Assembly (NCBI RefSeq): GCF_032191835.1 | Contig: NW_026800229.1 | Coordinates: 310,001 to 374,000 of the forward strand | Origin: Heteronotia binoei | Taxonomy: Eukaryota | DNA length: 64,000 bases | Direction: 5' to 3' | Shown: positions 1 to 64,000 of the stretch, one piece after another | Layout: the number at the start of each line of letters is the position of its first letter | Numbering within the stretch: the stretch's first letter is position 1 | Position numbers and translations under genes: made by a program | The notes under the pieces: generated by a model | Seen by the model: the letters and a program-made list of their open reading frames with translations, nothing else | What the model was told of the DNA's origin: nothing | Databases searched by the model: none

Positions 1-460
1 CCAACACTCTGGGTCACACAGGGGCCAAAAAAACCCAGGAGCCATCAGGACATAAGAACATAAGAGAAGCCATGTGGGATCAGGCCAATGGCCCCTCCAG
101 TCCAACTCTCTGGGTCACACAGGGGCCAAAAAAGGGAGGTTCACGAGTGGGGCTAGAAGCTCTTTCACTTTACCCCCCTCCACCAAGCACCAAGAATACA
201 GACCATCACTGCCCCGTACAACAATAAGTTGTGGCTAAGAGTCACTGATGGACCTCTGCTCCAGATGCTTATCCACTCCCCTCTTGAAACTGGCTATGCT
301 TGCAGCCGCGGCCACCTCCTGTGGCAGTGAATTCCACATGTTAATCCCCCTTTGGATGAAGAAGGGCTTCTTTTTATCCATTCTAACCCGACTGCTCAGC
401 AATTTCATGGAGGGCCCGCCAGTTCTGGTATTGTGAGGAAGGGAGAAAGGGAGGAACGAA
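1..460 (-). mobile_element. CR1 LINE 3' end (ORF2 C-terminus, 3'UTR, (TTCTTATG)n tail), partial
   Basis: Minus-strand translation ...HNTRTGGPSMKLLSSRVRMDKKKPFFIQRGINMWNSLPQEV... is a CR1 ORF2 C-terminus. CATAAGAA tail units occur near 50-65. Confidence 0.8.
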
Positions 461-892
461 AAGGTCTCGCTTTCCAAACTCACCAGTCCCTTTACAGGGG
501 GCAGATCCTGCCGCGGCTAGCCAGAAGAGGGGCGGAGAGGGGGGCACTTGGCTCAAGGGGGGGATTGCACACAACCCCCCTCCCGTTTCTGTCAGAGGGG
601 CTGAAGAGTCACCCGCGGGTTGCCCCAGATCAGGGTTCTCCAACATGGTGCCCAAGAGGGCCTGGGCAGCCGCTGGCATCTTTCCGGGCACTCAGCCCTG
701 GTTTTTTAGCAAGAGGAGGGGAAGCAAGGGGGGCTCCTGCCTGGCCGCTGGAGGGGAACTGCTGGGCCTCTTTCCAAGCGGGGGTTTCAATGCCGCCACC
801 TCTTCCCCTCTGATAGAATGCTCGAGTGGGAAGGGGCCTCCAGGGTCATCTAGTCCAACCCCCTGCACAAGGCAGGGAACTCGCAAATAAAA

Positions 893-1190
893 AAAAGGCG
901 AAGGGAGTCCCCCGTGCAAGCACCAGTCGTTTCTGACTCTGGGGTGACGTCGCATCACGACATTTTCACTGCAGACTTTTTACGGCTGGTTTGCCCTCGC
1001 CTTCCCCAGTCCTCTACGCTTCCCCCCCAGCAAGCTGGGGACTCCTTTGACCGACCTCGGAAGGATGGAAGGCTGAATCAACCTCGAGCCGGATACCTGA
1101 ACCCAGCTTCTGCCGAGATTGAACTCGGGTTGTGAGCAGAGCTTGAGCTGCGGGACTGCAGCTTTCCCACTCTGCGCCGCGGGGCTGAGC
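893..1190 (-). mobile_element. Sauria-type tRNA-derived SINE
   Basis: The reverse complement has a tRNA-like head, the GGTTGATTCAGCCTTCCATCCTTCCGAGGTCGG core and a BovB-like tail. Near-identical copies are at 2008 and 5165. Confidence 0.75.
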
Positions 1191-1430
1191 CCAGGATCCT
1201 CCTTGCTGTCAGAGGGCCAGCTAGCCTCTGCTGAAAAGCCTCCGAGGAAGGAGAGCCGTCTCCCTGCAGCTGGCTCCTGCTCCCCACAGCTGCCTTGTGC
1301 CGGCGCCCCCCGCCCCGCAACTGCTGCCCAGATGCTCCCAACCCGGCCCTGCCTAGTGGGATGGAGACCGAGGGGGGCCCTTCTGCTGCTCTTCCCTCCC
1401 CCCCCCCCCCCGCAAATCAATTCCTGGAAT

Positions 1431-1709
1431 TAGGGTTTGTAGACTCTTTCGGGCTCAAGTGCAGTGTTCTGCTGGAGAAAGTTTTTCTTCCAGACGTTTC
1501 GTTCTCAGCTGCGGAGAACATCCTCAGTGGCGTTGCAGCCGGAGCAGGCGCTCGGACCTTCTTGGCTGCTGTGCATTGAGTGACGCTTGTAGCCGCCACC
1601 ACTTCTATGCTTCTATTCAAACTTTCTCCAGTAGAACCCGGCACTTGAGCCCGAATGATTCTACAAACCCGAATGATGTTGCCAGCCGTGAAAACCTGAA
1701 ATCTTTGAT
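1431..1709. mobile_element. Penelope-like element fragment with inverted 5' part
   Basis: Flanked by 12-bp direct repeat AATTCCTGGAAT (1419-1430, 1710-1721). About 52-bp internal inverted repeat (1433-1484 vs 1619-1670). PLE-type end CCAGCCGTGAAAACCTGAAATCTTTGATA. Contains a hammerhead core. Confidence 0.7.
1490..1530 (-). ncRNA. Minimal type I hammerhead ribozyme motif
   Basis: Minus strand reads CCA-CTGAGGA-T-GTTCTC-CGCAGCT-GAGAAC-GAAA-CG-TC/TGG: CUGANGA and GAAA cores, 6-bp stem II, CCA/UGG stem I, palindromic ACGU in place of stem III, GUC cleavage triplet. Confidence 0.75.
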
Positions 1710-2007
1710 AATTCCTGGAATGGAAAACAAAGATGAGGTGGGGGCGTTTCTCTGCCCCAGGGGCCTGGGGGGAGTTGGCGGGAGCCTTGAAAGGACGTTT
1801 CTGGACTACCCCTGCCCCCCCCCCCAGACCGGGTCCGGTTTGCCCTTAGCTGTCAAGTCAAGGGAGCAGAGCATCTCTGGACATGTACAAAGAGCCCTGC
1901 GGAGGAAACACAACTTGGGGGCGAAGCCCGGAGGGAGAGGCAGGCAGCTGGGCCGACATAGCCATTGGGCGGAGCAAGGACAGAGCCTGGCCCCACGCTA
2001 CATCCGA

Positions 2008-2305
2008 AGGAAAAGGTCAAGGCAGTCCCCTGCGCAAGCACCAGTCGTTTCCGACTCTGGGGTGACGTTGCTTTCACAACGTTTTCACGGCAGACTTTTT
2101 ACGGGGCGGTTTGCCATTGCCTTCCCCAGTCATCTCCACCTCCCCCCCCCCCCCCAGCAAGCTGGGGACTCCTTTGACCGACCTGGGCAGGAGGGAAGGC
2201 TGAGTCAACCTCGAGTCGGCTACCTGAACCAGATTCCGCCGGGATTGAACTCAGGTGGTGAGCTGCAGGACTGCAGCGTTTCCACTCTGCGCCACAGGGC
2301 TCTTC
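2008..2305 (-). mobile_element. Sauria-type SINE
   Basis: Same sequence as the 893-1190 copy. Confidence 0.75.
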
Positions 2306-3007
2306 ACGCCGCATCGAGGACCCGCCAAAATGTTTTCATTTCTTTTAAAACCAGGAGGGAAAAAATGAACTTTTAGGGTCGAAGAACTTCCCCTCCCTCA
2401 CATCGGGGGATAAAAATGAAATTTTAGGTCCATGAAAATCTATTAACTTTTAGCTAAAACAGAAAAAAAAAAAGTTGACGTCTTTAGAGTGACCTCGGAA
2501 ATAATTTTTAATAGGGGCATGTCTTTATGGGGGGAGTCTCCGCCACCTCGCATATGCAGGCAGAGCTCCGGGGGGGGGGGGCGGGAGGGGTCTTGTCTGG
2601 CAGAGGCCTCTGGGGGGGGGGGTGCTGGCAGCCTTTGCTCCAGGGAGGGGGCCGATCGGGGGTTACCAGCTCCCGGCTAGGAAAGTCCTGGCGGGTTGCG
2701 GGGGGGGGGGCAGCCTCTGGGACGGAGAGGGCTCACGAGGCCATCCAGCCGCCCTCCCCCCCGAGGAGGAGTTCTTTCCTCCAGCGCCGCAGCTGTTTTT
2801 CTCGGGAGCGCGGCTGGGGGTTGGCAACGCGAGCGGGCGGGAGTTCCCTGTAGACAACTCCCGGGAGGGTCCGGAGCGCCTTGCAAGCGAGCGAGGGAGC
2901 GATCGTGCGGGGGGGGGGGGCGGGGTGGTGTTTCCCTCTGCCGCTGCTCTCTAGGATAGGCGGCGGCTGCGGCGCAGGGGCTGAGAGCAGCAGCGGTGTG
3001 GCTGCGA

Positions 3008-5150
3008 GAGCCAGTTTGGTGCAGGGGTTAACTGCGCGGACTCTTATCTGGAAAAACCGGGTCTGATTCCCCACTCCTCCACTTGCAGCTGCTGGAATGG
3101 TCTTGCGTCAGCCAGAGCTTCCATAGGAGTTGTTCTTGAAAGGGCAGCTTCTGGGAGAGCTCTCTCAGCCCCACCCACCTCACAGGGTCTGATTCCCCAC
3201 TCCTCCACTTGCACCTGCTGGAATGGCCTTGGGTCAGCCATAGCTCTCTTCTCTGGGAGAGCCGGGTTTGATTCCCCACTCCTCCACTTGCAGCTGCTGG
3301 AATGGCCTTGGGTCAGCCATAGCTCTCTTATCTGGGAGAGCCGGGTTTGATTCCCCACTCCTCCACTTGCAGCTGCTGGAATGGCCTTGGGTCAGCCAGA
3401 GCTCTCTTATCTGGGAGAACCGGGTCTGATTCCCCACTCCTCCACTTGCAGCTGCTGGAAGGGCCTTGGGTCAGCCAGAGCTCTCTTATCTGGGAAAACC
3501 GGGTCTGATTCCCCCCTCCTCCACTTGCAGCTGCTGGAATGGCCTTGGGTCAGCCAGAGCACTCTTATCTGGGAGAACCGGGTCTGATTCCCCACTCCTC
3601 CACTTGCAGCTGCTGGAATGGCCTTGGGTCAGCCAGAGCTCTCTTATCTGGGAAAACCGGGTCTGATTCCCCACTCCTCCACTTGCAGCTGCTGGAATGG
3701 CCTTGGGTCAGCCAGAGCTCTCTTATCTGGGAGAACCGGGTCTGATTCCCCACTCCTTCACTTGCAGCTGCTGGAATGGCCTTGGGTCAGCCAGAGCTCT
3801 CTTATCTGGGAAAACCGGGTCTGATTCCCCACTCCTCCACTTGCAGCTGCTGGAATGGCCTTGGGTCAGCCAGAGCTCTCTTATCTGGGAAAACCGGGTC
3901 TGATTCCCCCCTCCTCCACTTGCACCTGCTGGAATGGTCTTGGGTCAGCCAGAGCTCTCTTATCTGGGAGAACCGGGTTTGATTCCCCACTCCTCCACTT
4001 GCACCTGCTGGAATGGCCTTGGGTCAGCCAGAGCTCTCTTATCTGGGAGAACCGGGTTTGATTCCCCACTCCTTCACTTGCAGCTGCTGGAATGGCCTTG
4101 GGTCAGCCAGAGCTCTCTTATCTGGGAGAACCGGGTTTGATTCCCCACTCCTTCACTTGCAGCTGCTGGAATGGCCTTGGGTCAGCCAGAGCTCTCTTAT
4201 CTGGGAGAACTGGGTTTGATTCCCCACTCCTTCACTTGCAGCTGCTGGAATGGCCTTGGGTCAGCCAGAGCTCTCTTATCTGGGAGAACCGGGTTTGATT
4301 CCCCACTCCTCCACTTGCAGCTGCTGGAATGGCGTTGGGTCAGCCAGAGCTCTCTTATCTGGGAGAACCGGGTTTGATTCCCCACTCCTCCACTTGCAGC
4401 TGCTGGAATGGCCTTGGGTCAGCCTGAGCTCTCTTATCTGGGAGAACCGGGTTTGATTCCCCCCTCCTCCACTTGCAGCTGCTGGAATGGCCTTGGGTCA
4501 GCCAGAGCTCTCTTATCTGGGAGAACCGGGTCTGATTCCCCACTCCTCCACTTGCAGCTGCTGGAATGGCTTTGGGTCAGCCAGAGCTCTCTTATCTGGG
4601 AGAACCGGGTCTGATTCTCCACTCCTCCACTTGCAGCTGCTGGAATGGCTTTGGGTCAGCCAGAGCTCTCTTATCTGGGAGAACCTGGTTTGATCCCCCC
4701 CTCCTCCACTTGCAGCTGCTGGAATAGCCTGGGGTCAGCCAGAGCTCTCTTATCTGGGAGAACCGGGTCTGATTCCCCACTCCTCCACTTGCACCTGCTG
4801 GAATGGCCTTGGGTCAGCCAGAGGTCTCTTATCTGGGAGAACCGGGTTTGATTCCCCACTCCTCCACTTGCAGCTGCTGGAATGGCCTTGGGTCAGCCAG
4901 AGCTCCCATAGGAGTTGTTCTTGAAAGGGCAGCTTCTGGGAGAGCTCTCTCAGCCCCACCCACCTCACAGGGTTTGATTCCCCACTCCTCCACTTGCAGC
5001 TGCTGGAATGACCTTGGTCAGCCAGACCTCTGGCAGAGGTTGTCCTTGAAAGGGCAGCTGCCATGAGAGCCCTCTCAGGTCCACCCACTTCACAGGGTGT
5101 CTGTTGTGGGGGGAGAAGATATAGGGGATTGCGAGCCACTCTGAGACTGA
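3008..5150 (+). repeat. Squam3-like SINE expanded into a 79-bp tandem array (~22 units, 3195-4905)
   Basis: SINE head AGAGCCAGTTTGGTGCAGGGG at 3008. Unit GGGTTTGATTCCCCACTCCTCCACTTGCAGCTGCTGGAATGGCCTTGGGTCAGCCAGAGCTCTCTTATCTGGGAGAACC. SINE body and tail resume after 4905. Confidence 0.95.
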
Positions 5151-5164
5151 TTCAGAAAGAAGAA

Positions 5165-5430
5165 AGGAAAAGGAAAGGTCCTCTGTGCAAGCACCAGTCG
5201 TTTCTGACTCTGGGGTGACGTTGCTTTCACAACGTTTTCACGGCAGACTTTTTTACGGGGTGGTTTGCCATTGCCTTCCCCAGTTCTCTACACTTCTCCC
5301 CCAGCAAGCTGGGGACTCCTTTGACCGACCTCGGAAGGATGGAAGGCTGAGTCAACCTCGAGCCGGCTACCTGAAAACCCAGCTTCCTCCGGGAATCGAA
5401 CTCAGGCTCGTGAGCAGAGCTTAGGACTGC
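5165..5430 (-). mobile_element. Sauria-type SINE
   Basis: Same sequence as the 893-1190 copy. Confidence 0.75.
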
Positions 5431-5569
5431 AGGGCTTTTTAGTTGGAGATGCCAGGGATTGAACCTGGGACCTTCTGCTTATCAAGCAGAGGCTTTGCGA
5501 CTGAGCCACCCTCCCTCCCCTCCCCATTTTGTTGCTAATGCAATAAAGATTGATTGATTGATGTCCCCC

Positions 5570-5960
5570 GTATTTATTTATTTATTTATTTGACTTATGT
5601 CCCGCCCTGCCCGCTGCTGAAGCAGGCTCAGGGAGGCTCAGATTGAAAAGTCATAAAAACCAGTATTAATAAGCCCTAACATAAAAATATAAAATACATC
5701 ATAGATAAAAGCATATAAAACAATATCATGCAACAATGGTAGGTGCTCTTTGATCTAGCAGTTGATTGTATTGGTAAAGGCGGGTAACTGCCAATTCCAT
5801 TGATGTAAGTTTTATCATTTAGCTATTACTGCGTATTAAGAGAAAAGTCCCAGGTCACAGTGGAGTGTTCGAGGTGGGCCAAATAGTGTCTATTTCTTTT
5901 TGGGCTGGATGGTGTAATTTGTTTTTTCTGTTGTCGTAGATTTTAATTCCAAAATGCCTG
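5570..5960 (-). mobile_element. LINE 3' fragment (L2-like tail)
   Basis: (TTTA)n tail followed by ATGTCCCGCCCTG...GCTCAGGGAGGCTCA, the same terminal motif as at 16868 and 56207. Family assignment is tentative. Confidence 0.4.
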
Positions 5961-7325
5961 GCGAAAGAGCACCGCTCTGCAGGCCCTGTGGGGAGCAGGG
6001 CTAGGGAGGCATCCAAAAGTCCCCCACCCCCTGGGGCCCCGTGTTCCCTGTGGGTGTGTTGCTTGGATGCGCGGGAGTTTATTTTTAGCGCCTTCCGAGC
6101 GCTCAGCCCCACTTGGGGTCCTTGGTGGGCAGTGGCTCATAGGAAGGGCAAGCTGGCATGAGAACCGCTTAGCTCTTCCTGGCAGAAGCTGCTGCTGCTG
6201 AGGGCACTCGGGCCACCTGCCGGAGCAGAAGTCACCTGGCAGTCTTCCCGGGCAACGGCTGGTGGTGCCGGGTAAGACCTCGGCTTGACAAGGGGGCAGA
6301 GGAAAAGGGACCAGAGAGAGGGGGGGCAGGGGCTGATGATCAGCTTCACAGGGGTGTGGAGAGCTGGAAATGAGCACACACAAACACCCACCCAGTCTCT
6401 CATACACAGGAAGCTGCCTTCTCCTGACCCACTCCATCCGTCTGTCAAGGCTAGTCTTGCCAGCTCAGACTGGCAGCTGCTCTAAAGATCTTTCCCCTCC
6501 CCTCCTGCCTGCTCCTTTCAGCTGGCTAACAGGAAGGGCTGCTTCCCAGAGCTGCCTGCCCCCTCTTCATCTTCTGGGGGCTCTCACACTGCGGAGGAAC
6601 CCAGGGTGGGATCCTGGGTGTGTGTGTGTGTGCTGCCCTTCTCCCTCCTTGTTGGGGTGGAGTCAGAGTTCTTGGACCTTGTTTCTGTCACCCTTGCTGC
6701 TTTTGCTGTTTTACCCCCTCTCTTGGAAACAACGGAAGGTGGAGGCATCTCCTCTGGAGGTGTGACTTGGGCTGCATAAATCCAGTCCTCACCAAACTTG
6801 GAGGACAAGTAGAAGAGAGTCAGCAGGAGACCCCTGGTGAGTTTGGTGTCTCTGGCATGCTTGGGGGGTGGGTTCTATTCTACCACAAACCTCACAACCT
6901 GAACCAGCTCATTTGCCTCTTGAAAGCTTGTGGCTGTTTGGCGTTTGCAAGCCAGGTATGCCACAAACCACACTGGAACACATTTTCCCAGTTCATGCCC
7001 ACCCCTCTTTGCAAACCCTTCGGTAAATGAGGGCGCCCGTTGAGCCTCCTCTGGCCAGTGTTTAAAGATGCCCCAGAGTGGACTAGAGAGGAAAAAGCCA
7101 GTCTGTATTCTGCTCAGGTGTGAAGGAGCTCATCTGCCACAGCAGTTGCATCCAGAGTTTGGGGAGGGGAAACTCACACGCACACACGGATGTGCCTATG
7201 TAGCACACTAAAAAAACCTGTACAAATCCTGATGTGGTTATACAAACAATTGTATCAAGACCACTGTTCTCTGGGGAAGTGCCTAGGTTCAAGGGCACCA
7301 CTGTGCATGCTGGAGCATAGCACAT

Positions 7326-7825
7326 GAAGGAAGAAGGAGAAGAAATAGATATTGGGTTTATACCCCCCCTCCACTCTGAATCTCCGAGTCTCAGAGAGGG
7401 CACAATCTCCTTTACCTCCCCCCCCCAAAAAAAACAGGCATCCTGTGGGCTGGGTGGGGCTGAGAAAGCTCTCCCAGAAGCTGCCCTTTCAAGGACAAGT
7501 CCTGTGAGAGCTATGGCTGACCCAAGGCTATTCCAGTAGGTGCAAGTGGAGGAAGAAGATATTGGATTTATATCCCGCCCTCCACTCCTAAGAGTCTCAG
7601 AGCGGCTCACAATCTCCTTTACCTTCCTCCCCCACAACAGACACCCTGTGAGGTGGGTGGGGCTGGAGAGGGCTCTCACAGCAGCTGCCCTTTGAAGGAC
7701 AACCTCTGCCAGAGCTATGGCTGACCCAAGGCCACTCCAGCAGGTGCAAGTGGAGGAGTGGGGAATCAAACCCGGTTCTCCCAGATAAGAGTCTGCACAC
7801 TTCACCACTGCACCAAACTGGCTCC
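7326..7825 (-). mobile_element. Squam3-like SINE with duplicated 3' half
   Basis: Reverse complement of the head (CACACTTCACCACTGCACCAAACTGGCTC, ~7795-7825) plus two copies of body and tail. Confidence 0.75.
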
Positions 7826-8349
7826 CAGGATGCAGTTACCGGAGTGCTTATCTCAAGGCGACTGCTTCCTTGGTTTTTTAATATATTGATCTGCAGATCA
7901 AATCTAAAGGAAATCAAGCCTGAACTGTCCCTAGAACTGAAAATGACTAAACGGAGGGTATGGTACTTTGGTCACCTTCAGAGAATACAAGATCAAGATG
8001 GGATGCCATGTGAGTCTGTCTGGAGCAGCAGGGCAGAGGCAGAGTCCAGAAGGACCTTAAAATTAGCACAAACTGGTGGGCGGGGAAGGAGCTTTCATGA
8101 GTGACTGCTCACTTCTTCAGATGCAGCACATTAGCAAAATTGGCAGCTCTCATGAACCACTGCTCAGTTGCCCATTCTGGGCTGTATCGGAAGAAGTGGG
8201 CAGTGGTTCTTGCGAGTCGCCAATTTTGCTAATTTTAAGGTGCTCCTTGACTCTGGCTCTGCCGTCCTGAGAAGACGCGGCTCCCAGGAAAAGTCAAGAC
8301 TGCTAGGACAAGTTGAAGGCAGCCAGAAAGGAGGAGCCATAAGACTGAT

Positions 8350-8745
8350 TGACGTCGACTGCGGGGTGACATGAGAGAGGTTTACAAGATAATGCATGGG
8401 ATGGAGAAAGTAGAGAAAGAAGTCCTTTTCTCCCTTTCTCACAATACAAGAACTCGTGGGCATTCAATGAAATTGCTGAGCAGTCGGGTTAGAACGGATA
8501 AAAGGAAGTCCTTCTTCACCCAAAGGGTGATTAACATGTGGAATTCACTGCCACAGGAGGTGGTGGCGGCCACAAGCATAGCCACCTTCAAGAGGGGGTT
8601 AGATAAAAATATGGAGCACAGGTCCATCAGTGGCCATTAGCCACAGTGTGTACATATATGTATATACATTTTTGGCGACTGTGTGACAGAGTGTTGGACT
8701 GGATGGGCCGTTGGCCTGATCTAACATGGCTTCTCTTATGTTCTT
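8350..8745 (+). mobile_element. CR1 3' fragment; its terminal microsatellite is the L1 target site
   Basis: Translation HGMEKVEKEVLFSLSHNTRTRGHSMKLL...NMWNSLPQEVV. The tail continues after the L1 at 14588-14616. Confidence 0.85.
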
Positions 8746-8941
8746 GAGTTTTAAACAATTTATTGGTAGCATATGGTTACAAAGCTTATCTATTTCTTAA
8801 TTTTTTCTTTTTTTTTCACATTAACCCATATGACATTTCCATCCCCCCTCCCTCCAATGTTGACTTCCCCGAGGTTATAAGTTCAAATCCATACTAAAGG
8901 CACTTCTGATTGCTCAAAGTTCCGTATATATATTCTTACAA

Positions 8942-11900
8942 CTAAAAAAATGTCCAATATTTCTTTACTTTCCAAGTTTTCTCCATATATCCTTTAAATT
9001 TTCTCCACTCCCTTTTGAATATCTCTAAATCATAGTCTCTTAGTGTTCTGGTTAATTTGTCCATTTCACACCACGATAAAACTTTCATGGTCCATTCCCA
9101 TTTCTCTGGTATTTTTTCTTGCTTCCAAAGCTGCGCGTACAAAGTCCTAGCAGCTGATAACAGGTACCAAATTAAAGTCCTGTCTTCTTTTGGGTATTTT
9201 TCTAATTGTAATCCAAGTAAAAACGTCTCTGCAATTTTCTTAAAATCATAGCCCAAAATTTTGGTGATTTCTTGTTGTATCATCTTCCAGAATTCTTTCG
9301 CTCTTTCACATGTCCACCACATATGGAAGAAAGAACCTTCATGTTTTTTACATTTCCAACATCTATCCGACATTTTCTTACTTATCTTAGCCAATTTTTT
9401 CGGAGTCATATACCACCTATACATCATTTTAAAACAGTTCTCCTTAATGCTTTGACAAGTTGATATCTTCATTGAGTTCTTCCAGAGGTGCTCCCATGTT
9501 TCCATTTGTATTTCTCTATTCACATTAATTGCCCATTTGACCATTTGAGACTTTACTACTTCTTCTTCTGTAGACCATTTCAATAATAACTTATATACTT
9601 TTGATATCAATTTTTCATTGTCACCTAACAGGACTCTTTCCAGTTCTGTTTGTTCTCGTCTAATCCCCTCTGATTTTATGTCATTTTCCATCAAACTTTT
9701 AATTTGTTGCATTTGAAACCAATCATAATTGTTATTTAGCTCTTCTGAGGTTTTTAATTCAATTTTGTCTCCTTGAATCTTAAGCAGTTGGTTATATGAC
9801 ATTTCTCTTTTTTCTTCAGAATCAGCTGTTATTTTTATTACTTCTGCTGGCACTATCCATAATGGTTTTCTCTCGTCCCCGTATTTCTTGTATTTTATCC
9901 AAGTATTTAGTAATGTATTTCTGACATAGTGGTGAGAGAAAAAACCATCCATTTTATTCTTCCCATAGTACATGTATGCATGCCAGCCGAATCTATTTCC
10001 GTGAGCTTCTAACCACAAAGGTTTTTTATCTAACAGCATTATCCAATCTTTTATCCATGTCAAACAAACTGCATCGTGGTATAGTCTTAGATCGGGAAGT
10101 TGAAAACCTCCTCTCTCTTTGGCATCTGTTAAGATCTTCATCTTTATCCTTGGTTTCTTTCCGGCCCAAATGAAATCAGAGATTTTCCTTTGCCATTTGT
10201 TGAATTGTTTTGCTTCTTTTACAATCGGGATGGTTTGAAACAAATACATTATCCTTGGCAAAATATTCATTTTGATTGCAGCTATCCTGCCCAGTAAGGA
10301 CAAGTTGAGTTTATTCCATTTCATCAAATCTTTGTCCATCTTACACCACAGTTTTTCATAATTGTTTTTGTATAAATCAATGTTCTTCATTGTTATCTCT
10401 ATTCCAAGGTACCTAACTTTGGTTGTGACTTCACAACCTGTCACCTTTTGTAGTTCGTTTGTTTTATTTGGTTGCATGTTTTTACAGAGGAATTTCGATT
10501 TCTCCTTATTTATGTATAATCCTGCTAGTTCTCCGTATTCTTTTATCTTAGCTAACAGCAGTGGTGACACTTGAACCGGATTCTCCATTATGAACACTAT
10601 ATCATCTGCAAAAGCTTTATATTTATAAGAGAATCTTCTAATTTTTAGACCTTCTATTTTTTCATCTTTTTGAATTTGTTGTAACAAAATTTCAAGAGTC
10701 ATTATAAACAACAATGGTGATAGCGGGCATCCTTGCCTTGTTCCTTTACTCACTTTCAATTCTTTGGTAAGGTCTGCATTTATACACAATTTTGCATGCT
10801 GATCTGTATATATTGCTCTTGTCATTTTTATAAATTGTTCCCCTAAATTAATTTTTTCCATTACCGCAAACATAAAGTCCCAATTTAAGTTGTCGAAGGC
10901 TTTCTCTGCGTCAACAAAAAATAAGGCCACTTCTTTTTCCGGGTGCTTTTCATAATATTCCACAACATTAATAACAGCTCTTACATTGTCCCTTATTTGT
11001 CTTTTAGGAAGAAATCCCGCTTGGTCTTTGTTTATAAAGTTGGTCAGGTATTGTTTCAGTCGCTCTGCTAAAATTCTTGTATAGATCTTATAGTCATTAT
11101 TCAACAATGAGATTGGTCTATAATTTTTTACGTTTGTGCTATCTTTATCTTCCTTAGGAATCAGAGAGATTACAGCTTCCCTCCAGGTCTTTGGGATTTT
11201 CCCTTCTTCTCTTATCGTGTTTAACAACTTCAACAGTTTGGGTGTTAATTCATCCTTGAGAGATTTGTAAAATTTTGACGTGAATCCATCTGGCCCTGGA
11301 GCTTTACCCTCTTGCATTGCTTTTATTGCTGCTTCTATTTCAATTTTCTCTATTGGGTCATTTAATATCTTTTTCATATGTTCCGTCAAAGGTGCCACCT
11401 GAATGTTTCGTAGATACTCTTCCACTTTTTCTTTACTTACATTCACACCCTTGAATAAATTTGCATAGTATTTAAAGAATTCTCTTTTAATTCCTTCTTG
11501 ATCCACTACTGTTTTCCCATTTGCCATGATTTTATTTATAGTCTTATTTTCTTTCCTTTTTTTTAATTGCCAGGCCAGGTATTTACCAGGTTTGTTTGCA
11601 CTTTCAAACGATTTCTGTTTCAAATTTTTTAAATTCCATTCTAATTCTTTATTCAGCAAATGTTTAACTTGGGATTGTAATATCGTAATTTCTTTTATTA
11701 ATTTTTTCTTCCCTGGTCTTTTTTTTAAGTCCTTTTCTTTTTTATCTATTTCATTTTGCAGTGCTGACAGCCTTTCTTCTCTTGCTCTTTTGTCTTTATT
11801 ATTCAATGTAATTAATATACCCCTCATTACTGCTTTATAGGTGTCCCATACTGTTGGATATTCCATATCATCCGTTTCATTTATTTGGAAGAATGCTGCA

Positions 11901-12689
11901 GTCTCCTTTTCTAAGAATGATACAGTGTCTTTATTTTGTAGTAAATCCTCATTAATTCTCCATCTTCTTGATTTTCTTTGCAATTTTGTTGACCAGCATA
12001 TTGGATTATGGTCCGCCCAAACCTTTGGAAGAATCTCAATTTTTTTTTGTTATGAGGCCCAAGCCTTGGGAACCCCACAACATGTCAATTCTGGAAAAAG
12101 AATTATGCCTTGCTGAGAAAAATGTATAGTCTCTTACCTCAGGGTTGAACTTTCTCCAAATGTCTTCTAGATTTTCCTGTTTAATCAACTCAAAGAAAGA
12201 ATTGGGCAGCTTCCCTTTTTTATCATTCTTCTTTGGACTTGATCTGTCAAGGTTATTTTGTATTGTCCCATTAAAATCGCCCATCATCAATACCTGGTCA
12301 TAAGTCTCTTCGTCCATTTGTCTATTTATGTCTTTAAAGAATTTGTCTTTCGCTCCATTGGGTGCATAGAGTCCTAGTAGTAACGTTTTTTTCGCCTCTA
12401 TCGTCACCTCAACAGCAATGTATCTTCCTTCTTTGTCCTTAAAGATTAATTTTGGGTCAAGTTGTTCTTTAATGTAAAAAACCACCCCTCTTTTCTTTTG
12501 CTCTGCTAGTGAAAAAAATTCCAACCCCAAATTTCTATTCCACAAAAATTTACTGTCCTTGCGTTGTATATGAACTTCCTGTAAACAAATTATATTACAT
12601 TTTTGCTTTTTAATCCAATGAAATGTTCTCCTTCTTTTCTGTGGTGAATTTAGTCCATTTATATTCCAAGATAGTAATTTGTACTCCAT
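8942..12689 (-). pseudogene. L1 ORF2 (APE endonuclease, RT, CCHC knuckle) split by one extra A in an A9 run at 12040-12048
   Basis: APE motifs SWNINGLN, LQEVH, YAPN, GDFN, SRID, and WADH after the frameshift. RT motifs QGCPLSP and FADD. CWKCKKHEGSFFHMWWTC knuckle. Removing one base gives 1248 aa. Confidence 0.9.
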
Positions 12690-13444
12690 TATGATGTTGG
12701 TTCTTTATTTTCTTCAAAAAAGCTATGCATCTCTTGTTCGCTTCTTATTGTAATCCTTTTGCCATTTTGTTCAAATCCAAGACCCTCTGGTATTATCCAT
12801 CTATATCTTGTGCCCTCTGCACGCAACTGATCGGTTAGCTTCTTGTACTTTTTCCTATCGCTGATCACTTCTCTTGGTAGCTCTTTCATTATTTTAACTC
12901 TGCTCCCTTCTATTGCCCAGGCTTTTTGGTACCCTTTCCTCAAAATTTTCTCTGCCACTTCTTTTGATCTTAATCTTATGACGATGTCTCTTGGCAGACC
13001 TTTATTTTTCGCATAAACTGAGTTGACTCTGTAGGCACCCTCCAACATACTCTTAAATCTGTCAGGGTCTTCTTCTATGTACTCAGTGATGATATCCACC
13101 ATATAGCCTTTTAAGTCTGTGTCTTCTTTTTCAGGTACCCCTCTTAGACGCACTTGTGACTCCAGCAACTTACAGTCGTGTATTATGACCTTTTCTTGAA
13201 TTTTTAGCAAGGCAGAGGCCTGTGTATCCACTTTCATCTCTACCTCTTTCACTTTATTTTGAGTCTCTTCCTTAAAATTCTCTATCTCCTTCTTAAGGTC
13301 TCCAACTTCTTTTTTAATATCTTTTTTTATTGCCAAATGCAATTTGTCCATAGCTTTTAACATTTTTGCCTCCAGAGCGTCAAATTGAGCCTGCATCTTG
13401 TCAAATGATTGGGCTCTTGCACGTGTTGTTCTTTCTACTGACAT
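12689..13444 (-). CDS. L1 ORF1 RNA-binding protein (251 aa from ATG at 13444)
   Basis: Coiled-coil-like N-terminal half, RRM-type VRLRGVPE motif, uninterrupted frame. The stop overlaps the ORF2 start as TAATG. Confidence 0.9.
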   Translation of the reverse strand: MSVERTTRARAQSFDKMQAQFDALEAKMLKAMDKLHLAIKKDIKKEVGDLKKEIENFKEETQNKVKEVEMKVDTQASALLKIQEKVIIHDCKLLESQVRLRGVPEKEDTDLKGYMVDIITEYIEEDPDRFKSMLEGAYRVNSVYAKNKGLPRDIVIRLRSKEVAEKILRKGYQKAWAIEGSRVKIMKELPREVISDRKKYKKLTDQLRAEGTRYRWIIPEGLGFEQNGKRITIRSEQEMHSFFEENKEPTS

Positions 13445-15039
13445 ATAAAAAATCACCAAACCTTAAAAAAATCCCCACATAAAATTTAGCATCCAATCCA
13501 ATAGCTTAGAGCCAGTTCTTTCAGATGAGACTAGTTTCGTTTTTCTCCCTTCTTCCTGAGCAAAGATATTGAATTTTAACAATTTTGACAGTTTTTCTCC
13601 CTTTTAAAATGGCAATCGTTATTTCTCTATGGTACAGTTCCAGCCTAGAGAGGTCTCTCTTCGTCTTTCTTGATCTGAGTCTTGGACTCAATTCCTTCCT
13701 AGTTCAAAGGTCGGATGTCACAGCTCTTGTTGTCCTTATAGGCTCTGATTTATTGTCCAGCCCCTTTTAGTTTCACTTCCTGTCACAGCTTAGACTGATC
13801 TCGTGTCTAATCTCGCAGTTTTTTGAGCTGCATGAAGAAACCACAACCACAAAAATTCACAACAATATGTCCTTTCTCCAAAATATCTTTGAAGGCAATT
13901 GTTTTTACGGCGTTCAGTTTTCCCAAGCTGAATTCTTTTCCTGCTGTGCCCCCACTCAGCTCAGTTCATTCTAGGTTCTGCAGTTTATGGGCATATATAC
14001 ACGGCAACTCTCTTTTCTTTCTTCTGCGTCACCAGCCTCCCATTGCCAACTTTCACTCTTATCTTGAAAGGTTTTTTTTTTTTTTTTGCTGTTGTTCACA
14101 TCCAAAGCCACAGAGCTCAGCTTAACAAGGTAAAAGTTTTTTTTCATTCAATTATACTTTGCCTTCGTCTGTTATTAATCCACTCAGTGTTTAAACTATA
14201 TTCAAAGTCTCTCAGAGTGAAGATAAGAATGATGAGTCTACCTTTTAGATGTTCTCAACTCCCCCGGCTGCTATTTTCTTGCAATTAAAATCAGTCCTTC
14301 TAGCGTGCTTGGATTCCGACAGCCTTAAGTGACCGAAGTCACTTTAGAGTCACTGCAGACGATGGTTGACATTCCATTGCCGGACATCAAGAAATGAAGG
14401 AGTCAGTTCCCTGACTGCTCCAGTTCGATATCAACAGCATTAAAGGAAGATAAGTCGTCTTGGGTTAACCCTTGCCTAGGGTTAATGAGCATAGACCTTA
14501 TCAGGGGTCTTTAATACCCTGAACAGTGACAATAAAATCCCCCTCTGTTAGGGAGCTGCAGACTGTCTTCCAGCCAAACAGGAAGTTCATGGCTTCTCTT
14601 ATGTTCTTATGTTCTTAATCTCGGTTTGCCAGGTCTGAGCAAGAATGTAAGTGATGCAGGGCATTCTGAAGGTCCACGTGTTGGAAGCAGCGGTTAACAC
14701 AAACTGGTGTGCATGCACATTCTAATAAAGCAGAGGGCAAAAAGGGAGCGGCAGAAATGAATTGCAGGAGTGGAAAACAGCAGCTGGCCCCATCAGCTCC
14801 AGCCGGGGTGGGGTGGGGGGCTTGGGAGTTCTCTGGCATCAAGCCCCAATGTCAAGGAAAGGACGAATGGGCAGGGAAGACACCCGGAAGTCCAAGGAAT
14901 GGATTGGGGGGGGGGGATCCTTTCATCCCTCTTGCTCACAGCCCTTCTCTGTCCCGTGCGGAGGGGCGGGCAGCTTCCAAGACCCCTCCCACTGTGGACA
15001 AGCAGAGAGGCTGGTGGGGATGGTAGAACTGCACTTTTA

Positions 15040-15420
15040 GAACCAGTTTGGGGCACTGGTTAAGAGTGGCAGACTCCAGTTAGGACAACCAGGACTGATT
15101 CCCTGCTCCTCCTCCACATGCAGCCAGCTGGGTGACCTTGGGTCAGTCACAGTTCTCTTCGACCTCTCTCAGCCGCACTAGCCTCACAGGGTCTCTCTGG
15201 GGAGAGAGGAAGGGGAGCGGATTATAAACCACTTTGAGACTCCAAGTGAAGGGCAGGTATAAATCTAATCCTCCTCCTCTTCTTCCTTCTTTCCACAGGG
15301 AGTGGGGAGAGGAAGGGAAGGGGATTATAAACCACTTTGAGACTCCAAGTGAAGGGCAGGGTATAAATCTAATCCTCCTCCTCTCCCTTTCCTCCCTCCT
15401 CCTCCTCCTCCTCTTCGTCT
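15040..15420 (+). mobile_element. Older Squam3/MIR-like SINE with duplicated tail
   Basis: Head AGAACCAGTTTGGGGCACTGGTTAAGAG, core GGGTGACCTTGGGTCAGTCACA, and a tandemly repeated tail ending TATAAATCTAATCCTCCTCCT. Confidence 0.6.
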
Positions 15421-15726
15421 TCTTCCCACGAGGAGTCTCTTCACACACCATTCCCTTCCCTACATCTGAGGAAATGATGCCCCCCTGCCCTGTGGTTTGA
15501 TGCCACTGGATTTTGCCAGTCTTGGGGCCAGAAACTTCTGTCCTTGCATTTGTCTTCAAGAGGCCCTTCCACTTACCCCAACCCTCCTCCTTCTTTCCAG
15601 CCTCGTCACCCACTGGCTGATTCCACGACCCGGCCCCTGCCCAGCTCTGTGGTCCTCCTGGGGGCTTCTGTGTCTCCCCCCTCCTCATGGCTCAGCCCTG
15701 AAGCCTGCTGCCTCAGCCTCAGGAGA

Positions 15727-16659
15727 ATGGCAGAAGTCAACCTCACCCTCTTCCAGCCTGCCACGTTCCACCTCACCGGCTTCCCGGGCCTGGAGCGTCT
15801 CCACCCCTGGATCTCCATCCCTTTCTGTGCCTTGTACTTCTCCTCCATCCTGGGGAACTGCACCATTCTCCTCATTGTCCGGCGGGACCGGCGCCTGCAC
15901 GAGCCCATGTATTTCTTCCTGTGCATGCTGTCCCTGAACGACCTGGGCGTCTCCCTCTCCACCCTCCCCACCGTGCTGCCCCTCTTCTGCTTCGGCCTCA
16001 GCGAGGTGGCCTTCGACGCCTGCCTGGCCCAGATGTTCTTCATCCACTCCTTCTCCTTCATGGAATCCGGGATCCTGCTGGCCATGGCCTTTGACCGCTT
16101 CGTGGCCATCTGCAACCCACTGCACTACTCCTCCACGCTGACCACCCCCCGTATCTCCCGGATCGGGCTGGCTGTTGTCCTGAAGAGCACCGCCATGCTC
16201 TTCCCTTTCCCCTTCCTCATCAAGCGCTTGCCCATCTGCCGCTCCAACCTCCTCTCCCACGCCTACTGCCTCCACCCGGACATGATGCGGCTGGCCTGCG
16301 CCGACATCACCGTCAACAACATCTACGGCTTCTTCGCGGTCCTCTTCACCTACGGCCTGGACTCCACCTTCATCGTTTTGTCCTACCTCATGATTCTGAA
16401 GGCCGTCTTGAACATCGCCTCCCGGGAGCAGCGCCACAAGGCCCTCAACACCTGCGTCTCCCACATCTGCGCCGTCTTGACCTTCTACGTCCCCATCATT
16501 GCCGTCTCTGTCCTGCACAGGTTTGGGAAAAGCGCCCCTCCTGTGGTGCACATCATGATGTCCAACATCTACCTCTTTGTGCCTCCCTTGCTGAACCCCG
16601 TCATCTACAGCGTCAAAACCAAGGAGATCCGGAAGAGAATCTTCAGAAAGTTTGTCTGA
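15727..16659 (+). CDS. Class I olfactory receptor, OR51-like (310 aa), receptor 1
   Basis: N-glycan site NLT, TFHLTGFPG, LHEPMYFFL, MAFDRFVAICNPLHY, HAYCLHPD, KALNTCVSHICAV, HRFG, PPLLNPVIYSVKT. True ATG at 15727. Confidence 0.95.
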   Translation: MAEVNLTLFQPATFHLTGFPGLERLHPWISIPFCALYFSSILGNCTILLIVRRDRRLHEPMYFFLCMLSLNDLGVSLSTLPTVLPLFCFGLSEVAFDACLAQMFFIHSFSFMESGILLAMAFDRFVAICNPLHYSSTLTTPRISRIGLAVVLKSTAMLFPFPFLIKRLPICRSNLLSHAYCLHPDMMRLACADITVNNIYGFFAVLFTYGLDSTFIVLSYLMILKAVLNIASREQRHKALNTCVSHICAVLTFYVPIIAVSVLHRFGKSAPPVVHIMMSNIYLFVPPLLNPVIYSVKTKEIRKRIFRKFV

Positions 16660-16867
16660 GCTTGTGCCCTGAGGCGAGAGGCAAAGAGGGGGGCCTGGAA
16701 GTCTCCCAGAAATCACCACTGATCTCAAAGCGACCCAGATCGGTTCCCATGGAGTGGATTGCACAGCACTGGACCCTTCTGAGGTACCTCACCTATTGGA
16801 CTAAACCCTGAAGATCTTTTTTGTGGAAGCCTGAACAATGCAAGAACAATTATTATTCAAAGGCTTC

Positions 16868-17023
16868 TTATTTATTTATTATGTTAAGCTTATATCCCGC
16901 CCTCTCCGCAAGTGGACTCAGGGCGGCTCACAACATCGCATTACTTCCATTAAAAACCAATAAAACATATAAAACATAATTACATATTTAAATTATTCAA
17001 AACATTTCATGGTGCTGTATTAA
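16868..17023 (-). mobile_element. Short L2-like 3' fragment
   Basis: TTTATTTATT tail plus ATATCCCGCCCTCTCC...CTCAGGGCGGCTCACA terminal motif. Confidence 0.5.
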
Positions 17024-17184
17024 TACAGCGTCAAAACCAAGGAGATCCGGAAGAGAATCTTCAGAATCTTCTTGATATTGAATTACAAAATGAAGAAGCC
17101 TTACTTCCAAAGAGTTATAGATGTTTAAAATCTTGGCCCAATTTTAAAGCGGCCCCCTACCTGTCCGATATTACACAAACTGAC

Positions 17185-18260
17185 TACACCAGTTTGGTGT
17201 AGTGGTCAAGTGCATGGACTCTTGTCTGGTTTGAGTCCCCACTCCTCCACTTGCAGCTGCTGGAATGCCCTTGGGTCAGCTGTAACTTTTGCAGAGCTGT
17301 CCTTGAAAGGGCAGCTTCTGGGAGAGCTCTCTCAGCCCCACCCACCTCACAGGGTATCTGTTGTGGGGGAGGGAGATCTTCAAAGAGAGCCAGTTAATGC
17401 AGTGGTTAAGTTTGTGGACTCTTATCTGGGAGAACCGGGTTTGATTTCCCACTCCTCCACTTGCACCTGCTAGAATGGCCTTGGTCAGCTATAGCTCTCT
17501 TATCTGGGAGAACCAGGTTTGATTGCCCACTCCTCCACTTGCAGCTGCTGGAATGGCCTTGGGTCAGCCATAGCTCTCTTATCTGGGAGAACCGGGTTTG
17601 ATTCCCCACTCCTCCACTTGCAGCTGCTGGAATGGCCTTGGATCAGCCGTTGCTCTCTTATCTGGGAGAACCGGGTTTGATTCCCCACTCCTCCACTTGC
17701 AGCTGCTGGAATGGCCTTGGGTCAGCCGTTGCTCTCTTATCTGGGAGAACGGGGTTTGATTCCCCCCTCCTCCACTTGCATCTGCTGGAATGGCCTTGGG
17801 TCAGCCAGAGCTCTCTTATCTGGGAGAACCGGGTTTGATTTCCCACTCCTCCACTTGCAGCTGCTGGAATGGCCTTGGGTCAGCCAGAGCTCTCTTATCT
17901 GGGAGAACCGGGTTTGATTCCCCACTCCTCCACTTGCAGCTGCTGGGATGGCCTTGGGTAAGCCAGAGCTCTCTTATCTGGGAGAACCGGGCTTGATTCC
18001 CCCCTCCTCCACTCGCAGCTGCTGGAATGACCTTGGGTCAGCCAGAGCTCTCTTATCTGGAAGAACCGGGTTTGATTCCCCACTCTTCTACTTGCAGCTG
18101 CTGGAATGGCATTGGGTCAGCCAGAGCTCTCTCTCTTCTGGGAGAGCTCTCTCAGCCCCACCCATTTCACAGGGTGTAATGGGGGCAAGAGAAAGGAGAC
18201 TGTGAGCCACTCTGAGATTCGGAGTGGAGGGCGGGATATAAATCCAATTTCTTCTTCTTC
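17185..18260 (+). repeat. Squam3-like SINEs with a second 79-bp array (~9 units, 17420-18130)
   Basis: SINE heads at ~17190 and ~17385. Same 79-bp unit as the 3195-4905 array. Confidence 0.9.
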
Positions 18261-19075
18261 TACCACTACCTATGAGCCCTATAGATGAGCATTTTCTAGA
18301 GCCATTTTGCGGCACTTCCTTCTGCTGCACTGCAAGGCAATCTTTTGTGTGTGCCACTGCAGGAACGGTTATGTCCACTGTAATGTATGTGGACTCAAGT
18401 GAGAACTGGGTTGGGTGTTCCTGCCAGGCTCATTGGAGCCTGATGGCCAGAGCTTGGGGACTTGAGAACAATGGGCTAACCCTAAAACCTGCTGCCCTGC
18501 TCCAATCACGGGCCCCCTACTAGTTTGAATGGACCAATCGAACGCTTGCACGGGAACACAGGTGTGTATATAGTTGGCCCCTTTGGGCCAGTTCAGTAGT
18601 TTTATGCTTAGCCTTGAATATGCTGAGATCAATAAAGAGCTGATGTTTGCACGACCACCTCCCCTCATCATTGTATCCAACCCACTATATTATATCCGTG
18701 TAAGTCCAATATGGTGGAATCCACCACCCATGTACTTCTGTATTGTAAACTCTGCCAGGAAGAACGGTCCCATCTTATATTACCACTTTTGTCTAAATGT
18801 AATCCTCTGAAATCTTATCTGAAATCTAGGCCAGAAGCTTTGTGTAACTTTCTCCTAGAACACTCTCAAAATTTCGTATCTTGTGCTGTGGCCAAATTCT
18901 GCGGCGTAGTGATCCGAAAACGTAAATCCCATGTAATGGAAGATATACTGTAACTTGTTTTTGCTTATTCCGGATTTTATGCTTAGTCTACCTCAGATTT
19001 TATTTTTGTATTCTCATTAATTCACTGGCTGTTGTTGGTGATCTGTTATTGCTTCTGGCTTCTGCCATAATAAAT
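18260..19075 (+). mobile_element. Old LINE 3' fragment (RTEX-like C-terminal zinc knuckle) interrupted by an LTR
   Basis: Joining across 18379-18694 restores ...QERLCPCKSNMVESTTHVLLYC... Confidence 0.5.
18379..18694 (+). mobile_element. Putative solo LTR
   Basis: Starts TGTAATGTA and ends in degenerate TATATTATA. Contains CCAAT, TATATA and AATAAA (~18631) in order. Imperfect TCCAC/TCCGT flanks. It splits a LINE reading frame. Confidence 0.5.
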
Positions 19076-19460
19076 ATTTGGACTGCAGGTCCCTCACCTT
19101 GCCTCACCTTGCCATGTCCCAACCCAAAGGTGGCTTCCTTGGTCCCTCCAGCCTCACCTTTCGGCCTCCATCAGCCCAGCCCCCCCGCCCTCCCCCCACG
19201 ATTGTCTTCGTTCACAGAGCAGCAGCTGGTTGGGATGGGGAACCTGCAAGGAGATGGTGCATGGTGTTGAAGTAGCAGATGTTGGCATTTCAAATATTGC
19301 TTCAGGATACATTAAAGCACACACATGTACTACGGTTGCCAATCCCCAGGTTGGGCAGGGGATCCCCCCGCTTCAGGGTCATCAGAAAGGGGGGGGGTGG
19401 CGGGAGGGAAATGTCTGCTGGGCACGCCATGATTCCCTATGGAGACCGATTCCCTTAGGG

Positions 19461-19596
19461 CAGGGGTGGCCAACGGTAGCTCTCCAGATGTTTTTTGCAT
19501 CCAACTCCCATCAGCCCCAGCCAGAATGGCCAATGGCTGGGGCTGATGGGAGTTGTAGGCAAAAAACATCTGGAGAGCTACCGTTGGCCCCCCCTG
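19461..19596. mobile_element. Palindromic hAT-type MITE
   Basis: TIRs CAGGGGTGGCCAACGGTAGCTCTCCAGATG. 8-bp TSD CCTTAGGG/CCATAGGG. Confidence 0.8.
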
Positions 19597-20280
19597 CCAT
19601 AGGGTACAATGGAGAATTGATCTGCGGGTATCTGGGGCTCTGGGGGGCTGTGTTTTGAGCTAGAGGTACCATATTTTCAGCATAGCTTCCAGTGTCTCTC
19701 CCCAAAGTCCCCCCAAGTTTCAAAAAGATTGGACCAGGGGGTCCAATTCTATGAACCCCAAAAGGAGGTACCCCTGTCCATTATTTCCAGTGGAGGGAAG
19801 GCATTTAAAAAGGGTGCGGTCCCTTTAAATGTGATGGCCAATACTCCCTTTGGAGTTCAATGGTGCTTGACACACCCTTGCTCCTGGCTTCACCCCTGAA
19901 GTCTCCTGGCTCCACCCCCAAAGTCCCCAGATATTTCTTGAACTGGACTTGGCAACCCTAACATGCACACACCCCTTAAACTTTTCAGTCCAAAGCTGCT
20001 TTTCAGGTAGTGTGGTGCAGTGGTTAGTATATTGTGCTAGGATCAGGGAGACCCGGGTTTGAATCATCCCAGTGCTGTGGAAGGTCACTGGGAGAGTTTG
20101 GGCCCTTCAGTGACCTGTCTGGAAGGAGGAGAGGAGGTCGGAGGTCAATGTCCGTTGCTGCTGGTCCCTGGTGGGAAGACAGGAACTTTGGAAGAAATAA
20201 GCGAAAAAGAAATATGGCCACCTTCAAGATGTTTGTTTACACCCTGGAATATTTTGAGCCCTCCTTCCTCATGTTTAGAC

Positions 20281-20416
20281 CAGGGGTGGCCAATGGTAGC
20301 TCTCCAGATGTTTTTTGCCTACAACCCCCATCAGCCCCAGCCATTGGCCATGCTGGCTGGGGCTGATGGGAGTTGTAGGCAAAAAACATCTGGAGAGCCA
20401 CTGTTCCCCACCCCTG
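20281..20416. mobile_element. Palindromic hAT-type MITE (same family as 19461)
   Basis: Same TIRs. 8-bp TSD GTTTAGAC/CTCTAGAC. Confidence 0.8.
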
Positions 20417-21079
20417 CTCTAGACCCAACAACATGCTGTGGGGAGGGGTAGAGACTATTAATTTAAATTTTGGAATGCAAATAAAAATAAAGAGCATTTG
20501 CCCACCTACTCCCTCCCCTTCTCATGCATCATCTTTGTTTCATTTCTGCACCCAGACTGGAAGCCATCTTTGGGAATGAACGGCAAGCAGAGCGTCAGGT
20601 CAACTTTGCCCTCTAATGACGGCCCAGGGAGTTGTCTGCATTTGGGGGGGTGGGTGAAGTCCCTCTTTGTCCCTCTGAGGGCTCTGGGGAGGTCTGCCTT
20701 TCTGTCCTTCAGAACCCGCCTTTGGGGACTTGGGGTGGGGCTTCAAGTGTAGATGGGGATACATGCGATGCTTGCAGTGCCTCCTCCCCTCATGCTCCAC
20801 CATCACTTTCGCATTGCAAGAGGTATGATGCTACCTTATATGTAAGAAGACAAGTGCCCGCCCTTCAAAGACTTCCAGAGAACCATCCTGAGCCCTTCCC
20901 CCATCTCCTCTTCTCCAGACTGACCCTTCCCAAATCCCCCCAGCCTCCCCTCCTAAGACTTCTTGGTCTCCAGGCTCCTGAGCAACCTCCTGCCCCAGAC
21001 GGAATTCTTGATCTTCAACCCCTGCTTTCTTTTCCTCCCCACAGAACAACCCCCGTGGAGAAACGCCTTCTGTCCTACG

Positions 21080-21253
21080 TAGGGCTTTTTTTGTAGCAGG
21101 AACTCCTTTGCATTATAGGTCACACCCCAATGATGTAGCCAATCCTCCAAGAGTTCACAGGGCTCTTCTTACTGTAAGCTCCAGGATGATTGGCTATATC
21201 AGGCGGGTGTCGCCTAATATGGAAAGGGGTACCTGCTGCAAAAAAAGCCCCTG
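21080..21253. mobile_element. hAT-type MITE specific to copy A
   Basis: TIR AGGGCTTTTTTTGTAGCAGG. TSD GTCCTACG/GTCCTATT. Empty site ATCCTACT in copy B (~35410). Confidence 0.8.
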
Positions 21254-21418
21254 GTCCTATTGAACACTTCTGTGTCTCAGGATCCTGTGTTATTGTTAAG
21301 GATCTCTCTCCTCCGTCTCCTCCCTCCCATCAAGATTTATGGTATCAAAACTGAGGGCAGAGGCCAGAAGAGCTATAGTTCCCTCCCACGCCCCCGTGCT
21401 TGGGTTGTAAGGTTCTTC

Positions 21419-24400
21419 CGTTATAAACAATTTTATTAGTAACATATGGTAGTAGAACTGTTTCTACAGCTTATAAAAAAAAGCCTTAAGATGAAAGCAT
21501 CATTCTACCCCACATCTTACTTTCCTCCCACCCCACCCCCCAATAATTGACCTCCGCCAGTGTTATTTTTTAAAAAACAGATATTAAAGGTACCTTTAAC
21601 TATCAAGAAAAAAACAAAAATTGATTAAGAAAGAGAAAAAAAGAGAAAAAAAAAACCCTTCAAAAGTTATATTCTTGTCTTAAAGGTCTTAATCTTCAAA
21701 AATTGTCCAGTGTCCTTTTATTTTCCACTCTTTTTCTACATATCTTCTGAATTTCTTCCACTCCCGATTAAAGAGTTCTAAATCGCAGTCTCTTAATTTT
21801 CTTGTTAGCTTATCCATTTCACTCCATGACATAACTTTTAAAGTCCAGTCCCATTTTTCTAGTATTTTTTCTTGCTTCCACAACTGCGCATACAATGTCC
21901 TAGCAGCTGAGAGCAAGTACCATATTAAAGTTCTATCTTCTTTTGGAAAATTCTCCATTTGTAATCCCAGCAAAAATGTCTCTGCTTCTTTTTTAAATTC
22001 ATATCCTAGGATCTTAGATATCTCTTGTTGAATCATCTGCCAAAACATTTTAGCTCTTTCACAAGTCCACCACATATGGTAGAAAGAGCCTTCATATATT
22101 GTCTGCAACTGGATGTGGTGAAAGGTACATCAGAATGGTGGAAGCGGTGTACTCAAAACAAATAGCAAAAGTGAGTTTTAATGGAGTAATGACAGACTCA
22201 ATAGAAATTGAACAAGGTACAAGACAAGGCTGTCCTCTCTCTCCTTTACTTTTTATCTTAACGTTGGAACCGTTGATTAAGAAGATTAGAGAGGATACCC
22301 GAATTCAAGGTACAAGAATACACAGTATAGAGTTGAAGACTTTGGCATTTGCGGACGACCTCGTATTCATTTTGGAACAACCTGTTTCTTCGATACCTCT
22401 TTTGAAACAACAAATAAGAGAATTTGGCGAAGTCTCTGGCTTTAAGTTGAACGCTGCAAAGACTAAAATTCTATCCAAGAATATGACTGAGGACCAGATC
22501 CGGTTACTTGAGGAACTGTCAGGATTCAAACATGAGAAAAAAATTAAGTATTTGGGAATTCATCTTACAAATGATCTAAGGACTTTGTATAGAGACAATT
22601 ATGAAAAAATATTAAAATCGATTCGTCATGACTTAACCAATTGGAAAGATCTTCAGATTTCACTTTTGGGCAGAATTGCAACAATCAAGATGAATATCCT
22701 CCCGAGAGTCCTGTTCTTGTTTCAGACAATACCAATTATGATACCCAAAATTTTTTTTCAACAACTTAATACCATGTCTAAGACTTTTATCTGGCAGGGC
22801 AAGAAGGCTAGAATTAAACTGAAAGTTTTACAAGACAGTAAGTTAAGAGGCGGCCTAGCTCTCCCAGATTGGAACCTATACTATAAAGCATGTGGCATGG
22901 CGTGGCTAAGAGATTGGTGTAAACTGGACAATAAGAGACTGTTGATCATTGAAGGCGCTGGCCTGGGTGAAGGGTGGCACAACTATATGTGGTACCATGC
23001 TCCTGCAAAAACGGGTCATTTCCTTAGGCATGAAATAAGAAGATCCTTGTACAAGATTTGGAGTGATATCAAGCTACAATATTTCTATACTCCCAAGTGG
23101 ATATCTCCGATTGAAGCTTTGACTCACCCCAATCTGTATAACTGGGACAGCCCACAGGACTATGCATATTTATTGAATGATAAAAACGAACTGATTGAAG
23201 AAGAGATTGGCAAGTTAAGTTGGTGGCTTCAGTGTCAACTAAGATCAAGATTTCGGGCTGATAAAGAAAAAGGTTTTGTGAACACACAAATTGAGTTAGA
23301 TTTGATTATAGAATCTAAGCAGAAAATGATCTCCAAGGTGTATGATTGGCTGCTACAAATTAAGATGAGTGACGAAGTGGTGAAGGAGACATGGATCCGT
23401 TGGCTCCAAGACTTTGGCTATAACATAGATTTAGAGGAATGGGAGAGATTATGGAAACAGAATTTAAAGCTGATAAGACCAGCAGATCTTAAAGAAAATT
23501 TATATAAAATGGTTTACAGGTGGTATCTTACACCTAATAGATTGGCAAAAATCTACCCCACATATTCAAACAAGTGCTGGAAATGCCGAGAAGTTAAAGG
23601 CTCTTTATTCCACATATGGTGGCAATGCAAATCAGCTAGAAAGTATTGGGTGCAAATTAACATCGACTCAAAAAATTTTAGAAACACAAATTACCCATGT
23701 GCCGGAACTATATCTCTTGAACATTTGCAGGCAGAAAGTGCCGGTAACAAAGTTGAAATTGCTAATGTATATAATTACAATTGCCAGAATACTATATGCC
23801 AAGTATTGGAAAGGTGAGAAAACCCCGAACAGAGAAGAGTTTATAAATAAACTATTAGAAACCGCTGAGGCCGACCTAATGTCCACAAGATTAAGAAATG
23901 GAAATGTGCAGAAGTGTCAGGAGGAATGGGATCCTGTGTACAAATGGGCTAAAAGTAAAGGATTTGACACGGAGTAACTATATTAAAACATGCCATAAAT
24001 ACTATCTAAGGAAAAGGTTAATGTTTAGTTTTAAACTACCTTATGTAAAGTACAGCTGAAATAATTGTGAAATTATAATTAGAAAACTTGTTCTTATTTT
24101 ATCGAAACCTCTCCTCCCCCCCAGTGTGCTTGGTTGGGTAAGGGGGAATGGATGCTTGTATTTTGTCTATGGCCTAGCTTTTCATTAGGCTATGTACTAT
24201 TTGTATGTGTTGCTTGTTGGTGTATATTTGTTCTTTTTCTTTCTCTTGTCTATGTATTGTTCTTTTCTATCTCAATAAAATGTAAAATTCTTAAAAAAAA
24301 AAAAAAAAGAGCCTTCATGCTTTTTACATTTCCAACACCTATCTGGCATCTTATTGTCCATCTTTGCTAATTTTTTTGGAGTCATGTACCATCTATACAT

Positions 24401-25373
24401 CATCTTAAAACAGTTCTCTTTAATACTATGACATGTTGCGAGTTTCATAGAGTTTTTCCACAGATGTTCCCAAGATTCCATTTTTATTTCTTTATTTACA
24501 TTAATTGCCCATTTTATCATTTGAGATTTCACTACTTCATCTTCTGTGGTCCATTGTAAAAGTAATTTGTACACTTTTGAAATTAATTTCTCATTATCTC
24601 CAAGCAGAACTCTTTCCATTTCTGTTTGCTCTTTCCTTATTCCTTCAGCTTTAATATCATTCTCCATCAAGCTTTTTATTTGTTGCATTTGAAACCAATC
24701 ATATTTATAATTCAATTCTTCTGCAGTTTTCATTTCTATTTTCCCACTTTGTATTTTTAGTAGTTGGTTGTATGATAGTTGTTTTTCCTTAACTGTTTTG
24801 GCCGTTAACTTTATCACTTCAGCCGGCACTATCCACAGAGGTCTTCTCTCATCGCCATATTTCTTGTACTTTATCCACACATTTAGTAAGTTGCTCCTTA
24901 TATAATGGTGAGAGAAAAGACCGTCCATCTTCTTTTTCCCATAATACAAGTAGGCATGCCAGCCGAATTTTTTCCCATGGCCTTCTAGCACTAGAAGTTT
25001 TTTATTTAATAACGTTATCCATTCTTTCAACCATACTAAACAAATTGCTTCATGATACAGTTTCAAATCTGGTAATTGAAACCCACCTCTCTCTTTTGCA
25101 TCTATCAGGACTTTCATTTTAATTCTAGGTTTCCTCCCGGCCCACACAAATTCCGAGATTTTTCTTCTCCATTTGTCAAATTGCTTAGCATCTTTCACAA
25201 TGGGGATAGTTTGAAACAAATACATAATCCTTGGTAAGATATTCATTTTTACTGCAGCTATTCTGCCCAACAATGACAAATTGAGCTTGTTCCACTTTAG
25301 CATATCTTCTTCTATTTTGCGCCAGAGCTTTTCATAGTTGTTCCTAAACAGATCAATATTTTTCATTGTTATC
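21419..25373 (-). mobile_element. 5'-truncated L1 (sister subfamily of the full-length L1), interrupted by another L1
   Basis: 17-bp TSD GGGTTGTAAGGTTCTTC (21402-21418, 25374-25390). Removing the insert restores CWKCKKHEGSFYHMWWTC in an open frame. Confidence 0.9.
22096..24305 (+). mobile_element. 5'-truncated L1 of a different lineage, nested antisense
   Basis: 13-bp TSD AAAGAGCCTTCAT (22083-22095, 24306-24318). QGCPLSP and FADD RT motifs, CWKC knuckle, frameshift near 23665, AATAAA at 24274, poly(A) tail. Confidence 0.92.
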
Positions 25374-25815
25374 GGGTTGTAAGGTTCTTCATGTGGAAAA
25401 GGGATGCTCTTGGCGTGACAGACCTGACTCAGGGACTGACGGGGCCCACCCCAACGCATTTCAGAAGCCCCAGCAGACAATGTGCTCCTTTGCCTTCTTC
25501 CCTCTCCCTCCCCGCCCCCCCAGGATCTGGAGCACTGAGACACACCTCTGGGGCCTGCATGCTTCCTTATGACCAGACGCAAACGTGGCTCAGCTGGGAG
25601 AAGGGCAAGAGAACCACACAGCATTAAGTCATACCCACCACGGTGCGTTGTGGTGGTTTCCATAACCTCACTCCTTGCCACACTTCAAAATAGTTGAGCG
25701 GCCTGGCTCTCTTGTGAGGGGCAAGCGCTCCCCCAGAGAACAGGTGTCTTTTGGCCCCAGGTGTCTCTCCCCTCGATGGCCACCCCCCCCCCCCCGCTGT
25801 CATCAGCTCAGCCAG

Positions 25816-25962
25816 CTAATTGGCCTGTGGCAAGTTCCTGGTTGGTCCCCAAGGGCCCTCTGGCTCCGGGCACAAATGCGTCCTCCTGCAGGGGGGAGGC
25901 CTGGCCTTGTCCCCCCCCCCATCACTGAGCAGGAAGGACGAGAGATGTCGGCAGTGGTGAGT
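25816..25962 (+). promoter_or_regulatory. Candidate upstream exon end for receptor 2 (CTAATTG homeodomain-type site; ATG TCG GCA GTG | GTGAGT donor)
   Basis: Conserved in copy B (36235-36384). Consensus donor in phase 0 with the receptor acceptor at 30386. Confidence 0.45.
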
Positions 25963-26218
25963 GAGGAGGGCAGACAGCAGGCAGCACCAGCATTTGGGCA
26001 CTGGGCCTAACAGGAGTCCTGGGTGGGAAGGAATCCGTGCGGGGGGGGGGGGATTGGGAGGGACCCTGCGGCAGACCCAAAGTTGCCTGAGGTGGGAAGG
26101 GGGGCGGGGCTCATTCTTTGCCTTGGGAAAGACGCCTTTCCGCAGCACTCTCTCTCTCTGTCTCCTCTGTTATTTGCAAAATACTTGGTTTTGCATGCAA
26201 GAACACAATAAAACATTC

Positions 26219-26409
26219 AGGCTTTCTACAGGCTGCGATCCAAATCAGAGAGGCTTTTACTCATGCATAGCTCACAGCTATTTTATGTCATTTAACTTTT
26301 GCTGGTTTTTTTTAAGGTTTTATTATATTCTATAGTGTTACTGTTGGTTTTAAAGTATACTGTATTCTTATATTAATGCCAATAAAGGTCTATGGTATGG
26401 TGTGGGTTT
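26219..26409 (+). mobile_element. Short LINE-like 3' insertion specific to copy A
   Basis: 13-bp TSD CAATAAAACATTC (26206-26218, 26410-26422). Single copy at the empty site in B (36627-36639). (TATGG)n-like tail. Confidence 0.7.
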
Positions 26410-26639
26410 CAATAAAACATTCCGGTTTCATTGTTGTTGTTTTATTTAAATGATCTTATTTTCTGGTTTCCACTGTTGCTGTTGCTGGGTTTTTGGAAAA
26501 TTGCTCAGTTCCTCATATTTTCTTCCTGGTTTCAGTCTTATGGTGACAAATACTTCTCTAGATCCATTTTGATTCATTTTTTTAAGTTGGAAGGCGCCTC
26601 AGAAGCAGATCTGCAGAAAGTTCAGCTATAAATATATAT

Positions 26640-27080
26640 ATGGTGAGGGGTCTGGAGACCAAGTCCTGTGAAGAAAGGTTGAAGGAGCTGGGCATGTTTA
26701 GCCTGGAGAGGAGGCGGCTGAGAGGTGATAGGATCACCATCTTCAAGTCCTTGAAGGGCTGTCATATAGAGGATGGGGTGGAATTGTTTTCTGTGGCCCC
26801 AGAAGATAGGACCAGAACCAATGGGTTGAAATTAAATCAAAAGTGTTTCCGACTCAATATTAGGAAGAACTTCCTCACCGTTAGAGCGATTCCTCAGTGG
26901 AACAGGCTTCCTTGGAAGGTGGTGGGCTCTCCTTCCTTGGAGGTTTTTAAACAGAGGCTGGATGGCCATTTGACAGTGATGAAGATCCTGTGAATTTGGG
27001 GTAGGTATTTGTGGGTTTCCTGCATTGTGCAGGGGGTTGGACTAGATGACCCTGGAGGTCTCTTCCAACTCTATGATATA
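26640..27080 (+). mobile_element. CR1 3' fragment (second CR1 family)
   Basis: Translation [19 protein letters not shown]...NIRKNFLTVRAIPQWNRLP. End CCAACTCTATGAT. Confidence 0.85.
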
Positions 27081-27697
27081 TTTAAATAGAACTTTTACAC
27101 TGAAAGGCAGCCGTCATAAAATTTGGTGCAGTGTTTTATAGAGACCTAAGAGTGATAGAAGCAGGGGTCGTTCTGTAGAAAAACAGGTGGTGGAGCTCAT
27201 TAGCATAACTCATTATCATATGCCCCCTCCACCAGCCAAAAGCAACCCAATGCAAGAAAGGAGAGTCCTGGGTGAACGAGGCCTGTTTGGGCTAGAGATT
27301 CAGCCAGTCTAAGCAGGCCTCGCTCTCCTGGGGCTCTCCTTGGCCACCCCCCTCCCCGCAGTCAAAAGGCCAACAAGCCACCCACCACCCAAAATCACAT
27401 AAGAAGTGGAGAAAGGGTGGCAGGGGCTTCTCCAGGGGTACATGAGGGCTTCTGGGGGTGTGGCAAAGCCCCTGGTGGCTGGCTGGCTGCCCGCTCTCCT
27501 AATCCAGGGATTGTTATGCAGCTGCACCTCCTATTCAATGGACAAGGTAGGTAGGTGGGGAGGAGGGGAGGGCATCAGAAAGGTTCAGGAGCTGTGCTCC
27601 TGTGAGCTCCTGATGAATCTGAGGCCTGGATAGAAAGAAGTCTTTCTTCCCATTTCCTTTTTGTGCTGCCAAGTCACAGCTGACTTGTGGTGGTGAC

Positions 27698-27891
27698 CAG
27701 TTTTCCCTCTCAGCTGAGTGAGCGTGAGCTGGCTCACAGATTTTTAGCCTCCAGCTCACACATTTGTGCCTTCGCTCAGGAAGGAGGGCCCCAGAGCACA
27801 CTCATGGATGCAGGAGCTCACAGCTCTAAGGCCAGGAGCTCACAAAGGAGAATTTTTGCTCACAAGACTCTGCAGCTTAGAGGGAACATTG
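27698..27891. mobile_element. hAT-type MITE
   Basis: TIR CAGTTTTCCCTCTCAGCTG / CAGCTTAGAGGGAACATTG. TSD GTGGTGAC/GTGATGAC. Confidence 0.75.
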
Positions 27892-27899
27892 GTGATGAC

Positions 27900-28785
27900 C
27901 AGGGGCATAGCTAGGGCTTTAGGGGCCTGGCTGGCTGCCTATGGGGGCTGGGGGCCTATGTGTGTGCACGCCGCCAGAAACAGGATATGATGTCACTTCC
28001 GATGATGTCACTTCCGCAAGATGGCCACCACTTGCGAGGGAGCCCTGCTGGAAACAGGAAGTGATGGAGGTGGAGGTGGAAAGAAAGCAACTTCAACTTT
28101 AAATGTGTTCTCCGAGCTGGCCGATGGGGGGGGGGGGGGCTTTAAGAGCCACGCAATGTGTGCGAAAGAGCCAACATATCATATATATGTTTTAAACACC
28201 TGCAACGATGAAGGTTCCAGACCAAAATTCCGGCAGACTTGCGCAATGGCAGATCTACCGGCTGGCTGCGCCGGCAGGGCCAGAGAGACCGGCTCCGCGG
28301 TCGGGAGGCACCGGCGCCACAGCCACCCCCTCCCCGGCTCCCGCTCTATGACCTCGGCGGCCGGCAGCAGCGCAGGCCCCTTGCGCGCCGTGTGGAGCGC
28401 AGCAGCACGCTCCCCGGGCTGCCTCGCCGGAGGCAAGGACCAGCTTGCCCTAGCAACTGGCGGCGCCTCCTTGTGGCGCGCAGGGCAGGGCAGGGAGGCC
28501 CTTGGGCTCGCAGGCGGGCGGAGAGAGCCCCCCTGTTGGAGCTGTGCAGCATGGCCCCAGCAGCCGCCCGCCTCGGCCCCGGCTGCCTCCGGCGCTAGGC
28601 AGCGGCGGCGCCCAGCTCCTCTCCTCGCCTATGATCGCCAGCATGAACGTGGCGCTCCAGGATCTCGGTAGCAACGTGAGTGGCGGCGGCGGGGTCGCCA
28701 GGCAGCCGGCTTCTGAGGGGCCCCTTGGCATTGCCAAGGGGCCCCCCAGACCTGGGGCGACCCGCCCCCCCTCCCTACACCACTG
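27900..28785. mobile_element. 886-bp non-autonomous hAT-type element with CpG-rich interior
   Basis: TIR CAGGGGCATAG / CTACACCACTG. Perfect TSD GTGATGAC (27892-27899, 28786-28793). Confidence 0.8.
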
Positions 28786-29829
28786 GTGATGACTCTGTGG
28801 GGTTTTCTAAGGCAAGAGAGGAGCAGAGGTGGTTTTCCATTGCCGTCTCTGCATAGCAACCCTGGACTTCCGCCTTGGTGGTCTCCCATCCAAGTCCTCA
28901 CCAGTGCCGACTTTGCTCAGCTTCCGAGAACTGCTGGGTTTGGGATCTCCAGGCCATGGGTCCTTTTCTAATATCACTTGGTTGAGCTTAAAAACACCTT
29001 GTACCTCTCAAACAGAAGTCTGTGAGAATTCATTTTATCCAAGCTATCCCTCCCCTTCTGAAATAGAGATCTCCATTGTCTGGGAAGAAGAACTCTCAAC
29101 ATGGTTCCAGTGTGGGTGAGGGGAAGAATGTCGGAGGGGTTTAGCTGTTTCCTGTCGGCTCGTAGACAAAGGTTGTTGTGGGATATTCAGAACCAGCCTC
29201 TTTGCTCTTCTCCTGCCCTTTCAAGCAGCCCATTTGGGGATGGAGGAGGCAGCACCCACAGGCTAGTCCGATCCCATTAAATTTGAATGATGCAGAATTG
29301 ACTGTTAAAAGCAGAAGTCATTCCATAGAAAAAGAGGTGCCAGAACTCATTAGCATAGCTCATTTGCATATGCCACACCCCCTGACATCATTGGAAGGTG
29401 CACTAAATTATATCAGCTCATCAGCATCTATCTTAAAATGCTTCTTGAATTAGAATGGTTATCATAAAACCTGACTCCCAGCCAGTGTTCCCTCCGAGCT
29501 GAGTTAGCGTGAGCTAGCTCACAGATTTTTAACTTCCAGTTCACACAATTTTGTCTTCAGGAAGAATGACCCCAGATCTCCTTTGCGGCCACAGTGGCAT
29601 GAGGAAGATTTCCATCTGTCTGCTTTAGATGTTTTGGTTATTTCCCCATTTTTTTGTGGGGGAAACTACTAGAAAGTTTGTCATACCTTAGAGTGCAGCC
29701 AAATCCTGCGATGTCCTCATGCTTTCCGTTGTCTGATCCACTTTTCATAAGAACAGATTGGGGATCCAAACCCCGTCACAGAAACACCATAATCGCAGCA
29801 CGTGTGATGCTCACAGCAGTTGTTATACA

Positions 29830-30303
29830 CAGTGGTGTCAAACTCATTTGTTATGAGGGCCGGATCTGACATAAATGAGACCTTGAGGGGCCGGGCCATG
29901 TCGGGTTGGGCCAAGCTATATGTGCACCTATTTAAGATTAGGTAGCAGAGATATAAACTTTATAAAGAACACACACAAACACAAATATATATATTTTTTA
30001 AAAATTTAAAATGTTAGCACTCATTGGTGTTAAAGATCTTTCTTTGTATTTCTGCCATGGGATCCAGGGAACTGGGCAAAGGAAACTGTGGCTCTTTCCT
30101 TCCTTCCACAGGGGACCAGGAAGGGGAGGAGCCTCAGCCAATGGAGAAAACAGAGGTTTTGCTCTGCAGCTCCTGTGTGATTGAGCAAGCCATGCAAAGC
30201 AAGCTGTGATGCAAAAGGAAGCAAGAGAGGGAGAAGGAAGCAGTTGACAACCAGTTGCTTGGGGGCCTGATTCAGCCCCCGGACTGCATGTTTGGCACCC
30301 CTG
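29830..30303. mobile_element. hAT-type MITE specific to copy A, ~85 bp upstream of the receptor 2 acceptor
   Basis: TIR CAGTGGTGTCAAAC / GTTTGGCACCCCTG. TSD GTTATACA / (G)TTATAGA. Empty site GTTATACAGGATC in B (~40693). Confidence 0.8.
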
Positions 30304-30386
30304 TTATAGAGGATCAAACCATCCGTCCCTACCCCCCCACACACCCCCTCAGCTCCAGGATTAACGGACACTTTCTGTATCTGCAG

Positions 30387-31355
30387 GTGGTAACTGGGAG
30401 AACGTCCCACTTCTCAACGCCACTTGAGAACCTCAGCTTTGTCTCTCCCACCTTCCTCTTGTCGGGCTTCCCAGGCCTGGAAGACAAAGGCGTCTGGGTA
30501 GCCATCCCTTTCTGCTCCCTGTATGCAGCCGCCATCTTGGGGAACTGCATGGTCGTCCTTGTGATCGTGATGGTCCCAAGCCTCCACAAACCCATGTACT
30601 TTTTCCTCTCCATGCTGGCGGTGACAGAACTGGGGGTGTCCATATCTACGTTCCCCACAGTGCTGAGTGTCTTCCTGTTGGATGCCAGAGAGATTGGGAT
30701 GGATGCCTGTCTCTTCCAGATGTTCTTCATCCACTCCTTTTCCATCATGGACTCAGGAGTCCTCTGGGCCATGGCCTTTGACCGCTTCGTAGCCATCTAC
30801 AACCCCCTGCAGTACACCACTGTCCTGACCAACTCCAGGATCGCCATGATAGGTTTGGGGATTGCTGTGAGGAGCATCGTCCTGATGGCCCCCATACCTA
30901 TTCTCCTCAGGAGGCTGCCATTTTGTAGACCTAACCTGCTAGCTCATCCCTACTGTTTGCACCCAAATTTAATCCGGCTTCCTTGTGCCGACATCACAGT
31001 GAACAGCAGATATGGTTTGTTTGTTGTACTCTCCACTTTTGGACTTGATTTCCTCTTTATTGTCCTCTCCTACATTCTGATAGCCAAGACGGTGCTGGGC
31101 CTGGCCTCCAAGGAAGGGCGTCTGAAGGCCCTCAACCCCTGCATCTCCCACATCTGTGCCGTGGTTGTGTACTACACACCCATGATCGGCGTCTCCATGG
31201 CACATCGTTTTGGCAAGCACGCGTCTCCCCTTCTGCACACCCTCATGGCCCATATCTACCTCCTGGTCCCCCCAGTCCTGAACCCCCTCATCTACAGCAT
31301 CAAGACCAGGGAGATCCGCCACGCCCTCCACCAGTTTTTCTTTCAGAAGTCCTAA
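30387..31355 (+). CDS. Class I olfactory receptor, OR51-like, receptor 2; paralogous ATG is ACG (30417), frame otherwise intact
   Basis: LHKPMYFFL, MAFDRFVAIYNPLQY, HPYCLHPN, SHICAV, HRFG, PPVLNPLIYSIKT. No stop or frameshift. The start given is the first base after the acceptor CTGCAG (30386). Could be a pseudogene if no upstream ATG is spliced in. Confidence 0.75.
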   Translation: MVTGRTSHFSTPLENLSFVSPTFLLSGFPGLEDKGVWVAIPFCSLYAAAILGNCMVVLVIVMVPSLHKPMYFFLSMLAVTELGVSISTFPTVLSVFLLDAREIGMDACLFQMFFIHSFSIMDSGVLWAMAFDRFVAIYNPLQYTTVLTNSRIAMIGLGIAVRSIVLMAPIPILLRRLPFCRPNLLAHPYCLHPNLIRLPCADITVNSRYGLFVVLSTFGLDFLFIVLSYILIAKTVLGLASKEGRLKALNPCISHICAVVVYYTPMIGVSMAHRFGKHASPLLHTLMAHIYLLVPPVLNPLIYSIKTREIRHALHQFFFQKS

Positions 31356-31549
31356 TTCAGAATAGTTCAATGCAGTACTTAAAAAATATATAATTTAACA
31401 GAGAGAAGACATGACTTAGAGTGCTTAAGACAAAAAGGAATTGTGGAAGGCTTCAAGAGGATCTCTTCGAACTGGGGGAATGGGCATTAAACCCCCTCCC
31501 CCACAAAAAAACCCTGAAGTTAAATCTGAAGGCAGAACAAAGCTGTGGC

Positions 31550-34500
31550 CTGACCCAAGGCCATTTCAGCAGCTGCAAGTGGAGGAGGAAGGAATCAAAC
31601 ACGGTTCTCCCAGATAAGAGAGCTCTGGCTGACCCAAGGCCATTCCAGCAGCTGCAAGTGGAGGAGGAGGGAATCAGACTCGGTTCTCCCAGATAAGAGA
31701 GCTATGGCTGACCCAAGGCCATTCCAGCAGCTCCAAGTGGAGGAGTGGGGAATCAAACCTAGTTCTCCCAGATAAGAGAGTTCTGGCTGACCCAAGGCCA
31801 TTCCAGCAGCTCCAAGTGGAGGATTTTCCCGAGGGGCCTTGGGGAAGGGGCTTTAGCAGGGGCGGGTGGGGGGGAGCTGGCAGGGACAACCAAGCACAAA
31901 GACTGCAGTGGTGGGAGGCCAGGAGGGCAGATGGAGGCAGGAAGAAGAAGAAGATGATGACAACTGCAGAATTATACCCCGGCCTTCTCTTTGAATCAGA
32001 GTCTCAGAGTGGCTTACAATCTCCTTTATCTCCTTCCCCCACAACAGACAACTCCAGTGATAGCTCTGGCTGGCTCAAGGCCATTCCAGCAGCTGCAAGT
32101 GGAAGAGGGGGGGAATCAAACCCGGTTCTCGCAGATAAGAGAGCTATGGCTGACCCAAGGCCATTCCAGCAGGTACAAGTGGAGGTGTGGGAACCAAACC
32201 TGAGTCTCCCAGATACGAGAGCTCTGCCTGACCCAAGGCCATTTCAGCAGCTGCAAGTGGAGGAGGAAGGAATCAAACACGGTTCTCCCAGATAAGAGAG
32301 CTATGGCTGACCCAAGGCCATTCCAGCAGGTGAAAGTGGAGGAGGGGGGAATCAAACCCGGTTCTCCCAGATAAGAGAGCTCTGGCTGACCCAAGGGCAT
32401 TCCAGCAGCTCCAAGTGGAGGAGTGGGGAATCAAACCTAGTTCTCCCAGATAAGAGAGTTCTGGCTGACCCAAGGCCATTCCAGCAGCTGCAAGTTGAGG
32501 AGTGGGGAATCAAACCCGGTTCTCCCAGATAAGAGTCTACACACTTAACTACTGCGCCAAATTGGCTCTCACACCAAATTGGCCCTTTCAAGGACAATTC
32601 TTGCAAGACCTAGGGCTGACCCAAGGCCATTCCAGCAGGTGCAAGTGGAGGAGTGGAGAATCAAACCCGGTTCTCCGAGATAAGAAAGCTCTGGCTGACC
32701 CAAGGCCATTCCAGCAGGTGCAAGTGGAGGAGTGGAGAATTAAACCGGGTTCTCCCACATAAGAGAGCTCTGGCTGATCCAAGGCCATCCCAGCAGGTGC
32801 AAGTGAAGGAGTGGGGAATCAAACCCGATTCTCCCAGATAAGAGAGCTCTGGCTGACCCAAGGCCATTCCAGCAGCTCCAAGTGGAGGAGTGCAGAATTA
32901 AACCCGGTTCTCCCACATAAGAGAGCTCCGGCTGATCCAAAGCCATTCCAGCAGCACCAAGTGGATGAGTGGAGAATTAAACCCGGTTCTCCCAGATAAG
33001 AGAGCTCTGGCTGACCCAAGGCCATTCCAGCAGCTGCAAGTGGAGGAGTGGGAGAATCAAACCCGGTTCTCCCAAATAAGAGAGCTCTGGCTGACCCAAG
33101 GCCATTCCAGCAGCTGCAAGTGGAGGAGTGGGGAATCCATCCCGGTTCTCCCAGATAAGAGAGCTCTGGCTGACCCAAGGCCATTCCAGCAGGTGCAAGT
33201 GGAGGAGTGGGGAATCAAACCCGGTTCTCCCAGATAAGAGAGCTCTGGCTGACCCAAGGCCATTCCAGTAGCTGCAAGTGGAGGAGTGGCGAATCAAACC
33301 CGGTTCTCCCAGATAAGATAGCTCTGACTGACCCAAGGCCATTCCAGCAGCTGCAAGTGGTGGAGTGGGGAATCAAACCCGGTTCTCCCAGATAAGTGAG
33401 CTCTGGGTGACCCAAGGCCATCCCAGCAGTTGCAAGTGAAAGAGTGGGGAATCAAACCCGATTCTCCCAGATAAGAGAGCTCTGGCTGACCCAAGGCCAT
33501 CCTAGCAGCTGCAAGTGGAGGAGTGGAGAATTAAACCCGGTTCTCCCAGATAAGAGAGCTCTGGCTGACCCAAGGCCATTCCAGGAGCTCAAAGCGGAGG
33601 AGTGGAGAATTAAACCCGGTTCTCCCAGATAAGAGAGCTCTGGCTGACCCAAGGCCATTCCAGCAGGTGCAAGTGGAGGAGTGGGGAATCCAACCCGGTT
33701 CTCCCAGATAAGAGAGCTCTGGCTGCCCCAAGGCCATTCCATCAGCTGCAAATGGGGGAGTGGGGAATCAGACCCGGTTCTACCAGATAAGAGAGCTCAG
33801 GCTGACCCAAGGCCATTCCAGCAGTTGCAAGTGGAGGAGCGGGGAATCAAATCCAGTTTCCCCAGATAAGAGAGCTTTGGCTGCCCCAAGGCCATTCCAG
33901 CAGCTGCAAGTGGAGGAGTGGGGAATCAAACCCGGTTCTCCGAGAGAAGAGAGCTCTGGCTGACCAAGGCCATTCCAGCAGTTGCAAGTGGAGGAGCGGG
34001 GAATCCATCCCGGTTCTCCCAGATAAGAGACCTCTGGCTGACCCAAAGCCATTCCAGCAGGTGCAAGTGGAGGAGTGGGGAATCAAACCTGGTTCTCCCA
34101 GATATTAGAGCTCTGGCTGACCCAATGCCATTCCAGCAGCTGCAAGTGGAGGAGTGGGGAATCAAACCCGGTTCTCCCAGATAAGTGAGCTCTGGGTGAC
34201 CCAAGGCCATTCCAGCAGCTGCAAGTGGAGGAGTGGGGAATCAAACCCGGTTCCCCCAGATAAGAGAGCTCTGGCTGACCCAAGCCCATTCCAGGAGCTG
34301 CAAGTGGAGGAGTGGGGAATCAAACCCGAGTCTCCCAGATAAGAGCGCTCTGGCTGTCCCAAGGCCATTCCAGCAGCTGCAAGTGGAGGAGTGGGAAACC
34401 AAACCTGAGTCTCCCAGATAAGAGAGCTCTGGCTGACCCAAGGTCATTCCAGCAGGTGCAAGTGGAGGAGTGGGGAATCAAACCTGGTTCTCCCAGATAA

Positions 34501-35165
34501 GAGAGCTCTGGCTGACCCAAGGCCATTCCAGCAGCTTCAAGTGGAGGAGTGGGGAATCCATCCCGGTTCTCCCAGATAAGAGAGCTCTGGCTTACCAAAG
34601 GCCATTCCAGCAGGTGCAAGTGGAGGAGTGGGGAATCAAACCTGGTTCTCCCAGATAAGAGAGCTGGGGTGACCCAAGGCCATTCCAGCAGCTGCAAGTG
34701 GAGGAGTGGGGAATCAAACCCAGTTCTCCGAGATAAGGGAGCTCTGACTGACCCAAGGCCATTCCATCAGCTGCAAGTGGTGGAGTGGGGAATCAAACCC
34801 GGTTCTCCCAGATAAGTGAGCTCTGGGTGACCCAAGACCATATCAGCAGGTGCAAGTGAAGGAGTGGGGAATCAAACCCGATTCTCCCAGATAAGAGAGC
34901 TCTGGCTGACCCAAGGCCATTCCAGCAGCTCCAAGTGGAGGAGTGGAGAATTAAATCCAGTTCTCCCAGATAAGAGAGCTCTGGCTGACCCAAGGCCATC
35001 CTAGCAGCTGCAAGTGGAGAAGTGGAGAATTAAACCTGGTTCTCCCAGATAAGAGAGCTCTGGCTGACCCAAGGCCATTCCAGCAGGTGCAAGTGGAGGA
35101 GTGGGATATCAGACCCAGTTCTTCCAGACAAGAGTCCGCACACTTAACCACTGCACCAAACTGGC
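31550..35165 (-). repeat. 79-bp Squam3-derived array (roughly 40 units, two SINE heads)
   Basis: Reverse complement of the 79-bp unit. SINE heads at ~32530-32580 and ~35125-35165. Non-array interruption at ~31820-32080. Confidence 0.95.
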
Positions 35166-35556
35166 ACTGGATAGGTAGAAATGTCAACCTATGGTGTGGC
35201 TCCTGTGAAAAAGGCAAAGTCTATGCTGGTCACAGTTAGAACAGGAACAGACTGACCCTTCCCAGCACCCCCCCCCCCCCGCCCCAGCCTTCCCTCCTAG
35301 GTCTTCTTGGTCTCCAGGCTCCACCCTCCTGCCCCAGACTGAATTCTTGATCTTCATCCCCTGCTTTCTTTTCCTCCCCACAGAATAACCCCCGTGGAGA
35401 AACGCCTTCTATCCTACTGAACACTTCTTCATCTGTGTCTCAGGATCCTGAGTTACTGTTAAGGATCTCTCTCCTCCATCTCCTCCCTCCCACCGAGATT
35501 TATGCTCTTGGCATGGCAGACCTGGGCATGCCAGACCTGACACAGGGACGGATGGG

Positions 35557-35852
35557 CAGGGCCGGTGCGTGGGATTAGGCACGGTAGGTGACTGCCTAGA
35601 GCACTACCCCACCTGGGGGTGCTCCTGACTTCTCTTGCACCTCCCCCGAGTGGAAGGTGCCGTTCAGCCGCTGCGCTCTGTGAAGCCTCTGAAGAGCGCG
35701 GTGTTTTAGCGGCGCCCAGCCAATTTCGGGTTGAAAGCAGCTGAGCGGCGCCTTCCCATAAAGGCGTGAAAAAAATTATGAAAGGGAGATGTGGGGGGGG
35801 GGGGCGGCTCAGGAGTCTGCTGTTAGTGGCAGAACCTCTAGTGCCAGGACTG
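35557..35852. mobile_element. hAT-type element specific to copy B
   Basis: CAGGGCCGG...CCAGGACTG ends. TSD CGGATGGG/CTGATGGG. Empty site CTGACGGG in A (~25437). Confidence 0.7.
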
Positions 35853-36857
35853 CTGATGGGGCCGCACATTTCAGAAGCCCCAGCAGACAATGTGCTCCTT
35901 TGCCTTCTTCCATCTTCCTCCCCGCCCCCCCCAGTGCCCCCCAGGATCTGGAGCACTGAGCCACAACTCTGGGGCCTGCATGCTTCCTTATGGCCAGACG
36001 CAAACATGGCTCAGCTGGGAGAAGGGCAAGAGAACCACACATCTTACGTCATACACACCATGGTGCGTTGTGGTGGTTTCCATAACCTCACTCCTTGCCA
36101 CACTTCAAATTAGCTGAGCACCCTGGCTCTCTTGTCAGGGGCAAGCGCTCCCCCAGAGAACAGGTGTCTTTTGGCCCCAGGTGTCTCTCCCCTTGATGGC
36201 CACCCCCCCCCCCCGCTGTCATCAGCTCAGCCAGCTAATTGGCCTGTGGCAGGTTCCTGGTTGGTCCCCAAGGGCCCTCTGGCTCCGGGCACAAATGCCG
36301 CCTCCTGCAGGGGGAGGCCTGGCCTTGTCTCTCCCCCCCCCCATCACTGAGCAGGAAGGACGAGAGATGTCGGCAGTGGTGAGTGAGGAGGGCAGACAGC
36401 AGGCAGCACCAGCCTTTGGGCACTGGGCCTCACAGGAGTCCTGGGTGGGAAGGAACCCGTGCGGGGGGGGGGATTGGGAGGGACCCTGCGGCAGACCCAA
36501 AGTTGCCTGAGGTGGGAAGGGGGGGCGGGGCTCATTCTTTGCCTTGGGAAAGACGCCTTTCCGCAGCACTCTCTCTCTCTGTCTCCTCTGTTATTTGCAA
36601 AATACTTGGTTTTGCATGCAAGAACACAATAAAACATTCCGGTTGCATTGGTGTTTTTTTTTAAATGATCTTATTTTCTGGTTCCCACTGTTGCTGAGTG
36701 TTTGGAAAATTGCTCAGCTCATTATTATTATTTTCTTGCTGGCTTCAGTCTTATGGTGACAAATACTTCTCTAGATCCATCTTGATATCATTTTTTTTAA
36801 GTTGGAAGGCGCCTCAGAAGCAGATCTGCAGAAAGTTCAGCTGTAAATATATATACG

Positions 36858-37640
36858 GTGAGGGGTCTGGAGAAAAAGTCCTATGGAGAAAGGTTGAAGG
36901 AGCTGGGGATGTTTAGCCTGGAGAGGAGGTGGCTGAGAGGTGATAGGATCACCATCTTCAAGTCCTTGAAGGGATGTCCTAGAGAGGATGGGGTGGAATT
37001 GTTTTCTGTGGACCCAGAAGGTAGGACTAGAACTAGTGGGTTGAAATTAAATCAAAAGAGTTTCCGGCTCAACATTTGGAAGAACTTCCTGACTGTAAGA
37101 GCAATTCCTCAGTGTAACAGGCTTCCTCTGTTATTTGCAAAAGAGAGCCAGTTTGGTGTAGTGGGAGAGCCAGTTTGGTGTAGTGGTTAAGTGTGCGGAC
37201 TCTTATCTGGGAGAACCGGGTTTGATTCCCCACTCCTCCACTTGCACCTGCTAGCATGGCCTTGGGTCAGCCATAGCTGTGGCAGAAGTTGTCCTTGAAA
37301 GGGCAGCTGCTGTGAGAGCCCTCTCAGCCCCATCCACCTCACAGGGTGTCTGTTGTGGGGGAGGAAGGTAAAGGAGATTGTGAGCCGCTCTGAGACTCTT
37401 TGGAGTGGAGGGCGGGATATAAATCCAATATCTTCTTCTTCTTCTTCTTCTTCTTCCTCCTTGGGAGGTGGTGGGCTCTCCTTTCTTGGAGGTTTTTAAG
37501 CAGAGGCTGGAGGGCCATCTGACAGCAAGGCGGATCCTGTGAATTTAGGGGGGGAGGGCAGTATTTGTGAATTTCCCTCATTGTGCAGGGGGTTGGACTA
37601 GATGACCCTGGAGATCTCTTCCAACTCTAGGATTCTATGA
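36858..37640 (+). mobile_element. CR1 3' fragment (paralog of 26640) interrupted by a SINE
   Basis: Same CR1 translation as 26640-27080, split at ~37127. Confidence 0.8.
37143..37456 (+). mobile_element. Full-length Squam3-like SINE (parent structure of the 79-bp arrays), B-specific
   Basis: A box TGGTGTAGTGG, B-box variant GGTTTGATTCC, 22-bp head duplication, (CTT)n tail. Confidence 0.85.
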
Positions 37641-38969
37641 TATATTTAAATAGAACTTTTACACTGAAAGGCAGCTGTCATAAAATTTGGTGCAGTGTTT
37701 TATAAAGAGACCTAAGAGTGATAGAAGCAGGGGTCGTTCTGTAGAAAAACAGGTGGTGGAGCTCATTAGCTTAACTCATTATCATATGCTCCCTGCACCT
37801 GCCAAAAGCAACCCAATGCAAGAGAGGAGAGTCTCGGGTGAGCGAGGCCTGCTTGCGCTAGAGATCCAGCCGGCCTAAGCAGGCCTCGCTCTCCTGGGGC
37901 TCTCCTTGGCCACCCCCCTCCCCGCAGTCAAAAGGCCAACAAGCCACCCAGCACCCAAAATCACATAAGAAGTGGAGAAAGAGTGGCCTGGGCTTCTCTA
38001 GGGGTACATGAGGGCTGCTGGGGGTGTGGCAGAGCCCCTGGTGGCTGGCTGGCTGCCCGCTCTCCTAATCCAGGGATTGTTATGCAGCTGCACCTCCTAT
38101 TCAATGGACAAGGTAGGTAGGTGGGGAGGAGGGGAGGGCATCAGAAAGGTTCAGGAGCTGTGCTCCTGTGAGCTCCTGATGAATCTGAGGCCTGGATAGA
38201 AAGAAGTCTTTCTTCCCATTTCCTTTTTGTGCTGCCAAGTCACAGCTGACTTGTGGTGGTGACCAGTTTTCCCTCTCAGCTGAGTGAGCGTGAGCTGGCT
38301 CACAGATTTTTAGCCTCCAGCTCACACATTTGTGTCTTCGCTCAGGAAGGAGGGCCCCAGAGCACACTCATGGATGCAGGAGCTCACAGCTCTAAGGCCA
38401 GGAGCTCACAAAGGAGAATTTTTGCTCACAAGACTCTGCAGGTTGTTGTGGGATATTCAGAACCAGCCTCTTTGCTCTTCTGCTGCCCTTTCAAGCAGTC
38501 CATTTGGGGATGGAGGAGACATCACCAACAGGATAGTCCGATCCCATTGAGGGTTAAGGAGAGCCCTTTGAATTCCTCAGTCATGATCATGATTGTCTGT
38601 TAAAAGCAGGAGTCGTTTAAGAGAAAAAGAGGTGCCAGAGCTCATTAACACAACCCACTGCAAATGCCCCACATACCCCTGACATCACCTGAAGGTGGAC
38701 TAAATTCTATCAGCTCAGCATCTACTTCCAAATGCTTCTTGAACTAGAATTGTCATAACAAAACCTTCCTCCCGTCATACTTTTAAAATCACTTCCTCCT
38801 CGGTGGCCACAGTGGCAGGGTGAAGGTTTCCATCTGTCTGCTTTAGATGTTTTAGTTATTTCCCCATTTTTTGTGGGGAAAAACATTAGAAAGTTTGTCA
38901 GATCTTAGAGTGCAGCAAGATTATGACTATTATTATTTATTACATTTATGAATCGCATCATTCCGGCCA

Positions 38970-39165
38970 ATGGGGAGGGACGGTGGCTCAGTGGTAGAGC
39001 ATCTGCTTGGGAAGCAGAAGGTCCCAGTTCAATCCCCGGCATCTGCAAAAAACGGTCCAGGCAAATAGGTGTGAAAAACCTCAGCTTGAGAACCTGGCGA
39101 GAAGACAATACTGACTTTGATGGACCAAGGGTCTGATTCAGTATAAGGCAGTTTCATATGTTCAT
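38970..39165 (+). mobile_element. tRNA-derived SINE with CR1-like tail
   Basis: TGGCTCAGTGG A box, GTTCAATCC B box, tail GGTCTGATTCAGTATAAGGCAG. Relatives at 47255, 53925, 62705 and 62950. Confidence 0.7.
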
Positions 39166-39384
39166 ATAAGAACATAAGAACATAAGAGAAGCCATGTTGG
39201 ATCAGGCCAACGGCCCATCAAGTCCAACACTCTGTGTCACACAGTGGCAAAAAATTTTATATACACACATACACTGTGGCTAATAGCCACTGATGGACCC
39301 GTGCTCCATATTTTTATCTAAACCCTTCTTGAAGGTGGCTATACTTCTTCAATATATATGTTCAATCCTGGGCTCTAGGCGATG

Positions 39385-39418
<34 letters not shown>

Positions 39419-39529
39419 TTTTATTTGTGGTGGCGGCCATAAGCATAGACACCTTCAAGAGGGGTTTATATAAAAATATGGAGCAGAGGTCCATCAGTGG
39501 CTGTTAGCCACAGTGTGTGTGTGTGTGTT

Positions 39530-39895
39530 TTGGCCACTGTGTGACACAGAGTGTTGGACTGGATGGGTCATTGGCCATATCCAACATGGCTTCTCTTATG
39601 TTCTTATGTGACACAGAGTGTTGGACTGGAGGGGCCATTGGCCATATCCAACATGGCTTCTCTTATGTGACACAGAGCGTTGGAATGGAGGGGCCGTTGG
39701 CCTGATCCAACATGGCTTCTCGTATGTTCTTATGTGACACAGAGTGTTGGACTGGAGGGGCCATTGGCCTGATCCAAGAGGGCTTCTCTTATGTTCTTAT
39801 GTGACACAGAGTGTTGGACTGGAGGGGCCACTGGCCTGATCCAGCAGGCTTCTCTTATGTTCTTATGTGGCACAGAGTGTTGGACTGTAGGGGCC
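39530..39895 (+). repeat. 67-bp CR1 3'-end tandem array (~5 units)
   Basis: Repeats of GTGACACAGAGTGTTGGACTGGAGGGGCCATTGGCCTGATCCAACATGGCTTCTCTTATGTTCTTAT. Confidence 0.9.
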
Positions 39896-39960
39896 TGTGG
39901 AGTGTTGGACTGTAGAGAGAAGACATGACTGAGAGTTCTTAAGACAAAAACGAATTGTGG

Positions 39961-40495
39961 AAGAACATAAGAGAAGCCCTGTTGGATCAGGCCAATGGTC
40001 CCTCCAGTCCAACACTCTGTGTCACATAATAACATAAGAGAATCCCTGTTGGATCAGGCCAATGGCCCCTCCAGTCCAACACTCTGTGTCACAGAAGAAC
40101 ATAAGAGAAGTCCTGTTGGATCAGGCCAGTGGCCCATCCACTCCAACATCCTGTGTCACATAAGAACATAAGAGAAGCCCAGTTGGATCAGGCCAATGGT
40201 CCCTCCAGTCCAACCCTCTGTGTCACATAAGAACATAAGAGAAGCCCTGTTGGATCAGGCCAGTGGCCCCTCCAGTCCAACACTCTGTGTCACATAAGAA
40301 CATAAGAGAAGCCCTGTTGGATCAAGCCAATGGCCCCTCCAGTCCAACACTCTGTGTCACATAAGAACATAAGAGAAGACCTGTTGGATCAAGCCAACGG
40401 CCCCTCCAGTCCAACACTCTGTGTCACATAAGAACATAAGAGAAGCCCTATTGGATCAGGCCAATGGTCCCTCCAGTCCAACACTCTGTGTCACA
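39961..40495 (-). repeat. 67-bp CR1 3'-end tandem array (~8 units), inverted relative to 39530-39895
   Basis: Unit CATAAGAACATAAGAGAAGCCCTGTTGGATCAGGCCAGTGGCCCCTCCAGTCCAACACTCTGTGTCA. Period 67 (40226 to 40293). Confidence 0.92.
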
Positions 40496-40816
40496 CAAGG
40501 GCTAAAAAAGAACGGAGGTTCATAAGTAGGGCTAGAAGCCCTTCCACTTTCCCCACCCCCAAGCACCAAGAGGTTAAGGTTCAAGGCCTCAAAGGCCAAA
40601 ACCAAAATCCTGTGATGTCCTCATGCTTTCATTAATCTGATCCACTTCATAGAAACACCATCATTGCAGCAGGTGTGAGGCTCACAACGGTTGTTATACA
40701 GGATCAAATAATCCGTCCCAACCCCTCCCACCCCCCACCCCCTCAGCTCCAGGATTAACGGGCACTTTCTGTATCTGTATCCGCAGGTGGTAACTGGGAG
40801 AAAGTCTGACTTCTCA

Positions 40817-41740
40817 ATGCCACTTGAGAACCACAGCTTTATCTTGTCAGGCTTCCCAGGCCTGGAAGACAAAGGCGTCTGGGTAGCCATCCCTTTCTGC
40901 TCCCTGTATGCAGCTGCCATCTTGGGGAACTGCATGGTTGTCCTTGTGATCGTGATGGTCCCAAGCCTCCACAAACCCATGTACTTTTTCCTCTCCATGC
41001 TGGCGGTGACGGAACTGGGGGTGTCCATATCTACGTTCCCCACAGTGCTGAGTGTCTTCCTGTTGGATGCCAGAGAGATTGGGATGGATGCCTGCCTGGC
41101 CCAGATGTTCTTCATCCACTCCTTTTCCGTCATGGACTCAGGAGTCCTCTGGGCCATGGCCTTTGACCGCTTCGTAGCCATCTACACCCCCCTGCAGTAT
41201 GCCACCGTCCTGACCAACTCCAGGATCGCCATGATAGGTTTGGGGATTGCTGTGAGGAGCATCGTCCTGGTACCCCCCTTACCCATTCTCCTCAGGAGGC
41301 TGCCATTTTGTAGACCTAACCTGCTAGCTCATCCCTACTGTTTGCACCCAAATTTAATCCGGCTTCCTTGTGCCGACATCACAGTGAACAGCAGATATGG
41401 TTTGTTGGTCGTACTCTTCACTTTTGGACTTGATTTCCTCTTTATTGTCCTCTCCTACGTTCTGATAGCCAAGACGGTGCTGGGCCTGGCCTCCAAGGAA
41501 GGGCGTCTGAAGGCCCTCAACCCCTGCATCTCCCACATCTGTGCCGTGGTTGTGTATTACACACCCTTGATCGGCTTATCCATTGCACATCGTTTTGGCA
41601 AGCACGCTTCTCCTCTTCTGCACACCCTCATGGCCCATATCTACCTCCTGGTCCCCCCAGTCCTGAACCCCCTCATCTACAGCATCAAGACCAGGGAGAT
41701 CCGCCACGCCCTCCACCAGTTTTTCTTTCAGAAGTTCTAA
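40817..41740 (+). CDS. Class I olfactory receptor, OR51-like (307 aa from ATG 40817), receptor 3, duplicate of receptor 2
   Basis: NHS glycosylation site and the same OR motifs as receptor 2. In-frame acceptor CCGCAG at 40786. Confidence 0.93.
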   Translation: MPLENHSFILSGFPGLEDKGVWVAIPFCSLYAAAILGNCMVVLVIVMVPSLHKPMYFFLSMLAVTELGVSISTFPTVLSVFLLDAREIGMDACLAQMFFIHSFSVMDSGVLWAMAFDRFVAIYTPLQYATVLTNSRIAMIGLGIAVRSIVLVPPLPILLRRLPFCRPNLLAHPYCLHPNLIRLPCADITVNSRYGLLVVLFTFGLDFLFIVLSYVLIAKTVLGLASKEGRLKALNPCISHICAVVVYYTPLIGLSIAHRFGKHASPLLHTLMAHIYLLVPPVLNPLIYSIKTREIRHALHQFFFQKF

Positions 41741-42039
41741 TTCGGAATAGTTCAATGCAGTACTTTAAAAAAATATAATTTAACAGAGAGAAGACATGAC
41801 TTAGAGTGCTTAAGACAAAAAGGAATTGTGGAAGGCTTCAAGGATCCCTTCGAACTGGGGGAATGGGCATTAAACCCCCTCCCCCCCCCCCAAAAAAAAA
41901 AAACTGAAGTTAAATCTGAAGGCAGAACAAAGTGCACAGAAATCAGGGGATAACCCAAAGCAGAAGGGGGCCAGAAGTGATGGACAAAAACTAGGTGAGA
42001 AAGCCCCAAGAAAGGGACCTTTGGGTGGTAGTGGGTAGA

Positions 42040-42311
42040 AGAAGAAAAAGAAGACTGCAGATTTATACCCTGCCTTCTCTCTGACTCAGAGCAGCTCACA
42101 ATCTCCTTTACCTTCTTCCCCCACAACAGACACCCTGTGAGGTGGGTGGGGCTGAGAGAGCTCTGACAGAAGCTGCCCTTTCAAGGACAACTCCTAAGAG
42201 AGCTATGGCTGACCCAAGGCCATTCCAGCAGCTGCAAGTTGAGGAGGGGGGAAACCAACCCGGTTCTCCCAGATAAGAGTCCTCACACTTAACCACCACA
42301 CCAAACTGGCA
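42040..42311 (-). mobile_element. Single unexpanded Squam3-like SINE flanked by 60-bp direct repeats
   Basis: One copy of the 79-bp region. Repeats at 41979-42038 and 42321-42380 with about 6 mismatches. Confidence 0.8.
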
Positions 42312-42849
42312 TCCAGAACCGATGGACAAAGTCTATGTGAGAAAGCTCCAGGAAAGGGTCCTTTGGGTGGTAGTGGGTAGCTAGGCAGAGATGTCTCCTC
42401 AAGGTGTAACTCCTGTGGAAAAGGCAAAATCTATGCTGGCCATAATTGGAACAGGAATACAGACCAAAACTGCCACTGCTTTCCTGCTCTTTTGCAAATC
42501 TGTGATGTCACCACAGTGAGAACAGATGGGAGAGGCTTCTCGGTTCTGTGCAAAGTGCTGGGTGAAATCATCCCAGCCGGCCACCAAGCGGTCCACCTCC
42601 TCCTGCAGCCCGGAGCCCAGCAGGCCTCTTGACCACCCAGAAAGGCTCCTCCGGTCAACATGGGGCTGATGCAACGGAGGCAGGAGACGGCTGTGGTTCC
42701 TTTGCCGTCATCATCATCATCACCACTACCACAGAGAACTTTGCCTGGTCCTGCGGGTTGTGGCCAACATCTGCCTCTGCTGATGCTCCAGCCCCCTCCT
42801 GGTCTTTCCACTGACCAAAGCCCTTCCGGAATCCAAGGGGCTTTTTTGT

Positions 42850-44735
42850 TGTTGTTCAGACGCACAGTTGAGTCCGACTCTTTGCGGCCCCCTGGACCAA
42901 GTCCCGCCAGGCCCTCCTGTCTTCCACCATCCTCCGAAGTCTGCTCAAATTCGTGTTTGTGACATCAGTAATGCTGTCCAGCCATCTCCTCTTTTGCTGT
43001 CCCCTTCTTCTTTTGCCTTCTGTCTTTCCCAGCATCAGGATCTTCTCCAGGGAGTGCTCCCTTCTCATTGGGTGGCCAAAGTACTGGAGCTTCAGCTTCA
43101 GCATCTGACCTTCCAGGGAACAGTCTGGGTTGATTTCCCTTAGGACTGACTGACTGGATCTTCTTGCAGTCCAAGGGACTCTGAAGAGTCTTCTCCAGGG
43201 AGTGCTCCCTTCTCATTGGGTGGCCAAGAATTTGAGCTTCAGCTTCAGCATCCGACCTTCCAGGGAACAGTCTGGGTTGATTTCCCTTAGGACTGACCGA
43301 TAGGATCTTCTTGCAGTCCAAGGGACTCTTGAGTCTTCTCCAGTGAGGGCTCCCTTCTCCTTTGGTGGCCAAAGTATTTGAGCTTCAGCTTCAGCATCTG
43401 ACCTTCCAGGGAACAGTCTAGGTTGATTTTCCTTAGGACTGACTGATTGGATCTTCTTGCAGTCCAAGGGACTCTAGTTGTGTTATTGTTCAGTCACACA
43501 GTGGAGTCTGACTCTATGTGACCCCCTGGACCAAGTCCCGCCAGGCCCTCCTGTCTTCCACCATCCTCCGAAGTCTGCTCAAATTCGTGTTTGTTACATC
43601 AGTAATGCTGTCCAGCCATCTCCTCTTTTGCTGTCCCCTTCTTCTTTTGCCTTCTGTCTTTCCCAGCATCAGGATCTTCTCCAGTGAGGGCTTCCTTCTC
43701 ATTGGGTGGCCAAAGTATTGGAGCTTCAGCTTCAGCATCTGACCTTCTGGGGAACAGTCTGGGCTGATTTCCCTTAGGACTGACTGATTGGATCTTCTTG
43801 CAGTCCAAGGGACTCTTGAGTCTTCTCCAGTGAGGGCTCCCTTCTCCTTTGGTGGCCAAAGTATTTGAGCTTCAGCGTCAGCATCTGACCTTCCAGGGAA
43901 CAGTCTAGGTTGATTTTCCTTAGGACTGACTGACTGGATCTTCTTGCAGTCCAAGGGACTCTCAAGAGTCTTCTCCAGGGAGTGCTCCCTTCTCATTGGG
44001 TGGCTAAAGTATTTGAGCTTCAGCTTCAGCATCTGACCTTCCAGGGAACAGTCTGGGTTGATTTCCCTTAGGACTGACCGATAGGATCTTCTTGCAGTCC
44101 AAGGGACTCTTGAGTCTTCTCCAGTGAGGGCTCCCTTCTCCTTTGGTGGCCAAAGTATTTGAGCTTCAGCGTCAGCATCTGACCTTCCAGGGAACAGTCT
44201 AGGTTGATTTTCCTTAGGACTGACTGACTGGATCTTCTTGCAGTCCAAGCGACTCTCAAGAGTCTTCTCCAGGGAGTGCTCCTTTCTCCTTTGGTGGCCA
44301 AAGTATTGGAGCTTCAGCTTCAGCATCTGACCTTCCAGGGAACAGTCTGGGCTGATTTCCCTTAGGACTGACTGACTGGATCTTCTTACAGTCCAAGGGG
44401 CTCTCAAGAGTCTTCTCCAGGGAGTGCTCCCTTCTCATTGGGTGGCCAAAGTATTTGAGCTTCAGCTTCAGCATCTGACCTTCCAGGAACAGTCTGGGCT
44501 GATTTCCCTTAGGACTGACTGATTTGGGTCTTCTTGCAGTCCAAGGGACTCTCAAGAGTCTTCTCCAGGGAGTGCTCCCTTCTCATTGGGTGGCCAAAGT
44601 ATTGGAGCTTCAGCTTCAGCATCTGACCTTCCAGGGAACAGGGTTGATTTCCCTTCGACCGACTGATTTGATCTCCTTGCAGTCCAAGGGGCTCTCGAGA
44701 GTCTTCTCCAGCACCACATCTCAAAAGCATCGGCT
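42850..44735 (-). repeat. Two tandem BovB (RTE) 3' ends with ~146-bp sub-arrays (3 and 7 units)
   Basis: Translation LKLKLQYFGHPMRREHSLEKILMLGKTEGKRRRGQQKRRWLD...DRRAWRDLV is a BovB ORF C-terminus. CAGTCCAAG recurs about every 146-148 bp. Confidence 0.9.
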
Positions 44736-44814
44736 ACCTGAGCTCTAATACCTGAGAGAGAGAGGATGAGTCGGACGGAGCCCCTTCCCTAGGAGGAAAG
44801 GCTGAAGAGTCTAT

Positions 44815-45610
44815 GGGTGTCAAAGTCATTTGTTATGAGGGGCAGGTCTGCATTAATGAGACCTTGTCAGGCTGGGCCATGTTGGGCTGGGCCATGGGTG
44901 TACCTGTATAAGGTTAGGTAGCAGCAGGGCTTTTCTTGTAGCAAGAACTCCTTTGCATATGAGGCCACACCCTCTGATGTAGCCAATCCTCCTGGAGCTT
45001 ACTGTAGGCCCTGTACTAAGACTCCTATAAGCTCTTGGAGGATTTGCTACATCAGAGGGTGTGGCCTCATATGCAAAGGAGTTCCTGCTACAAAAAAGCC
45101 CTGGGTAGCAGAGATATAAACTTTATAAAGGCCACAAAAACAAAGATCTTTGCCCCAACAAACCTTAAAATAAAACATGCTTAGAACATTAGCACTTGCT
45201 GGTCTTAAAGGTGCTTTTCTTTGTATTTCTCCCACAGGATCCAGGGAACTGGGCAAAGGAAGCTCTGACTTTTCCCCTTCCTTCCCCAGGGGGCCAGGAG
45301 GGGAGTAGCCTCAGCCAATAGAAGGAAGAAAGGCTTGGCTCAGTGGCTCTGCTGTGTGATTGAGAGAGCCTGGCAAAGCAAGCTCTCCCTCCCCCTTCCT
45401 CCTCAAAGGAGGAGCCCCAGGCAATGGAGAATATAGAGGCTTTGCTCTGTAGTTCCTGTGTGATTGAATAAGCCTGGCAAAGCAAGCTGTGATGCAGAAG
45501 GAAGCAAGAGAGGGGGAGAAGGAAGCAGATGACAGCCAGTTGCTCAGGGGCCTGATAGGAACTTTCCAGGGGCCTGATTTGGCCTCCAGGCCACATGCTT
45601 GACACCCCTG
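44815..45610. mobile_element. hAT-type MITE (relative of 29830) hosting a nested MITE
   Basis: GGTGTCAAAGTCATTTGTTATGAGG start and TTGACACCCCTG end. Confidence 0.7.
44925..45103. mobile_element. Near-palindromic hAT MITE (same family as 21080)
   Basis: CAGGGCTTTT/AAAAGCCCTG ends. Perfect TSD GGTAGCAG (44917-44924, 45104-45111). Confidence 0.88.
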
Positions 45611-46139
45611 GTCTGCAGGGACTTTGTAGTTGAGAAAAGAGATGATGGGGGGGGGGGGGAGGGACACATGATTCAGGTTAGTCAAATTATGCACAGGGTG
45701 AAGAGAGCTGACAAAGAGAGCTTTGGCTCCCTCTCCCCAAAGACTAGAACTTGAGGGCATCCAGTGAAGCCAACGGGCAGGAGTTTCAGGGTGGAGAAAT
45801 GGCTCCAGGCCCCCTCCCCAAAGAGGCCCCACACGTGACCCTCAGCCCTTCAATCACTGCAGGTCAGCCTCCACAGCTCTGCCACCCTGGCTGGTGCCTC
45901 CTCCTGGCTCTTGAGCATCCCTTCAGCTTCTGGAGATCTGTTTTCAAAGAGGCCTGCCCAGCTGGGCTCACACAGGCCTCTTCGCCAGACCCCTCCCCCT
46001 CCCACTGAGCCCCCTTCATGCTGAAGTTGCCCTCCCCCCATACGTATTTCAGAAAATGTGTTCATCAGTAGTCATGCCCCTCCCTGTCCCCCCCCTCCAA
46101 ATCTGGAACAGTTGTGGGGCCTGCATACGTATTCATGAA

Positions 46140-47220
46140 CATTAGAACATAAGAGAAGCCCTGTTGAATTAGCCCAATGGCCCATCCAGTCCAACACTCA
46201 GTGTCACACAGTGGCCAAAAAAACTCAGGAAGTCCTTCAGTGGGGCCAGGACACTAGAAGTCCTCCCACTCTACCCCCCCGCCCCAGCACCAAGAATACA
46301 GAGCGTCACTGCCCCAGACATAAGAACATAAGAGAAGCCCTGTTGGATCAGGCCAATGGCCCATCCAGTCCAACACAGTGTGTTACACAGTGGCCAAAAA
46401 ACCCAGGTGTCATCCGGAGGTCCACCAGTGGGGCCAGGATACTAGAAGCCCTCCCACTGTGCCCCAAAGCACCAAGAATACAGAGCGTCACTGCCCCAGA
46501 CATAAGAACATAAGAGAAGCCCTGTTGGATCAGGCCAATGGCCCATCCAGTCCAACACTGTGTGTTACACAGTGGCCAAAAAACCCAGGTGTCATCCGGA
46601 GGTCCACCAGTGGGGCCAGGATACTAGAAGCCCTCCCACTGTGCCCCAAAGCACCAAGAAGACAGAGCATCACTGTTCCAGACATAAGAACATAAGAGAA
46701 GCCATGTCGGATCAGACCAACTGCCCAACATTCTATGTCACACTGGGGCAAAAAAACCCAAATGCCATCAGGAGGTCCATCAGTGGAACCAGGACACTAG
46801 AAGCCCTCCCACTGTTGCCCCCCGAAGCACCAAGAATACAGAGCATCACTGCCCCAGACAGAGAGTTCCATCAATACACTGTGGCTAACAGCCACTGATG
46901 GACCTCTGCTCCAGATGCTTATCCAATCCCCTCTTGAAGCTGGCTATGCTTGCAGCTGCCACCACCTCCTGTGGCAGTGAATTCCACGTGTTAATCCCCC
47001 TTTGGGTGAAGAAGGACTTCCTCTTATTCATTCTAACCCGACTGCTCAGCAATTTCATTGAGTGCCCACGAGTTCTTGTATTGTGAGAAAGGGAGAAAAG
47101 GACTTCTTTCTCTACTTTCTCCATCCCATGCATTATCTTGTTAACCTCAATCATGTCACCCCTCAGTTGACATTTCTCCAAGCTAAAGAGCCCAAGAATT
47201 TTAACCTGTCTTCATAGGGA
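46140..47220 (-). mobile_element. CR1 fragment with the 3' terminal ~180 bp repeated four times
   Basis: Tail starts at ~46140, 46318, 46499 and 46682. CR1 ORF2 translation at 46885-47181. Confidence 0.85.
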
Positions 47221-47254
47221 AGTATGAACTATGACTCTGCATGAACCTCTCAGG

Positions 47255-47470
47255 GAGGGGGAGGGGCCATGTCTCAGTGGCAAAGCATCTGCTCGGCATG
47301 CAGAAGGTCCCCAGTTCAGTGCCCAACATCTCCAGCTTAAAAGGAACCAGGCAGGAGGTGATTGGAAAGACTTCCTCTGCCTGAGACCCTGGAGAGCCGC
47401 AGCCCTTTGGAGCAGACAAGACCGACCCTGACAGACGAAGGGACTGATGCAAGATAAGGCAGCTTCCGGT
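47255..47470 (+). mobile_element. tRNA-derived SINE with CR1-like tail
   Basis: Similar to 38970-39165. Confidence 0.6.
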
Positions 47471-47610
47471 ACCCTGCATCCTTAGTTTGCAGGGCTGGCC
47501 CTGGAGTGCTGGGCACCCTAGACAAGGCTAACTTCTGGGGCCCTGCCTGCATGGATAACATCACCAAATCACATGGGGGGCACCCAATTCGGCACCCCCA
47601 GAAAGCTGGC

Positions 47611-47920
47611 TCCCTAGGGAGTTACCTAGTTTGTCCAGTGGCAAAGACCAGCCTGCCGTCAGCTGCCCCAGAGACCCAGTGAGGCAAAGCAATTAGAAAA
47701 CCTCAGCTCTGTGCACATCAGGGCTTCCCCATGGCTCTCAGGAACACCTCTCTTGGGGCACGATCACACACAAAAGCTGCCAGGTGGGGTGCCGGGAATT
47801 TGCACATGGGGCGTTCTACATGAGGAAGACAGCTCAGCCGTGGCAGTTGAGGAAAGAAACCAGACTGCAAAGGGTTGCCGGCAACTGAGCTCACCGTTGC
47901 TGCCTGAGCGGGAGGTAATC
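47611..47920 (+). promoter_or_regulatory. Candidate receptor promoter and 5' exon (O/E site TCCCTAGGGA, homeodomain site CAATTAG, donor AG|GTAATC)
   Basis: Perfect EBF palindrome at 47611-47620, CTAATTG on the minus strand at 47690-47696, donor at 47915, all in non-repeat sequence upstream of receptor 4. Confidence 0.4.
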
Positions 47921-48732
47921 CTTGCTAGGGAACTGGGGAGGGGGTGGGCAATGACTGAGCCTTTGGTGGGAAGGAGAAGCCGGCCGGACAGGATGTGTGG
48001 AGTGGCCCAGGAGGAAATCCCTTTTCTCTTGCTTCAAGTGCCCCTTCCTTCTTTGACTGGTTTCAGACGTTGTTTGCATTAAAAATATTATCCCAACAAA
48101 ACAAGATAAGAAATGCAAATATTGTTAATCCATGTTTGAAATGCAAAAGGCCAGGGTAACCCTAGATAGCCCGATCTCATCCCATTACAGAAGCGAAGTA
48201 GGTGAGGAGGGAAGGGCAGGAACCAGAAAAATGTGGTCCCTTTCCTTTTGTGGCTCATGGTGTGCCCAATTCATGAACCATGAACTTTTTAGGTGCCAAA
48301 TGAACAAGGTTGGTTTGTGAGGTCTGTGGTGCAGTAGAACCCCCTCCCCCAGTGTGCTAGACACCAAACTCACTGGGGATCTCTGGCTACGTGCCTTCCA
48401 AGTTTGGGGGGACTGGAATCACTGGGTTCTAAGTTTTACCCCACCCCAAAGAAAGTGCCCCCTGGAAAGTGCTCTTGAGTAAAATCTCAGGTGCAGGTTC
48501 AAAAGTGCAAGCTACACACCCCAAAGGCACCTCTCTTTGCTGCCAGCTCCCCTACAGCCTCTCGCCTGTTGCTTTGAAGTTTGGTAGACTTTTTGATTGA
48601 GCAGAGACGGACTGAAAAGTTTGAGGAAAGTTCATACTGGTTGACTTGCCACAAAGGTCGGTTCATGAACTGGCCACAATTCATCATGAACTTCAGTTCG
48701 TGAGCCAGTCAGGCCCACCCCTAGTAGGAATA

Positions 48733-49395
48733 ATAGAATCTTAGAGTTGCAAGGGACCTCCAGGGTCATCTAGACTAACCCTCTGCACAATGCAGGGACC
48801 TCACAAATACTGCCCCCCCCCCCCAAGTTCCCAAGATCCACATTGCTGTCAGATGGCCATCCAGTTTCTGTTTAAAAACCTCCAAAGAAGGAGAGCCCAT
48901 CTCCTCCTGAGGAAGCCTGTTCCACTGAGGAATCACTCTAACGGTCAAGAAGTTCTTTCTAATGTTGAGCCAGAAACTCTTCTGATTTAATTTCAACCTA
49001 CCGGTTCTGGTCCTACCTTCTGGGGCCACAGAAAACAATTCCACACCATCCTCTATAGGACAGCCCTTCAAGTCCTTGAAGATGGTGATCCTATCACCTC
49101 TCAGCCACCTCCTCTCCAGGCTAAACATCCCCAGCTCCTTCAGCCTTTCCTCATAGGACTTGGCCTCCAGACCCCTCACCCTCTTCATCGCCCTCCTCTG
49201 GACTCGTTTCAGCTTGTCTAGATCCTTCTTAAAATGTGGTGCCCAAAACTGAGCACAATACTCTGGGTGAGGTCTTGCCAGAGCAGAGTAAAGCGATACC
49301 ATCACATCACGTGATCTGGACACTAGACTTCTGTTGATACAGCCCAAAATTGCATTTGCCTTTTTAGCCACCGCATCACACTGTTGGATGGGGTT
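48733..49395 (-). mobile_element. CR1 ORF2 3' fragment
   Basis: Translation [49 protein letters not shown]. Confidence 0.88.
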
Positions 49396-49609
49396 TGGAT
49401 GGGAGCCCAGCAACAAAGCTCAGGTTGAATATGCAGGTTGAAGGTTGGCGGTTTTAAACCCCCTTCTGAGGTCCATCAGTGAGTCCAGGGCACTAGAAGC
49501 CCTCCCACTGTTGCCCTCCCAAGCACCAAGAAGACAGAGCATCACTGCCCCAGACAAAGAGTTCCAACAATATGCTGTGACTATAGCCACTGATGGACCT
49601 CTGTTCCAT

Positions 49610-50420
49610 TAGGAAGAACTTCCTGACCATTAGTGCGGTTCCTCAGTGGAACAGGCTTCCTCCTCGGGAGGTGGTGGGCTCTCCTTCCTTGGGGGTTTTT
49701 AAGCAGAGGCTATGAATTAAGGATGCGGATCCTGTGAATTAAGCAGATCAAGAGAAGAAGGGTGAGAACTGTTGTATCAGTGCTGAGTTCTTGTGGCTCT
49801 TTCTTACACTCCCAGGGAAATGCTGATGGCCATTTTGGGGTCAGTCAGCAATTTTCTCCAGGCCAGTTTGGCCAGGGATCCTGGAGGGTTTTGTCATCTT
49901 CTGGGTGTGGAGCCTGCAAGGGTGTGTGTGTGTGTGGGGGAAGTTATTTGTGAAGTTCCTGCATTGTGTGGGGGGCTGAACTAGTTGACCCTGGAGGTCC
50001 CTTCCAGTTGTATGATTTTATATGATGTAGTGGTGAAGAGTGGTGAACTCTAATCTGTAGATCACATGAAGTGATGGTGTTGCTTTACTCTGCTCTGGTA
50101 AGACCTCACCTGGAGTCTTGTGTTCAGTTTTGGGCACCACATTTTAAGAAGGGTTTAGACAAGCTGGAACGGGTCCAGAGGAGTGCGACGAAGATGGTGA
50201 GGAGTCTGGAGACCAAGTCCTATGAGGAAAGGTTGAAGGAGCTGGGCATGTTTAGCCTGGAGAGGAGGCGGCTGAGAGGTGATAGGATCACCAAGTCCTT
50301 GATGGGCTGTCCTATAGAGGGGTCTGGAGACCAAGTCCTATGAGGAAAGGTTGAAGGAGCTGGGCATGTTTAGCCTGGAGAGGAGGCGGCTGAGAGGGGA
50401 TAGGATCACCATCTTCAAGT
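49610..50420 (+). mobile_element. CR1 fragments (3' end plus ORF2 piece with internal duplication)
   Basis: Translation [23 protein letters not shown]. The GAGACCAAGTCCTATGAGGAAAGG segment is duplicated. Confidence 0.75.
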
Positions 50421-50699
50421 ACTTGAAGGGCTCTCTCAGACATACCTGCCTCACAGGGTGTCTGTTGTGGGGAGAGGAAGGGAAGGAGATGGGAAGCCAC
50501 TCTGAGATTCCTTGAGGTAGAGAAAAGCAGGCAAAAAAACCCCACTCATCTCCTTCATGCTCAGGGATCTAGTGGCCCGCACCAAAGCATGCACTCAGTG
50601 GGGAAGGCCTGGGTTGATATACTGTCAGTGCAATCGACCTGTGAAGATTTATGAATGCAGTCAGCCCTGCACATCACTCATCCTGTACTCACCATACTC

Positions 50700-51080
50700 C
50701 AGGACAGTTTCTGGGAGAGCTCTCTCAGCCCCACCCACCTCACAGGGTGTCTGTTGTGGGGGGGAGAAGATATAGGAGATTGTGAGCCACTCTGTCTCTG
50801 TCTTTGAAAGGGCAGCTGCTGTGAGAGCCCTCTCCAGCCCCACCCACCTCACAGGGTTTGATTCCCCACTCCTCCACTTGCACCTGCTACCATGGCCTTG
50901 GGTCAGCCATAGCTCTGGCAGGAGTTGTCCTTAAAAGGGCAGCTGCTGTGAGAGCCCTCTCAGCCCCACCCACCTCACAGGGTGTCTGTTGTGGGGGAGG
51001 AAGGTAAAGGAGATTGTGAGCCGCTCTGAGACTCTTCGGAGTGGAAGCAGGATATAAATCCAATATCATCTTCTTCTTAG
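50700..51080 (+). mobile_element. Squam3-like SINE pieces
   Basis: Body and tail motifs CCCACCTCACAGGG...GATATAAATCCAATATC. Confidence 0.65.
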
Positions 51081-51158
51081 AGAAAGCATTTGTCTCTTTA
51101 AATCATTTCTCCAAGCCAAGCCATCCAGAGTCTTGGTGAATACATTTTAAGTTAAAAG

Positions 51159-52592
51159 TTGCTTTCTTTCCACCTCTCCCCACATCTATTTGCTTTCTTT
51201 CCACCTCTCCCCCCATCTATTTGCTTTCTTTCCACCTCTCCCCACATCTATTTGCTTTCTTTCCACCTCTCCCCCCATCTATTTGCTTTCTTTCCACCTC
51301 TCCCCCATCTATTTGCTTTCTTTCCACCTCTCCCCCATCTATTTGCTTTCTTTCCACCTCTCCCCTCATCTATTTGCTTTCTTTCCACTTCTCCCCACAT
51401 CTATTTGCTTTCTTTCCACCTCTCCCCTCATCTATTTGCTTTCTTTCCACCTCTCCCCACATCTATTTGCTTTCTTTCCACCTCTCCCCCCATCTATTTG
51501 CTTTCTTTCCACCTCTCCCCTCATCTATTTGCTTTCTTTCCACCTCTCCCCTCATCTATTTGCTTTCTTTCCACCTCTCCCCCCATCTATTTGCTTTCTT
51601 TCCACCTCTCCCCCCATCTATTTGCTTTCTTTCCACCTCTCCCCTCATCTATTTGCTTTCTTTCCACCTCTCCCCCCATCTATTTGCTTTCTTTCCACCT
51701 CTCCCCCATCTATTTGCTTTCTTTCCACCTCTTCCCTCATCTATTTGCTTTCTTTCCACTTCTCCCCCCATCTATTTGCTTTCTTTCCACCTCTCCCCCC
51801 ATCTATTTGCTTTCTTTCCACCTCTCCCCTCATCTATTTGCTTTCTTTCCACCTCTCCCCCCATCTATTTGCTTTCTTTCCACCTCTCCCCCATCTATTT
51901 GCTTTCTTTCCACCTCTCCCCTCATCTATTTGCTTTCTTTCCACCTCTCCCCCCATCTTTTTGCTTTCTTTCCACCTCTCCCCACATCTATTTGCTTTCT
52001 TTCCACCTCTCCCCCCATCTATTTGCTTTCTTTCCACCTCTCCCCACATCTATTTGCTTTCTTTCCACCTCTCCCCCATCTATTTGCTTTCTTTCCACCT
52101 CTCCCCCCATCTTTTTGCTTTCTTTCCACCTCTCCCCACATCTATTTGCTTTCTTTCCACCTCTCCCCCCATCTATTTGCTTTCTTTCCACCTCTCCCCA
52201 CATCTATTTGCTTTCTTTCCACCTCTCCCCCATCTATTTGCTTTCTTTCCACCTCTCCCCTCATCTATTTGCTTTCTTTCCACCTCTCCCCACATCTATT
52301 TGCTTTCTTTCCACCTCTCCCCCATCTATTTGCTTTCTTTCCACCTCTCCCCCCATCTTTTTGCTTTCTTTCCACCTCTCCCCCCATCTATTTGCTTTCT
52401 TTCCACCTCTCCCCCATCTATTTGCTTTCTTTCCACCTCTCCCCCATCTATTTGCTTTCTTTCCACCTCTCCCCTCATCTATTTGCTTTCTTTCCACCTC
52501 TCCCCACATCTATTTGCTTTCTTTCCACCTCTCCCCACATCTATTTGCTTTCTTTCCACCTCTCCCCCCATCTATTTGCTTTCTTTCCACCT
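51159..52592 (+). repeat. 30-31-bp pyrimidine-rich minisatellite (~46 units)
   Basis: Unit TTTGCTTTCTTTCCACCTCTCCCCCCATCTA, varying mainly in the C tract. Confidence 0.97.
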
Positions 52593-52742
52593 ACATACTT
52601 TCCTTCATTCTTTCCTGTCTTGTGGCTCTCCAGCATTTGACATTTATTCCACGTGGCTCTTAAAATTAGCCTGTTTGGCCATCCCTGCTCCAGGATCACC
52701 GCTGATGTGCTCCTTGTGTTTTTATTTCCATGCAGGTCCTGC

Positions 52743-53708
52743 ATGGAGAATGTCTGTCTTCATGGAGCCCCTCAGAACCAGAGCTCTGTTCCTCCCATGT
52801 TCATCTTGACCGGCATCCCAGGATTAGAAGAAAGGAGCAACTGGGTCGCCACCCTCTTCTGCTCCCTGTACTTCCTGGCCATCTTGGGAAACAGCCTCAT
52901 TCTCCTTGTGGTTGCAAAGGAGCAAGGTCTCCACAAGCCCATGTACCTTTTCCTCTCCATGCTGGCGCTGAGTGAGCTGGGCATCTCTCTCTCCTCTGCT
53001 CCAACGGTCCTGAACCTCTTCCTCTTTGACGTCAGGGAGATCGGGATCAATGCCTGCCTGGCCCAGATGTTCTTCATCCACTCTTTCTCCATCATGGACT
53101 CAGGAGTCCTCTGGGCCATGGCCTTTGACCGTTTCGTAGCCATCTACAACCCCCTGCAGTACGCCGCCATCCTGACAAACTCTCGGGTCGTTATGATAGG
53201 TTTGGTGGTTGCTGCAAGGAGCGTCGTCCTAATGATACCTCTGCCTGTCCTTCTGCGGGGGCTGCCCTTCTGCAGGCCCAACGTCCTGGCTCACCCCTTC
53301 TGCTTACACTCCAATTTAATCCGTTTTCCGTGTGCTGACATCACAGTGAACAGCCGATGTGGTCTGTTTGTTGTGCTCTCTACTTTTGGGCTCGATTCGT
53401 TATGTATTGTCCTCTCCTACATCATGATCCTCAAGACGGTGCTGGGCATGGCTTCGAAAGAAGGGCGTCTGAAGGCACTCAACACCTGCGTCTCCCACAT
53501 CTGTGCCGTGGTGGTGTACTACGTCCCGATGATCGGCGTCTCCATGGCACATCGTTTTGGCAAGCACGCTTCTCCCCTTCTGCACTCCCTCATGGCCAAC
53601 ATCTACCTCCTGGTCCCCCCAGTCCTGAACCCCATCATCTACAGCATAAAGACCAAAGAGATCCGCAAGGCTTTCAGGAAGCTCTTCTCTCTGAAAAGTT
53701 CTTTGTAA
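52743..53708 (+). CDS. Class I olfactory receptor, OR51-like (321 aa), receptor 4
   Basis: ATG 7 nt after the acceptor TGCAG (52735). NQS, LHKPMYLFL, MAFDRFVAIYNPLQY, KALNTCVSHICAV, HRFG, PPVLNPIIYSIKT. Confidence 0.94.
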   Translation: MENVCLHGAPQNQSSVPPMFILTGIPGLEERSNWVATLFCSLYFLAILGNSLILLVVAKEQGLHKPMYLFLSMLALSELGISLSSAPTVLNLFLFDVREIGINACLAQMFFIHSFSIMDSGVLWAMAFDRFVAIYNPLQYAAILTNSRVVMIGLVVAARSVVLMIPLPVLLRGLPFCRPNVLAHPFCLHSNLIRFPCADITVNSRCGLFVVLSTFGLDSLCIVLSYIMILKTVLGMASKEGRLKALNTCVSHICAVVVYYVPMIGVSMAHRFGKHASPLLHSLMANIYLLVPPVLNPIIYSIKTKEIRKAFRKLFSLKSSL

Positions 53709-53924
53709 GGGAAAAGTAGACTAGTTTCACACTGGGCCTGTTCTGGGTGGAGAGCCCTTTTGCTCCTGGCACTTCTCTCCATTTTCACACAAGCTGCCCC
53801 GGAGCTGCAAGTTGGCACACCACTTTCCCACAGCAAGCAAGATCCTCTTACAAGCAATTTCAGCTTGCTGTGGGAGAGTGGCATACCAACTTACAGCTCC
53901 ATGGCGGGGACAGTGGAGGAGGGA

Positions 53925-54205
53925 TGGTGGCTCAGTGGTAGAGCATCTGCTTGGTAAGCAGAAGATCGTAGGTTCAATCCCCAGCATCTCCAACTCAAAA
54001 GGGTCCAGGCAAATAGGTGTGAAAACGTCAGCTTAAGACCCTAGAGAGCCATGAGTGGGGCTGTGGCTCAGTGGTAGAGCATCTCCTTGGTAAGCAGAAG
54101 GTCCCAGGTCCAATCCCCGGCATCTCCAACTAAAAAGGGTCCAGGCAAGTAGGCGTGAAAAACCTCAGCTGGAGACCCTGGAGAGCCGTTGCCAGTCTGA
54201 GGAGA
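53925..54205 (+). mobile_element. Tandem pair of tRNA-derived SINE heads
   Basis: Two TGGCTCAGTGGTAGAGCATC heads (~53927, ~54063). Confidence 0.7.
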
Positions 54206-54209
54206 CAAG

Positions 54210-55628
54210 ACATAAAAACATAAGAACATAAGAGAAGCCCTGTTGGATCAGGCCAGTGGCCCATCCAGTCCATAAGAACATAAGAGAAGCCATGCTGGAT
54301 CAGGCCAGTGGCCCCTCCAGTCCAACACTCTGTGTCACATAAGAGAAGCCATGTTGGATCATGCCTGTGGCCCTTCCAGTCCAACACTCTGTGTCATATA
54401 AGAACAGAAGAGAAGCCATGTTGGATCAGGCCAGTGGCCCCTCCAGTCCAACACTCTGTGTCACAGAAGAACATAAGAGAAGCCATGTTGGATCAGGCCA
54501 GTGGCCCCTCCAGTCCAACACTCTGTGTCACATAAGAACATAAGAGAAACCCTGTTGGATCAGGCCAGTGGCCCCTCCAGTCCAACACTCTGTGTCACAT
54601 AAGAACATAAGAGAAGCCTGTTGGATCAGGCCAGTGGCCCCTCCAGTCCAACACTCTGTGTCACATAAGAACATAAGCGAAGCCCTGTTGGATCAGGCCA
54701 GTGGCCCATCCAGTCCAACACTCTGTGTCACAGAAGAACATAAGAGAAGCCACGTTGGATCAGGCCAGTGGCCCCTCCAGTCCAACACTCTGTGTCACAT
54801 AAGAACATAAGGGAAGCCCTGTTGGATCAGGCCAGTGGCCCCTCCAGTCCAACACTCTGTGTCACAGAACATAAGAGCAACCCTGTTGGATCAGGCCAAT
54901 GCCCCTTCCAGTCCAATACTCTGTGTCACATAAGAGAAGCCCTGTTGGATCAGGCCAGTGGCCCCTCCAGTCCAACACTCTGTGTCACATAAGAACATAA
55001 GAGAAGCCCTGTTGGATCAGGCCAGTGGCCTCTCCAGTCCAACACTCTGTGTCACAGAAGAACATAAGAGAAGCCATGTTGGATCAGGCCAATGGCCCAT
55101 CCAGTCCAACACTCTGTGTCACAGAAGAACATAAGAGAAGCCATGTTGGATCAGGCCAATGGCCCCTCCAGTCCAACACTCTGTGTCACATAAGAACATA
55201 AGAGAAGCCCTGTTGGATGAGGCCAGTGGCCCCTCCAGTCCAACACTCTGTGTCACATAAGAACATAAGAGAAGCCCTGTTGGATCTGGCCAGTGGCCCC
55301 TCCAGTCCAGCACTCTATGTCACATAAGAACATAAGAGAAGCCCTGTTGGATCAGGCCAGTGGCCCCTCCAGTCCAACACTCTGTGTCACATAAGAACAT
55401 AAGAGAAGCCATGTTGGATCAGGCCAATGGCCCCTCCAGTCCAACACTCTGTGTCACATAAGAACATAAGAGAAGCCCTGTTGGATCAGGCCAGTGGCCC
55501 CTCCAGTCCAACACTCTGTGTCACAGAAGAACATAAGAGAAGCCATGTTGGATCAGACCAATGGCTCCTCCAGTCCAACATTCTGTGTCACATAAGAGAA
55601 GCCTTGTTGGATCAGGTCAATGGCCCAT
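54210..55628 (-). repeat. 67-bp CR1 3'-end tandem array (~21 units)
   Basis: Same unit as 39961-40495. Some units lack one 8-bp tail repeat. Confidence 0.93.
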
Positions 55629-58600
55629 TATGCAAAACCCACTTGTGGAACTGCGAATGGGGGCCCCAGGCTCCAATATCAGTGGGAAGGGTCTGCCTAA
55701 CCCTGGAGGAGTTCCCTGCAGTGCTGAAGGCCTACCGAAACTTAATGGGCGTGTTCAGGGAACAAAGCACGAACGAACTTCCCCCCCACAGGAACACGGA
55801 CTGCGCCATAGAGCTGATTCCGGGCCAGACGCTACCAAAAGCCAAGCTATATCCTATGGGGTGGGCTGAGAAAGCAAAACTCCACAAGTTCCTGGATCAG
55901 AATTTGAAGCGAGGCTTCATCCGATCGGCAACGGCGTCCCACTCTGCACCGGTCATGTTCAGAAAAATAAAGGATGGCTCGCTTAGGCTTTGCACAGATT
56001 TTCGCGGGATAAACGCAATCTCCACCTCCAACGCCTACCCCATCCCCCTCATTAGGGACCTATTAAGCATGGTTTCTGAGGGGAAAATTTTCACAAAACT
56101 GGATTTACGAGATGCGTACTTCCGAGTGCGCATAAAGAAGGGGGATGAGTGGAAGACGGTGTTTAACACCCCTATGGGACAGTTTGAATATCTGGTGATG
56201 CTGTTTAATAATAATAATAATAATAAATTTATTTTTATATCCCGCCCTCCCCCGCCAAAGGCGGGCTCAGGGCGGCTTACAGACATGGCATTCCGGGGGC
56301 CCCGGGGGTGTTCATGAACTTTATAAATGATGTGCTAAGAGAATTTTTGTTCAAGGGGGTGGTGGTGTACCTGGATGACATTATTTATTCGCAAGACGAG
56401 AAATCCCATGTAGTGTTAGTAAGGAATGTGCTAGACACTTTGTTGAAACACAAACTGTACGCTAAACTGTCAAAATGCGAGTTCCAGAAGACGGAACTGG
56501 ACTATCTGGGGTTTAGAGTCTCTGCGAAGGGATTGGCGATGGACCCGGCAAAAGTGCAAGCCATACTAGATTGGGCTCCCCCGAGGACACGTAGACAGCT
56601 CCAATTGTTCCTCGGGTTCACAAATTTCTACAGGACCGTCATACCAGGGTTCGCCCAAATAATGCTTCCCCTGACGGAGTTGTTAAAAACAAAGGGGAAA
56701 GGGCCAGAGGCTAAACGGCCAGGGGCCCGCTTAACCTGGACGCCTAAATGTCAAACGGCATTTGACAAATTGAAACGGCTGTTCACGAGTGAGCTGGTCC
56801 TGACCCACCCCAATGAACTAAGACTCTTCATTGTGCAATGTGACGTCTCCGATGTATCCGTAGGAGCCATTCTGATGCAGAAGGATGAGGAAGGGGGGTT
56901 GAGGCCATGCGCCTACATTAAGAAATTTTCTAATGAGCAACGGAACTGGTCGGTGTGGGACAAAGAGGCGTTCGCAGTAACTTTTGCTTTAAAAACTTGG
57001 AGGTCTTGGTTAGAGGGGACGAAGGTAGCATTCGAGATCTGGACCGACCATAAAAATCTTGAAGCCCTCACGGGGAAGAGAAAACTGAGTGAAAAGCAAA
57101 TCCGGTGGGCGGGATTTTTCTCGAAATTTGATTTCGTGCTTAAGCATATTCCCGGCACGAAAAACCTTTTGGCTGACGCCCTCTCCCGGTTGCCTCAGCA
57201 CAACAGCCAGAAGGAGGAAGTAATAGATTCCCTGGTTCCCCCCTCCCAAGTGGCAGCAGTTGTCACCACTCGTTCTCAAAAGAAATGTGAGCTGGAGGGG
57301 TGGGGAACAGAGAAAATGGTGACAGAGACTGAAAAGGAGGGAGAGGACAAACCGGGGGAGATTCAAAAAAGGGAGGATGGGTTGTGGCACTGGGGAGAAA
57401 AGGTGTATGTCCCCAAGAGCATGAGAAAGGAAGTGTTACAATTCTGCCATTCAAACAAACTGGCTGGGCATTTCGGGTATGTAAAAACGCTCCATCTGAT
57501 CAGCAGACAGTTCTGGTGGCCATCTCTAAAAAAGGATGTGTCGGAATTTGTCTCCTCCTGCCCGATCTGCAACATGGCAAAGTGGAGGCAGGGGGGAAAC
57601 CTCCTGGACTCCTCAAACCAATAGAAACCGCCACCAGACCTTGGTCAGTAGTCTCCATGGACTTTATAGTAGAACTACCGCCATCTCATGGCAAACAGTA
57701 ATGCTGGTGGTAGTGGATACTTTTTCCAAGCAAGCCCACTTTATTCCCTGCAAGCAGCTTCCCACCACCAAGAAGCTGGCTTATTTATTCTTTAACCACA
57801 TGGTTAAACTACACTCGTTCCCGGACAAAGTAATTAGCGACCGGGGCCCGCAATTTGTTGCCAACTTCTGGCGGGAGTTTTGCAAATTAGTGGGGATGGA
57901 GCAGGGGTTGAGTTCCACGTACCACCCCCAGGTGGATGGTCAGACGAAACGTGTGGACGACTTATTAGAACAATATCCGAGGTGCTATATCAATAATCAA
58001 CAATCCAATTGGGTTGATCTCCTCCCCTTCGCTGAGTACGGATACAACAACAGTGTGCACAGCTCCACCAAAGCCTCCCCCTTCCAGACTGTTAGTGGTT
58101 ATGAGGGCAAGCCGATTCCTGTGTTGCCAGGGGGGGGACCCCGCCAAACAATCCAGCTCTTTTGAGCAATGGTGGGACGCTCTAAGTAAGAGTTGGAAGG
58201 AGATCCAGGAGAATTTGGAGGCTGCCAAAGAGACAAAAAAAGCAATATGACAAATCTCATGTACCCGCCTGGGATTTTAAGGTGGGGGATTCTGTGTTTG
58301 TGTCAACAAAAAAACTACCTATCAATCAGCCCTCTAAGAAACTGGCATGCCGATACCTGGGTCCTTTTAAAATCAAGAGAGTAATAAACCGGGTCACTGT
58401 GGAACTAGAGCTGCCTAAGATGTTTAGTAAAGTGCACCCTGTCTTTCATTGCAGTCTGCTCCGTCGGGACCCCGGCCGGTCTGTTTGGCATCCTCGAACG
58501 ACAGCGCCACAACCTATTCAGATTGGGGATCAGAGTCATCGCGAAGTTCAGGAGATTCTGGACTCTAAAATTAAACATGGGAAGTTGTATTATCTGATTA

Positions 58601-58713
58601 AGTGGAAACATTTCCCTTCTAGTGAAAATGAATGAGTTGCAGAAAAAGATGTACTAGCATCTGATCTAATCCATAAATTTCACAGAAAACACCCTCTGAG
58701 ACCGAGGGGTTGA
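55629..58713 (+). pseudogene. Decayed Ty3/Gypsy chromovirus pol (RT, RNase H, integrase, chromodomain)
   Basis: RT motifs LRLCTDFR, KLDLRDAY and YLDD. RNase H motifs CDVSDVSVGAIL and WTDHKNL. Integrase HHCC, SMDFI, SDRGPQF, with DGQTKR in place of DGQTER. Chromodomain EVQEILDSK...YLIKWK. Frameshifts, stops and an ~80-bp insert at 56207-56286. Confidence 0.92.
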
Positions 58714-58730
58714 GCTTGAGGGGGGCAGTA

Positions 58731-59166
58731 TGTCAAGATAGACTGATTCTGCTCAAAGACTGATGGGTCCTGCCTGTCAAGAACAGGCCTGCTTAAAATC
58801 ATGATGGGCCAAATGCTGCTAGTTTATTTTCCTTTAATGACCCCTCCTTTCCTTTATGGCTGGTAACTGTTGTGAACGAAGTAAATTGTGCCTTCCCAGA
58901 CAGAGGTGCGAGGGAGTAGAAGCTATTCATGTAAGCAAGGCCAAACGGTGTGATAACCAGCCTGGGAATGTATCTTTGTAGTTATGTGTGAATGCTCCCT
59001 CATTACCCTCCCCTTAGGAATTCTTTTGAAGTGTATCTTATAATGCCTGTATCAATGTATTGGTTTCATTCTACTCAAGCGATCGGCTTGAGCCACAGTA
59101 ATGGTTAATCAATAAATGAAGTCTTTGTTTCATCTCTGACTCCTTGTTGAATCTGTCTGCTTGACA
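58731..59166 (+). mobile_element. 3' LTR of the Gypsy element (436 bp)
   Basis: TGTCAAG...CTTGACA termini, preceded by polypurine tract GAGGGGGG (58718-58725). AATAAA at 59111. Confidence 0.85.
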
Positions 59167-59510
59167 CTAGATGGCCATCTGACAGCGATGAAGATCCTGT
59201 GAATTTAGGGGGAGGAGTTTGTGAGTTTCCTGCATTGCGCAGGGGGTTGGACTAGATGACCCTGGAGGTCCCTTCCAACTCTAGGATCCAAACCGTTAGA
59301 GTGGTTCCTCAGTGGAACAGGCTTCCTCCTCGGGAGGTGGTGGGCTCTTCTTCCTTGGAGGTTTTTCAACAGAGGCTAGATGGCCATCTGACAGCGATGA
59401 AGATCCTGTGAATTTAGGGGGAGGTGTTTGTGAGTTTCCTGCATTGTGCAGGGGGTTGGACTAGATGACCCTGGAGGTCGCTTCCAACTCTATGATTCTA
59501 TTCTACGATT
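59167..59510 (+). mobile_element. CR1 3' end, partly duplicated
   Basis: GATGGCCATCTGACAGCGATGAAGATCC...CCAACTCT occurs twice. (ATTCT)-type tail. Confidence 0.75.
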
Positions 59511-60309
59511 TCGAAGTGTGCATGCACCCAAAGAACCCAGTTAGCAGCAGGCTGCATTGTTAAAAAGATGGCAAATGAACTTCAGGCAAAGTTGAGCCTG
59601 GTCTAATTCCAACAATCTTCCAGTTTGTCGCCTCCCCCTTCCCCCTTTAAGCTCTATCTGTGTCTACAGCTCTAACATTCTGGGGGGAAAAGTCAACCCC
59701 TTGCTCCCAGGGGCCTAATGACACCTGCAGGGGGCGCACAATTGCTCAAAACAGCATCTTTCATCCCAATGGAATACAAGGCACTTGTGTTGAGGGGAAA
59801 ACCCATAGCGGCCTCTACTGCTGCAGAGCATTTTCCTTCTGCTTCTCAGGAGCCAGGTCCCCATGGACCCCCCCACTAGCTGCAGGAGGGAAGTCTCACC
59901 TTCCCCCCACCCCCAAAGCTGCATAAAGTGTGCCACAGAGGAGTCCTCGGCTGTGCCAGCGGGTATCCTTCTTCAGCTGCCAGCAGAGTTTCCAGTATTT
60001 CCAAATCGGGAAGAGCTGGGTGAGTGGTTTTGCAGCCAGGAGACCTTTTTGAAGGGAAATCTGGGCACCAACCCCTTCTTTCGGGACTTCTTTCTTTTCT
60101 AGACTCCTCTTGTGCTCTTGGCCTTTGCTCACCAGCTCTCATTTGGACTCTTGGCTTCCAAAGGGCTTGCCTTCCTCTGCCAAAATGGTCCCCTGTTCAG
60201 AAAAGGAGGTGATGAGGGAGTGACACCAAACCAGAAGAGGTGAGGAGGAGCAGGTCTGAGAAGGAGGGAGGAAGGGAGGAGGGAGGGAGGGAGGAAGCTC
60301 TGCTTGGAA

Positions 60310-60745
60310 GAAAATAAGAGAAGCCATGTTGGATCAGGCCAATGGCCCATCCAGTCCAACACTCTGGGTCACACAGTGGCCAAAAACCCAGGTGCCATCA
60401 GGAGGTCCATCAGTGGGGCCAGGACACTAGAAGCCCTTCCACTGTGCCCCCCAAGCACCAAGAATACAGAGCATACTTGCCCCAGACATAAGAGAAGCCA
60501 TGTTGGATCAGGCCAGTGGCCCATCCAGTCCAACACTCTGTGTCACACAGTGGCCAAAAAACCCAGGTGCCATCAGGAGGTCCACCAGTGGGTCCAGGAC
60601 ACTAGAAGCCCTCCCACTGTTGTCCCCCCCCCCAAGCACCAAGAATACAGAGCATCACTGCCCCAAACATAAGAACACAAGAGAAGCTGTGCTGGATCAG
60701 GCCAATAGCCCCTCCGGTCCAACACTCTGGGTCACACAGGGGCCA
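60310..60745 (-). repeat. CR1 3' terminal ~175-bp segment repeated 2-3 times
   Basis: ATAAGAGAAGCC...GGATCAGGCC starts at ~60315, 60489 and 60668. Confidence 0.8.
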
Positions 60746-61544
60746 ACTCCCCCACAAGTGCCATGCAGTTCCAGAATTTCCCCTTTCCCTTGAAAGGGCA
60801 GCTTCTGGGAGAGCCCTCTCAGCCCCACCTGCCTCACAGGGTGTCTGTTGTGGGGGAGGAAGGCAAAGGAGGACGCAGCTCTCCGATGTTCTCGGTGGCT
60901 CAGCTGGGCAGCTCCAGTCCTCCTTGCTGCGAAAAAGGCTCTGTAACTACCTTGGATGCACCTCAAGCCATTCCGGTTTCTCTGGCATGTGCTGCTCTGA
61001 GATCCAGGAAAGGAAAGGTGGAAAGATCAGCTTTCTGGGATGAGGCTGTCCTCTAGAATCTCATCAGCCTGAGTGGGCTAGTGGTTAAAGTGCTGGGCTA
61101 GGATTCGGAAGACGCAGGTTCAAACCCCCACTTGTGCCATGGATGCCGGCTAGGTGAACCTCGAGTCACACACCCTACCTCACAGGGTTGTTTCAAGGGT
61201 AAAATGGAGGAGAGTAGAATGTAGCCAGCTGCTTTGCAGCCCTGGTGAGGAGAAAGGGTGTAAATAAAGTTAATAAAAATCAGTGTCTCTTCCTGGCCCA
61301 TGGAATGGCAAACGTACAAAACAAATGGCTCTCCTAAGCTCTGAACCTTCTTGAGATATTCCTTAGTCAGCCTTTCTGCCAGCAAACACAGAGGGTGACT
61401 CCCCCCCACAATGTCTCTTGATCCCAGCAGATTTCTGCAGACAATTAGTTGGCATTCACTGATTTTCTATTCCTTTCTTTAGTTCATTTCCATCATTGTA
61501 GGTGGAATGTTATGCTTTGTCTTTCATCTATCTAGTACAAGTGA

Positions 61545-62260
61545 GTTTGGTGTAGTGGTGAAGTGCCCGGACTCTTTACTGGGAGAATCGGGTTTGATTC
61601 CCCACTCCTCCACTTGCAGCTGCTGGAATGGCTTTGGGTCAGCCAGAGCTCTGGCGGAGGTTGTGCTTGAAAGGGTAGCTGCTGTGAGAGTTCTCTCAGC
61701 CCCACCTACCTCACAGAGTGTCTATTGTTGGGGGGGGGGAAGGTAAAAGAGATAGTGAGCCACTCTGAGAATCTGTCCTTGAAAGGGCAGCTGCTGTGAG
61801 AGCTCTCAGGGTTGGTGGGGGAGGAAGGGAAAGAAGATTGTAAGCTGCTGTGAGTCTCTGATTCAGAGAGAAGGTGGGGTATAAATCTGCAATTCTTCTT
61901 CTTATCTGGGAGAACCAGGTTTGATTCCCCACTCCTCCGCTTACACCTGCTGGAATGGCCTTGGGTCAGCAATAGCTCTTGTAGGAGTTGTCTTTGAAAG
62001 AGCAGCTTCTGGGAGAGCTCTCTCATCCCCACCTACCTCACAGAGTGTCTATTGTTGGGGGGGGGAGGTAAAGGAGATAGTGAGCCACTCTGAGACTCTG
62101 TCCTTGAAAGGGCAGCTGCTGTGAGAGCCCTCTCAGCCCCACCCACCTCACAGGGTGTCTGTTGTGGGGGAGGAAGGGAAAGGAGATTGTGAGCTGCTCT
62201 GAGATTTGAAATGAAGAGTTAGGGTTAGGCGGGATATAAATCCAATATCTTCTTCTCAAG
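61545..62260 (+). mobile_element. Compound Squam3-like SINEs
   Basis: Head GAGTTTGGTGTAGTGG at ~61545 with repeated bodies and tails. Confidence 0.7.
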
Positions 62261-62704
62261 TTCCAAAGGAAACACACTTGTGCCTGACATGGTCCCAGCT
62301 GCACTTTCTCCCTGGGCTGCCAACTTCCCATGAGCAGGGACTGCTTCCATTTCCAGGGGCTTTCAAGTATGCAACACAGAGGAATACTAAATCCAAATAC
62401 ATGTGCCTGTGAGTCGATCAGTGGAGAGAGCCACCAAGTGGCCACCACAAAGACCTTGGAATCTGAAAAGCATGCAAAAATGAAAAAAAAAATGAAAGTC
62501 AGGGGTACCCAGCAAAGCTGCAGAGCCCAAGGGAAAGGCTGGCAGCAGTTGGCGACTTTTCCTTCCTTCTTGTTTCATTCTCCTTTTCTCCCAGTCCCTT
62601 CGCATTCACCACTGGCGTCTTTTACTACGGAGAGCATTGAGGCTCCTCTTGTGGGCATGGAGAGCCCACAAGCATGAATCAGAGCAGGTGTGTGGGTGGG
62701 GCGG

Positions 62705-63110
62705 AGCTGCATAAATGGAAGCGCCTCTGCTTGGGGTGCAGAAGGTCTCGGGTTCAATCCCCAGCAGCATCTCCAATTAAAAGGACCAGGCGGCAGCAAT
62801 TGGTGTGAAAGACCTCTCCTTCAGGACCATGGAGAGCTGCTCCCAGACGAAATAAACCAGACTGACCTAGATGGGCTAAGTGGGGTCTGATTCAGCAGAA
62901 GGCAGTTTCATTTGTTCACTTCTCATTTGGGACAGGACAGGACTGAGTGATGGAGCCTCCACGTGGCCTGCAGAAGGTCCCAGGTTCAATACCTGCCATC
63001 TCCACTTAAAAGACTCAGGTCATGGGTGATGTGAAAGACTTTTCTCAGCCTGAGACCTTGGAGAGCCGTTGCCAGTCTGAATAGACACGGCTGACCTTTA
63101 AGGGACCAGG
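62705..63110 (+). mobile_element. Two degenerate tRNA-derived SINEs with CR1-like tails
   Basis: GGTTCAATCCCCAGCAGCATCTCC and GGTTCAATACCTGCCATCTCC B-box regions. GGTCTGATTCAG tail. Confidence 0.6.
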
Positions 63111-63249
63111 GAGGGGAAGGCTGATTCACCTTCATGTGGGTTCTTGTGTGTTTGCCCTTATCTCACAACCCAGGTGTTGCACAAGGAGAAGCAAACCAAG
63201 TACACAGATGCAGTCCTGACTAATGTGTTTTTGTACCTGCAGGTGCGGA

Positions 63250-64000
63250 ATGGGGGACATGTCTTCCTTGGTGGGCTCTCCCCGAAATCAGAGCCTTCCC
63301 CCTCCCACTTTCCTCCTCACAGGCTTCCCAGGATGGGAGGCTAGAAGTGTCTGGCTCTCCGCCCCGTTCTGCTGCCTGTATGCCGTTGCCCTGGTGGGCA
63401 ACAGTGCCGTTGTCCTTGTGATTGTGAAGGACCAAAGTCTGCACAGGCCCATGTACTTCTTCCTCTCCATGCTGGCCATGAGTGAGCTGGGGGTGTCCCT
63501 CTCCACCCTACCAACAGTGCTGAACCTATTCCTCTTCTACACCCGGGAGATCGGGAGGGACGCCTGCTTCTCCCAGATGTTCTTCATCCATTGCTTTTCC
63601 ATCATGGACTCGGGAGTCCTCTGGGCCATGGCTTTTGACCGGTTCGTAGCCATTTACAGCCCCCTCCAGTACGCCACCATCCTGACAAACTCCAGGATTG
63701 CCTTGATCGGCCTGGGGATTGTGGTGAGGAGCGTCCTCCTTCTCCTCCCTCTGCCAGTTCTCCTGAGATGGTTGCCGTTCTGCAGGCCCAACGTCCTGAC
63801 TCATCCCTACTGCTTGCACCCCAATTTAATCCAGCTCCCGTGCGCAGACACCAGAGTCAACAGCATCTACGGCCTCTTCGTCTTGCTCTGCACTTTTGGG
63901 CTGGACGCCTTGTTTATCATCCTGTCCTACGCAATGATAGTCAAGACGGTGCTGAGCATCGCCTCCAAGGAAGGGCGCCTCAAGGCCCTGAACACCTGCG
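63250..64000 (+). CDS. Class I olfactory receptor, OR51-like, receptor 5 (3'-partial; absent from the ORF track)
   Basis: Manual translation: MGDMSSLVGSPRNQSLPPPTFLLTGFPG...LHRPMYFFL...MDSGVLWAMAFDRFVAIYSPLQY...HPYCLHPN...KALNTC, open to the window end. Acceptor CTGCAG at 63242. Confidence 0.93.
   Translation, partial: MGDMSSLVGSPRNQSLPPPTFLLTGFPGWEARSVWLSAPFCCLYAVALVGNSAVVLVIVKDQSLHRPMYFFLSMLAMSELGVSLSTLPTVLNLFLFYTREIGRDACFSQMFFIHCFSIMDSGVLWAMAFDRFVAIYSPLQYATILTNSRIALIGLGIVVRSVLLLLPLPVLLRWLPFCRPNVLTHPYCLHPNLIQLPCADTRVNSIYGLFVLLCTFGLDALFIILSYAMIVKTVLSIASKEGRLKALNTC

Follow-up and report, generated by a model that had tools for sequence, protein, structure and literature searches.

Olfactory receptors (ORs) with a split coding sequence (CDS) have been described in mouse and human, where the start codon is missing from the main coding exon and is recovered from an upstream exon (Barnes et al. 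2020, PMC7055050). The first class of these genes includes, for example, Olfr1174-ps, Olfr1175-ps and Olfr1177-ps (PMC7055050). In-frame upstream ATGs (uATGs) are also present in ordinary ORs, at 13.6% in human and 21.5% in mouse. The mammalian surveys gave the split-CDS outcome without a reconstructable path.

The window analysed here, 64,000 nucleotides from Heteronotia binoei (Bynoe's gecko), holds a class I OR51-like cluster, and all four of its ORs matched Pfam 7tm_4 (E ~1e-117 to 1e-121), with full-length matches for R2 (9e-120) and R3 (1e-116). R2 and R3 are OR51I2-like tandem duplicates with ~5% divergence, and their nearest relatives in a protein search were gecko 'olfactory receptor 51I2-like' proteins. 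For R1, the exon of isoform X2 (P0124) was located by pattern. A second Heteronotia contig (L004) was considered as an independent copy of R2 and R3 and set aside, as it covers only the equivalent of 47.6-62.9 kb of the window. An earlier note on this DNA had proposed that R2, having lost its ATG, is rescued by a small upstream exon encoding MSAV, and all the bases it named were found in place. Here we tentatively propose, at slightly under even confidence, that the start codon was relocated into this leader exon and that R2 depends on the leader ATG. The features are collected in Table 1.

Table 1. Observed and predicted features of R2 (copy A) and R3 (copy B), in window coordinates.
Feature	Position (strand)	Copy B	Remarks
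R2 homeodomain-type site CTAATTG	25816..25822 (+)	36235-36241	
R2 O/E (EBF)-like site GGTCCCCAAGGGCC	25844..25857 (+)	36263-36276	
R2 TATA-like box GCACAAATGC	25870..25879 (+)	36289-36298	
R2 predicted leader exon 1	25900..25956 (+)		5' end uncertain; MSAV ATG 25945-47; donor GTG|GTGAGT 25956|25957
R2 predicted intron	25957..30386 (+)		4,430 nt
In-frame ATG in 3' part of R2 intron	30288..30290 (+)		355-aa single-exon ORF upon intron retention
RefSeq mini-exon (MEEA) of XP_060119866.1	29240..29251 (+)		joined to internal acceptor 30428|30429 via GC..AG intron
R2 coding exon	30387..31355 (+)		322 codons + TAA stop (31353-55), open from acceptor
Canonical gecko start position	30402..30404 (+)	40802-40804	ACG in R2; AAG in R3
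R2 ACG codon taken by the earlier note for a lost ATG	30417..30419 (+)		ancestral state
R3 predicted leader exon 1	36320..36378 (+)		5' end uncertain; ATG 36367-69; donor 36378|36379
R3 predicted intron	36379..40786 (+)		4,408 nt; pyrimidine tract with 6-nt insertion
R3 coding exon	40787..41740 (+)		annotated start = derived ATG 40817 (P0001, 307 aa)

The window contains the 21-mer GAGATGTCGGCAGTGGTGAGT at exactly two places, 25942-25962 (copy A) and 36364-36384 (copy B), and both mini-exons translate to MSAV. Its identity between the copies was given no weight, because about one difference is expected over 21 nt, and copies A and B are not independent, because they are the product of one tandem duplication. 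Both acceptors (cag|GTG GTA ACT at 30386|30387 and 40786|40787) are in the receptor frame. Within the 10 kb upstream of R2, three perfect GTRAGT donors (22170, 25956 and 28675) lie in phase 0 behind an ATG that is in frame and free of intervening stops, and taken by itself the H. binoei genome offers a leader structure that is no more than chance. On the sequences compared, it is conservation across species that singles out donor 25956 from the other two.

Copies A and B share the exact donor 13-mer CAGTGGTGAGTGA with Gekko (L001 5526) and with three Paroedura paralogues; the Eublepharis donor is near-identical (CAGCG|GTGAGTG), and the acceptor GCAG|GTG is invariant in 7/7 aligned sequences. 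A single leader in matching orientation accompanies each coding exon in all six cases, at a spacing of 4.4 kb in Gekko, 1.8 and 2.9 kb in Paroedura and 3.8 kb in Eublepharis. In the R2 intron, the first ~200 nt are conserved across geckos, and a TTAAC resembling a branch point, a pyrimidine tract and AG lie within the last ~35 nt. The layout drawn in the earlier note (leader, donor, ~4.4 kb intron, acceptor) was recovered as a conserved one-per-gene arrangement in four gecko genera, and this comparative evidence shows the upstream segment to be a genuine 5' leader exon that has been conserved. Splicing of the R2 leader to the coding exon, as predicted from these sites, would give a CDS of 4 + 322 = 326 codons in phase 0 (counted exon by exon), and the intron would fall within the N-terminal domain. 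Three further lines were tried and rejected: a Logan contig for P0038 (L006) considered as transcript evidence is genomic, with intron sequence present; a Paroedura gene running off L002, considered as a split-CDS precedent, has no OR exon in the part covered; and the 'MQ' N-termini of the gecko paralogues P0005, P0009 and P0014 are not coding extensions, since under a single-exon model their ATG runs directly into the acceptor (ATGCAG|GTG), with the canonical ATG 15 nt past that acceptor.

Upstream of the leader, the homeodomain site (129 bp before the MSAV ATG), the O/E-like site and the TATA-like box form one conserved block, in agreement with the promoter reading of the earlier note. CTAATTG is exact in Eublepharis (L003 ~6008), while the Gekko japonicus site differs from it at one position. 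The O/E-like site is kept in all gecko leaders aligned; the R2 copy agrees in part with the V$NOLF core given in PMC3247239 (TCCCyngrgar) and may serve as a factor-binding site. Gekko, Paroedura and Eublepharis all retain the block GGTACAAATGCC at the TATA-like box, and the position of this box predicts a transcription start for R2 near 25900. Promoter, exon 1 and the start of the intron differ between R2 and R3 at 7/431 positions, the corresponding figure for other non-coding blocks being 5.2% (P = 1e-4); gene conversion could account for this low divergence.

The start-codon history differs from the one first proposed. The canonical gecko start lies 15 nt past the GCAG|GTG acceptor and is ATG in 5/5 non-Heteronotia sequences; both Heteronotia copies lack it, and one loss preceding the duplication is as parsimonious as two separate ones. 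The codon at 30417-19, which the earlier note had read as the ATG lost by R2, has the reverse polarity: ACG is ancestral (Gekko japonicus also has ACG), and R3 acquired its ATG at 40817-19 through a C-to-T change at a CpG. The coding exon of R2 offers no in-frame ATG until 30549, in TM1, and R3 holds only its derived ATG. The canonical start position (30402-04), the ATG at 30288-90 and a 15-nt deletion in R3 had all been overlooked.

At the position of the leader ATG, Gekko and one Paroedura paralogue have ACG and the other Paroedura paralogues ACA or GCA, and the Eublepharis leader has no equivalent of the MSAV Met codon. The leader Met is common to R2 and its sister duplicate R3 only, and with ACG or ACA in other geckos the leader ATG is therefore a Heteronotia-specific CpG transition. 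The earlier note had expected ATG, donor and phase to be conserved in orthologues, and had named non-conservation of the ATG and phase as grounds for abandoning its proposal: the ATG is not conserved, and the donor and phase geometry are. The in-frame geometry of the leader is older than its ATG, and the in-frame state is therefore no sign of selection. Between the TATA-like box and 25945 there is no further ATG.

These observations suggest the following sequence of events. R2 and R3 would each have the layout usual for OR genes, in which a promoter and a short leader exon are separated by an intron, here ~4.4 kb long, from a single large coding exon; Gekko, Paroedura and Eublepharis share this layout. 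In the other geckos the leader would be non-coding: the uORF it carries is short and either out of frame or terminated, and translation would begin at the ATG 15 nt past the acceptor. In the Heteronotia lineage, an old out-of-frame uATG was lost, the leader ACG became ATG at a CpG 12 nt before the donor, in a position already in the receptor frame, and the canonical ATG was lost in both copies. With these three changes, the predicted mRNA would have the leader AUG, preceded by G at -3, as its first AUG, and ribosomes scanning to it would produce an N-terminally extended R2 of 4 + 322 codons; R3 would later have gained its private in-exon ATG. Since a leader ATG was gained and the usual start was lost in both copies, R2 may begin in the leader exon. 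A fuller form of this proposal, to which we give somewhat less credence, sees a start-codon relocation in progress, in which the gained leader AUG made the canonical AUG dispensable before its loss, a split CDS arose without intron insertion, and R2 is the better-conserved, working receptor.

Substitution counts are compatible with a functional R2, as the earlier note had supposed. R2 against R3 gave dN/dS = 0.38 (Sd 15, Nd 18, p = 0.007). Polarisation by outgroups places 5 non-synonymous and 7 synonymous changes on the R2 branch (omega ~0.23, p = 0.012-0.039), a small sample of 12 substitutions for which p weakens to 0.04 once the proportion of synonymous sites is set realistically; 12 and 6 fall on the R3 branch (omega ~0.65, not significant). 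Non-coding rates predict 4.6-5.4 indels in the CDS against one observed, which is in-frame and in R3, where the 15 nt matching R2 ~30441-30455 are absent and five conserved N-terminal residues are removed. R2 has neither a stop nor a frameshift, and within this small sample neither the disrupted frame nor the omega of ~1 expected of a pseudogene was seen. The motifs PMYFFL, MAFDRF, NP..Y and an N-terminal NxS are present in both copies, and KALNTC.SH has a Thr-to-Pro change in both, at a Thr that is invariant in 23 other lizard sequences. Over the 10 codons from the acceptor to the R3 ATG, R2 and R3 differ at 4/30 nt, and the extension itself is therefore without visible constraint. From these counts, R2 looks constrained and R3 looser.

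The strongest competing explanation, a realistic one though on balance doubtful, is that R2 is an unprocessed pseudogene, inactivated recently by loss of its start, with a real but non-coding leader carrying an ordinary uATG, and that R3 works from ATG 40817. It accords with the restriction of the leader ATG to one lineage, with the share of mammalian ORs bearing in-frame uATGs, with a geometry that was in frame before that ATG arose, with the lack of an in-exon ATG ahead of TM1 and with the Pro shared by R2 and R3 in KALNTC; should the ATG-to-ACG change of R2 be recent, an intact frame and low dN/dS would be expected regardless. However, it is R2 that has the lower dN/dS and the ancestral N-terminus, and R3 that has the higher ratio and the five-codon deletion. 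Loss of the canonical ATG in both copies would also be easier to explain if another start was already in use, and the promoter block of R2 is kept as well as that of R3.

Other starts for R2 can be envisaged. ACG is usable as a weak non-AUG start, and that at 30402-04 lies at the exact canonical site, with A at -3 kept and a conserved GGGAGA context; a normal-length receptor made from it at low efficiency is nevertheless unlikely, as the leader AUG, if in the mRNA, lies upstream in frame and would capture most scanning ribosomes, and the AAG of R3 at this position is no usable near-cognate. An unspliced or alternatively started transcript could use the ATG at 30288-90, in a frame open from 30255, and this is rather less probable still: the equivalent stretch of R3 is closed by TAA at 40709, homology with other geckos ends ~35 nt upstream of the acceptor, and the 355-aa product would carry 38 unconserved residues. 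The earlier note had expected annotation pipelines to call R2 a pseudogene; RefSeq instead annotates a 312-aa protein with a two-exon CDS (XP_060119866.1, mapping to 29240-31355), beginning with a different and unconvincing mini-exon. That this model is correct, with R2 starting at ATG 29240 and 29251 spliced to 30429, has only a minimal probability, and the mini-exon was rejected as the true first coding exon. Its intron starts with GCACCC, a poor GC-type donor, copy B has no counterpart (the motif matches once in the window), the acceptor conserved in every gecko is bypassed, and the residues immediately N-terminal to the NxS site are dropped; it is probably an ab initio artefact.

If R2 starts in its leader, squamate counts of intact genes and pseudogenes that are based on single-exon ORF calling are biased, and the RefSeq patch for R2 is also wrong. 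The locus would then show the stepwise origin of split-CDS ORs, from gain of an in-frame leader uATG to loss of the canonical ATG, and would be the first split-CDS OR case argued in a reptile. If R2 is not so translated, it is a young pseudogene beside an ordinary OR promoter, and the remaining yield is a conserved gecko OR leader and promoter block with a corrected start-codon history.

R2 shows 79-85% protein identity to its gecko orthologues (Gekko japonicus P0002, the Paroedura picta P0007 locus and Eublepharis macularius P0006) and has leader donor, acceptor and promoter block in common with them, but the orthologues keep the canonical ATG and their leader uATG is different, out-of-frame or stopped. 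With ordinary ORs that have non-coding 5' exons, R2 has in common a putative promoter with O/E-like and homeodomain-type sites, a short leader, a last intron of a few kb near the start and a leader ATG. Ordinary ORs keep a downstream in-exon ATG, whereas R2 is without such a fallback, and the uATG would therefore be its sole AUG start. In the mammalian split-CDS ORs (PMC7055050), the in-exon ATG is missing, as in R2, an upstream-exon ATG restores ~320-326 aa, the intron likewise lies in the extracellular N-terminal region, and mean intron lengths are 3.4-3.8 kb, with the 4.4 kb of R2 within their range. Those cases are from mouse and human and have RNA-seq junctions and a Met conserved in orthologues, whereas R2 is a reptile class I receptor known from DNA, with a Met shared only with R3. 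Of the features by which Barnes et al. recognised split-CDS genes, R2 has a predicted junction conserved in orthologues and paralogues and, across the two exons, an intact predicted ORF of 300-350 aa, and it lacks the conserved Met, the leader ATG being absent outside Heteronotia. What sets R2 apart is that its origin is legible: the ORF would have been extended over an existing 5'UTR intron when a uATG was gained and the canonical ATG lost, and not by intron insertion.

The stretch, whose sequence is free of N, carries four class I OR51-like receptor genes, all on the + strand. R2 and R3, which correspond to proteins of contig JAVQKZ010000210.1 (~310001-374000), are the products of a single tandem duplication, and their aligned non-coding blocks have diverged by 4.8%. 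Position 2001 of locus L005 coincides with window 29240. Exons were translated and searched one by one, separately, and the DNA flanking homologues was compared in Gekko japonicus (P0002, L001), Paroedura picta (P0009 and P0007, L002) and Eublepharis macularius (P0006, L003).

Receptor genes and associated features (window coordinates unless a locus is named)
Feature	Position	Strand	Remark
R1	~15730-16659	+	class I OR51-like
R2	30387-31355	+	class I OR51-like
R3	40787/40817-41740	+	class I OR51-like
R4	~52743-53708	+	class I OR51-like
Canonical start codon position	30402-04 (R2); 40802-04 (R3)		15 nt past acceptor
KALNPC motif	31112-31130 (R2); 41497-41515 (R3)		start of TM6
Leader uATG/uORF of other geckos	L001 5507-5531; L002 13990-14009 and 19745-19763; L003 6139-6157		conserved in gecko OR51-like genes
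Acceptor ATGCAG|GTG	L002 10001-10006		source of annotated MQV N-termini
Conserved start of leader intron	25957-26163		first ~200 nt
RefSeq CDS range of R2	29240-31355		XP_060119866.1
First coding exon, R1 isoform X2	12623-12652		from full-length L1, antisense strand
Region matching L004	47593-62861		~96% identical
Tandem repeat	51159-52640		immediately 5' of R4
Ty3/gypsy-like ORFs	55427-58165		downstream of R4

A 37-kb contig of the same assembly (L004, JAVQKZ010000157.1) matches the R4 region, carries R4-like and next-gene paralogues (P0015, P0019) and represents a divergent haplotig or, alternatively, a segmental duplication. The retroelement ORFs encode reverse transcriptase, RNase H and integrase, and the tandem repeat has a long open frame in three phases.

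One homologue of the upstream leader segment was found 1.8 to 4.4 kb 5' of each coding exon, in the same orientation, in the three comparative loci. Both window copies, Gekko and three Paroedura loci have the same donor, CAGTG|GTGAGTGA (alignment A2); in Eublepharis it reads CAGCG|GTGAGTG. The conserved block 5' of the donor holds a homeodomain site, an O/E-like site and a GGTACAAATGCC box, a layout as described for mammalian OR promoters (PMC3247239). The acceptor GCAG|GTG is invariant in 7 squamate sequences (alignment A3), with a pyrimidine tract and a TTAAC/TTGAC branch-point-like element ahead of it. Across promoter, exon 1 and the initial 265 nt of the intron, the duplicates differ at 7/431 positions, against 5.2% divergence in other non-coding blocks (P = 1e-4). 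Because donor, promoter and acceptor are conserved and the duplicates diverge so little around the promoter, the exon-intron model of the earlier note is well supported by sequence comparison, as is the reality of the leader exon. The first part of the leader intron is itself conserved, both between the duplicates (1.5% divergence) and across gecko genera (~71% identity to Gekko), and may thus hold a regulatory element 3' of the promoter.

Re-reading of the window sequence confirmed all coordinates of the earlier note. The 21-mer spanning the four MSAV codons, ATG included, and GTGAGT occurs exactly twice, both acceptors are followed by GTG GTA ACT in the frame of the receptors, R2 has ACG at 30417 and R3 ATG at 40817, and CTAATTG stands 129 bp 5' of the leader ATG. 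By window sequence alone the leader arrangement is not beyond chance. Copies A and B are not independent, and the 10 kb upstream of R2 contain three different perfect donors preceded by an in-frame, stop-free, phase-0 ATG.

The history of the start codons differs from that first proposed. In each of the five non-Heteronotia sequences an ATG stands 15 nt past the acceptor (context GGGAGA-ATG); it is the canonical start in this gecko subfamily. The same codon is ACG in R2 and AAG in R3, and the canonical ATG is lost in both Heteronotia copies. Parsimony gives equal weight to a single loss that preceded the duplication and to a separate loss in each copy, so the ATG-to-ACG change of R2 may be old or very recent. 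At 30417, where R2 was said to have lost an ATG, R2 keeps the ancestral state, since Gekko likewise has ACG; the ATG of R3 is a new C-to-T change at a CpG. Conservation of donor, phase and ATG, to which the earlier note had looked, held for the donor and the in-frame spacing (Gekko) and failed for the leader ATG, which is also new in Heteronotia: Gekko and one Paroedura locus have ACG at the homologous codon, and the remaining two Paroedura loci have ACA or GCA. In Gekko the ACG/ATG codon stands equally far from the donor, and the canonical ATG equally far from the acceptor, so the in-frame geometry pre-existed and is no evidence of selection.

Other gecko OR51-like genes have another uATG in their leaders (CATGAAG; GCGATGG in Eublepharis). 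The CATGAAG uATG, lost in Heteronotia, opens a short uORF running out of frame into a junction-straddling TGA, with the stop just beyond the junction; the Eublepharis uORF terminates within exon 1. This conserved leader uORF may be a translational control element. The 'MQV...' N-termini annotated on P0005, P0009 and P0014 start at an ATG that belongs to the conserved acceptor and probably include intronic codons; the real start of these proteins is likely the ATG 15 nt downstream.

Transcription of R2 would start ~30 nt past a TATA-like box, near 25900, and the leader AUG at 25945, with G at -3, would be the first AUG of the predicted mRNA; the interval from the box to 25945 holds no further ATG. 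Scanning ribosomes would then yield an N-terminally extended receptor from both genes, of 4 + 322 codons for R2 and 4 + 317 for R3, where leaky scanning to its own ATG is also possible. In heterologous expression, ORs tolerate short additions at the N-terminus, as tagged receptors illustrate. Rescue of R2 by the leader start is plausible on this sequence evidence, and the whole chain of leader transcription, splicing and initiation at the leader AUG is the most likely mechanism, though its probability falls slightly short of an even chance.

The main rival, somewhat less likely, is that R2 has recently died and that its in-frame uATG is an ordinary one. Selection was estimated from our own Nei-Gojobori counts with parsimony polarisation (outgroups Gekko, Paroedura and Eublepharis) instead of a likelihood branch model. 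Counted from the NxS site on, 15 synonymous and 18 non-synonymous changes separate R2 from R3 (dS 0.071, dN 0.027, omega 0.38, p = 0.007 against neutrality). The dN/dS of R2, which the earlier note had proposed to examine, proved to be below neutral, with 5 non-synonymous and 7 synonymous changes on its lineage (omega about 0.23, p = 0.012, or 0.039 if the synonymous share is larger). The R3 lineage has 12 and 6 (omega about 0.65, not significant). From the non-coding density, 4.6-5.4 indels were expected in the two coding sequences; the only one seen is an in-frame 15-nt deletion in R3, removing five residues from a conserved stretch before TM1, and the probability of no frameshift in either is 0.03-0.05. 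Four changes are common to R2 and R3 at positions that do not vary among 23 other lizard sequences; three of them are conservative and the fourth is Thr to Pro in KALNTC.SH. Given its lower lineage omega and the deletion in R3, R2, the copy without an in-exon ATG, looks the better conserved, although the numbers are small. R3, treated as the intact reference, also has a 6-nt insertion in the acceptor pyrimidine tract and twice the non-synonymous changes of R2; of the two it may be the one under relaxed constraint or with a shifting function.

Three further accounts of how R2 starts are minor. Initiation could occur at the ACG in the canonical position, or at an in-frame ATG at 30288 on an intron-retaining transcript, but the frame of the latter stretch is not open in R3. 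RefSeq already annotates R2 as protein-coding (312 aa, MEEA then residues from the NxS site). Its model starts at ATG 29240, its intron opens with GCACCC, and the acceptor it uses falls within the coding exon. This model, however, bypasses the acceptor conserved in all geckos and its MEEA mini-exon has no counterpart in copy B; we rejected the mini-exon as probably an ab initio patch. The R3 annotation starts at the derived ATG (307 aa). Elsewhere in the annotation, isoform X2 of R1 (P0124, MFSFFSVVNL start) replaces the normal N-terminus with its L1-derived exon, joined through a weak donor (TTA|GTCCAT) to an acceptor at 15756|15757 within the R1 coding exon.

Initiation of R2 from the leader would have parallels among the 41 mouse and 13 human ORs that Barnes et al. 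2020 (PMC7055050) curated as having a CDS divided between two exons. In one class of these the coding exon has no start of its own and an upstream exon supplies it. Mean intron lengths in the curated genes are 3.4-3.8 kb, and the introns fall within the N-terminal region. The share of ORs with an in-frame uATG is 13.6% in human and 21.5% in mouse (PMC7055050), which makes the R3 arrangement ordinary. The curation asked for RNA-seq support and for conservation of both junction and start Met (PMC7055050); R2, known here from genomic sequence, shares the conserved junction, whereas conservation of its start Met extends to the sister duplicate R3 and no further.

What the first reader, a model, noticed from the sequence alone, without database searches (positions are those of the whole stretch)
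31550..42311. Before-and-after snapshot: one SINE in copy B corresponds to a 3.6-kb satellite in copy A
Seen: downstream of receptor 3 there is a single minus-strand SINE (42040-42311). At the equivalent position downstream of receptor 2 there is an array of roughly 40 units (31550-35165). Both heads end CAAACTGGCA rather than the usual CAAACTGGCTC, and flanks match on both sides (…GAAGGCAGAACAAAG; TAGG.AGA.ATGTC…CTCCTGTG). Copy A has lost the SINE tail and short flanks. Inference: the array grew in situ from this SINE after the duplication, which bounds the rate of satellite birth.
Basis: partly seen in the sequence, partly recalled or inferred. Interest (0 to 1): 0.7.

Follow-up and report, generated by a model that had tools for sequence, protein, structure and literature searches.

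The report
Compound SINE minisatellite beside receptor duplicate
Next to one of two duplicated gecko smell-receptor genes lies a 3.6-kb block of 79-base repeats made from a jumping element, and the other copy has a single such element at almost the same spot; but the block is a patchwork of at least two elements of an already published repeat class, and it cannot be dated from its flanks.

Summary
The sequence facts largely hold. Copy B of a tandemly duplicated OR51-like unit carries one minus-strand Squam3B SINE (42039-42311). Copy A carries about 42 units of a 79-bp piece of that SINE (31541-35166), between matching flanks.

The "one SINE became one array" reading is too simple:
- **A is compound.** It has 3.6 units, 120 bp of foreign DNA, a SINE tail (so the tail is not lost), 6 units, a second and canonical SINE head, a body fragment, 32 units, and a terminal head.
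- **The junctions differ.** B has a 68-bp target-site duplication that A lacks.
- **The units carry no B signature.** Their consensus equals that of two other arrays in the window, and the unit tree is a star.
- **The flank clock fails.** Flank divergence is mosaic at 0-11% per 150 bp, which suggests gene conversion. The 88-bp right flank differs by 18%, and array units sit 2.7 times further from their consensus than the flanks allow.

A shared ancestral insertion remains plausible, because both fit the same nick site in a LINE fragment. It is unproven, and no rate bound follows.

The class, SINE-derived satellites of squamates, was published in 2023. This scan has already met the same 79-bp arrays elsewhere in this genome.

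The parts
30255..31355 (+). Receptor 2 (OR51I2-like class I olfactory receptor ORF), copy A of the duplicated unit
   Evidence: ORF list. 96.3% substitution identity to receptor 3. Homologues are named OR51I2-like in geckos.
31356..31540 (+). 3' flank of copy A. It ends ...GAAGGCAGAACAAAG. The last part already reads as a decayed CR1-like LINE ORF2.
   Evidence: Aligned to 41741-41930 with 7 differences in 183 sites. The LINE reading comes from the translation plus my own inference.
31541..31823 (-). Segment 1: 3.6 units of the 79-bp repeat, abutting the flank directly. It is a 283-bp copy of 32219-32501.
   Evidence: TRF. Ungapped identity 94%, or 11 substitutions in 282 sites, to 32219-32501.
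31824..31943 (.). 120 bp of G-rich DNA of unknown origin, with no SINE or LINE similarity
   Evidence: No match elsewhere in the window. Local alignment to B's LINE piece scores no better than shuffled sequence (214 of 500 shuffles reach it).
31944..32580 (-). SINE no. 2, a complete Squam3B-type element: (CTT)n tail and LINE-derived region with an internal body deletion (31944-32061), 6 units (32062-32534), a canonical head ...GGCTCT (32535-32566), and a 14-nt partial 5' head duplication (32567-32580)
   Evidence: Sequence. BLAST to the B SINE. SINE alignment.
32581..35166 (-). SINE no. 3, 3'-truncated: body fragment covering SINE positions about 112-137 (32581-32610), 32 units (32611-35134), and a terminal head ending ...CAAACTGGCA (35135-35166)
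   Evidence: Units are 10.8% apart pairwise and 5.9% from their own consensus. Multi-unit block duplications occur, for example 33320 vs 34740 at 95.4%.
35167..35252 (+). Right flank of copy A: the LINE ORF2 fragment paralogous to 42374-42464. It ends in the CAGAC microhomology (35248-35252) that joins unit 1 to unit 2 of the tandem duplication.
   Evidence: Alignment. 15 differences in 82 sites. Junction sequences at 20916-20920, 35248-35252 and 42460-42464.
40787..41740 (+). Receptor 3 (OR51I2-like ORF), copy B
41931..42038 (+). LINE ORF2 fragment present only in B. It includes the left copy of the 68-bp direct repeat (41971-42038).
   Evidence: This stretch has no counterpart in A.
42039..42311 (-). 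Single Squam3B-type SINE of copy B, with tail, LINE-derived region, body, one 79-bp unit and head. CTCTTA occurs at SINE positions 33 and 112, exactly 79 bp apart.
   Evidence: It is 9.4% from the window's SINE consensus.
42313..42380 (+). Right copy of the 68-bp direct repeat, the presumed target-site duplication of B's SINE. The LINE fragment continues after it.
   Evidence: 88.2% identical to 41971-42038 (8 differences in 68).

Best explanation
The block in copy A is a compound locus of the published class 'SINE-derived satellite' (sSat3). Its 79-bp unit is positions 33-111 of a gecko Squam3B-type SINE: the 3' part of the tRNA-like head with the B-box region, plus the start of the CORE body.

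Steps shown:
1. A and B are the two units of a microhomology-mediated tandem duplication.
2. A's block is built from at least two SINE copies, each carrying its own run of units, plus a 283-bp secondary copy of six-unit-run sequence and 120 bp of filler.
3. The long run grew partly by multi-unit block duplication and is old and static.
4. The A/B flanks are a mosaic of near-identical and 6-11% diverged patches.

Steps inferred:
- One Squam3B copy inserted into a CR1-like LINE fragment at a nick between LINE positions x+68 and x+69, at about the time of the original, older duplication.
- In copy A its 79-bp segment, bracketed by CTCT(T/C) microhomology, was first duplicated by slippage or unequal exchange. 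It then expanded by unequal sister-chromatid exchange.
- A second array-prone Squam3B copy later joined the locus.
- A later rearrangement removed about 100 bp of LINE and the 3' half of the first SINE.
- Gene conversion between the two receptor units then homogenised the flanks up to the point where homology is broken by the block. The flanks therefore look about 4% diverged while the right edge (18%) and the array keep the older divergence.

The locus is most likely neutral.
For: - Class and family: the SINE consensus from the window matches the published Squam3B consensus in the head, CORE and LINE-derived regions and the (CTT)n tail. sSat3 is described in PMC10702118.
- Compound anatomy.
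- Duplication junction.
- Same site: A's head abuts LINE sequence equivalent to 42374/42381, and B's tail abuts 42038, the same LINE coordinate to within 0-7 bp. [quoted passage not shown]
- Microhomology: CTCTTA occurs 79 bp apart in B.
- Block growth. An A2 unit groups with an A3 unit at 97/83 support.
- Mosaic flanks and the excess divergence of the right edge, the direct repeats and the units.
- B's direct repeats (8 differences in 68) are more diverged than the pooled flanks (P = 0.0095), so B's SINE predates the event the flanks record.
Against: - If one insertion is ancestral, A must have lost exactly the right-hand 68-bp repeat copy, flush with the SINE 5' end, or B must have gained it. 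No standard mechanism does either.
- A's consensus unit carries G (CCAGAGCT) like the two other arrays, whereas B and most single SINEs carry T.
- None of B's five private unit changes is shared by A's consensus. The body fragment next to A's long run differs from B at about 8 of 26 sites.
- The tail that resembles B's tail subtype (TCTGCAGT type) belongs to SINE no. 2, whose left flank is not the LINE.
- Gene conversion is inferred from the mosaic divergence alone.
- The assembly of the block could not be checked with reads.
Confidence: 0.5

Rival explanations
1. Independent insertions. After the old duplication, copy B received a Squam3B SINE with an unusual 68-bp target-site duplication. 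Copy A separately received one or more Squam3B copies, possibly already multi-unit, at nearly the same LINE site, and these then expanded. The pair would then not be a before/after pair.
For: - Neither junction of A equals a junction of B, and A lacks both repeat copies.
- There are no shared private substitutions. The G/T site groups A with the other arrays rather than with B.
- B's repeat divergence (11.8%) is nominally lower than the right-flank divergence (18.3%).
- Squam3B was still inserting after the flanks last coalesced: the site at 37122-37456 is filled while 26906 is empty.
- SINE arrays are dense, with three loci in 64 kb.
- Copy A demonstrably received at least one extra SINE, no. 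2 with its canonical head.
Against: - Two insertions in the same orientation within 0-7 bp of the same nick site are improbable by chance. With about 1 SINE per 4 kb, I estimate roughly 1% or less.
- The difference between the repeat divergence and the right-flank divergence is not significant (Fisher P = 0.36).
Confidence: 0.28
2. One SINE predated a recent (about 4%) duplication. Copy A's array grew wholly in situ from it afterwards, so the flanks date the birth of the satellite.
For: Matching flanks, the same orientation, and a shared GGCA head end. B's monomer has a 6-bp CTCTTA repeat exactly 79 bp apart, a plausible seed for the first duplication.
Against: - The block is compound, with a second canonical head, a tail and filler.
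- Units are 2.7 times more diverged from their consensus than the per-lineage flank divergence. The youngest block duplications are already 4.6% diverged.
- B's unit has 5 differences in 79 sites from the array consensus, against about 1.7 expected (P = 0.03).
- The right flank is 18% diverged (P = 2.5e-6).
- The flank clock is over-dispersed.
Confidence: 0.07
3. The array came first. The array already existed when the units last shared an ancestor, and copy B collapsed back to a single unit by intra-array recombination. B would then be the 'after' state and A the 'before' state.
For: - Unit divergence exceeds flank divergence.
- B's unit is as far from the array consensus (6.3%) as a typical A unit is (5.9%).
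- In B the unit is followed by AGCT-CTCTTA, identical over 10 nt to the inter-unit junction of the arrays.
Against: - It does not explain the 18% right flank without also invoking an old duplication plus conversion.
- B keeps a complete body, tail and both 68-bp repeats, while A lost them.
- CTCTTA in B can arise by two substitutions at a decayed CpG site.
Confidence: 0.1
4. Assembly artefact. The internal head, tail and filler, or the unit number, result from mis-joining of reads from several Squam3B arrays.
For: Tandem arrays are error-prone in assemblies, and PMC10702118 warns of this. The same unit occurs at many loci in this genome (scan notes).
Against: Units are individually diverged (86% matches), which gives reads unique anchors. 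Internal duplicates are 4-6% diverged, not identical. The window has no N runs.
Confidence: 0.05

Closest known systems
Squam3-derived satellites (sSat3) of squamates, Vassetzky, Kosushkin & Ryskov 2023, Mob DNA 14:21 (PMC10702118)
   Same: Tandem head-to-tail repeats of an internal piece of a Squam3 SINE, often with a longer terminal unit running to a SINE terminus. The paper reports insertions of unknown origin, unit sub-variants and locus-to-locus homogeneity, and finds the class abundant and diverse in geckos. It also describes rare loci with both SINE termini and repeats in between, like the array at 17386-18260 here.
   Different: Heteronotia binoei was not among the four geckos analysed. 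The gecko units described there are 126-151 nt, whereas this unit is 79 nt. Here the comparison is between paralogues inside one genome, not orthologues.
Snake sSat3 unit (67 nt, positions 42-108 of Squam3C, including box B) (PMC10702118)
   Same: The unit covers the 3' part of the head with box B plus the start of the body, almost the same segment as positions 33-111 here.
   Different: A different subfamily (Squam3C vs Squam3B), a different unit length and a different lineage. Origin is presumably independent.
Orthologous sSat3 locus variation in Crotalus pyrrhus / C. viridis (PMC10702118, section 'Variation of orthologous sSat3 loci')
   Same: Matched flanks with different unit numbers, with some pairs differing by 10 or more units and carrying insertions of unknown origin.
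   Different: That is a between-species comparison. No case of 1 against about 40 units, and no dating, is reported there.
Gene conversion between tandem olfactory-receptor paralogues
   Same: A mosaic of near-identical and diverged patches between adjacent paralogues, ending where homology is interrupted.
   Different: Here it is inferred only from over-dispersed divergence. No donor/acceptor polarity or third sequence is available.

Membership tests
Squam3 SINE, subfamily B/B3 (PMC7983390) | tRNA-derived head beginning GAGAGCCAGTKTGGTGTAGTGGTTAAG | tested here: met
   The window SINE consensus and copies at 37165, 3010 and 7822 start (GAG)AGCCAGTTTGGTGTAGTGGTTAAG. The published Squam3B consensus was read.
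Squam3 SINE, subfamily B/B3 (PMC7983390) | CORE-type body with ...CTCTCAGCCCC / ACYCACCTCACAGRGTG..., and an L2-like 3' region ending ...GCGGGATAT.AAATCCAA... with a (CTT)n tail | tested here: met
   The window consensus has CTCTCAGCCCCACCCACCTCACAGGGTG ... GGCGGGATATAAATCCAATATCTTCTTCTT. (CTT)n is the Squam3B tail, and gecko B3 copies are 267-271 nt. Copies here are about 270 nt.
Squam3 SINE, subfamily B/B3 (PMC7983390) | [quoted passage not shown] | tested here: inconclusive
   One clean filled/empty pair shows a 6-bp CTTCCT duplication plus 15 extra nt. B has a 68-bp repeat. A's head junction is blunt or near-blunt. That is only three junction sets.
SINE-derived satellite sSat3 (PMC10702118) | At least 4 tandem head-to-tail units that correspond to a portion of the SINE | tested here: met
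   There are 3.6 + 6 + 32 units of SINE positions 33-111.
SINE-derived satellite sSat3 (PMC10702118) | A terminal unit extended to a SINE terminus | tested here: met
   The head runs to the 5' terminus at 35135-35166 and at 32535-32566. The tail runs to the 3' terminus at 31944-32061.
SINE-derived satellite sSat3 (PMC10702118) | Units more alike within and between loci than SINE copies are to each other | tested here: inconclusive
   The consensus units of three loci are identical. Arrays 1 and 2 are homogeneous (4.4% and 7.4% pairwise), but A3 units (10.8%) are as diverged as single SINE copies (10.1%).
SINE-derived satellite sSat3 (PMC10702118) | Preference for subtelomeric regions | not testable with these tools
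   The chromosomal position of the window is not given.
   B has a 68-bp repeat on both sides. A has neither copy, and A's left junction is a mid-LINE breakpoint joined to a unit.
   The tree is a star. B's nearest unit is in array 1. A's consensus shares 0 of B's 5 private states. The test has low power at 79 columns.
   Units lie 5.9% from their consensus against 2.2% per lineage in the flanks. The youngest block duplications are 4.6% diverged. The flank clock is over-dispersed and the right flank is 18% diverged.

The most novel reading that the evidence does not exclude
The terminal SINE of copy A and the single SINE of copy B descend from one insertion. The pair would then show the full path from a single Squam3B copy to a 3.6-kb compound minisatellite within the lifetime of one gene duplication. 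It would also show that the array attracted a second SINE, shed its target-site duplication, and acted as a barrier to gene conversion between the receptor paralogues.
Probability: 0.4. Interest if true: 0.45.

Novelty: new member of a known kind. Interest (0 to 1): 0.27.

Why it matters
If the pair were a clean before/after case, it would give polarity and a time frame for the birth of a satellite from a SINE. The 2023 description of SINE-derived satellites leaves that question open. As it stands, the locus is one more, rather old and rearranged, example of that class in a gecko species not yet surveyed.

Its main lesson is one of method. In tandem receptor clusters the flanks are homogenised in patches, so flank divergence cannot date what lies beside them.

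The window also holds a clean filled/empty pair for a single Squam3B insertion (37122-37456 vs 26906). That pair is better material for studying how this SINE integrates.

Tried and rejected
- **Reads.** Neither the assembly nor array-length polymorphism could be checked.
- **Unit phylogeny.** IQ-TREE on 77 units of 79 columns gave a star tree that cannot place B.
- **The 120-bp filler (31824-31943).** It has no match in the window and no significant similarity to B's LINE piece, so I rejected the idea that it is the diverged counterpart of 41931-42038.
- **A third paralogue of the 3' flank or LINE site as an internal outgroup.** A sensitive BLAST found none, only a 50-bp piece at 39914-39963.
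- **The shared GGCA head end as a synapomorphy.** Rejected as weak: it is a single nucleotide, and about as many coincidences are expected by chance.
- **The shared tail subtype (TCTGCAGT) of B and A.** It is real, but it sits on SINE no. 2, whose flank is not the LINE, so it does not establish homology.
- **Rfam scan of 31-43 kb.** It returned only one tRNA-like hit at 38983-39040, outside the finding.

Full report
**What is there**

The window is a class I (OR51I2-like) olfactory-receptor cluster of Bynoe's gecko, Heteronotia binoei. The species comes from an earlier scan note, and it fits the protein search, where another paralogue is named from H. binoei. Receptor ORFs lie at 15544-16659, 30255-31355 (receptor 2), 40787-41740 (receptor 3) and 52653-53708.

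**The duplication**

Self-comparison shows a tandem duplication with collinear blocks from 20938/35282 to 31542/41932. I located its junction. Unit 1 begins just after CAGAC at 20916-20920. Copy B's LINE fragment reads ...ACAGAC at 42460-42464 and then continues. In copy A the same LINE fragment stops at CAGAC (35248-35252) and runs straight into the start of unit 2. The duplication is therefore microhomology-mediated. The SINE site lies only about 85 bp from the end of the duplicated unit. This also proves that 35167-35252 and 42374-42464 are true paralogues.

**The observation**

Copy B has one minus-strand SINE at 42039-42311. Copy A has 79-bp units from 31541 to 35134, followed by a SINE head ending at 35166. 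The left flanks match to the base up to ...CAAAG, and the right flanks match over about 85 bp. Both heads read ...CTGGCA.

The rest of the description needs correction:
- The A block is compound. It consists of:
  - 3.6 units (31541-31823);
  - 120 bp of unrelated G-rich DNA (31824-31943);
  - a SINE tail and LINE-derived region with an internal body deletion (31944-32061);
  - 6 units (32062-32534);
  - a canonical SINE head ...GGCTCT plus a 14-nt partial head duplication (32535-32580);
  - a body fragment of SINE positions about 112-137 (32581-32610);
  - 32 units (32611-35134);
  - the terminal head (35135-35166).
- Read in the SINE's own orientation, this is a 3'-truncated array-bearing SINE (no. 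3) followed by a complete array-bearing SINE (no. 2), then filler, then a 283-bp copy of part of no. 2's units. That copy is 94% identical ungapped, with 11 substitutions in 282 sites.
- The tail is therefore not lost, and there are two heads.
- In B the SINE is bracketed by a 68-bp direct repeat of LINE sequence (41971-42038 and 42313-42380, 8 differences). A has neither copy.

**What kind of thing it is**

The SINE consensus built from the window's copies matches the published Squam3B consensus in the head, the CORE body, the L2-like 3' region and the (CTT)n tail (supplement of PMC7983390). Its length of about 270 nt fits the gecko B3 subfamily.

Tandem repeats made from internal pieces of Squam3 are the 'SINE-derived satellites' (sSat3) of Vassetzky et al. 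2023 (PMC10702118). That paper found them abundant and structurally diverse in geckos. It noted insertions of unknown origin, locus-specific sub-variants and rare loci with both SINE termini.

The same 79-bp unit forms two further arrays inside plus-strand SINEs in this window, at 3010-5145 (22 units) and 17386-18260 (9 units). Earlier notes of this scan report the same unit elsewhere in this genome. I treated those notes as leads only. The class is known, and this is a new species and a new unit length.

**Test 1: phylogeny of the units**

I cut all units in phase and compared them.
- The consensus unit of A's long run is identical to the consensus of the arrays at 3.2 kb and 17.4 kb.
- B's unit has five private differences, and none of them is present in A's consensus.
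- B is on average 11.7% from A3 units, but 8.3% and 8.6% from the two other arrays.
- At the CCA[G/T]AGCT site, the arrays at all three loci carry G. B and three of five single copies carry T.
- The maximum-likelihood tree is a star. B falls in a weakly defined set with units of every array, and one A3 unit is identical to a unit of array 1.

With only 79 columns, however, the test has little power, so I treat it as uninformative rather than decisive.

**Test 2: dating**

Substitution divergence between A and B is as follows:

| Region | Divergence |
|---|---|
| Receptor coding sequence | 3.7% |
| 3' flank | 3.8% |
| Upstream blocks | 3.0-7.5% |
| Start of the duplicated unit | 6.6-6.9% |
| Right LINE piece | 18.3% (15 of 82) |

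- In 150-bp windows the counts run from 0 to 16. The dispersion index is 3.0 (P = 2e-6).
- The right piece exceeds the pooled 4.4% rate with P = 2.5e-6. It also exceeds the most diverged block, with P = 0.001.
- I read this mosaic as patchy gene conversion over an older duplication. The conversion stops where the block interrupts homology. This is an inference.
- A3 units are 10.8% apart pairwise and 5.9% from their own consensus, which is 2.7 times the per-lineage flank divergence.
- The most similar 3-unit blocks inside the run are 95.4% identical. The array is therefore old and static, and it stopped growing at or before the time the flanks record.
- B's unit differs from the array consensus at 5 of 79 sites, where a recent split predicts about 1.7 (P = 0.03).
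- B's 68-bp repeats are more diverged than the flanks (P = 0.0095). B's SINE is therefore older than the flank coalescence.

The simple model of a recent duplication followed by array growth is thus contradicted. Any version that survives needs an old duplication, and then the flanks give no date.

**Test 3: junctions**

- In B the plus-strand primer end for reverse transcription is LINE position x+68 (42038, directly followed by the tail). The head is followed by the repeat copy x..x+68.
- In A the head is followed by LINE sequence equivalent to 42374-42381 onward, that is x+62 to x+69 depending on how a 4-nt gap is placed.
- A's head junction together with B's tail junction would therefore make an almost blunt insertion at one and the same LINE position. 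Blunt insertion is the usual outcome for Squam3.
- This is the strongest evidence for a common insertion, or else for a strikingly reused nick site.
- A single event cannot have two different 5' junctions. Either A lost the right repeat copy flush with the SINE end, or B gained it, or there were two insertions.
- A's left side gives no help. The LINE is broken at ...CAAAG and joined to a unit, and the tail that is present has non-LINE DNA on its left.
- The shared GGCA is one nucleotide. The shared tail subtype of B and SINE no. 2 (TCTGCAGT type, against TCCAATAT in five other tails) is suggestive, but it sits on the element whose flank is wrong.

**How it most likely works**

- The unit is bracketed in the SINE by short direct repeats, CTCT(T/C). 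In B it is CTCTTA at positions 33 and 112, exactly 79 bp apart.
- This offers a seed for a first slippage or unequal-exchange duplication, and it explains why the same period recurs at many loci.
- Growth then proceeds by unequal exchange of one to many units. Lag 79 dominates, and there is a block copy at a lag of 1420 bp. Unit variants are shared between the 6-unit and 32-unit runs.
- Further SINE insertion and rearrangement produced the present patchwork.
- Nothing suggests a function. The block lies 185 bp downstream of the receptor's stop codon, inside a decayed LINE.

**Verdict**

The two loci are paralogous positions carrying the same SINE family, and a common ancestral insertion is plausible. 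My estimates are about 55% for common origin and about 28% for independent insertions.

The array is compound, old and not traceable to B's monomer, and the flanks cannot date it. No bound on the rate of satellite birth follows. The class is already published.

**Limits**

No outgroup locus, no other individual and no read-level check of the assembly was available.

Noticed in passing
window 37122-37456 vs 26900-26912: A clean filled/empty pair for one Squam3B insertion. Unit 2 has a full SINE with a 22-nt duplicated 5' end (37143-37186), 15 extra nucleotides at the 5' junction and a 6-bp CTTCCT target-site duplication. Unit 1 has the intact empty site. The insertion is younger than the last A/B flank coalescence.
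   Followed up: partly
window 20916-20920, 35248-35252, 42460-42464: The junction of the receptor-unit tandem duplication has a 5-bp CAGAC microhomology. The duplicated unit ends inside a CR1-like LINE ORF2 fragment.
   Followed up: yes
window 20922-31540 vs 35255-41930: A/B divergence is a mosaic, with 0-2 against 9-16 differences per 150 bp (dispersion 3.0, P = 2e-6). This suggests patchy gene conversion between the two receptor units.
   Followed up: partly
window 3181, 4966, 50850: A second recurrent internal SINE junction, body position about 180 joined to position about 48 (...CACAGGGT|YTGATTCC...), occurs at three places. This points to a 133-bp repeat variant of the same SINE that is either copied around or formed repeatedly at GGGT microhomology.
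   Followed up: no
window 39914-39963: A 50-bp copy (94%) of the receptor 3' flank (31400-31449 / 41785-41834) sits between two oppositely oriented arrays of a 67-bp unit (39540-39895 and 39961-40499). The same 67-bp unit forms arrays at 54337-55597 and within 46139-46860.
   Followed up: no
window 51159-52592: A 46-copy array of a 31-bp C/T-rich unit lies immediately upstream of the receptor ORF at 52653-53708 and creates long spurious ORFs in three frames.
   Followed up: no
window 43041-44711: Arrays of a 146-148-bp unit (higher-order 294 bp). Their minus strand reads as the repeated C-terminal part of a LINE ORF2 (ORF 43514-44407), so this is a LINE-coding-segment-derived tandem repeat.
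   Followed up: no
window 38983-39040: A tRNA-like hit (Rfam RF00005, 38.5 bits, plus strand), probably the head of a different SINE family. The Squam3B heads themselves do not reach the tRNA gathering score.
   Followed up: no
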